This document shows, piece by piece, positions 1 to 44,869 of a DNA stretch of 44,869 nucleotides. Every line of letters starts with the position of its first letter. Position 1 is the first letter of the stretch. The position numbers were made by a program, and so were the translations under genes. The notes under the pieces are model-generated. The model was not told the origin of the DNA and did no database searches. It saw only the letters and a list, made by a program, of their open reading frames with translations. This DNA comes from Eremomyces bilateralis CBS 781.70 (Eukaryota): NCBI GenBank assembly GCA_010015585.1, contig ML975168.1; one strand, 5' to 3'.

Positions 1-1420
1 AACATCATCCCCAAGTGGAACGAGTTGGTCTTCCAGAACCAATGGCAGGACGCTCTCAACCGCCTTCTCATGACGAACAACTTCCCGGAGTTCACTGGCC
101 GCGTCTGCCCGGCGCCCTGCGAGGGTGCCTGCGTCCTCGGCATCAACGAGGACCCCGTCGGTATCAAGTCGATCGAGTGCGCCATCATCGACCGTGGCTT
201 CGAGATGGGCTGGATGGCCCCGAAGCCGCCCAAGGTCCGCTCCGGCAAGACCGTCGCCATCATCGGATCCGGTCCCGCCGGCTTGGCGACTGCCGATCAA
301 CTCAACCGTGCCGGCCACACCGTCACCGTTTACGAGCGTTCTGACCGTGTCGGTGGTCTGCTGATGTACGGCATCCCCAACATGAAGCTCGACAAGGGCG
401 TCGTGCAGCGTCGCGTGGACCTTATGGCCGCTGAAGGCGTGAAGTTCGTCACCGGCTGCTCCGTTGGCGAAGGCGACGTGACACTCGCATCGCTCCGCGC
501 AAGCAACGACGCCGTCGTTCTTGCAACCGGCGCCACTGTCGCGCGTGACTTGCCGATTCCCAACCGCAACCTCGAGGGCATCCACTTCGCGATGGAGTTC
601 CTGCACAAGAACACCAAATCGCTGCTTGACTCAAGCCTGGAGGATGGAACATATATCTCTGCGAAGGACAAACACGTCGTCGTCATCGGCGGCGGTGACA
701 CCGGCAACGACTGCATCGGCACGTCCGTCCGCCACGGCGCGCGGTCCGTCACGAACTTCGAGCTGCTGCCGCAGCCGCCTCCAGAGCGGGCGCCTGATAA
801 CCCGTGGCCGCAGTGGCCCCGCATCTACCGCATCGACTACGGCCACACGGAGGTCAAGACGCACATGGGCAAGGACCCGCGCGAGTATTGTGTGATGAGC
901 AAGGAGTTCGTGGACGACGGGAGCGGAAAGGTGAAGGGGATTAACACAATCCGGGTGGAGTGGACGAAGAGCGCGACGGGCGGATGGGACATGAAGCAGA
1001 TAGAGGGGAGTGAGCAGTTCTTCCCGGCCGACTTGGTGCTGTTGTCGATGGGCTTCTTGGGTCCGGAAGACCGCGTGCTGGGTGGTGAGATCGAGAAGGA
1101 TGCGAGGAAGAACGTGAAGACGCCGGCGGGTCACTATAACACCAACCTTGCGGGCGTGTTTGCGGCGGGCGATTGCAGGAGAGGGCAATCGTTGATCGTT
1201 TGGTAAGTTGACCTTCCTCATCATCATCGTTCGCCCGGAAACCATATACTGACTCGGTAACAGGGGTATCAATGAAGGTCGCATGGCCGCTCGCGACGTC
1301 GACTCCTACCTCACTGGCGTCGGCACTCAACTCCCCGTCACCGGCGGCATCGTCAAGCGCGCACCATTCGAGCTCCTATCCAAAACCGGCGCAGAGGAGC
1401 TGATCACCGCGGCCGCATAA
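1..1420 (+). CDS. GLT1: NADH-dependent glutamate synthase (GOGAT), 3' part (beta-subunit-like region); the gene starts upstream of the window
   Basis: Motifs [39 protein letters not shown] and [14 protein letters not shown]. Intron 1203-1263 (GTAAGT..CAG) restores W-GINEGR. Stop TAA at 1418-1420. Confidence 0.96.
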
Positions 1421-3130
1421 ACGCACATAACGTCTTTCATGCCATGATCGAACGAACCCACGACATTTTTCAACGTTTGAGATGAATTCGCATGCTCATG
1501 CCTACGCTTCCCCGCATCTCCTGGCGCTTTTTTCGCGGCGCTTTTCGATTATTTCTCGTGGTGCGCTGCTCTACTTGATACCCGTTACGATAGATCGGGT
1601 TCGCCGTGCGGCTTCTGGGCCGTGTTTGTTTCGCATGAAGTCTACCATCGATGGAGGGAAGATACTGGGATGTCTTTGGACATCGGGTGCTGGGCACTGG
1701 GATAGACGCGCAGGAGGACAAGTCATGGACTGCGAACGATCCCTGGGATGGGACGAGGCAGGATTGCGCATAGATGGCAGTTGATGTTCAAGGGTGGAAA
1801 AAATTGATTTATAGCTAAAGCGTTGTTCGTTGCGTACTTGTTTGTTTGCTTGCTCGGGAGGTAGATCTGATGTACCTTCTGTATCAATCTCAGTTAAAAC
1901 ATAGCTGCTCGTCCTGCATGTCGTGATCTATGTAACCCATTTCCTGTCGATTCAGGTCTTCAAGGCCATTTATCGTTGACAACATTTCCCTACGGCCAAA
2001 TGCCTGCCTCTAGGAAGTCTTGAATCCACAAGGTATCTAAAACGATCGATCTCGACTGAATTACTCTAAACTCATCAAAATTGGTTGGTCAATCCGATGG
2101 TTGTGGTCAGCATCAGACTTGCACGTGATTCGGAGACTAATTCCCCTGATTCCTCGGCGAATTTCTATTTCTCCAACCTCGTCGAACATCTCACCACCAG
2201 TCCACCTCATTCTTCGTCCAACGTTCGATTGATGTCCTTACCAAGACCTCCCATCCATGCATTCTCACATGGGTAATTTCTGAGTATCTTGCTCATGGCT
2301 TAACAATGGCAATTCCGGGTGGCATTACGTAAGGTGCCGCGAACCCTGAGCCTCCACGACAAGCAGGAAGTTTGGTCTCTTTTCCGATATTCAGTATTGT
2401 CAGTCTATCCGTTGTCTCCGGACGCAGTCTAGAACTCAGCTCCATCCTCTAATCCCATGGTTTGGGGATTTTTTTCCGTTCGGGCCTGTTCTGTCCGCGA
2501 ATTCCCCCCTGATATACGTGGCGTGATCGTACGTTGGACAATTCTCACGAGGCGGAGAAAGAAAGTTGTCGATACTGCCAGGGTTTGTACCTGCAGCTAC
2601 GTCCATTTCTGGTGTACCATTCATTCTCTATGGTTATGGTTTGCTGGGCGATGCTGCGACTAATCTGCAAAGGACGTTACAGTCTGCCAGGTATCTAGCA
2701 TGTCCCCAGGTCTCGAGGATCATGAACTGGGAAAGGTAAAGCATAGAGGAAGTGTACTCACCATCTACGAAATAGGCTCGGATGCAGCGTAGTGCGCATT
2801 ATGCTCCCCTCGTATGATTGTTCTTGGGAGTCCGGTGACATGACTTGTCTATAGGGGGATCTCATACTCGATCACGTTCCATTTCTTCATACAGTTTATG
2901 TGTTCTTTACGGCTGCATATATGCCAGTGATATCTCACCACACACCTTCATCCATTATCTATCCGATTAACCAGAAGTTCACTCCTCGTCTCAATACCAC
3001 TACAAACGTCAGCTCACTACACAGCATTATACTCACCTACCCAATTTCAACCATCAGTCTACTCTCTTGAGTCCAAATCCTAGAACAATTGTTGTCAAGT
3101 ATATCTGCGCAAGTTGCAGAAAATCGTAAC

Positions 3131-5557
3131 ATGGCGAGTACCGGAGATCTCGTTCGCACATTCGAAACGTTATTGCGAGGCGATGTCGCGATAGTTGGCG
3201 GCAAGAACTCCTCTCTCGGGGAGATGATCAGCGCCCTCGCAGCAAAAGGGATCGATGTACCCACTGGCTTTGCAACGACATCAGCTGCGTACTGGCGCTT
3301 TGTCGATGCCAACAATATCCGGCAAAAAATATCCGACCTCATCTCGGAATGGCAATCGGGAAAGAGCCAGCTTGCGGAAACTGGTCAGGCCATAAGGAAG
3401 TTGTTCCTACGTGGTGACTGGCCAGAGGATACGGCAACTGCCATCAAGAATGCCTACTGTCAGCTTTCAGCCAGTGCTGGAATCGAGAATTTAAGCGTCG
3501 CCGTACGTTCCAGCGCAACAGCAGAAGATTTACCCGATGCAAGTTTTGCCGGTCAACAGGAAACATTCTTAAATATTTCAGGCGAAGCGGCATTGTTGAC
3601 CGCCTGTCGGCGCTGTTATGCTTCACTGTTCACCGATAGGGCCATCAGCTATCGTCAGAACAAGGGGTTCGACCATATGATCGTTGCACTTTCGATCGGA
3701 GTCCAGAGGATGGTTCGCTCTGATCGGGGAGGTTCCGGGGTAATGTTCTCCATCGACACGGAGAGTGGCTTCGACAAGGTGGTGCTCATCAACGCAGCCT
3801 ACGGACTCGGGGAAACGGTCGTGCAAGGCGCGGTCAATCCCGATGAATACCAGATCTACAAGCCACTTCTTAACGATCTCAAACTGGTTCCAGTCATTGA
3901 GAAGAAAAGGGGAGAAAAGCAGATCAAGATGGTATATGGTGGGGAAGATATGCCAACCCGTACTGTGCCGACCTCGAAAGCAGAGCGAGCCTCGTATGTG
4001 CTCAACGATGAAGAGATTCTTCAGCTAGCACGGTGGGCTTGCATCATCGAACAACACTATGGTTGCCCGATGGACATGGAATGGGCTAAGGATGGAATCA
4101 CAGATGAACTATTCATCGTCCAAGCCCGGCCAGAGACTGTCCATTCATGTGGAGATGCAGCTACTTTCAAAACCTATAACGTCGGCAAGAGAGGCACAAT
4201 ATTGACGAAAGGGCTTTCAGTCGGTGAAGCCGCCGTATCTGGTCGCCTGTGCCTCATTGAAAACGCTCGAGACATAAGCAAATTTGTCGACGGCTCGATA
4301 TTGGTGACGGAAACGACTGATCCGGACTGGGTGCCAATCATGAAACGGGCCGCGGCCATTATTACAGACCACGGCGGGCGAACTTCACATGCCGCAATTG
4401 TCAGTCGAGAACTGGGTGTGCCGGCGGTGGTTGGGACGGGCAATGGTACCTATGTGCTACATTCCGGCGAGGATGTAACAGTCTCTTGTGCTGAAGGTGA
4501 CGTCGGCTTCGTTTACGATGGCATCTCGGAAATCAAAACTAAAACCGTGGATCTAACGGGATTGCCTCCGACTCGGACCCATGTCATGCTCAATCTCGCG
4601 AATCCCGCCGCCGCATATCGCTGGTGGAAATTACCCGTCGACGGCATCGGCCTTGCCCGCATGGAATTCGTGGTCACCAACGCGATCCAAGTGCATCCCA
4701 TGGCTCTCGTGCATTTCGACCTGTTGAAGGACCAAAGAGCCCGGAAAGCGGTCGAGAAGCTCACCATCGGCTACGACAACAAGCCTGAATACTTCGTCGA
4801 CAAGCTATCGCGTGGGTTCGCAGCGCTGTGCGCCGCTGTCTATCCCAAGCCGGCCGTCATCCGTATGAGCGACTTCAAGACAAACGAATACGCAAACCTC
4901 ATCGGCGGCGAACAGTTCGAGCCGAAGGAAGAAAACCCAATGCTCGGTTTCCGTGGTGCCTCGAGATACTACTCCCCCCGCTATAAGGAAGGTTTCGCCC
5001 TTGAATGCCAAGCGATCCGCCGTCTCCGCGACAAGATGGGCTTCACCAACGCCATCGTGATGATCCCCTTCTGTCGAACGGTCGGTGAAGCGGAGAAGGT
5101 GCTGGAAGTGATGGCGGAAAACGGGCTGACTCGGGGAGAGAACGGGTTGAAAGTCTACGTCATGTGCGAGATCCCCTCCAATGTCATCCTCGCCGACCGC
5201 TTCATGGAGAAATTCGACGGGTTCTCCATCGGCTCGAATGACTTGACCCAGCTGACCCTCGGCGTGGACCGCGACTCGGGCGAGCTAGCGGATCTATTCG
5301 ACGAGCAGGACGAGGCCGTCCGGTGGATGATCTCGACGGTGATCGCGCAGACGCGGAAGACGGGGAACAAAATTGGGCTATGCGGACAGGCGCCGAGCAA
5401 CCACCCGCAGTTCGCGCGGTTCTTGGTGGAGTGCGGGATTAACTACATCTCGGTCAGCCCAGACAGCTTCGTCGCTGTCAAACAGCATGTGATCGTTGCC
5501 GAATCAAACAAGGCAAGGTTGGGGAGCGACGCATCTGCTACACCGTCGTTTTTATGA
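3131..5557 (+). CDS. ppsA: Phosphoenolpyruvate synthase (pyruvate, water dikinase), intronless, bacterial-type
   Basis: VGGKNSSLGEM, AVRSSATAEDLPDASFAGQQET, phospho-His motif GGRTSHAAIVSRELG, EENPMLGFRGASRY, FSIGSNDLTQ and GLCGQAP. First ATG at 3131; single 808-codon exon. Confidence 0.95.
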   Translation: MASTGDLVRTFETLLRGDVAIVGGKNSSLGEMISALAAKGIDVPTGFATTSAAYWRFVDANNIRQKISDLISEWQSGKSQLAETGQAIRKLFLRGDWPEDTATAIKNAYCQLSASAGIENLSVAVRSSATAEDLPDASFAGQQETFLNISGEAALLTACRRCYASLFTDRAISYRQNKGFDHMIVALSIGVQRMVRSDRGGSGVMFSIDTESGFDKVVLINAAYGLGETVVQGAVNPDEYQIYKPLLNDLKLVPVIEKKRGEKQIKMVYGGEDMPTRTVPTSKAERASYVLNDEEILQLARWACIIEQHYGCPMDMEWAKDGITDELFIVQARPETVHSCGDAATFKTYNVGKRGTILTKGLSVGEAAVSGRLCLIENARDISKFVDGSILVTETTDPDWVPIMKRAAAIITDHGGRTSHAAIVSRELGVPAVVGTGNGTYVLHSGEDVTVSCAEGDVGFVYDGISEIKTKTVDLTGLPPTRTHVMLNLANPAAAYRWWKLPVDGIGLARMEFVVTNAIQVHPMALVHFDLLKDQRARKAVEKLTIGYDNKPEYFVDKLSRGFAALCAAVYPKPAVIRMSDFKTNEYANLIGGEQFEPKEENPMLGFRGASRYYSPRYKEGFALECQAIRRLRDKMGFTNAIVMIPFCRTVGEAEKVLEVMAENGLTRGENGLKVYVMCEIPSNVILADRFMEKFDGFSIGSNDLTQLTLGVDRDSGELADLFDEQDEAVRWMISTVIAQTRKTGNKIGLCGQAPSNHPQFARFLVECGINYISVSPDSFVAVKQHVIVAESNKARLGSDASATPSFL

Positions 5558-6150
5558 ATAACTCTGGCTTAGGGAACCGTGATGACGGGATAGGCGAGCT
5601 CTTCGGTTTGCATGGGGTGAGGGTGGAGAAGGGAGCAGTCTCGGTTGATGCGTTATCCATATGTGCGCTTGTAAGCCTCGAGTTCGGGTTTGGCGCATGG
5701 AGGGCAGAATATCATTTACTTTTATCATTGAATGCGAAATATTCTACATTTTCAGCAGTTTTCAACCTCATTCCGGGAATAACGCGAATTCGAAAGACTG
5801 CCTTCTGTGGTATTACCCCTGAATGCAGTCATCATGCGAAATGGCACGGTCCCTAGCTACAACAACGCCTGTTTCCTATAGTACGGCTTCTTGAGTCTGT
5901 TCCCAATTTATCATTGGCTACCTTAGGACATAGAGCCGTGAGGCCAAAGGGGCACTGACAGCCTTTAAGTAGCGAGCCACTAAACCAAGCGAGCAAAATG
6001 TATCATTCCATCCCCCGGGACTTCCCATCACTGATTAAACGCTTCAATAAGCAAAAGAGTGCCTCTGTTCACACTGTTACCGATACCCCTGGAGATTTTC
6101 TTAAATCACAAGTATTTTACTAGAACCGCTCAAATGTCTGCATTAGCTCC

Positions 6151-7196
6151 TCACAACTCGCCTCTAACCTGCTCAATCTCGACCTTCAGCGCCTTCGCGG
6201 TCTCTTCCAACGTCTTTTTCTCCTCCTCATTCAATTCCACCGGAATCGTCCTAATTGCCCCTTTCCTCCCCAGCACCACCGGCAAACTCACGCAGCACCC
6301 CAGATCCGGCTGAAACGTCGTGAGCGGCCGAACATCTCGTTTGTCGTTCAGTATCGACGAGCAAATACTCGCCACGATCGCGCCGATGCCGAAGCTGATC
6401 GTCCCTTTCGCTTGGATGATCGTCCGGGCGACGTGCTTGCACTGGTCGGCGAGCTCGATGCGGTCGATGGTGTCAATAGGCAGCGCCTTGTCGATGGGGA
6501 CGCCGCCAAAGGTCGCGGCGGACCAGGCGATAAATTGAGTTTCGCCTTGCACGCCCAGGACGTAGATGCCTATTGAATTTGCTTTGGCCTTGAGTACTGT
6601 TAGCCGGGATTTAGTGTTGCGATGATAAAAGGTGGTGGACGCACGCCAGCCTTGTCGGCCAACAATCCGCGCAGTCGGACGGAATCGAGGAAGGTCCCTG
6701 ATCCTATGACCTGGGACCTTGGGAGTCCTGAGACCCCTAGTGCAATGGTGGTAAGTACGTCGACTGGGTTCGCTACCACAAGTAGGATCGTGTCATGTCT
6801 GAAATGTGGTTTCATCGCATGGATGACGGACTTTAGAGTTGAAATGTTCCTGTACTCGAGTTCAACTGAAGTATGGCCTAGATACGCATGTTAGCTGTTG
6901 TTCTTGGATAGGGAAATGAACTGAACTATCTGTATAGACTTACCTACGTTCTGCTTCGATCCCGCAGTGATGATCACGATGTCACACTCTCCAGCCTCGT
7001 GATATGTGGCGGATCGTATTCGCGAGCTGCTCTTAGTAGAATACGCAGCATCACTAAGATCATGAGCCTGGCCATCTCTTCGATCTGTCTTGATATCAAC
7101 TAGAAGTATCTCGTTCGCAACGGAACCCAAGAGTAGGGCATATGCTGCCGTAGCGCCAACAGTCCCGGCACCCACAATTGCAATTCGCGTTATCAT
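6151..7196 (-). CDS. L-lactate/malate dehydrogenase-family protein with substituted catalytic residues (exons 7196-6944, 6877-6645, 6588-6151; 307 aa)
   Basis: Rossmann motif IAIVGAGTVG, plus IITAGSKQ, VVANPVD, GSGTFLDSVRLR, KGTISFGIG and SLPVVLGRKG. Two GT-AG introns join in frame. The GESR loop reads GHTS and GEHG reads GVQG. Confidence 0.88.
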
Positions 7197-9220
7197 ATTT
7201 GTTTTGAAACCGTTTGAACGGAATTATTCCTTTCATATTTCTAGATGATTTCCGAAGACCCCTCTCCTTTTATCATGTTTGTTGTTCCTAGCCACCGGTG
7301 GCATGATTATATTGGTACCGCACGAAAGGCGCCGGCCCGAAGCGGAAGTGTGGAACGCTGGATATCGGACGTCCAAACCGATCATACGATCTTAACTTGC
7401 ATAGACTTTAAAAACCAACGAGGTTATCACCAGACATCTGATGCCTTGCAAAACGATGTGGTAAAGTCATTCCCAAGGTCTAGAGTTTAGACCTTTGGGA
7501 ACGTCCATGTTGGAGAGTTGGGTGGGTCTGTCGAGGTTCGTCGTCATCAGTCATCGCCTTCTAACTTTGAACCTGCAGTATCCCAAATGCGTCATCACCA
7601 TTCCGACTGCGTCGGTCAATTTTCAATTCCGGGAATATATATATATCAAGAGATATGAAGCTTTTGCATTTGATAAGGCGCTCGAAGACACATGAATGCA
7701 GTCCAAGCTACTTAGAGTAGTTGAAGGATAGGATAATTAGCAGAGTCCATGACTCCAGGTGCATTTTCTAAGCTAGCATGAGTAACAGCTATAGCGATTC
7801 CCGTTCATCAAAGCTGATCAAACTTTCTTCGCAGCCATCATCAGAAAAGCCACGCCGAATTCGAGTTACGATCCTAAGGTCGTAGCCATTAAATCTGGAA
7901 TTAGACCGCATACGATTTGCCCCCCTTTCTTGATATATCCTTCAACTACTCCTCCAGACCACGAAACTCCTCTTCCAGCTCACTAGGGGTAGCACCCCGC
8001 ACGCAAACGTCGAAGTCGATGAGGGTTGCTTCACCATCGTTTGGGCTTCTCTACGGTAGGCATTGTTGCATAATCCGCGATAGAAAGGTGTAGGTGAGGT
8101 TGAGTCTTGTTGAATAGGACTCAGCGTGATGAGTAAACGCCCCATCTTGGGGAGTTAGGATAGGCCTTCATGCATCAAGGGTTTGTAGGAACTGTCTTGA
8201 AGAACGATCTATTGGTCGACTGGACTCTTGGGCTGATGAGCCTGTGGTGATCCTGCAGCTCCCTTGAGTGCTGGTCATAGATAGGTGAGCAGCATACTCT
8301 CAACCTTTAGTATTGGCCAGGTTTTTACTCCAGCATAGATGCTGATGAATGTTCGCACCAACGGAGGTCTCGCCTGTGAGAACAGAGCTCAGCTACGCTG
8401 AGTGTCCCTGCACCCAATGAAATGGAAAGAACAGGCACATCTGCCCCGCTCAAACGAAGTGAACTCAAGTGAACGAAGTATCTTCTAACAGAGAAGGAAA
8501 CACTGAAAGAAGATAACGAGGTGAAATCCCAGAGAGGCAATGCTCGGGGGTTGGCACCCCATTCACTTCGCTCATCCCCCGGCCATCCATAATCATAATA
8601 AGGAGGGGAGGGCTTGAGAAAAGAGGCAAGGACGTCGTTAAGGTAATGATACAGGCGGAAAACAACGACATCATCAGAGAGATACTCACATCCATCAAGC
8701 TAATGCCTGAGACCGTAGTATTCACTCGTATCTATGCACATTTACATAATAAGGATTATGCTGTGATATGCAACAAGGACCAACCAGACGGGGGACAACC
8801 GTGGAAACGAACCTGGTGAGCGCGAAAGCATTGCAAATAGACCGTGCGAATGCTGTGTGCAGGAAAGTACCTGGGACCAGGATCGTGAGAATGTGATCGT
8901 GGAAGAGAATTGTGACGACCACTCTCCCGAGAACCTGCCTCCTGTAGTAAGAACTAGATATCGCCAAAGACGATCTAGAATAATATGGATTTCCTTCCTA
9001 CTGTGGTAAATAAGGAGAAAACAAAAGGAACCATACCATCTGTGTATATATCGTGTTTACAGCCCAGCGCATAGTTGATGCGCCATGCGGGGGATTGGAA
9101 TTCTGCCTTGGTGCTGATGATGGGAGGCCATCGCGCACACAGCCTGCTCTTCGTAGAACCAAATCTTTTCGTATTGTATGTAGCGGTCCCAGTCTTTGTC
9201 TTTCCTGAACATTTTACCAA

Positions 9221-9404
9221 GTAGCGGTCGATGCAGTCGGCTTATGATCTGAGTGTAATTCCTCTCGTTCTCAAAGGTCGCCAGTCCATGACGGATGAAG
9301 AAGTTGAGCATCAAACAGGAGTTTGCGGGGCTTAAACTCTTCATCATCCAAACCCAATGAGGGGGCTTCAAAGGCACTTCTGGACTCTGGAGGCTTTCAA
9401 TTTG
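9221..9404 (-). pseudogene. Degenerate C-terminal fragment of a Nudix hydrolase paralogous to the gene at 13402-14451
   Basis: Minus strand reads EEFKP/(+1 frameshift at 9327-9330)/ANSCLMLNFFIRHGLATFENERNYTQIISRLHRPL. The intact gene reads GEFKPSCAAVMIDFLIRHGFITADKEKDYVEIISRLHRKL. Confidence 0.75.
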
Positions 9405-9787
9405 CATTGTCCTGCTTACATCCTTTCAATTAATTCGCCCGGCATTCGAGCCTGCATACATTATATGTATGAGAGCCAGTTACGTGTGTCCATGCACCGC
9501 CACTGGAACACAGTGCTACTAGGAGGCTTCAATTGTAACATCCACAGCTCGATGAGATTACATCTGATTGGACTAACTACCCTATTTAAGTTGCCTTCAC
9601 TCGGTCAAGAAGCCCTTTGCTTTGTACTTCTTCTACCTTGTTGAGCTCAAAGATGGTTGTGTCAGAGGAATTCCATGCGGCTCGTCCTCTACAGACGGAT
9701 TCCCTCCCAAGACAATATAAGCGGCTTTGGCCCTGTGCTAGCTATCTCTATATGGCATGATAGACACTACTCCCCGACTGTGCCGCC

Positions 9788-12275
9788 ATGGCAGATCCAT
9801 TCTCTCTCGTTGCCAGCCTGATCGCCCTGGGTACAGCGGTTGGGGCCGCCTCAAAAGCTATCCCGAAGGCCCTCGACTTAAAATAAGCGCCTCGGCGTCT
9901 GATTGACATCCAGCATAAGGTCTGTCAATACGGTTTTCACTCCCCTAGACGCAAATTTCGACTCACAAGCTGCGCAGATTGAGGATCTAAAGGTGGTGTT
10001 GCGAACCGTCAAGCGAATTGCCAAGGACGCATCCATAGATGCGGACGACGACGCTATCCTTCGTTTCCAGCAACTCTTTATCCGAGAAAAAGAAGCTGTT
10101 GAAGAGACCAATGACCTCGTCAAACCCAGACTCGTAAAAAACCCAGAAAGTCTTGGGGAAGCCCGGCTCACGACAAAAGTTCGGAAGATCAAATTCCTCA
10201 GGGAGGAAAAACACTTGGAAGAGCTAAATGCGCGGCTGTCTGATATTATTCAAGGCTTCAGTACCGCCCTCCAATGTATTACGGCGTAAGATACGGGAAG
10301 TTTCATATTACTAGCTGAGCTACACTAACCAGTCGTAGTTTGGAACTGCTGAGCCTGAGAGTTACTCACGGAGCTCTTCAGTTCGGCATCACCCAACTGA
10401 TCGAGTCTGATCGAGTCACTGACCAAGGGGAGAGCTCAAGAGTTCATGAGATCCCCGATACAAGCGACACGTTATCTGTTCTTGATGATGAATCCACAGT
10501 TGAGAATACCGCTAACGAGACCCTTGCGAGGGTGGAAGTGATGATTACAGAAGAAGAACTACTGAACCTCTGCAGCTGTTCATGCCATACTTACTACGCG
10601 GCTAAAGTGCCGAACTGGCTCGGTGATGCGATCGGAACACTCCTAGTAAGATGGTATCGAAACCCACAAACATGCTCGACATGCTCTCGGAAAGACTGCA
10701 GTAGGGTCATAAGAGAAAAAATGTTGTGCGTTCAATACTACTTCCCACATTGGATGATACGACGCTTGATTGAATTCAAGGCCGCCTGGAATGCAGCTCA
10801 ACAACTATCCGTCTCTCTCTCAACGACTAGAATGATACCAGAAGGTTCAAGTATCTTTCAGTTCGCTCAACACAACAACGTGGATGGTGTTAGGAGGTTA
10901 TTTATCCAACGGACAGCTTCGCCTTTCGATATCAGTATTAATGGAAGAACGCCGTTACATGTAAGCCATTATCTAGTAGCCAGATAAAGCGCCACGATCA
11001 CGCTAACAGGATTACCTTAGTTTGCAGCAACTGCGGTGAAGGCCGATATGATCAAATTCCTTTTAGATGCAGGAGGTATACCTGATGCTGAAGATAGCAA
11101 TCACTTGTACGACTACTCACCCTGTCCACCCAAGTTCATTCTGCTAACACCAAAACAGAACACCCCATGATATCATCTGGGAATTATATCTACGAAACCC
11201 AAAAGAGCGCGGGTACATCCTCGAAGCTGCAGGCCTGTCGCCTAGTGACACGTCCACTAGCCTCGAAAAGCAACAGTTTACGGGCGTACATCGCATCGTC
11301 CTCGGTTTGCGAGGCCTGGTGGACTTGGATGATTATCTTAAACTCTCAGCTACTGAGATCGACAAGCAAGACTTGACTGGGAAGACTGCACTTGCCTGGG
11401 CTGCTTCACGGAAAGGAGACTCACGTCTAGTACGCATTTTGCTGGATCATAACGCATCGGTACGAATAGCCGACTATCGATATAAGACGCCGCTACATTA
11501 CGCTGCAAAGAGCGAGGATCCCAATTCAGTGGCGTTAATCTTAGAGGCCATCAAGCAAATTGAACGAATGGTCACAGACCCGAGAGGCCGCGGCATTGAA
11601 GCGGGCGACGATAAGAACCGTACACCCCTCAATTATGCAACGCGGATGAATCTCTTGCCTCACACCCAACTCCTGATTGACTACGGCGCGGACCTGGAAG
11701 CGACGGGATCAAAAACAAAGCGAACAATTCTCCTCAATGCCTTGTACTGGAATAGTCATTTGGTGCTTCCGGTTCTCTTACAGCACGGGGCGAGAACAGA
11801 CGTTACCGATGCGGCCGGGGCCACTGTTTTACACCACATCACGCAATTTTGTAGTCTAGAAACAGTACAAGTTCTAGCGAAGCAGGATCTTGGATACATC
11901 AACCGCAACGCTGTCGATTCTACTGGACGTACCGCAGTGGATGTATTCAATTCCGAAGACGTGAGATGCAGTCCTGACAAAGAAAAAGAAAGGAGTCTTG
12001 CGGCAGAGGCTTTTGCTGCTATCTTGGCAAAGGCTAGTCGTCCTCGCAGTGGGACGAGTAGTGATTTTGGCCTAAAGCTGCAAAACGTCTTTGAAATAAA
12101 GGAGATCAACGTTCTCGAGCGTGAAGAAGATTCTGATGATGAGAAAACCTTACATGACGAGAAGGGGGTGCGGAAAGCCGAGGCCACAGAAGATGGCTGG
12201 TTCGATGCAGATGATGACGATGATATCTTCTACGATGCGCTTCAGGAGCTTCCTACAGATCATGTTGTAATTTAA
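9788..12275 (+). pseudogene. Fungal N-terminal HeLo-like domain plus ankyrin-repeat protein with one in-frame premature stop (exons 9788-9919, 9978-10285, 10339-10960, 11021-11106, 11159-12275)
   Basis: Starts MADPFSLVASLIAL, typical of HeLo-like N-termini. Ankyrin motifs GRTPLH, GKTALAWAA, KTPLHYAA, RTPLNYA and GATVLH. The five exons sum to 755 codons. TAA at 9884-9886 (codon 33). Confidence 0.75.
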
Positions 12276-13401
12276 GAGTTGATGTCTCATCCTATGTACA
12301 TTGCTCATCATGGTGCCCCTTCTGACGAGCAAGCAAGCATGCACTCAGTGTTTATGAAGACATGGGATCTAGACGAAGGTCGGCAAAGAATATCTTATCT
12401 GCAGATATGCTTCCTTTCATAGCGGGATACCATACGGGACTGGGGTTTCCGGTTATGCTTGCCTGTTCGCAACATGGTTTGTTGAAATGCGGAACAAAAC
12501 CGGTCTGGACCTCCTGCATGCGCAGTTGGATCTGTTCATTACCTAGTATATGATGGTGGCCATCCCTAGAACGGATCGCTGCAGGCTCTGAATTATCTGG
12601 AACAGAAACTCCTGATTGGTATTCTACCAGAGGCCTCGGACACTGCTACATACGTGATAGACTACGCCCAGCTCCTCTCTGTCATTGAGGGAACTGAGAC
12701 GGCGAAGTACCTGGCGCGAGCGGTTCGATATGCGAATTTTATGACGAGTGGTGCTATAGAGTACCGTGTCTAAAACAGTACACAGATAATTATCACCAAT
12801 ATTTCTCGTGACCATCTCACTCTATGCCCCCAACCGTCTCATGGCCTTACAGTTATAAATTATACCGATTTTGGTGAAATTTGGAGTGATGCACTCGCTT
12901 GTGTAGTACGTTATATACCGTAGGATTTAGGCTTGGCAATTATGACCAAATGTATCAAATTGACCGCCGTATCCATCCAATCGCTGTAAAATGCACCTCT
13001 TATAACTCACAATGGGACCCACTTTTGAGTAAACCTAGTATTGTTACCCGATTGGGGAAATGTGGCAGGCAGCATTCTGCCTTGCCTAGGTTTGTACATG
13101 TAGTCGAACATAGGCTCTTCATGTACCTATACACCAGCCATCAATCATCTAGCCCCCGACTTTGATTCCTGCCTTTAGAATTATTGTTTTTGCCGCGCCT
13201 CTACATATTCCGCGACGACCCGAAAGCTTGTCGGTCACATGTGAGACCTTTTTCCCCTTTCCCACCTGAAAAAGCTTCATTTCCGACAACTTTCCTAGCC
13301 CGTGTCTATTCGATTCGCAACGTGTGGACCGCCCTGGCCAGAATACACCAGTCCTACTCACTCGCTACATAAGTTGTTATTAATACCGTGAGACTTTCAT
13401 T

Positions 13402-14451
13402 ATGATGCGAAGCGATCTGGAAATCGTGAAAGAGTGCGACAAGTACGTGTGACTGGCTTCGGCTCGCTCTATACCGCATCAACCCTTCTAAGCTGCCATA
13501 ACTGACATCTCACCGCTCCCTTGCAGCTTCCCCTACTACGAAGTGGGCAGTGCCGATGCTTTTGCCTCAGCTATAGAGCCGCTGTGGCTGTTCTATCTGC
13601 CAGATGATCCGGAGCCACATGGTTTCCTGATTGATTCGGTCGTGAAGCGCATGCCTTGGACAGCCAAATTCCGCATCGATCTCTCCCCGCGCAAGGAGGT
13701 GCATCTTCTAAAACCGGAAGGCAATGATGACTGGCAAGCTGCCTGCGCCGACGCCATTGATGAGCTGCTCGATCTCGCGCGCGCAGAGAACGCCTTTCCC
13801 CACCTTGGCAAGAAGCGTGATGAGCAGTTCCCCATCATTGGCGCAAATTTTGACATTGGCATTGAGCGCTCGGCTATGAGTCTTTTTGGCATTGTCGGCC
13901 GCGGCGCGCACATGACGGTGTTCACGCGTACGAATGAGGGCATTAAATTTTGGGTCCCGCGCCGCAACGCAAACAAGTCGACATGGCCCAACATGCTAGA
14001 CCAAGCCGTTGCAGGTGGCGTGGGGCGCGGCGAGACCCCGTTCGAGTGTATTGTCCGCGAGGCGGACGAAGAGGCTGCCTTGCCCAATGAGCTGGTGCGG
14101 CAAAACATCGTGGCAGCTGGCACGGTGACCTGGTTCAACATCTCTGACGAGAAGGCCGGGGGTGAACTAGGGCTGATGAACCCCGGCGTGTTGTACGTCT
14201 ATGACCTCGAGGTTGGCGAGGACATGGTCTTTAAACCGGTCGACAATGACATCCAAAGCTTCCACTTGATGAGCGTGGACGAGGTCAGGCATGCCATGGG
14301 AAGCGGCGAATTCAAGCCCAGTTGCGCAGCCGTCATGATAGATTTCCTTATAAGACACGGATTCATCACTGCTGACAAGGAAAAAGACTATGTTGAGATT
14401 ATTTCGAGGTTGCATCGCAAGCTTCCCTTCAGGACAAGCCCCGGATACTGA
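13402..14451 (+). CDS. Nudix hydrolase, thiamine-pyrophosphokinase-related (YJR142W/tnr3 N-terminal-like family); exons 13402-13442 and 13527-14451
   Basis: ECDNFPY across the intron, IERSAMSLFGI, WVPRRNANKSTWPNMLDQAVAGG, Nudix box READEEAAL, LYVYDL, GEFKP and SRLHR. Confidence 0.9.
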
Positions 14452-16292
14452 ACGGGTAGCACTTGCAGACTATCAGTGCTTAATCATTGATACTCATCTT
14501 AGTCTCATTGTTCAATCCGGCTACTGTAAGGTGGATATTCGAGAGATAACTGAAAAAAAGGTTGCAAGAGTATTAGGATACTTGGGAGAGGGTGAAGATA
14601 TGGTCGGGAAGCAAAGGCATGCCCACCAACTCAAAGAACGCCACAAAAGGAAGAAACTTGCTTATCAACGAGAGGGACTTCCTCCCGAAGAAACACCCCA
14701 CCCCCGTCCCCCCCCGCTCCCGCCATAGAACTGTCAGACTTAGAAAGAAGACTAACCCTGCCCGAACAAAGATTCCACCTCGGAAAGCGATCGACACGCC
14801 ACTCCTTCCACCGGGCTCGACTCGGATTCGAGGGGCGTCATCTACACCGCAATCCACTCCGAGCGAGGGAACCCCCCATCACCATTCCAAGGGACACACC
14901 ACCTGCCATCGGCGAACGAAGTCATCCAGTCCTGAACGACGTCCAAACGACATCCCGCTTACCACCCGTCATCGGGTCGGCGTTACGACATCTACTATCG
15001 ATCTCGTACCCAGGGCTTCTTCCATGCCGCATTCGCCATCGTTCCCGACCTCCACCTCGGACATCACGGTCACTCCGGATCGTTTAGAAATATCGGGAAG
15101 ATTCGTATCCACTCCACTCGGAATCCACCACTAACTTCGGTCCAACCTACTGTCCAACCAAGCTGACTACCTGCTCTCTTTCTGGGGCCAGATGGCGTTT
15201 TTCATGTCGAGAAATGGATCCTATCTCTTAGTGTAAAGTCGCTGAGCGATTGGGTGAACGAATCCAAACCAAGGGTCTTGAACGCTTTGGGCACTGCCGT
15301 AGGAACCGTGTGCAAGATGAAAGCGGAGCAGCGCAGTTTTGATAACGGGATTAGGGCTAAAAGCAGCGAGTTTGTTGCATTGGGTCGAAGACATGTTGCC
15401 GATGTTCCGGAGCTTCAAATGGGACCGTGGATTCTCGCTCTGCAAATTGAATGGAGGAATCGCTTATTGAGTCAACATCGCAGAAATTGAAGAGGAGGCG
15501 CGGGAAATACAAGACCGCAACGGAAATTGATCGCGCTTGGGTGAGTATTATGGTGTTCGACTTATGACAGGGCCTAGTACCGTTTTCCCATCATTGCTGA
15601 GTGGTTGGTGAGATTCCCCCCCGGCGCTAGCCATATTGGAAATTAAATGCTCAATTTGGTCTATTAGCGCATGTTTCCACTTCCTTAACTAGTCCTTTTC
15701 CCTAAGATAGAACTTCAACGCCCAATTTGTTCTTTCTCTCATAACTATATCTCAGCATAGATGATATTGCTCCCTTCCAGATTGTCTCTACGCTTCCTAT
15801 GAAGAAGTATACAATGCTCTCAAGGATAGTCAATACGTCTATCTCCAAGGCCATATTAGTCTATCCTCGAGCCGCTTCCTGCTTAAACAAGCGGTGCGCC
15901 GAGGAGGAACGAGGTATCAACTCGTAGAGATCCATCAGGCTTTGAATGACGTGTACCGCCTTCTGTCCCTCAATTTTAGCCCCCTCCTTAACCCCAGGGT
16001 CAAACGCTTGCTGACGTCCTACGACAGCTACACACCTCTGTTACCGTGCCAATCCCTACGTCTACACCAGCTACGAATGCTATAACTACTTCCGTACCTA
16101 TGTTGATCCCTACACCTACTCTTGTAACTTCCCCTACTCCATCTCATTTGTCTCCACCTGTCTCTGTTACTGTGTCTATCACTACGGCTCGATCCTTTCC
16201 ACAGCCTGCCTGGCAACCCCCGTCGTTGGAAGAGTTTTTGCTGACATCGAGCGTCGACGGCTTCAGCCCACTCTGCATGCCACTCGAGACCG

Positions 16293-16422
16293 TGTGACGC
16301 GCTAACCACTACGCTAAAAGGACACCAACACGACTAAACCAAAGTCAATGTTGATTGTGGCAATTCAGTATATAAAGGTCTTCTGCCCTGGTAGTTCACG
16401 AGTGCCGCAGCCAACTCTGACA
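16293..16422. mobile_element. Solo LTR, family A, copy 1 (130 bp)
   Basis: TGTGAC...TGACA termini, 5-bp TSD GACCG (16288-16292 and 16423-16427), internal TATATAA, and similarity to 20155-20295. Confidence 0.88.
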
Positions 16423-16926
16423 GACCGAAGTTGATTTCATCGCATTTCGTGATGGGAGATTTTATTATTGCATGTGGCTGGGGCCAGCTGGGCGCAAATG
16501 AGAATTGTGATGCATTCCGTGCGCCCACCATGGATCCAGCTAAGATAGAAATGTGTGAACATGTCGTGATCTGGGGGACGATCCTAGAGTAGCAGTAGGT
16601 TAATAGACTTGATTTGATGGATGATGCAGTCATGTTACCCTAGAATGGCGCAACAGGGTCAGTAGCAAACGTGATTGTCTGGGATCATCAGTCAAGACTG
16701 AGCTTATCCATTGCGATATCTGACCCCAGCATCGATAGATAGACAATAAATAGATAATAGCAAAGTTGCGTGATCTGTAAGCTATATTAGACAATACGCG
16801 GGGAGTTTTAAAGAAGTGCCGAATATCCGGAGGGATATATAAAATTAGGACTGAACGACATTCGAAAGAAAGTAGACTCTTAAATTATACTTTGAACTCA
16901 TTCAACAAAGGAACACGATAGCAAAT

Positions 16927-18191
16927 ATGGCACCCTCAGTAATTGTGGCACCCGCAGTGACGGAACAGGATGTTCCAATCGTTACCAAAGGCAGAGCGCA
17001 GCCGTTGGTATCGTCAGGCCTCCTTGATCAATTCGAGCAATTCGATGTAACCCCAGTCATCGGCACGGAGTTCTCAAGTGCCAAACTGGTCGAGTGGATT
17101 AATGCTCCAAATGCAGATGAACTCTTGAAGGAGTTGGCCATCAAAAGAAAGCACCCTATACCAATACAGGCGTGCTCTAGACTAACGGACTCGCAGTCTC
17201 CCAGCGCGGTGTCGTTTTCTTCCGTGCCCAAGACGACCTTACGAACGATATTCAGAAGGCATTGGTTCAGCGACTCGGCGAACTGACGGGAAAGCCAAAA
17301 ACTTCGGGCCTACACATTCACCCGATCTTAAACTCTAGCCGGGAGCTTGGAGGATCCGATCCGGAGATCAGCGCAATCAACTCTGTCCAGCGCAAGAAGC
17401 TTTACGGCACCGCTGCAGGTGAAGAACCTACTGCAAAGCCGCAGAGCGCTGCACGGTGGCACTCGGATATCGCGTTCGAGCCAGTCCCCGCTGATTATTC
17501 CTCACTTCGACTTATTAACCTACCCAGGACAGGAGGAGGTAGGTAGAACCAAGATCATCGCTAGTGGCGCTAACAGACATTATTAGACACCCTCTGGGCA
17601 TCCGGATACGAGCTCTACGACCGTATCAGCGAACCATACCAGAAGTTCCTTGAGGGTCTCACGGGAACCTTCGCTCAGCCGGGATTTAGCGCCACTGCAG
17701 CTCGCGGTAACTTCGAGCTCTATGAGAAGCCCCGCGGTGCACCCGAAAACGTTGGTAGCGCGATGAAAGCAGTGCATCCCGTTGTGAGGACCAACCCTGT
17801 GACCGGTTGGAAGAGCCTTTTTCCCGTTGGTGGCCATATCCAGTATATCAATGGCGTAACGGAAGAAGAGTCCGAGGCTCTCCTGAGCTGGTTCTTAGAC
17901 TTGGTATACAAGAACCACGACCTGCAGCTCCGCTTCAAATGGAAGAACTCGAACGATATCGGTAAGCATCCCTTCGTCCCAGAGGAGTTAAGGCTCAGAG
18001 CTGACATATGACTAGCAATCTGGGACAACAGAAGCACCTTTCACAGAGCAACCTACGACCATGACGGTCAGGGTGAGCGCTTGGGTAACCGAGCGGTAGG
18101 ATTGGGTGAGCGACCGTACTTTGACCCCAATAGCAAGTCACGCAGGGAAGCTCTGCGCGAGCATGCTCCTGGTGAGAAGATTGTGGTATGA
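16927..18191 (+). CDS. TauD/TfdA-family alpha-ketoglutarate-dependent (sulfonate) dioxygenase; exons 16927-17146, 17197-17538, 17587-17961, 18016-18191; intron 1 donor is non-canonical, so it may be a pseudogene
   Basis: DVTPVIGTEF, SQRGVVFFRAQ, Fe ligands WHSD, GGDTLWASGY, HPVVRTNPVTGWKSLF, AIWDNRSTFH and GERPYFDP. Exons total 371 codons. Confidence 0.88.
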
Positions 18192-18519
18192 TTGAGTCCG
18201 TGAAAATCTCCGGAGCTCATTCGCGGCTTTACAGTCCGCAGCCACCTATTCATGTTAAACCAATTAGGAAGCCAAATAGAACTTATGATGAATGAAGTAA
18301 TAGCTTCTGAACTATGTCCCGTGCGTGATTGAAAAGACTAGAATAGCGACCCTGTGCAGACATTGAGGTTTGGTGGTTCACGAATGCGGATAGCCCATCG
18401 GAGTATTTCAAGGTCCATTAAAGAAAAGTGTGAGGAGCCATTCAAGACGGGTTTTGGCAGGAAAAGAATGAGGATAAGAGAGAGAGATTCATACGCCTAT
18501 CAGGCCTCGAATCAATTGA

Positions 18520-19262
18520 TTGAGTTGAGTTGAGTTGAGTTGAGTTACTCCATAGTCATATACCTCTAAAGGCCACAAGGCCTATGAGGAAAACACCCTA
18601 TAATTGTCGCATTTCGCAGGGGTGATGATTAAACACGTCCACCGCTTAAGCTCAGTTACTGCAGAGTCACAACGCAAGTTGGTATTGACGATTTCCATTG
18701 TCTCTCCAAAAAGGAGATCTGGCTAGAAAACAGTTGAAGATAACTAAATACATGGGAAAAGACTAAGCAGTCCGAAATAGGCTTAGCCTAGGGGTAATGG
18801 GCAGTGAAAAGAAAGTTAGGGCAGTAGAAACCAACAGGGGCATCTTGGGACAATAATCCTCCGAAAATCGGGTGGGAATATCTCACCAGCCTTATTTCTA
18901 TTTACTAGAGGTGTTTTTAAGAGCACCCACCGAGTTTAAATACTTCTAGATTATCCACAACATTTCCCAAACATTGTTACGGTCCCAGGCCTGTGGCCTG
19001 CGACTGATGTATGTGTGGCTGAAGCTAGGTGTGGCGAGAGGATTATCAGGAGGTAGTCATGTGTTGATAGATGTGTTAACGAAGTATTAGAGGGGAGGTA
19101 TATGCGAGAGAGATTTGTCTCTTGCACAACAGAGAGAGAGAGAGAGAGAGATTTCCTCTTCTTCCCCTCTTCTTTAGTTTAGCTTGAATGAAATCAGTAT
19201 TTGCAGACCTTGCAGACTAAACTATATCAAACATCTCTCTTTCTTACCACGTCGGTCACGCT
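18520..19262 (-). mobile_element. Probable 5'-truncated non-LTR retroelement (LINE/SINE 3' end) with an (AACTC)n tail, interrupted by a solo LTR
   Basis: (TTGAG)5 at ~18520-18546, which is an (AACTC)n tail on the minus strand. A small hairpin AGGCC-ACAA-GGCCT lies at ~18570-18583. Candidate TSD ATCAATTGA at 18511-18519 and 19263-19271. Confidence 0.5.
18975..19229. mobile_element. Solo LTR, family B, copy 1 (255 bp), containing an (AG)10 microsatellite
   Basis: TGTTAC...TATCA termini and 5-bp TSD AACAT (18970-18974 and 19230-19234). Shares GGTCCCAGGCCTGTGGCCTG and GAGGATTATCA with 21056-21307. Confidence 0.88.
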
Positions 19263-20154
19263 ATCAATTGAAAATTGCAGTATTCTACTCCCAAACCCTC
19301 AATCAAAGATAGAGTAAAATCAAATAGATCGTGTACCGTGCCCATACTGACTGAAGTTCGGGCTTTTTTCAACCCTTTCCCGCATCAACAACATCCACTG
19401 TACACGTATCAACCGTTCATCCACCGAACTCTCTACCTCGTCATCAGCGAGTCTCTGCTTGAACATATTGGGAGCACCAATCCAGACTAACACTTCTCTA
19501 GCCAATATGTACTAGTAGGAGATTCGCTACTCTTCCCGTGGCTGCACAGGTCGGGAGGAATTCCGACAGTGTCAGGAGAGGCAGGGCACCAACGTCCCCT
19601 GTCACCTCCTCACTCATATCCAACTTCCCAACTCAACCCACATGTGTCTCACCCACATGGTGAAGCCTGGGCCTGACTCCATGAAACCTGCTCCATAAAC
19701 GATGGATTCTCGATACGACCCTACCTACGTGATAGATGGGGGCAGGTGTAGCGGATTGGGTCGGCACAACTACTATCCGCAGATCGTATCCGCATAACAA
19801 CATCCTTAACGGATGATAGATAGAAGAATCAATGATCACTTATACCAAAACATATTCGTGTATGCCGTGCATAGCCCGTGATTCCATCATAGAGAATGCT
19901 CCGCGCATGTAAAGCACCGATTATGTGAGGGTCATCTCAGCAGGAGGAAGGGAACAGTGGATGAACATAAACGGGAAGAGGAACGGGAACAGGAACGGCA
20001 TTGCTACAATGAACTCGCACGACATTTGTTTTAATCCCTTTCAAGCTCCTCCTCAAAGGAAAAATTGCTTGCTTTGAATGTTTCCAGTTTATCACACATA
20101 GCGATCGCACAAGTTCATTTCTTTTCTGAATAATTTAGCGTGATAACCAAGGAC

Positions 20155-20295
20155 TGTGGCACGCTAACCACTGTCCTATCCATAAAAGGATACCAACATG
20201 ACTAAACAAAAGTTGGTAGTTATTGATTGTAGCAATTCAGTATATAAGGGTCCTCTGCCTGGGTAGTTCACAAGTGCCGCAGCCAACTCATGACA
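20155..20295. mobile_element. Solo LTR, family A, copy 2 (141 bp)
   Basis: TGTGGC...TGACA termini and 5-bp TSD AGGAC (20150-20154 and 20296-20300). Shares GCAATTCAGTATATAA and AGTGCCGCAGCCAACTC with 16293-16422. Confidence 0.88.
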
Positions 20296-20589
20296 AGGAC
20301 CATCAAATGAGGTGGTCATGGATTACAGGCTAAAGCCCAGAGGCTAGCTATGACTTAACTAAAACCCCCCTTTTTCCTCCCCTGAGCTTGCTATGTGTAA
20401 CGGTGATGGATATGCCGATTGCCACAAAGCGACTAAGTAATAATGAAAATTTTGGTTTGAGCAAGTCTTGCAAACTTAGAGAAGAGAAGGGAAAGTTTAA
20501 TTTACAAATGTAAGGATAACGTTGGCGTATGGCGTTGTGTAGCCCACTGACATGACTGACCAACATGATCAAGTACCTTCGTGAAACAC

Positions 20590-21889
20590 TCCTCTAAATC
20601 CCCCATGCCTTCAGGCTCCATATTAGAAAGCCACCCTTGGAGCATCTTCGCATGTTTTCAAGTCGTCTTCAATTGACATTGTCGCGAACCTCCACGCCCT
20701 ACCATCCCTAGGATTTTTGCAATAGCAGTACACGCTCTAGTCCCGCCTCCCTCGATGTTTGGTTCAACTACGTGGCTTGAACAATTACTATAAATCAAAA
20801 CGGATCCCCTCATTGGTGGTCATGAGCTTTTCCTATATCAGCCGGCCGCTTGACGGTTATGGTGGAACCGGCTTGTTTCGCTGCTGCCACCCTTGCATAA
20901 TATTCATCATTCTTCCGCTTCTGCATGACCTTCACGCTCTTCCGCATAGACTTTGCTGGTCCGTATAATTAGATTGCAGCTCTATGTGCCGCACAATAGT
21001 TGATCAGGTCGCATATGGGTGCGTTTGGATCGAAGAATGTGTATTTTCCAGGTACTGTTATGGTCCCAGGCCTGTGGCCTGGACTCTTGAATATGGCTGA
21101 CGCCACAGGGATGTGGCTAGTGGATGGCATAGAGGATTATCAAGGAGATAGTTATGTGGGAGCTGTGTTAAGGAGCTGTGTTAGGATAGCAGAGAGAAGA
21201 GTTGATATCTCGCGTACAGAGGCGCTGGGAGATTTCTTCCTTCTTTCTCTTCAGTTTAGATTAACGAAACTTGGTAATCGCAGATCCTGCGCATCCAGAC
21301 CGTGTCAGGTACAGCTTTCATACGAGGCAGGGTATCGACAATTTTCTGAGTGAGTCTGAACGTCCACGTTGCATGCTTGGGCTGCAACGGTAGGAATCGC
21401 TCTCCGCTCGTAAAGCAAACGTAGCACACCCATCTTCAAGTAAGGAGATAGAGGTAGCTACCAAACTCCTCGCAACGTTCACGCACAGCCCTGCATAGTC
21501 TCTCATAGAGGATATTGCAGGCAATCCATTTGCCAGTTCTGATGCTGAGGATACCGCGAAGTACTTTCCCTGCATGTCTGGTGATGGCATTGTGTCGAGG
21601 GAGGGAGTCAACTACTTCAGTGGCCCGGGTGTTGACCCGTCGAAAGTCCGTTAGAGTGTGCGGGTCAAGTTCACCGAGAACCTCAGCAAGTCGGTCAGCA
21701 GGAAGGACATCAAGAGTGCCGAGATTCGTTGTGAGTGGTGCCTTGAGAACGCGGCTTTTGGGCTGGGATAGGACGGCGACATCGGTATGTGATTGGACAG
21801 CGTGTAATAGCTGAAACGCATCTCAGAGTGGGTCTAGTCATCTTGACTATACTGTAAGGTGTTCTGTAAGATGTTGGAAGGGGGTTCAT
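20590..21889 (-). pseudogene. F-box domain protein pseudogene with multiple stops, split by a solo LTR (boundaries approximate)
   Basis: Manual translation gives LGTLDVLPADRLAEVLGELDPHTLTDFRRVNTRATEVVDSLP...LRGILSI...EFGSYLYLLT*RWVCYVCF...LPRMKAVP[LTR]GKY. The frame continues once the LTR and one TSD copy are removed. Stop at 21436-21438 and several more downstream. Confidence 0.78.
21056..21307. mobile_element. Solo LTR, family B, copy 2 (252 bp), inserted in the F-box pseudogene
   Basis: TGTTAT...TGTCA termini and 5-bp TSD GGTAC (21051-21055 and 21308-21312). Confidence 0.9.
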
Positions 21890-22341
21890 GGTGTTGTAGG
21901 GCTAGTCAGCCCTAAGAGATGACATTGGAGCCATTGAAGAAGTGCGAATGAAGAGTGGTTGTGTTTTGATATCGAGGTTGATGTAGCGAGGTGATGTATA
22001 TAATAACATCCACGCGCGAGAGTGGACAAAACAAGCGAGAGATCACATGCATTATCAATTGGATGCAATTAGATATAGTAGTGTGTTAAAAGAGATATAA
22101 TCCACAAGGACTCACATGCTCATATGAAAGGCAAAGCAAAGTGGAAATGCTCAAACCTAGGCGCCCTTGACCTTTTAAACCCGTTGACATGCCCAGTGTT
22201 GATACAGACCCGTACACAAACGTCCCGTCCATCTTGTGCCCAAGCGGTTTTTTCCAGACCACCTGTAGAGTCATCTCCTGTAGCATCATCTTCTTCCCCA
22301 AGCAATCATGCATACCCAACCACAAACTGCCGAAAGCCACA

Positions 22342-24733
22342 CTAATCCGTGATGCGCCAGGATTGGAACCACTTCAGATGCTTCCACTGCGCACTATCTC
22401 CCTCCATCCCAAAGCAAATCGCCCTAAACAGATAGAACAACCCGACCACCGCGACGTACAGTGGGAAATACACCACCCACTGCCACTTGGCCAGCCGCCA
22501 CGTCGCCCAATCGACGCAGAACCCGGCGGTAAGGATCGCAAACCAGAGCGCGGGGTAGTAGTGATGGACGTAGGTGACGCGGCCCATGATCATGAAGGGG
22601 AGGTAGTGGAGGAACCAGCCGATGACCGGGTAGAGGCCGGCGTAGTGGATGTGGTCCATTTCGCGCTGGGAGAGCTCTTTGTAGCCGCGCTGCCAGCGGA
22701 TGACGTACCAAGCGACGAGGAGGCCGAAGATGCCGAGACTAGCAGTGCTGCCCCAGTAGACGAGCGGGTTGCCGAGGAGGAAGTATTTGACGACTAGGAA
22801 CAGGATTAGAGGAGCGAAAAAGAAAAGAATGAAGGGAGGGGCTTACTATGACTATCCCAACCACACATCCGGAGACCAACTCCGAGGATCGGCCATTTCC
22901 AGAACATTGACGCAAGATCATCTTGCTTGTCTGGATCGGGGACCAGCGCGTTGTTCGACGTCATCATCGCCACGTTCAAATGGACAAAGTCGCGGAAGAA
23001 CGGAGACTTATATGACCCCGGATCGCCCGCCGGCAACCTCTCGTTGACGTGCGACTCAATATTCCAGTGCGTGAACACATCTCGGGGCTTATTCTCCTTC
23101 ACACAGGTAGTTTCGATTTGCTTGAAACCCCACTGCGGCAGGTTGACATTGCCTGCGCGGAGATAGCAGCCCAGGTCGACATGCTTCAGACGGAACGCGG
23201 TGGTGAGCGTCCGGATCTTGGTGTAGTCCCTCGACGACGCATCATCGACGACTTCGATTTTCCAGTGATCCTTGGTGTCACCGATAGTGGTGTTGCCGTA
23301 GCACGAGACTTCCCAATCGGCCTTCGTAACGGGCGCAGCAACGGTATGCGAGTGCAGGTTACGGCCTGTCTGCGCGTGGATCAGGCGGATGATGTCGTTG
23401 TTGCCGATGAACTTGATCTCGGCTTCCTGGTCGTATTCGGGTTCGTGGCGGTTGGGGTAGAAGAACCAGTCATTGTTGGCGTCCTTGTGGTGGTAGCAGG
23501 TGACCTGCTGCTGGGAAGAGCCCTCAGGATAAGTCTGGACATGAGAATGGAGGAGACCACCACCGTAGCCCATATTCTTGAGCGTGGCGCGAGAACCGAT
23601 GGCGACTTCGAGCGGGCTATCTTTTCCGACTTCGGTGCCCCGGAGGTTGGCTTGGAAGAGGGAGCTCATTTGAGCATCGCCCGGCCCGCTGTTCTCAAGG
23701 ACGAGGAAGTGGATGTAAAAGGAGAACATGTAGACCATCGTGGGGATGAGGATCAGGCCGAAAACCCGGAACCCAAGATGCGCCGCGAACTCGACTTTGG
23801 GCATCTTGGTATCCCCGAACTTGTTCCATAGGTCCTCGATGGTATATAGGCCAACCAACGCGGTGCAGAAAAACCCAACCCATTTCACACTGCAGACACA
23901 GCCGATCGACACGCCGGTCAGCATCAACCACAGGCCCCACTCCGGGCTGAACGGGTCACGCCGATATTGATGGAACTTCGCCCAGCACAGGACCGTCGTG
24001 AACGTGAAGAACAGCAGCATCGAGTCCAGTAAGATAAACCTGCTGATCGTCGTGTACGAGTTCTCACATAGAACTGCCAGCGTGACGAGCCAGACGGTTG
24101 CGCGTCGGAAGTTCAGCGCCTTGGCAGTGTAATAGGCGAGAGGAACGCAGAGGGCTCCGAACGTGGCGTTGAAGAGTCGCATGAACGTGTAGTTGACTTC
24201 TTCGGGGTACGTCTCGCCGGATTTGAATTCGAAGGAACCGTTGTAGCCGGCCATGTAGCCAGAGAGACCAACAAGCATCTTGCCAAGCGGGGGATGTACG
24301 TCGAAGTAGAATTCGCGTTTGAGGTAATGTGAGCCGAACTTCCCGAAACTAGAAGGAGAGCCATATCGTCAGTCTCATTGTTATATAGAATTGATATCCG
24401 GGGACAACGTACTGTGCCTCGTCCCACGTCACGATGGGTGAAAGACCAATCTTCCACATCCGCGTAAAGAACGCAAAACCGGTGAATATCAGCGGAGCAA
24501 TCAGGAACTCCCACTCATCGAGGAACCGTAGGATGCTAAAGCCCTGTGTAATTCCATTAGCGTCCGCGATCTCATATCTCCAGATGGTGCCATACCTGCT
24601 GTTTCGATTTCTCCTCCTCCTTACGGTCTACCACCGCGGTGGCATGCTGTGACGCACCTCCCACCTGTCGTCTCCGCAACTCATTATCTGCGCCAGCCGC
24701 GCCGCTCGTGTAAGCTTGCGAGCTCGACGCCAT
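22342..24733 (-). CDS. PMT2: Dolichyl-phosphate-mannose:protein O-mannosyltransferase, PMT2 subfamily (multi-exon)
   Basis: VTWDEAH/FGKFGSHYLKREFYFDVHPPLGKML, SRFILLDSML, MIR domains (LLHSHVQTYPEGSSQQQVTCY, NLHSH) and MGRVTYVHHYYPAL. ATG at 24733. Confidence 0.93.
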
Positions 24734-25560
24734 CGTCGAAGGGCGAACTTGAAAGTCTGCCGGGATGATCTAAGAAAATCGGATTGAAGGAAGAAGTCGA
24801 AGCCCGGTTGCTGCTCAACGCAGCATGGGGAAAGAGAAGGGGAGAATAGATGAATTAGAGAGCGTGACGAAGGAAATCGAAAAGGTGAAGGTCGAATAGA
24901 AGGAAGAAGGGTCCGAACCTCGAAGTAATGACCCCTTGGATGCTGGTACAACGGTACAGGAGAAGGCTAGGGAACCGAAGCTGATGCCGTACTGCTGAAA
25001 TTTGTTACGGGGGTTTGGTTTCCAGTGAGCTGACGGCAATATTGGTGTTACAAATGTGTTGCAATGGGCTTAGTGTGTAACGTTTCAACAGGTCAGAGCG
25101 TATGGAAGCAAACACCTCTATTAGACGGTGTCAGCAATACGAGCCGCTAATCCAATTTTAGAATTGCTGGAAGAAGCCAAAGTGTCTTCTTGATGTCGTG
25201 ATATTACCGTAATCAAAGCGGTCCAGCAGAGTGTTATTCTTAAGCAACGATGATTTAAATTCCATCAACCAGGTATGATAAATATAATTGCCAGATCTAT
25301 TCGTCCCTACTGTGAAGGAATGTATTAGTAGATCTACGCTGGGTACAGACTTCCCAACCCCCGAAGCGTACTATATACAAGACAAGAACCACGATCAGAT
25401 CCACTTCCTAAGTTCGTCTATGAAATCCACTCTAAATATCGAGCCTATGCGCTCACGCAGCTCTACAAATCCAAAATCATAAAAGGTGAGCCACCGTAGG
25501 GCTATTTAACAAGAAATATTGCATCAAGATAATGTCTCAAACAGCCTTCCTTTTCCTCCT

Positions 25561-27592
25561 CTAATCTCTACTCCCGCCTCCCCCTCCGCCATCCTCCTCA
25601 TCGCCATCATCCTGCTTCACCTTACTGTACTTCCCACTCCCTGAATCCCCCTCCCCACTCCCCTTCGCCCTCTTCACAATGCTACTAATCCAGCCTCCCA
25701 CCCCCTCCTGCTCCACGCTGCCCGCCTGCGGCTTCCCCCGGCCGCCCTCAACGTCCACCGGCGGATCGATGTTCAGCCCGGGGATCGCGTTGTCGGCGGA
25801 GAAAGCCGCGGGGCCGCGGCGCAGGTCGATGCTCGGCACGGGCGAGCGGTTGCCGGAGAAGAGGGATTCGGCTTCGGCGATGGTTTCGGGGGTCGGCATG
25901 ACGGAGGTGGCGTCGCCAAAGAGGACGTTCATGTCCTCGAGGCGGATGTTGGCGGTTTCGGGGTAGATGAACCAGACTGAGATAGATGTTAGCCACACTA
26001 GTACTCTCAAAGGCGGCCCGAAAATCGACGGAGCGAGGGAAGACTTACCAATGACGAAACTGAGAGCGCAGAAAAATGCATGCACAAGATAAAGCCGCCA
26101 CTGGATCAGCTCCTGCAATACCGGCGTCATCATGCCCACCAACCAATTGAACGCCCAATTTGTTGCCGTGCTCAGACTCGCGCCCTTGGCTCGGATGCTG
26201 AGCGGCAGGATCTCCGGGGGGTACAACCACGGGATCGGGCCCCAGGACGCGCCGAACGCGGCGTTATAGATCATGACGAAGACGACGACCAGACTGGCCG
26301 TGTTATCGATGTCGATGAAGATGAAGTAAGAGACCGCGGAGAGCGAGAGCATCATCGCGACGGCGCCGGTGAGGAGAATGGGTCGTCGTCCGTACTTGTC
26401 GACGATGTACCATGGAGGGATTGTGGAGAGGAGGTATGTTATGCCGTTGATACCGGTCATGAGAATCGCATCACGGCCCTGCCAGCCGGCCTGCTCGAAG
26501 ACGAGAGGGGCGTAGTAGGAAATGACGTTGATGCCGTTCAGTTGGGCGAGGGCTTGTGCGGACATGGCGATGAACACGCGCTTGTAGTACCGCTTGAACA
26601 TGTCACCGTAGGAGCGCTCGCCTTCCTGGCGCTCCATGAGAACGTTCATCTTGATTTCACGGTAGTTTTCGCGGGCTTTCGGGTTGTGGATGTCACCCTT
26701 GCCGTAGAGGTTGGCGATGACGACAATGCCTTCTTCGTCATGGTCGTTGTCGAGAAGCCAGCTAGAGTGGGTTGTTAGTGGCAAGAGTTAAAGGAAGCAA
26801 ACATACGGTAGCAAGGACTATGCCAGAAAGGAACAAAGGAGCTACTCACCGAGGCGACTCGAGAATTAGAAAACTCCCCAACCCAAGCAACGTGCCCAGG
26901 AAGACCTGCATGAACAACGGTATCCGCCATGACAAATCGCTATGAATGAAGCTGCAAAAGTAATCCACCCAGACACTTGCACAATACCCCGTGATGTTCC
27001 CGGTGAACTCGATGCACGCCAGCTTCCCTCGATTATGCGGCGGCGAGATCTCGGATTGGTAGATGGGAACGATGGTGCTCAGCATGCCGACGCCGAACCC
27101 GGCAAGGATCCGGCCGACCATCATCATCGGCATGCCGTTGGCGAACGCCTGGAGTGCGCCGCCAACCACGAAGACGATGGAGCCGTAGAGGATGGTTTTT
27201 CGGCGGCCGATGATGTCGCCGACACGGCCGACCATGAGAGAGGAGATGAAGGCGCCAACTTCAAGGATGGCGACCATGGTGCCGATTTCGGCTCGCGAGG
27301 GTTGGTTGAAGTAGTCTTTGAAATATCCGCCGCTGCATAACGGTCAGTATAGCATAAATGAAAGGGGGGTGGAAGACAATCATACGTGATAATGCCCGAC
27401 ATAACGCCCTGATCATATCCGAATAAAAACACACCCAATGATACAAAGACGCTCGTAAAATAACTGCAATTGGCATAGCCGTCAGCATCTCTTCATTCCC
27501 AAACCCATCCTAGGTGTGTTGTCAATCAATCCTTACATCAACTTCTTCCCATGCAGCCCATGGAGCCTCGACGGCCCATCTCTCGGCGACAT
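25561..27592 (-). CDS. MFS sugar porter (monosaccharide transporter), multi-exon; the 5' end may extend to ~28264
   Basis: LFGYDQGVMSG, GDIIGRRK, VPIYQSEISPPHNRG, ESPRW, QLNGINVISYY, DKYGRRP, WGPIPWLYPPEILPLSIRAKG and YPET motifs. First in-frame ATG is at 27592. Confidence 0.9.
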
Positions 27593-29178
27593 GATGGCAG
27601 CGAGCAACCGCTCTCCCCGGGAGATCTTCCTCGGCGGCGGGCTTGGGATCGGGATATCCTCCTTCCTAACGACTCCACGACGGCCTCGTCCGCTCTGTTT
27701 CTCGTCCTTTTCGTTGTCCAGGTACCGCACGCGCTTGTGAGCCTTCCCTCGGGACTTTCCGCTCGACGGATCGAGTTCGTCCAGCTGGTGTGCAAGGCGG
27801 ACGGTCAGCGGGTCTTCTTCGGCGGCGAGCTGGTCGACGAGGTCGCCGGTGTCGCTCCAGAAAGAGAAGTCGGAGCCGGAGAAGGAGTCGCAGCTGGGAG
27901 GGGATTGGTATTCGTTCGCGGGGGATGGATCGTAGGTGCTATTATGAGGATGACGGTCCGCCTTCTCGTTCGAACGGTCGATCAATGTAGTGTGGGAGTA
28001 AGATAGCGGATCGTGTTCGTTGTCATCGGATTCAAGAAACGGATCCTCGTCGTCGTCCGGGTCGTACGCGTGACGTCGGGGGGGATGACCGTTACTACTG
28101 CCCGGAGCGGCGGACGATAGTGTGTGGAGGGGAATGTTGGCGGGCCTCCTCGACGATGGGGTGGAAGTGGGAGGAATATTGTCGCCGGGTGGGCTGATAT
28201 TGAGCCAGCCCTGCTCCCCAAGAAGGTTATAAAGTAGCCGTGGCAGATGATGGGAACCCTTGGGTTAGAAGGAGGCCTGAAATGGCGACGGTACGAAGTT
28301 GGGGATTAGTGTGCACGAGAGCTGGACAGCGGTAGGGGCTGATGGAGTAGTCCCATGGAAGGGATCGGGTTTGGTGTCCTGTGACGCTCTCTGGTGCCGA
28401 TAGTGGATAACTAACCAACCCGATTCAGAACAGTGTGCAGTCTTGCCGACTTTAAATCAAGAGACTGCCAATAAGACAGGATGAAGAAGATGATGCAAGC
28501 TGTTTGGCTGTGCCAGATGATCGGACAAGTTAACAAGGCGCAAGGTTGTCGTTGGTTTCCTGGTGACGTTCAGGGTTCAAGCCACCACCGGAAATAACTG
28601 CAAGTACCGGAGCCTCGTGGTGATTTATATCGATGTCAGGTGCTTCAATGGTTTGAAACAAATAAAAGGATACAGAGATTAGAGCCTAAGTAGATTTGGG
28701 AAATAGTAAATGCGAAAGGACCCGTATATCTGCCCTTTCCTGCAATGTCGGATTGCACGAATTGGTTTCTCCCCTTTGTCCCCCAGCCTGCCGGGTATCA
28801 GTAGTCAATCAGAGGGCCCAGTCTTTTCCCGCCGATCACCTCCGCTCACTTTCCGTATCGGAATCAGAACTTTTGATCGCTGTCATGGGGTTACGGTCCT
28901 CAGTCCTGTCTCGCAAAGAAAATCGCCATGTTGTTATGTAAGTTGTGTTATAGAGTGTACTATCCAGCACGCAGGTGGACTACCTGTGGATGCCCGGTGG
29001 TAGACACAGTACACGTACCCCGGTTTGTCAAAGTCGAAACACAATCAAGTCCACAGAAGAGCCGCATGTTTGATGATAGATCTGTGTCGATTGAATATCC
29101 TCCGAGAACTGCCTTGAAGAACATAATGCGAGCCCCTTTACCCTGTGAACGCCACGCCGTCCATCAAGCCCTAACGCT

Positions 29179-31355
29179 TCAAATAATCCGTATCGTGTAC
29201 TCATTAGATCCATCGAAATCTTCGTGGTATCGCTCATCAAATGCCGTGTCAGGTGCGAATGCGGCCTCAACGGTAGTCCGATAAAAGAAAAACACACCAA
29301 TTTTCTTGTAGGTCCCCTTCATAGATTTTTCGGGGGCGAGGACCAGCCCTTCAAACGTCGAAGATCCTTCTATTTCACTAGGATAATATATAACAGGCAT
29401 GAAGAAGACCTCTTCCGCGTGCCAGATGTTGGGAATGCAAGGATTCACTAGTATATCAAGCGGAGGTGCATCCGGATGAGGTCCGCCGCGTTGCCGGAGT
29501 CTCAGAGGAGCCGGCCCAGAATCCGGACTTGAGGAACGCTCTTCGTTCTCCAGCGAAAAGCACTTGTTGTCGAGATCACCCTTTGGAACTGATGCGAGGC
29601 GCACCTGTCTAAGGAGCCCACGAATCCGAAGATGACCTCCTTTCAGCTGGCCAGTCAAATCCTGAGAGACGGGCACCGTGATGACATCTAGTATCCGGGA
29701 TATGGCACTCCAAGTCCCGTATCGCCGTCGAAGAAAGTAGATTCTTCCATCCACGGAAGCCCAGGACCAGGTAGGAGCTCGATAAGTTGATGACGGCTCC
29801 CCATCGTCATGGATGTACCAAAGAAGTTCGCAATGCAGATCCCTTCTCCACATTCCGGCAAGGTATTCGTCTTTAAGTCGAGGGACAAAGGACTTTGCAA
29901 GCCCGGAAAGCGCAGGAAACTTGTCAGTTGAATAAGTTAGGCTAGCATTACTGTACATTTCAACAATTCGGCACCATGCATCGTAGAAATGTTCCTGGGG
30001 CACAGACAATAGGTTAGAAGACATGGCGTAGAATGATGGATACTGAAAATGTACTTACAGTCGGAATGGTAAATGATAAGTCTAATAATGAAGCATATAC
30101 TGGGTTCATAGCACCAGATGGCCATTGCGAGTCCATGACTGTATCAGGGCACGACTTTGGAAAAAGCTCTGATGATAGCTTTGAGCGACACTCCCAGTAC
30201 ATTTGCCTTCTAGCAAAGTGAAGAATTCGTGGAGCCTGGCCAATACTAAGCTAGCTGTAGCGTGGTCTTCATAGGCAGCTTACCATAATCTGTTCCTGAT
30301 AGACCCAGGCACGTTGGTGTAAAGGTGCTTGAAGAACATCAGTGCCGTATTCTTCCAGTATTATCATGGCTCGCTTGGGAGGTATAGGTCCGACAGAAAC
30401 CCGCGCGAAGTCTGCCTCCGGAGGCTGGATGTCTCTGATATCACTGGAGAGGAGGAGGCCTTCTTTCCCATCTGAAAACCCAGAAGCGGCTAGGTTGCAG
30501 ACACCGTTTCCGTAGACTAGATGCATAGTAAGGCTCTCTTTGAGCCAGTCCAACGAGCCTGGCTCCTGCTGGATAATACAGAGGGAATCAATCCAGAGGT
30601 ACTTATAGCCTAGACCAACCGTAATGCGCATGGCGTCGGCAAAAATCGGCGACAGGGAGGCAATCGGAATTGATTGAACCATTTGGTCATGATTGTCTCT
30701 GGTTAACACAAAGAACGGCGTCTTCCCCCAGCAATGACTTAGGGTAAGGTAATGTGTCTCAGAATTCAGATCGGAACCATAGCAAAGTCGAGCGGCAAAT
30801 ATAGAGCCGCTTTTTCTGACTTCTACTAGGCGCGTCGGCAGCCAGTGATCTGGTACTCTCGAACAGGCCTTATGCTCGCTGAGACAGCACGAAAGCCACT
30901 GTCTAGCCTGGTCCAAGGTACGCGGCCTACTAGTGCTCGTTGGGAGATCGAAGGTTGCCATGTCCTTCTTAACACCTTGTGGAGTGTAAGTCTTACTCGA
31001 GAGAAATGGGTGTTATCTTACTTTGGCTTGGTAGAGCACGGAACGGCAGGGTCTTCATCCACCTTTTCGACTGATAAACATAAAACGCGACGTAAATCTG
31101 CCCAGGAGTTTTGTCCAGATTTGCAATGTAGCATTGGGTGTTGAATGAGCATTGCGCCTCAGAATCCTTCTTCATGTAGCACAAGGCTTCCATTAGACGA
31201 AGACAGATATAACATTTCTCATTCGCCGAAGCCTCGAGGCTAGATATGTCCACATGATGGTCGAAGAACGGAAGCACCTTGTTCGGCTTGACATAATCCT
31301 CCTTGAAAAGAGACCTGCAAATCCAGCAAAGATAGGATGTGCTGTTCTGGTTCAT
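29179..31355 (-). CDS. HET (heterokaryon incompatibility) domain protein; exons 31355-31022, 30975-30284, 30235-30059, 29994-29179 (672 aa)
   Basis: WLSCCLSEHKAC, LPTRLV, YLTLSHCWG, YLWIDSLCIIQ, MHLVYGNGVCNLAA, PLHQRAWVYQE, YWEC, LTYSTDKFPALSGLA, YLAGMW and RAPTWSWAS. Confidence 0.92.
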
Positions 31356-31475
31356 CACAATGGTTCTTGACTGGCGAATCTGAAAACCTAAGCTCTTCCA
31401 TGGAGGATGCTCACAGCATCAAGGTGGAAGAGTTCATGACAACTCCGAGACCAGGACTCGAGGGCGCTTATGAGG

Positions 31476-31540
31476 TGCGGCCTCTGATGCGGCCTCTGAT
31501 GCGGCCTCGGATACGACCTCTGTTGCGACCTCTGCTGCAT
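31476..31540. repeat. 12-bp minisatellite, about 5 degenerate copies of TGCGGCCTCTGA, upstream of the HET gene
   Basis: tgcggcctctga tgcggcctctga tgcggcctcgga tacgacctctgt tgcgacctctgc. Confidence 0.8.
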
Positions 31541-32311
31541 CCAGCAGCGTATGCGGAGGCGCCATCCTTGATTTCTACTGCCCAAGTCAGGTCCAGGTAG
31601 CCAAGCGCTTAGTGAATCAGGATCCTAACCATAAATGATACAATACCTATTGCTCAGCCACTGAGCCACTGTGACGGATCTGGTGCAGTGGCACCGTACA
31701 TTGCTGGTGGATATTGACATTGACAGGTCAAATCACTGGTGTAACCGTTTAGCAGTGTACCATACGGGGATTGCCAGAGGTGAAGAGTACTAATATACGG
31801 TCCTGGTATGTACCTGAACAGCTAGTACAGATATGAATGACTTTGTACTATTCTGCACAGGGAGTACGGACCGACACCCGACTATCCTCAACTGGACGCA
31901 GCATCCCAGAGTGTTGCATGTGTATTAACAACCGATGGAACTCGGAGGGCGGAGATATCCCAAAACTTGGCACATTATATGCATGACTAAGCGTTATTTA
32001 ATTGATATTGGGCGTTAACGGGAGTTACTCCAATCAGAGCCTCCGAACAACTCAAACATGCAACTAGCCACCACTCCATGCCATTCATCTGTCATTCAGT
32101 CTCGTCCTGTCATCAATGGACAATTGGTCGTGAGACGACACAGCCCACCATCCTCCGCAGTGCAGGCAACAGAATGAGTGTCCTCCAGTTCATCGAACAG
32201 TGATTTTCATAATTTATTTTTAGCAGTCCAATTGCTAACACTCAATACCTCACAAAGGACTGTTTCCGACAGTTAACCTCAACCAGTGCCCTCCCGCTCA
32301 CTCCCACCACC

Positions 32312-33780
32312 ATGTCGCAACAAGGAAACCAATCTGACGCAGGACCGGACGACCCTAGGGTCCCAACCGACTTGCCACCCGGCTGGGTCGCGCAATTTGA
32401 ACCTACGTACGCCAATTGCCCCTCCGTAACTCAAGAGTGTTTAAGTTATCTGGCCTTCATTCCTGGCCATAACTGACTCCAAATACCTCCACAGCAAACG
32501 AGAATACTACTACGTCCAAATAAGCACTAGAGCGTCAACTTGGGAGCATCCGGGACATTCGAATTCACAATCAAGTACCCCCGCACAATCTACAGATCCA
32601 TATCCGCAACCGCAAGAAGGCATGTCGGCGAATCCAGGCAGTGAAGGGGGTGGAACCCGTGGAGCAGGTGACGATCATGGTCAAGATCGCGGACTCGGCG
32701 TAAGTTATCCAACATTCCGTATCTGCCTAAAAAGCTGGGAAACTGACCGCTGTCTCTCCACCGCAGGGTATGGCAGCCAACATGCTCCTAGGCGGCAACA
32801 AGCACGGAAATAGTGGCCATGGATCTTCTCCACTGGGTAATATTGCTGGTTCCCTCCTTGGCAGTGGCTCCCATGGGAATTCACACGGCGGCGGCTCTCA
32901 CGGATCAGGTCACGGCGGTAGCGGTGGTCTAGTCGGAAACCTCGCCGGCTCGCTCCTCGGTGGAGGAAAGCAGTCACATGGCCAGCAAAGCGGTCAGGGC
33001 CAGCACGGCTCTTCGGGTCACAGCTCAAGTGGAGGGATCGGTGGTCTTGTCGGCGGTCTGTTAGGTGGCCATGGGAACAAACAACATGGCCAGCAGAACT
33101 ACGGGTATTCCAACGCCGGAAGCGGGTCGAACTACAGCGGAACAGCGCCACCTGCGCAATACAACCCTACCGGACCGGGCGCTTCAGGCAGCGGCTACGG
33201 CGGATCCAATCAGCACGGACAAGGTGGACAACACAGCGGACAGCATGGCGGACAGCATGGTGGCTATGGCCAGCAACAGCATTACGGTGCGCAGTCTAGC
33301 GGCCCAGGAGGCCCAGGAGGCTATTCACCTGCGCCGGCGCAGGCATACGGCGGAGCGTCCCAACACGACCAGTATTCTGGACATCAGCAGCATGGTCAGG
33401 GAGCTCAGGGAGGTCAGGGAGGTCAGTACGGCGCTCCCCCAGGCCAATACGGAGGCCCACCTCCCGGGCAACACAACCAAAGTTACGGTGGAGCTCCGCA
33501 GCATCATGATCAGCATGGACACGGTGGACAATATGATGCTCCGTCTCAAGGAGGGCAGTACGGCGGCCCTGCGCCAGGCGGTCAGTATGGAGCTCCTCAA
33601 GGCGGTCAATACGGTGCTCCTCAAGGCGGTCAGTACGGTGCTCCACCTCACGGAGGCCAACACGGAGGTCAACACGGTGGCCCGCCACAAGGGCAATACG
33701 GAGGGCCTCCACAAGGCGGCCAGTACGGAGGGCCACCCCAGGGCGGACAGTACGGTGGACACCCCCCACCGCAGTGGTAA
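32312..33780 (+). CDS. WW-domain protein with a Gly-zipper-like region and a G/Q/H/Y/P-rich prion-like C-terminus; exons 32312-32406, 32495-32699, 32767-33780 (437 aa)
   Basis: LPPGWVAQFEPT-KREYYYVQISTRASTWEHP (WW domain) joined across intron 1, DRGLGGMA, repeated GNLAGSLLG, and C-terminal GGQYG[AG]P[PQ]Q repeats. Confidence 0.85.
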
Positions 33781-34074
33781 TGAGTTGCAAGTTCGATTAC
33801 GCAGCCACGGATGCACAATGTCGGGTTGATACGCTCATATGCTGCTTTGAGAATGAGCCGAGCGAGCGCATAGAAATCGAGTGATATGATGGGTACTGTA
33901 GCGGATATCGATGCATACATGAGAGGGATATTGCTTTATGAGGAATGATGTCTCTTTTCCGCTTATGTGAAGGCCGCCAGGGCGACCTATTCTCTAACCT
34001 ATTTTTTAACCTGTTACATACTTCCTAGCCCTAGAGACGCCTGTGCAAGTGCAATTGCAAAATCGTACTCATTG

Positions 34075-34894
34075 CTACCTGCTGATGATCGTCCACCAAT
34101 TGTCTTTCTCATAACCACTCTCCAGTACCTTCCCGCCTGCTTCGACGGCTTCCTCTTCCAACTCGCCTTTCCTGTAGAGATGATAGTACCGATTAAACGT
34201 CTTCTCCGTCTCCTTTTCTCCCACATCCGCCTCGCCACTCCCTCTTCCCTGATCGCGACTCCGATCCTTCCGCTTCCTCGTAACCCATGGCACCATTACA
34301 TCCTGCTCATCCCCCTCCCCCCACCCCCTCCGACTACTCTCCTGCTCCAATGCCCACACCACAACCAACCCCCTCCCTCCCTCCCGCAAACAACTTAACA
34401 CACTCTCAATCGCCGCAACTCTCCTCTCCCTCGTCGAAAAATGATGCACCACCGCCACCGAGATCGCGAAATCGAACCGGCCGTCGGTATACGGTAGGCG
34501 CAGTCCGTCGGCGACGGAGACTTCCTGACGCGGGTAGTTCGACGCGGCGATGGCAGCGAGGTTGGCGGAGCGGTCGGAGGCGAGGATGAAGAGGGAGGGG
34601 TTGGAGGAGAGGTATTTTCCGTTGCCGCAGCCGACGTCGAGGCCGATGGAGCCGGGGGGGAGTGAGAGGAGGAAGGAGTGGGGGGTGGGCCAGGGCTGGG
34701 AGGGGTTAGTGGCTGTTTTGGAATTTTTATACTTAATAGAAAGATGATGGGAGGGTTTTGGGAAGGAAAAAACCGCGTGATAGTGCCGGAATACTCACTT
34801 TATATCTGGTTGATGAGAAGTGCTCGGCTATCTGTTCGTAGACATCATGGACATGCTCTTGCTCGTACGACTCGTCATTTTCACCCCCAGGCAT
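34075..34894 (-). CDS. TRM9: tRNA (carboxymethyluridine(34)-5-O)-methyltransferase; exons 34894-34799 and 34695-34075
   Basis: YEQEHVHDVYEQIAEHFSSTRYK/PWP, GLDVGCGNGKY, AVVHHFSTRERR, VWALEQ, QDVMVPW, RYYHLY and YEKDNWW. Confidence 0.93.
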
Positions 34895-35588
34895 ATCTCT
34901 TTATCTCGATGTGCTGAATTATATTTTGAAGCTGGGCAATAATGGATTGGTTCTGTTCAAAAGTGAGATCAACAGTGCAGCTGTTCAGGGTTTGGCCACA
35001 ACGGTACAAGTGTTGGACGTCATGACAAGAAAAATTATATATTAAGCATCGGAGTTACGTCGTGCCACTGGGTGTAAATTTCAGGTTATTAGAAGGCTTC
35101 AATTTCATGGCGTGAAGGTTAGATATAATTTTATATCGCATCAAACCTGAAAAGTTACCATAATATCAAAGTGCTGATATCAAGGGAACGACCGCACAGC
35201 CACAGCCAAACTACTACGTAAACATCATGAGATGACATTGGAAATTCAATAACCCTTTGGCTTTATCTCCGTAACCAAGCTTAATCCCTTCCTCAACCCA
35301 TTTAGCCGTACCAACTCAACCCTCGGAAGGACTACCGGCATCATTCAGAGGTCTTGATCACCATGCAACGGCTTGGATAGTGTCGAATTAGGAGTTGTAA
35401 GCATTCCTCGACATTAAAATGCGCTTCTAAAATGGAGACTTAGGCTTAGGGGCGGGGGGAATATAATATATGATATCTACGGCATCCAGTCCACATCTGT
35501 AACTGGCCAATATCCGTAAACAATAAACATCGCAGTTGATGACTCTTTCAAGGTTCCATAGTCTACCGACCAATGGCGCGATATCAAC

Positions 35589-38101
35589 TCAGAGTTCCTG
35601 GTTGAGCAGGCTAGAGTGTTGAAGGATGGGTTGAAGGAGAAGGGTCGAATTGTTCTGATCAGGATTGTTGTTGTCGGCCAAGTTCCGGTACTAGAAAACG
35701 AAATGATCAGCGTCAACATCCTCAATTCCTTCAAAGGGCAGCTCACCTTGAGTCCGAAATTCAACAACAGCGCCGCCGCCAACCCAAAACAAACCACCAT
35801 CGGCCCCCAAACCACATCCAAATCCTTCCCGCTCCGGTTATATATTAAGAGGCTTCGGTACTGATACACCGCCCATCCCCACACCCCCGCAAACACCGCA
35901 AGCAGCGTATATACGATCGCCAACGCCCTCGCAACCGTGTTGCTCTCTCCCGCCGCATTATACAACCCCAGCGACAAACTCGCCAGCAACACCGACACGT
36001 TCTGCCACTTAATAAACGTCCGCTGATTCGCGAGCCACACCTTCGCCTCCACCTGCACCGGCCCCTTGTCCTTCAACCACACCTCCGGCTGGCTGACGCC
36101 CGGGGGTAGTCGAGGCTGCTTTTCCCGCCGCCGCTGCCACCGCGCGTATTTGCTGGTCGAGAAGGACGGCACGAGGAAGTGCATGAATCGCCTGCCGTGG
36201 CCGTCGCCCGGTGCGCGGTCTTCGTCGTCGGAGTCGGCTTCGTCGATGGTGAAGGCGCGGTCGGGCCCGGCGTTCTCGGCGGCGGCGGCACGGGTCATTT
36301 GCGCGAGGCTGGTGTGGGATATGGCGGAGGAACTGGGGTGGACTTTGGTGGGGGTGGATTTCGGGATGGAGCTGGCGGGGGAGATGGTTCCGGGTTGGAA
36401 GGCGGAGGGGGACCGGCCGGGACCGAAGAGGCTGCCAATGGCGTGCTCGTTCTCGGCTTCGCGTTGGCGGCGTTTCAGGGCTTCGTGGAAGGCTTCCTGT
36501 GGGTCGCGGCGGATGTCGGTTTCGAGGGCGCTGAGCCAGAAGGGGAAGGTGTTGACATAGTCTTCAAAGAGGAGGGCGACGCCGTGGACGAATTTGGAGA
36601 AGCGGGGCGCGGATGTGACAAGATGGGAGTCCATGAGGTCGTTGAGCCATTCGTATTTTTGGCCGCCTTTGATCTTGATTTCGAGGACGGCGAAGGGGAA
36701 GCGGTCGATCTCGCCTTTTCGGATTTGGGAGAAGGGGTATTCCATTTGATTGGCATCGATGTCGCCTCGATGCCAGTCGCTGGGGTCGCGACAGGGCCGG
36801 TCATGGTCGATGGCGTCTTCGCGGATGAACGAGAGGTCGGTGTCGAGCGAGATGCGAATGCGGTGGTCGCCGGGGACCTCATATGCAGTACGGCTGTAGT
36901 TCGCGCGCAATACTGGTTGAAGGCTCTGTTCTTTGATGAACGACTGGATTTCTTCCACTGAGTGCTCCAACTGAGTAACCTGCTCCGAGTCGTCCCCAAC
37001 CCTTTGTTTCAACCTGTCAATGGATTTCTCCATGTGATACTCCCCTGAGATGAACGGTTGAACGTATTTCTCTTTGATGCGGAACCTTGTCTCCTCGCTG
37101 GTGTTGTTGTCTCGCATAATCTTCTTTTCCACGAATATATCGGGCTTATCCGCAAGATGTCCGTACCACCGCAGGCGGAGTGATGCTGGTCCATTCTCTT
37201 GGCTGATTTTTGACGAGTATAGCGAAAACTTGGGGTTATCAAAGTAGACGGAGGTGAGTGTTGGGTCATTTTTGGCCCCATCGGCGACTTTGGACGTCTG
37301 GGGATTGTAGATGAGGACTGGAAGACGCCGGAGGATGATCGTCTTAACTTCGAGGAGGTTGTCTGGGTGGACCCAAACTGCGATTGTTAGCCGAAGGACA
37401 GGACCTGCTATTAGAAAATACTTACATTTGTAGGACTGTGAGCTTTGCCCACCAACCTGCTCATCGGCGGATTGAACGCCTCCGGCCGCTTTCCCCTCCA
37501 GGCTCTCGCGAATGAACGAGTACAGGACCGACAAGTGATACAGCAGAGAAGAGTAGTCTTCTGTATAGAATGGAAGCGCAGAGAGCCGGACCTGTAAAAG
37601 GGGGCGGACGCGGTAGGATTGGCCTCTCTTCCGGTCATGTTTCTTCACGGCCTTCAAAAAGCCAGTATAGTTGATACGGGCATACTTCTCCAGCTCGCTG
37701 AGTTCGTTCGTGATTGAGTCTAACTCCTTCAAGACGTCTTCCAAGATATCCTTCCGCTCCTCTTCCGGTACCTTTCCTTTGTCCTCCCTGCCGGGTTCCG
37801 CGTGATGCTCTCCTTTCGAAACCCACCCTAGTGGGTAGAGGCGCTCTTCGCATTTGGCGGACCGGTCCTTGAGATTTTGAGAGATCTCAGTTGAGAAAGT
37901 ATTGACCTTCTCAAGTTGGACATTCACCAGCTCTTCAACGAAGTCTTCCTCATCTTGATCTGTCCACTTGCCGTCGTCCTCATTGTCCGAGCCGACGTCG
38001 GATCCGGGCTCTTTCAGCAGCTTCTTGAGCTTGTCGTAATCGATGTATTTGTCCTCCCATGGTTTATAGGTTTGGCTTCGAAGCTGACGACCGAACCTCA
38101 T
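35589..38101 (-). CDS. VTC2: Vacuolar transporter chaperone complex subunit, Vtc2/Vtc3-type (SPX + VTC + DUF202 TM); introns at 37425-37378 and ~35747-35691
   Basis: MRFG..YIDYDKLKKLLK and INYTGFLKAVKKHD (SPX); YKFWVHPDNLLEVKTIILRRLPVL, LRLRWYG, FPFAVLEIK and FSKFVHG; VEAKVWLANQRTFIKW. Confidence 0.9.
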
Positions 38102-39835
38102 CGTTGGCGATATTGGTGGCGGTCTTGGTATCAAAGCACGGTGTGGCAATTGAGAGAGATATGGATTATGGATTCATGTTGAGACAAAAGAAGCTCGCGC
38201 ATGCAGTCGCCGGGGGGTGTTACTGTGGGGGCTCCAATGAAGTCATGATACACGCCACGTGATGACCCCTGGTGGGATCTTAACGTGGCAGGCGTGGTCC
38301 CGAATCGAATCCATCTTTTTTCCCAGGTCGATCTCTATAATGGAGCACGCATTAAACCAAGCATCATGTATCTGAAGCCAACAGGTGGCTAAGAGGTGAA
38401 TTCGATCGCGATTCCGGATATCTGTCGTCCATTTACCCTCTCCGAACCTCGCACAGCTGTATAGTATAGATGGCGATGCGTTGCCATAACCTTTTCCTAC
38501 CATTTCACGCTAACTTTATTTATATGATTCTCTCGAGTCAAGCTATGTTCGTTCAGCGACATGCCCATCAGTCGATCAATTTAAAGTCTAGTGTCCCTGT
38601 CGTTTCTCGTATCGCCCATGCAAAGCCATCAGCCAAGTCAACTTCTCCTCATACCCCCTCCCGCAACCCGAAATAGGGTTGTCCTCAGTGCAGTGATAAA
38701 TGTTCCAAACCAGAGATACCAGAAAACTTACAAACAGCCCGAAAAATGACCAAATCGTTATGGAAACTACCGCAGTAACGCCCAAACCAAAACCCGCAAC
38801 CCTAGCAAGAGTCAAAGCCTGGATACATCGAAGAACACCAGGTAACCAGAAGTCACAAACCGCTGGTCTGACTACAGCTCCGAATAGCACGGCGCTTCAG
38901 GATCCAGCAGCGGCGGTTAAAAATAATGTGGCGATCGTATCGGCTGCCTTATGAGCAGCAGAAGTTACGCCTGGGCTCACTCGAAATGGTAGGTGTGTTG
39001 AGCTTCATATTCGTCACGAAAGTTAAGCCAACGACTAATGCCAACTTGAAGATACCCCCAAGCCAATCTCAGTAATGCCCGGAGAGCCGGTAAAGGTGAC
39101 GCAGACCTCGACAAAAGAGCCATCCTACTCTATACCCAAACACATCGAATCATGGGGCTTCTGAAGTGGATGTGCGAAGGGGTCCGACTTTTCAGCCATC
39201 AACCGCAGGGGACAGCGCAGCGGTGCATGTAAAGATGACCACGGCAGAGGCCCCCCTTCCGTCTCGAAAGATTCTCGCATCGGGTGCCAAAATGGGACAT
39301 CCGCAGCACGTACGACTGACATATCCACGCCGAGCTGGGAGTGTCGAACATGCGCGACGACAAAGTCATTTTGCGCAGTTACTCGCGGCCTGATGTCTGC
39401 TTAGACTGCTATACTAGGACTGAATATCGTAGCGATGGACACGCTTCGTCGAGTAATACATCATCGTACAATGTTCGCTCGGCGTATTTCCCAAGCTCAG
39501 GGTCACCATCAGGAGGGGTATCTGGTTCAGAGACTTCGAATGGTAATGGAGTGTTAAGCAGCGTCAAAACGTGTCCGCGATGTCTTGGAACCATGTACCA
39601 CGACTTATTGAACGAACATTGCTGATGCAACTCGCCTTCGGAACGGGACGAGCTGCCTGGGAATACTAAGATGATCTATGACGGTTGGTGACAGGCGACT
39701 TGAGCGGATGATAGACAGTCCTTACTATATTCGGTCTAGCGAAACAGTTCTCATGAGTATAGAGGAGCCACAGCGACAACATCGAACGAAATGGTATTAG
39801 CATTTTCAGGACATGACTACACTTAGATCTCCCGC

Positions 39836-41589
39836 TCACTTGTACAGGTGATAATCATGCGACTTACTGCCACACTTCTTGTCCGCATACCTCCTCCTCG
39901 CCGTCTGCAGGTCAAAGTTCCTCTTGAGCAGCTGCTTGTTCCAACGCTTCGCCAACCGCGCCGCCGGCGCCCCCCTGCGCGCGACCGTGGTAGTATTAAG
40001 GTTCAACCCCTCAAAGCTTATACTATACGTTCCGACCGCGGCAGCGATGCCCTTGGTGTTGACCTCGAACGCGTCCAGGGCAAGGTTGGTCACGTTGTCA
40101 CCCGCCTGGTGGTAATTGACGTCATATGGCACGCCGGCCTCGCCGCCGAACTGGGCAGCTTCCTCCTCCGTCTTGATGCCCTCTGCGCCGGTGAAGGTGC
40201 CTCCGCTGGCGATGCCGACGTCGAGGAACGGGCCATAGTCGGATCGGCCATCAAATTCGGTGGCGGTGAAGTTCAGGCCCTTCTTGGTGTAAAAGTCCTC
40301 GAAGAAATGCTCGAGCTCCGCGGACCCAGGCGGGCCGGTGAGGTTGAAGGTCGATCCGTCGCCGTCGTAGATGGCGTAGTAGTAGTTCGGGCTGGCAATC
40401 ATGTCGAAGTTGAGGTACGCCTTGATCTTGGCCGCCTCGGGTTCGGACAACGTCGCAACGTAGTAGGTGCTGCCGAGCAGGCCTTCTTCTTCACCGGACC
40501 ACCAGCCGAAGCGAACTGCATTCTTAGTCTTGAAGCGAGCAAGGTCTTTTGCGACTTCGAGGAGGCCGCAGATGCCGGAGCCGTCGTCGTTGATGCCGGG
40601 ACCCTCAGCAACCGAATCGCTATGAGCTCCGACTGCAAGGATGTTGTCCTGGTCACCACCCTTTGTTGTGGCAAGGACGTTATTACTTAATACGTGTCAG
40701 TGGAACCGATCGCGTTTTCGACTAGGGCTCGCTTACGTGAATGTTTCCTTGATGACACTGTAGGTGGAGAGCTCCCCAATAACTTCCGCGCCACCTTGGA
40801 TCTTCGCAATGACAGCAGCGCCGGCTTCCTGGGACAGGCCAACGGTCGGAACGTATGGTCTATCAGGACTAGGAACCCCCAGAGTTCCATTCAAATCCCC
40901 AGGGACATTGTTATAAATAACGGCCCCCACAGCGCCCGCGAGACCAGCGCTCACACTCTTCGCACCAAACTCGCATTCACCACGAGAGATGAGAGCGATT
41001 TTCCCCGAGAGCTCGGCGGGGTAATCAGACTATTTTCGTTAGAGTTCCACGGCATAAACAGATCCTGTGCTCGTGCAGGAAATGACCTACCGCTTCGCAG
41101 CCAAGGTTGTCCACAATCACGAGCGGCGAAGTAGCATTGCCTGATGGTGAGTAAGAGAAGATAGAGGTACTCTGTTTCTCTCCATCAAGGGTGAAGTTTG
41201 CGTCACCCGACTCTTGGATCAACGCTGACCAAGGCTGCAGTGTCACGTTGTAGTAGTTGAGCTTGCTCAATTCCTTGTACAGGAAGTCAACGGTATCGTT
41301 ATGGCCTTTCGAGCCAGCCAGTCGATTCCTCCCCTCCGTGGCGTACGCAAAGTCTTCGAGAGTCTGCGCGCAGTCAAGCAGGCTCTTCTCTTTCACGAGG
41401 TGCTGAAGTCCTTTCTGCTCAAATTGTTAAAAGGCTATGCCAATACTTGAGGAAGTTCATTCTCGAACATACCGATGAGGCCCACGGTTTCTTCCAGAAC
41501 TCGGCGTGAACATCAGCGCCTTCATTATCCACATCCTGTGCAAATGTAGCCGTCGCCGCGAGGGCGAGAATACCCAATTGACGAAACAT
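39836..41589 (-). CDS. Secreted/vacuolar M28 aminopeptidase with PA domain (aminopeptidase Y/LAP2-like), multi-exon
   Basis: Signal peptide MFRQLGILALAATATFA, NRLAGSKGHNDT, IALISRGECEFG, GAHSDSVAEGPGINDDGSG, WWSGEEEGLLGS, YLNFDMIASPN, FDGRSDYGPF and YHQAGD. Confidence 0.93.
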
Positions 41590-44077
41590 GTTGAATTGCA
41601 GTACGATATCGTTTGCTCTGGCGGCTCTCAATTGATACGATCGATGATAGAGAGTCAACGAAGCGCTGATACAGGCAGATCAGCACGCAATGGTGCGCAA
41701 TGGCAGCTCTTTATAGTTGCGGACAGCTCGAGCGTGGACCATCTTTGTCGGCTAATTATCATGGCAGGGTGATGATCGAGGACTAGGCAAGCATCGCAGT
41801 GAGATGCAGTTGAGCTCACGACGATCATTTCTCAAACCGCAGAACCATGGACGAACGGCCGCCTCCGAACTGACCGTTTGTCGGGGGATACTGCTGGACT
41901 TGGCTCACAGGGCCGACATTACTCGCGCCCCACGTCCATTAGGAACAATGATACCCAAGACGACATGGCATCTAATAATTTCTGCAAGGAAGCTGAATAA
42001 AATCGGCATGTCTGCCAAGAAATGTTAATCAAACTTTGGGGAAGGTAGGGAAATGAAGATACTCGCGACTAGGTGCGGCCCGCGAATCTGGGAAACAAAA
42101 GGAAGGTTTAGGGATCATCCTATAATACCACCACATAGCCAAGGGCCCAGCCAAGCAAACCGTTTATGGCGCGAAACCTGAACATCGGTAGAGAAGCTGT
42201 AGTGGATATTGACCAGACCATGACTGCGGGGGTCGGCTTATCGTTGAACAGGGCTGTAAATTCGCCGATTAGATACCTTCCTTATCGAAACAAGTCGAGG
42301 TGCGTCCGTTCAATTTCGATGGTGATGATGTGACTGGGACCTGGAATCAAGTACTCCGTCCCTATCACTTTCAAATTAGAGGGCTCTACAAGGAGCCATA
42401 AACTTGGTTGTCATGTGAAGAAGGTTCCGATGGAATCACACATATCGATCCTAGCCCGGTCCACCATGTATCCAAAACGATATAAGATCGCGCCTAGAAA
42501 TCAACCTCTGCTTGCGCTCCGGCGAATTCGATATATTGTGTATTGTGTAAACATTTGTGTTGGTGCAACGAAGTCGCGCAGAATGCTAGTTTCGTCGCCA
42601 GCTCGCCTGTTGTCGATGGTGAGTTTTATGCCCCTGGCATCGTGCACTGCGGATCTGCGCCTAATAGAGAAGGTGACCCTCAGCGTGCGCCACAGCCTTG
42701 CAAGGCCAGCCCTTGAGTGACGGGCTTGAGATATGCCGCCAAGGTGAGTTGACAGATGATAGGAGAATCGTGATAAAATGCGTGATCACTTTGTCGCACG
42801 CATTTAGGATATGCTGATGCACAAACCGGGGGTTCAGAGGTAGGGATTGACTCTGCACACAATCAGGGGTGATGTGTATTGCCTCTCTGTGACTTGCCAG
42901 AATGGGCGCAATCCACTGTTCCGGCGGTTCCAGGCTCAACTTCGATTAAGTAGGACAAGGGGGATGGAGATGGGGGATGGAGATGAGCACTGGGCACGCC
43001 ACATGCCTGTCTGGCATACCCCAAAGCTTCTTATGGGGCTAGATAAAGCTTGCACTGGTGTATATGACCAAGAAGATCATGATTGGATTCAAAATTTCAA
43101 AGTTTCAAGGCCAACTCAATGTGACTGGTGCACAGGACATCTGGGCTATATAATTCAGGGAGCTGGAGGTATGCACCTGCTTCTGAGTTTGTCGCCAATG
43201 TAGATGGCGTCATCTCGAACAGATATCATTACTGGCATGTTGCGACTTGCTCTATCCAGGTCGGACAACTGGGGTATCTTCACCGTGGCCTGGGAATAAG
43301 TAGGAGGAAATCGCTCAGGATAATCCATACACGATAGTCTCGATCAGGCGGAAAGGTTTGCTGATTCAGCTATGTGGTAAAAGGTCTAGAGCTGAGAAAT
43401 GGGGGACATAGTAGGAGCAGCACACACAAATTAGTTCGCAAATGGATAAAAACGCTGCCATAGGAAGCAGAAACGAGTACAAGCAGGTAAATATACGTGG
43501 ACACTGTACATCATCTCCAATTGACAAGTATCCATAGACACCTATTGGGATAATATTGCCATTATGGATTAAATATTTATTGAAGAGTTCAGATAAGTTC
43601 GTTGCAGACGAGACGTACAGCATGAAGTTGATGCTGAATTGCTGATTGAGGCCGGCACGTGACAATATCAGGAGCTTCCCTCATCACGTGCGGGTGAAGC
43701 TCATTTCACACCCCGCTGTGCTCCATTCACACCCGCCACCCCGCTCCATTCACACCCTACCTGGTCACATGACATACCAATCCCTTCGAATCTCTGACGC
43801 AGATTGGGATGGTCAAGTATATGATGCTTTATACGAGTCAAGCCGACCATTCTGCGTTCAAACTCTGTAATTCAATGTATCTAACCTTACAGAGGATCAC
43901 GGATGATCAAAAATGCTAACTTAGGTCCTCGTTTCACTCAAAAGAAGCTGGCGTAAGGCCGCTGATGCGCTCTTGGATGAGATCGCTGAACGACGTCTCC
44001 CCTGGTCGATAGTTCGCAAGTAACCTTCGTGCTTCTTCCGTAATTTCCTGCCCGTTCATCTGCAGCGGAGGGGCTGG

Positions 44078-44869
44078 CTAGGGCTGTGCTCCTCCGACCG
44101 ATCTTTGGTGTTGTAATGGTGTTGCACGTACCTGTTCGAAGGCAGACGGGAGTCGACGCGAAGAAGGGTCGTTTGGCCGGTCTCTTAGTCTAGGAGGAAG
44201 TCGTGCCATAGCTGGATCGCGTACTGTCGCGAAGGATCCGGGTAGTGGGAGTGTAGGTAACTTGTAAAACCAATAGGAGTCGATCATAGGAAGCTGGATT
44301 TGCGTATTTTGTGATAGACAACGTCGAATAGTTATGGAAGCAAGGAAGTCCAAGAGAAGTCTGATGTATGTGTGTGCGTGGAGACTAGTTCGAGTAATCT
44401 CCTGAGCGCTCTTCATCTCTTTGTTGACGCTCTTCATTTCTCTGTTGACGCTCTTCATTTCTCTGTTGACGCTCTTCATTTCTCTGTCGCCGCTCTTCAT
44501 CTCTCCGTCGACGTTCTTCAAGCCTGATTCGAATGATACTTCGATACATCTTCTTAAGCGCTTGCGGAGAAACATGTTGGATCACTTCCGGAGAGAAAAC
44601 GGCGCGATACTTCGGATTGACACGGATTGCAGAGTCCTCCATTGCGACAGTAGCCTCATGGTTTGTACGACGGATTGAATGCGTTAATTGATCGATGGTA
44701 TTCATTATATCGCCTCGTCGAAGCGTGATCCGTCGCTTAATAGTTGCATGAGAACTCTCGGCCCTCGATGTCGTACGATGCCCAAAGTTGCGATGCAGGT
44801 TTGTCCATGCAGCAGACCAGAGGTGTCGCGTATCGTAATGTTCGTGCCGGAAGTATTCGATGATATCTG
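44078..44869 (-). mobile_element. Mutator-like (MULE) transposase pseudogene, C-terminal part; continues beyond the window
   Basis: WSAAWTNLHRNFGHRTTSRAESSHATIK (catalytic Glu motif), VSPQALKK, SLGLPCFH, IDSYWF and SSRRLPSAFEQV. In-frame TAG at 44385-44387 and a frameshift near 44334. Confidence 0.82.
44407..44520. repeat. 21-bp tandem repeat, about 5.4 copies, inside the MULE transposase frame
   Basis: Unit CGCTCTTCATTTCTCTGTTGA at 44407, 44428, 44449, 44470 and 44491; encodes (QQRNEER)n in the transposase frame. Confidence 0.92.

Follow-up and report, generated by a model that had tools for sequence, protein, structure and literature searches.

A spliced lactate dehydrogenase-like gene of Eremomyces bilateralis with substituted catalytic residues, and its PEP synthase neighbour

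Introduction

In L-lactate dehydrogenase (LDH), Arg109 of the mobile loop polarises the substrate carbonyl and His195, paired with Asp168, serves as proton donor. Arg171, Gln102 and Thr246 bind the substrate, while the GxGxxG motif and Asp53 bind NAD; these position numbers follow dogfish LDH numbering.

The closest described relative of the gene considered here is An04g08220, a putative ldhA of Aspergillus niger (section Nigri), in whose product the catalytic His is replaced by Arg. According to the available part of the report on this protein (PMC4684279; Dave & Punekar 2015, PLoS One), it shows no LDH activity whether expressed in A. niger or in E. coli, is inactive with NAD+ or NADP+ when offered L-lactate, D/L-lactate or ethanol, and remains inactive in the Arg174His revertant. 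The same text states that the histidine is also missing in A. fumigatus, which is confirmed by our alignment, where the A. fumigatus family member has Gln at the His195 column. An inactive His-less LDH-like protein is thus already published for Aspergillus, although the A. niger data are negative for LDH activity only and are silent on any other role. The available part of the paper makes no mention of clade-wide Arg109 loss, recurrent His loss or a PEP synthase neighbour, and in the searched literature outside subscription journals it is the only one to treat His-less fungal LDH-like proteins.

A more distant analogue is duck epsilon-crystallin, which is LDH-B4 with a non-enzymatic role, as cited in a review (PMC10211241, available in part). 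There too the LDH fold is kept for a role beyond lactate and pyruvate turnover; unlike the fungal protein, which is without the catalytic residues, epsilon-crystallin is an active, moonlighting enzyme that has all of them.

Here we describe an LDH-like gene from Eremomyces bilateralis CBS 781.70, located in a 44,869-nucleotide stretch of contig ML975168.1 (the window). A preliminary description based on the letters of the window had proposed that the encoded protein lacks Arg109 and His195 in an intact reading frame and is unlikely to perform classical LDH catalysis, an inference for which the Aspergillus protein provides a precedent.

Results

The LDH-like gene occupies 7196..6151 on the minus strand, and the three-exon model predicted from the sequence, with a 307-aa product, is matched by the annotated protein. 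Translation starts at an ATG at 7196-7194 (minus strand, from the sequence reading) and ends at a TGA at 6153-6151 (minus strand). Exon 1 (6944..7196, minus strand) begins with Met1 and runs as far as base 1 of the Gly85 codon, a contig joint setting its 3' end at 6944; it contains the GAGTVG motif, Asp34 and the first part of the mobile loop (TAGSKQNV), and yields the Ldh_1_N match (E 6.5e-18). Exon 2 (6645..6877, minus strand), likewise delimited by contig joints, encodes the remainder of Gly85 to Gly162 and carries Ser88, Asn121, Asp149 and Arg152. Exon 3 (6151..6588, minus strand) encodes Ala163 to Leu307 and the stop, yields the Ldh_1_C match (E 1.3e-16) and carries Val175-Gln176 and Ile226. 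Between them lie intron 1 (6878..6943, minus strand), of 66 nt and reading GTAAGT...TAG, and intron 2 (6589..6644, minus strand), of 56 nt and reading GTGCGT...CTAAC...AAG.

Both introns are absent from an RNA-derived contig. This contig, of 2271 nt and from run X1, omits 66 nt (6876/6877 to 6943/6944) and 56 nt (6587/6588 to 6644/6645), in each case with CT..AC ends that correspond to GT..AG on the minus strand, and no base differences or indels were reported for it over the LDH-like gene. Run X1 carries the label 'RNA?' by guess only, its RNA origin being unrecorded, and its contigs proved to be spliced. The LDH-like gene of E. bilateralis is therefore transcribed and correctly spliced, and the RNA check of splicing that the preliminary description had called for shows both introns removed exactly as predicted. 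Other contigs also cover the introns at lower depth and could represent unspliced RNA or DNA.

After splicing, the reading frame of 307 aa contains no stops and no frameshifts. Exon 3 is 100% identical to the database protein P0004 (307 aa, 'lactate dehydrogenase [Eremomyces bilateralis CBS 781.70]'), which includes the spliced motifs named in the preliminary description; the annotated protein and the gene-model product are identical, in agreement with the intact frame that had been reported.

Residue equivalence was established with phmmer against PDB chain 2zqy_A, the L-LDH of Lactobacillus casei (E 5.3e-53). The segment 'itagskqnvghts' pairs gap-free with 'ITAGAPQKPGETR' of 2zqy_A and 'yvlgvqgetqf' pairs, also ungapped, with 'YIMGEHGDTEF', which puts Ser88 opposite the Arg of 'GETR' and Gln176 opposite the His of 'GEHGD'. 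The alignment thus equates Ser88 with Arg109, Gln176 with His195 and Gln82 with Gln102. Ser88 (codon TCA, 6867..6869, minus strand) is thus at the catalytic arginine position, as the ungapped alignment and the column states indicate, and Gln176 (codon CAA, 6547..6549, minus strand) is at the proton-donor position, where the RNA contig has no base difference. Both substitutions had been read from the same codons, 6869-6867 and 6549-6547, in the preliminary description and are confirmed by the alignment. The residues it had listed as retained are likewise all present: the GxGxxG motif as GAGTVG (residues 9-14), the NAD-binding Asp53 as Asp34, Gln102 as Gln82, and Asp168 and Arg171 as Asp149 and Arg152 of LDSVR. 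Asn140 is also kept, as Asn121, and Val175 is at the Glu194 position. Because Arg109 and His195 are both present in 109 of 120 rows, each representing a 50%-identity cluster, the combination of Ser109 and Gln195 in Eremomyces is more than chance.

A third active-site change had been missed. At the substrate-binding Thr246 position, which is Thr in all 27 canonical rows of our tree, the Eremomyces protein has Ile226 (codon ATC, 6397..6399, minus strand). This argues for an altered substrate pocket and weakens the suggestion that an intact pocket still binds a 2-oxo acid. Loss of Thr246 together with His195 was not significant in a sign test over the family (median p = 1, with just 5 to 8 independent pairs).

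The protein passes the Pfam cut-offs for both Ldh_1_N (PF00056; 106.9 bits against 27) and Ldh_1_C (PF02866; 79.4 against 22.6). Its AlphaFold2 model (pLDDT 89.7, pTM 0.89) has L-LDH structures as best Foldseek matches (TM 0.89-0.93, E down to 1e-30), and on the strength of this model the protein is predicted to have an intact LDH fold, with a Rossmann domain and an alpha/beta C-terminal domain. By its domains and fold it is a member of the LDH/MDH superfamily. It falls short of the NCBIfam L-LDH equivalog TIGR01771, scoring 260.1 bits where 303.55 are required; among the controls, the canonical fungal LDH P0010 passes (317.0) and the divergent-clade protein P0005 fails (273.2). Canonical L-LDHs such as those of L. 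casei (2zqy/2zqz) and Tothia fuscella (P0010) thus have both Pfam domains and the fold in common with the Eremomyces protein (TM 0.91 and 35% identity to 2zqz), as well as GxGxxG, Asp53, Gln102, Asn140, Asp168 and Arg171. The Eremomyces protein differs from them in Arg109 to Ser, Glu194 to Val, His195 to Gln and Thr246 to Ile, in scoring under the TIGR01771 equivalog cut-off, and in the linkage of its gene to a PEP synthase gene, which the one canonical LDH checked for it, that of Lomentospora, does not share.

We then considered whether the substitutions are shared, using a maximum-likelihood tree of 97 rows from which the two trait regions were cut out before building. All 27 canonical rows have Gln102, Arg109, Glu194 and His195. 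The other 70 rows form a divergent clade (support 90/64, trait columns out) that nests inside the fungal LDHs and in which Arg109 is found in only 4 of 70 rows, whereas His195 is retained in 57 of 70. The minimum numbers of changes on the tree are 25 at position 109, 25 at 102, 10 at 194 and 9 at 195. A constraint placing all 11 Gln195 rows in a single clade was rejected (AU p = 1e-13), and in the alignment Gln occupies the His195 column in 20 other family proteins. Across the 97 rows, Asp53 and Arg171 are each present in 97, Asp168 in 94 and Asn140 in 90. Position 102 is mainly aromatic or His in the divergent clade; Eremomyces keeps Gln102.

The Eremomyces protein falls within the 70-row clade and outside a 63-row Val194 clade (100/99), to which it is sister (94/43); in a quick tree with the trait columns included, the supports for its placement are 99 and 88. 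Overall, support for its membership of the divergent clade is moderate. Its closest homolog is from Pseudogymnoascus australis, and the nearest homolog is only 66% identical. As judged from these alignments and trees, the gene is a member of an LDH paralog clade that extends across the Pezizomycotina, in which loss of Arg109 is clade-wide and loss of His195 recurrent. Whether the substitutions are clade-wide had been asked in the preliminary description, which treated the gene as a single curiosity. The answer is yes for Arg109; at His195 loss is recurrent and most members keep His. The gene is not isolated, with Arg109 absent in 66 of 70 clade rows and position 195 changed at least 9 times.

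The section Nigri relatives P0154 and P0283 also nest in the Arg109-less, Val194 clade (SH-aLRT 96, quick tree), and we count A. niger An04g08220 and A. nidulans AN5842 as members of the Arg109-less paralog clade. An04g08220, as described in the available part of PMC4684279, resembles the Eremomyces protein in its LDH fold, its length of about 308 aa, its conserved NADH-binding motifs and its replaced catalytic His (VGVRDSES). The two differ in that An04g08220 has Arg at 195 and Eremomyces has Gln, in that the A. niger lineage is on a long branch while the Eremomyces protein is slowly evolving, and in that Eremomyces, unlike the A. niger lineage, retains Gln102 and is placed outside the Val194 clade of 63 rows.

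At lower window coordinates lies a gene that the preliminary description had overlooked. This intronless gene (3131..5557, plus strand) encodes an 808-aa PEP synthase (pyruvate, water dikinase) with PPDK_N, PEP-utilizers and PEP-utilizers_C domains; the product scores 1115.5 bits on NF005057 (cut-off 598) and 1086.1 on TIGR01418 (cut-off 739.75) and is identical to P0294 over 808 of 808 residues. The PEP synthase and LDH-like genes are convergent, with their stop codons 593 bp apart. To our knowledge, bacterial-type PEP synthase has barely been studied in filamentous fungi.

Of 18 species checked, Eremomyces with this window among them, 17 have the LDH-like gene of the clade adjoining a gene for a bacterial-type PEP synthase; outside this window, adjacency was read from consecutive locus tags or accessions and not from DNA. 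Locus tags of the two genes are consecutive in A. terreus, Fonsecaea monophora, Chaetomium olivicolor, Exophiala xenobiotica and A. pseudonomiae. For 10 species GenBank accessions were compared: in 9 they are consecutive, and in the remaining one they lie 3 apart. This sample is biased towards adjacency, its species having been preselected for carrying both proteins on contigs of equal length. In A. nidulans the pair is AN5842 (ldhA) and AN5843 (pdkA, the PEP synthase). The tags are non-consecutive in Pseudogymnoascus australis (010261 vs 010316), and the one canonical LDH checked, that of Lomentospora, does not adjoin the PEP synthase of its species. A microarray supplement for A. nidulans (PMC3641053) includes AN5843 among the genes down-regulated on deletion of gprD and has no entry for AN5842, so this study shows no sign of co-regulation. 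The clade-wide adjacency of LDH-like genes to PEP synthase is new here; in the searched literature outside subscription journals, we found no paper linking His-less fungal LDH-like proteins to PEP synthase.

As a proxy for selection after the loss of His195, we compared the number of variable columns among 85 family-conserved and 222 other columns inside clades that share Gln195. Variation was concentrated in the other columns in the Fumigati clade (11/85 conserved vs 86/222 other columns variable, p = 8.5e-6), the Trichoderma clade (9/85 vs 61/222, p = 0.0013) and the Apiospora clade (3/85 vs 29/222, p = 0.012). By this sequence-based measure, all three lineages have remained under purifying selection after His loss. 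The Eremomyces protein differs from the family at 5 of the 85 conserved and 98 of the 222 other columns, and it keeps 68 of the 71 positions conserved in both clades, differing at 3. Its root-to-tip length is 0.54; the median is 0.60 among canonical rows and 0.73 among those divergent rows that retain His. The view that the intact frame speaks against simple decay is thus supported, by indirect evidence as far as the Eremomyces lineage itself is concerned: the gene is transcribed and spliced, 68 of 71 positions are kept and the root-to-tip length is not raised.

Discussion

We favour the reading, to which we assign a probability of roughly 0.5, that the Eremomyces protein is a maintained, non-classical LDH derivative, probably non-catalytic and acting together with PEP synthase. 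That classical LDH catalysis is unlikely, as first proposed, is upheld by the combination of Ser109, Gln195 and Ile246, by the failure against TIGR01771 and by the inactive A. niger relative, as far as the available part of PMC4684279 describes it. The clade would derive from a canonical fungal L-LDH. Early in the clade, the catalytic-loop Arg109 would have been lost and Glu194 swapped for Val. The mobile-loop and proton-donor positions of the clade are no longer under constraint, and His195 has repeatedly and independently been replaced. The Eremomyces protein, with Ser109, Gln195 and Ile246, keeps Asp168 and Arg171, the Rossmann NAD site and its overall fold; pyruvate and lactate turnover has most likely been lost, judging from its residues, and survival would rest on a role without need for His195. 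Such a putative role may be to bind NAD(H) and/or a carboxylate ligand, and, at the pyruvate/PEP node, to work with or modulate the adjacent PEP synthase. The loss of activity in the Eremomyces protein itself, its ligand binding and its coupling to PEP synthase are steps that we infer. The adjacency is a hint that the protein acts in pyruvate metabolism in a non-classical way, and the PEP synthase neighbour is the best functional lead.

One alternative is recent inactivation, or early decay. Clade members would then be genuine, if weak, 2-hydroxyacid dehydrogenases that supply PEP synthase with pyruvate, the Eremomyces copy having lately been lost by His to Gln (along with Thr246 to Ile), with stops not yet accumulated. 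Most clade members do keep His195, as noted, and its change to Gln takes a single base (CAY to CAA). At 66% identity, the nearest homolog is too distant to date the change; the substitution could be recent, and the conservation that we measured could predate it. His-less rows have a longer median root-to-tip length than His-bearing ones (0.89 vs 0.73, Mann-Whitney p = 0.02, the rows being non-independent), and the His-less section Nigri proteins are on a long stem, separated from other members by path lengths of about 1.6 in the quick tree. Such a stem is what decay predicts and suggests that constraint has been relaxed in one or more His-less lineages. The Eremomyces gene, however, is transcribed and correctly spliced, and its own path is short. 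Three other Gln195 lineages have remained intact through speciation, with variation avoiding conserved columns, so that loss of His alone does not start decay in this paralog clade. In addition, the clade-wide absence of Arg109 and the inactivity of the A. niger Arg174His revertant (PMC4684279, available part) make efficient ancestral LDH activity doubtful. We therefore consider recent decay unlikely.

We are similarly sceptical of an altered enzyme, in which hydride transfer to another 2-oxo acid or carbonyl, aided by other residues such as the loop His86, supplies or removes the PEP synthase substrate. The near or complete invariance of the NAD-site motifs over 97 rows is in keeping with such an enzyme, as is the pairing of the gene with that of a pyruvate-using enzyme, and the mainly aromatic or His state of position 102 in the clade suggests another substrate. 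His86 itself occurs only in proteins without His195 (Eremomyces and 2 Trichoderma-clade sequences) and in 0 of 107 His-bearing ones. A scan of nine His-less lineages, however, found no column changed in more than 5 of the 9 and none that is an evident catalytic substitute, and hence no sign of a shared compensating residue. The 25 changes at each of positions 102 and 109 are easier to reconcile with a loss of constraint than with a new, defined specificity, and the A. niger member was inactive on lactate in both forms offered and on ethanol, with either cofactor (PMC4684279, available part).

The notion that the loss of Arg and His is only apparent, owing to incorrect splicing in the model, a shifted alignment or sequencing error, is refuted by the ungapped 2zqy_A alignment over both motifs and by the RNA-derived contig, which uses the predicted junctions exactly with 0 base differences; both codons are exonic, the annotated 307-aa protein is identical and Gln recurs at the same column in other family proteins, and as we found no point in favour of such an artefact we regard it as extremely improbable.

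A maintained, probably non-catalytic protein may be part of something wider. We tentatively raise the possibility, which we hold to be rather improbable as it stands, of a conserved two-gene module of the Pezizomycotina, composed of PEP synthase and an LDH-derived partner or regulator that senses NAD(H) or pyruvate/lactate and has given up catalysis, with loss of Arg109 at the clade's base and loss of His195 on at least 9 occasions. If true, the LDH-derived partner would take, in fungi, the place of the bacterial PEP synthase regulatory protein, and gluconeogenic PEP formation would be tied to redox state. The near-constant pairing across three fungal classes offers a testable lead on the function of an LDH-fold pseudoenzyme and on the control of bacterial-type PEP synthase in filamentous fungi, and the repeated, independent loss of one catalytic residue under ongoing selection provides a clean natural example of pseudoenzyme evolution. 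Hundreds of such fungal proteins are annotated 'L-lactate dehydrogenase'. Metabolic models and lactate engineering that use these annotations are probably wrong, given that the clade is without Arg109, that many of its members are without His195 as well and that the one member assayed is inactive.

A Rosetta-stone search among the LDH representatives did not find a fusion to PEP synthase. What these representatives did contain were LDH domains in tandem, a single fusion to MarR and a single weak match to a cNMP-binding domain.

Catalytic residues are replaced in an intact LDH fold

The 307-aa LDH-like protein encoded on the minus strand at 7196..6151 contains both the Ldh_1_N and Ldh_1_C domains (Pfam), and its AlphaFold2 model, built from 34 homologs, has a pLDDT of 89.7 and finds bacterial and animal L-LDHs as its top structural matches (TM 0.89-0.93). 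Its best PDB match was the L-LDH of Lactobacillus casei (2zqy; phmmer, E 5.3e-53), with which it aligns gap-free over both the mobile-loop motif and the His motif. In this alignment, the position of canonical Arg109 is Ser88 (TCA, 6869-6867) and that of His195 is Gln176 (CAA, 6549-6547); Gln102, Asp168 and Arg171 are kept as Gln82, Asp149 and Arg152, respectively, and the NAD site consists of GAGTVG and Asp34. Both substitutions, as well as the retention of the GxGxxG motif, the NAD-binding Asp, Gln102, Asp168 and Arg171, had been read correctly in the preliminary description, which missed a third change: the Thr246 position, Thr in 27/27 canonical rows of the tree described below, is Ile226. 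Against the curated L-LDH equivalog model the protein scored 260.1, falling short of the 303.55 cut-off; a canonical fungal LDH, at 317.0, exceeded it.

The substitutions belong to a divergent fungal clade

Two word-based searches yielded 130 members of the family, almost all of them Pezizomycotina sequences, amongst which the nearest relative of the Eremomyces protein is only 66% identical. Their His195 column comprises 107 His, 21 Gln, one Arg and one Glu, and Arg109 is present in only 40/130. In a broader sample of the LDH family, reduced to 50%-identity representatives, Arg109 and His195 occur together in 109 of 120 rows, which places the bulk of the deviation in a single fungal group.

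A maximum-likelihood tree was built from 97 rows, 91 from the family and six distant representatives as outgroup, after 12 truncated or insert-bearing rows had been left out, the remainder thinned at 88% identity, and the mobile-loop and His-motif columns taken out of the alignment. All 27 canonical rows carry Gln102, Arg109, Glu194 and His195. Nested in the tree is a divergent clade of 70 rows (support 90/64; 99 with the trait columns left in), within which at least 25 changes are required at position 109, 25 at 102, 10 at 194 and nine at 195. Arg occupies position 109 in just 4/70 of these rows, a pattern from which we infer that its loss is clade-wide and old. The Eremomyces protein is sister (94/43) to a 63-row clade marked by Val194 (100/99), and lies outside it. 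Forcing all 11 Gln195 rows into one clade, a grouping named after the tree had been seen, cost 217 log-likelihood units (AU p = 1e-13). The preliminary description had proposed checking whether the substitutions are clade-wide; by alignment and tree, this holds for Arg109, lost once, and His195 has been lost recurrently, no fewer than nine times and apparently with selection still acting, the Eremomyces His-to-Gln change being a separate event amongst these.

A protein of this kind has already been noticed in Aspergillus, and the Eremomyces gene is not a singular find. Dave and Punekar (PLoS One 2015, PMC4684279) studied An04g08220, an Aspergillus niger 'ldhA' candidate with conserved NADH-binding sites and a signature His replaced by Arg; they note that A. 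fumigatus also lacks this His, and report that neither over-expressing the gene in A. niger nor expressing it in E. coli gave LDH activity, and that an Arg174His revertant showed none either. Two section Nigri proteins, P0154 and P0283, nest on a long stem within the Val194 clade beside section Flavi (SH-aLRT 96, quick tree), so that their negative result bears on this very paralog clade; the inactive revertant fits the clade-wide lack of Arg109. Across the divergent clade the loop Arg, proton-donor His and Thr246 positions drift, and the one member tested is inactive. The preliminary description had judged classical LDH catalysis unlikely, and the sub-threshold equivalog score and the inactive A. 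niger protein bear this interpretation out; we put the probability that the Eremomyces protein is not a classical LDH at roughly 85%.

The protein is probably maintained

The canonical and divergent groups share a residue, conserved to 90% or more in each, at 71 positions, of which the Eremomyces protein keeps 68; its three departures are Ile to Leu, Ser to Thr and an insertion of one residue. Compared with the consensus of His-bearing sequences, it is changed at 5/85 conserved versus 98/222 variable columns, and its root-to-tip length is 0.54, compared with medians of 0.60 for canonical and 0.73 for His-bearing divergent rows. Three lineages are composed entirely of Gln195 proteins, and their variation falls at 11/85 conserved versus 86/222 variable columns in Fumigati (p = 8.5e-6), 9/85 versus 61/222 in the Trichoderma lineage (p = 0.0013) and 3/85 versus 29/222 in the Apiospora lineage (p = 0.012). 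As this variation avoids conserved columns, Gln195 forms appear to persist under purifying selection. Counting against this, section Nigri looks relaxed, as its very long stem (path ~1.6 to other members) suggests; His-less rows also have somewhat longer paths than His-bearing ones (0.89 versus 0.73, p = 0.02), although the rows are not independent. Judged from these sequence comparisons, the Eremomyces protein is probably maintained rather than decaying, and it is unlikely that a genuine, if weak, dehydrogenase was knocked out recently. Section Nigri itself is mixed at the His195 position, A. heteromorphus having Arg and A. tubingensis Gln (Arg in P0154, Gln in P0283).

Residue 86 of the mobile loop (codon 6875-6873), two residues before the Arg109 position, is His. 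This position is Glu, Gln or Gly in the 107 His-bearing family proteins (His in 0/107), and His86 is confined to proteins lacking His195: the Eremomyces protein and P0028 and P0031 of the Trichoderma clade, which amount to only two independent events. His86 may bear on an altered chemistry, an explanation that we consider about as unlikely as a recent knockout.

The gene is transcribed and correctly spliced

As read from the sequence, three minus-strand exons (7196..6944, 6877..6645 and 6588..6151) are separated by introns of 66 nt (GTAAGT..TAG) and 56 nt (GTGCGT..CTAAC..AAG), and the 307-aa spliced product has no stops or frameshifts. The database protein P0004, 'lactate dehydrogenase [Eremomyces bilateralis CBS 781.70]', is of equal length, matches exon 3 at 100% and includes the spliced motifs of the preliminary description; this match identifies the source as a fungus of the Dothideomycetes. 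Both introns are absent, exactly as predicted, from a 2271-nt contig of X1, a public run that is RNA by guessed label only, its intron-less contigs with canonical borders being the cDNA pattern; the skips end CT..AC, and over the LDH-like stretch the contig has no base differences or indels. Transcription and correct splicing of the gene follow from this contig, and the Ser88 and Gln176 codons are not assembly errors; an artefact is scarcely credible. The proposed splicing is thereby upheld by data beyond consensus signals, and the intact frame is confirmed: an LDH fold is expressed that preserves the NAD site, Asp168 and Arg171 and lacks the loop Arg, proton-donor His and Thr246.

The same contig extends past 7700 and skips a further 57 nt at 7521..7577 (GT..AG on the plus strand), upstream of the LDH-like ATG. 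There is no ORF of at least 110 aa between about 7250 and 9850, and a spliced transcript that is non-coding or carries a short ORF may run divergently from here, overlapping the LDH-like 5' end.

A conserved PEP synthase neighbour

An intronless plus-strand gene (3131..5557) converges on the LDH-like gene, the two stops lying 593 bp apart, and encodes an 808-aa PEP synthase with all three PEP-utilising domains. The product, identical at 808/808 residues to database protein P0294, exceeds both NCBIfam PEP synthase equivalog cut-offs by a wide margin (1115.5 versus 598; 1086.1 versus 739.75). Its orthologs, 74-81% identical, occur in Eurotio-, Sordario-, Dothideo- and Orbiliomycetes and one Saccharomycotina yeast (Trichomonascus). 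His420 and Cys751, which we take to correspond to the catalytic residues of E. coli PpsA, are invariant in the alignment. This is a bacterial-type enzyme (pyruvate, water dikinase) found here, without introns, in a fungus. A 7302-nt X1 contig runs from upstream through the PEP synthase 3' end to 6336 (region 5600..6336), entering the LDH-like coding 3' end by 186 nt; the convergent transcripts may overlap, though a contig cannot prove a single transcript.

Outside the window, gene order was deduced from locus-tag or accession numbering and not from DNA. LDH-like and PEP synthase tags are consecutive in A. terreus (ATERTT37_003769/003770), Fonsecaea monophora (AYO21_11682/11683), Chaetomium olivicolor (VTI74DRAFT_2022/2023), Exophiala xenobiotica (LTS15_011171/011170) and A. 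pseudonomiae (APSETT444_005016/005015). In A. nidulans, ldhA is AN5842 (PMC4684279) and the PEP synthase pdkA is AN5843 (PMC3641053). Ten species were looked up by GenBank accession, pre-selected as having both proteins on a same-sized contig; accessions are consecutive on one contig in nine (Chaetomium sp. MPI-SDFR-AT-0129, Triangularia, Dactylonectria, Truncatella, Achaetomium with its Gln195 protein, A. nomiae, Cercophora, Mariannaea and Parachaetomium) and three apart in Cladorrhinum. By numbering, and with the window and the 10 pre-selected species counted, the pairing holds in 17/18 species, the sole exception being Pseudogymnoascus australis (tags 55 apart). In Lomentospora, the source of the one canonical LDH checked, that LDH gene and the PEP synthase gene lie apart. 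Paired species come from the Eurotiomycetes, Sordariomycetes and Dothideomycetes and represent the two sub-branches of the divergent clade, so that the pairing appears to be as old as that clade; we found no mention of it in the literature searched.

We propose that the LDH-like protein would not turn over pyruvate or lactate, and may be retained for a task that depends on the fold and probably also on the dinucleotide and carboxylate sites. This task would most plausibly be tied to PEP synthase, a pyruvate user: the protein could sense ligands as a partner or regulator, or work at the same node as a dehydrogenase whose activity is altered or very weak; the tie itself we advance tentatively. 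The clade-wide picture of a single Arg109 loss, at least nine His195 losses under selection and a conserved PEP synthase partner is what the present analysis adds; it turns a curiosity into a testable hypothesis, and flags systematic mis-annotation of fungal 'L-lactate dehydrogenases'.

Other features

Upstream of PEP synthase lies a plus-strand ORF, open at its 5' end (1..1206), with Fer4_20 and Pyr_redox_2 domains of the glutamate synthase small-subunit or dihydropyrimidine dehydrogenase type. Other Pfam assignments were an ankyrin-repeat protein (11148..12275), a NUDIX hydrolase (13492..14451), a TauD-type dioxygenase (17574..18011), a protein O-mannosyltransferase (22806..24368), a sugar transporter (25561..27343), a HET-domain protein (30269..31012), a methyltransferase (34075..34794) and a VTC/SPX polyphosphate-synthesis protein (35477..38173), with no signs of a secondary-metabolite cluster amongst the window genes by Pfam.

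Unusual LDH architectures were seen amongst the representatives P0134, P0197 and P0145: two LDH units within one 720-aa protein, a 491-aa fusion of LDH with MarR (winged-helix), and a 430-aa protein whose LDH domains are preceded by a cNMP-binding match scoring under the Pfam cut-off. Such architectures hint at reuse of the LDH fold elsewhere as a ligand-sensing module.
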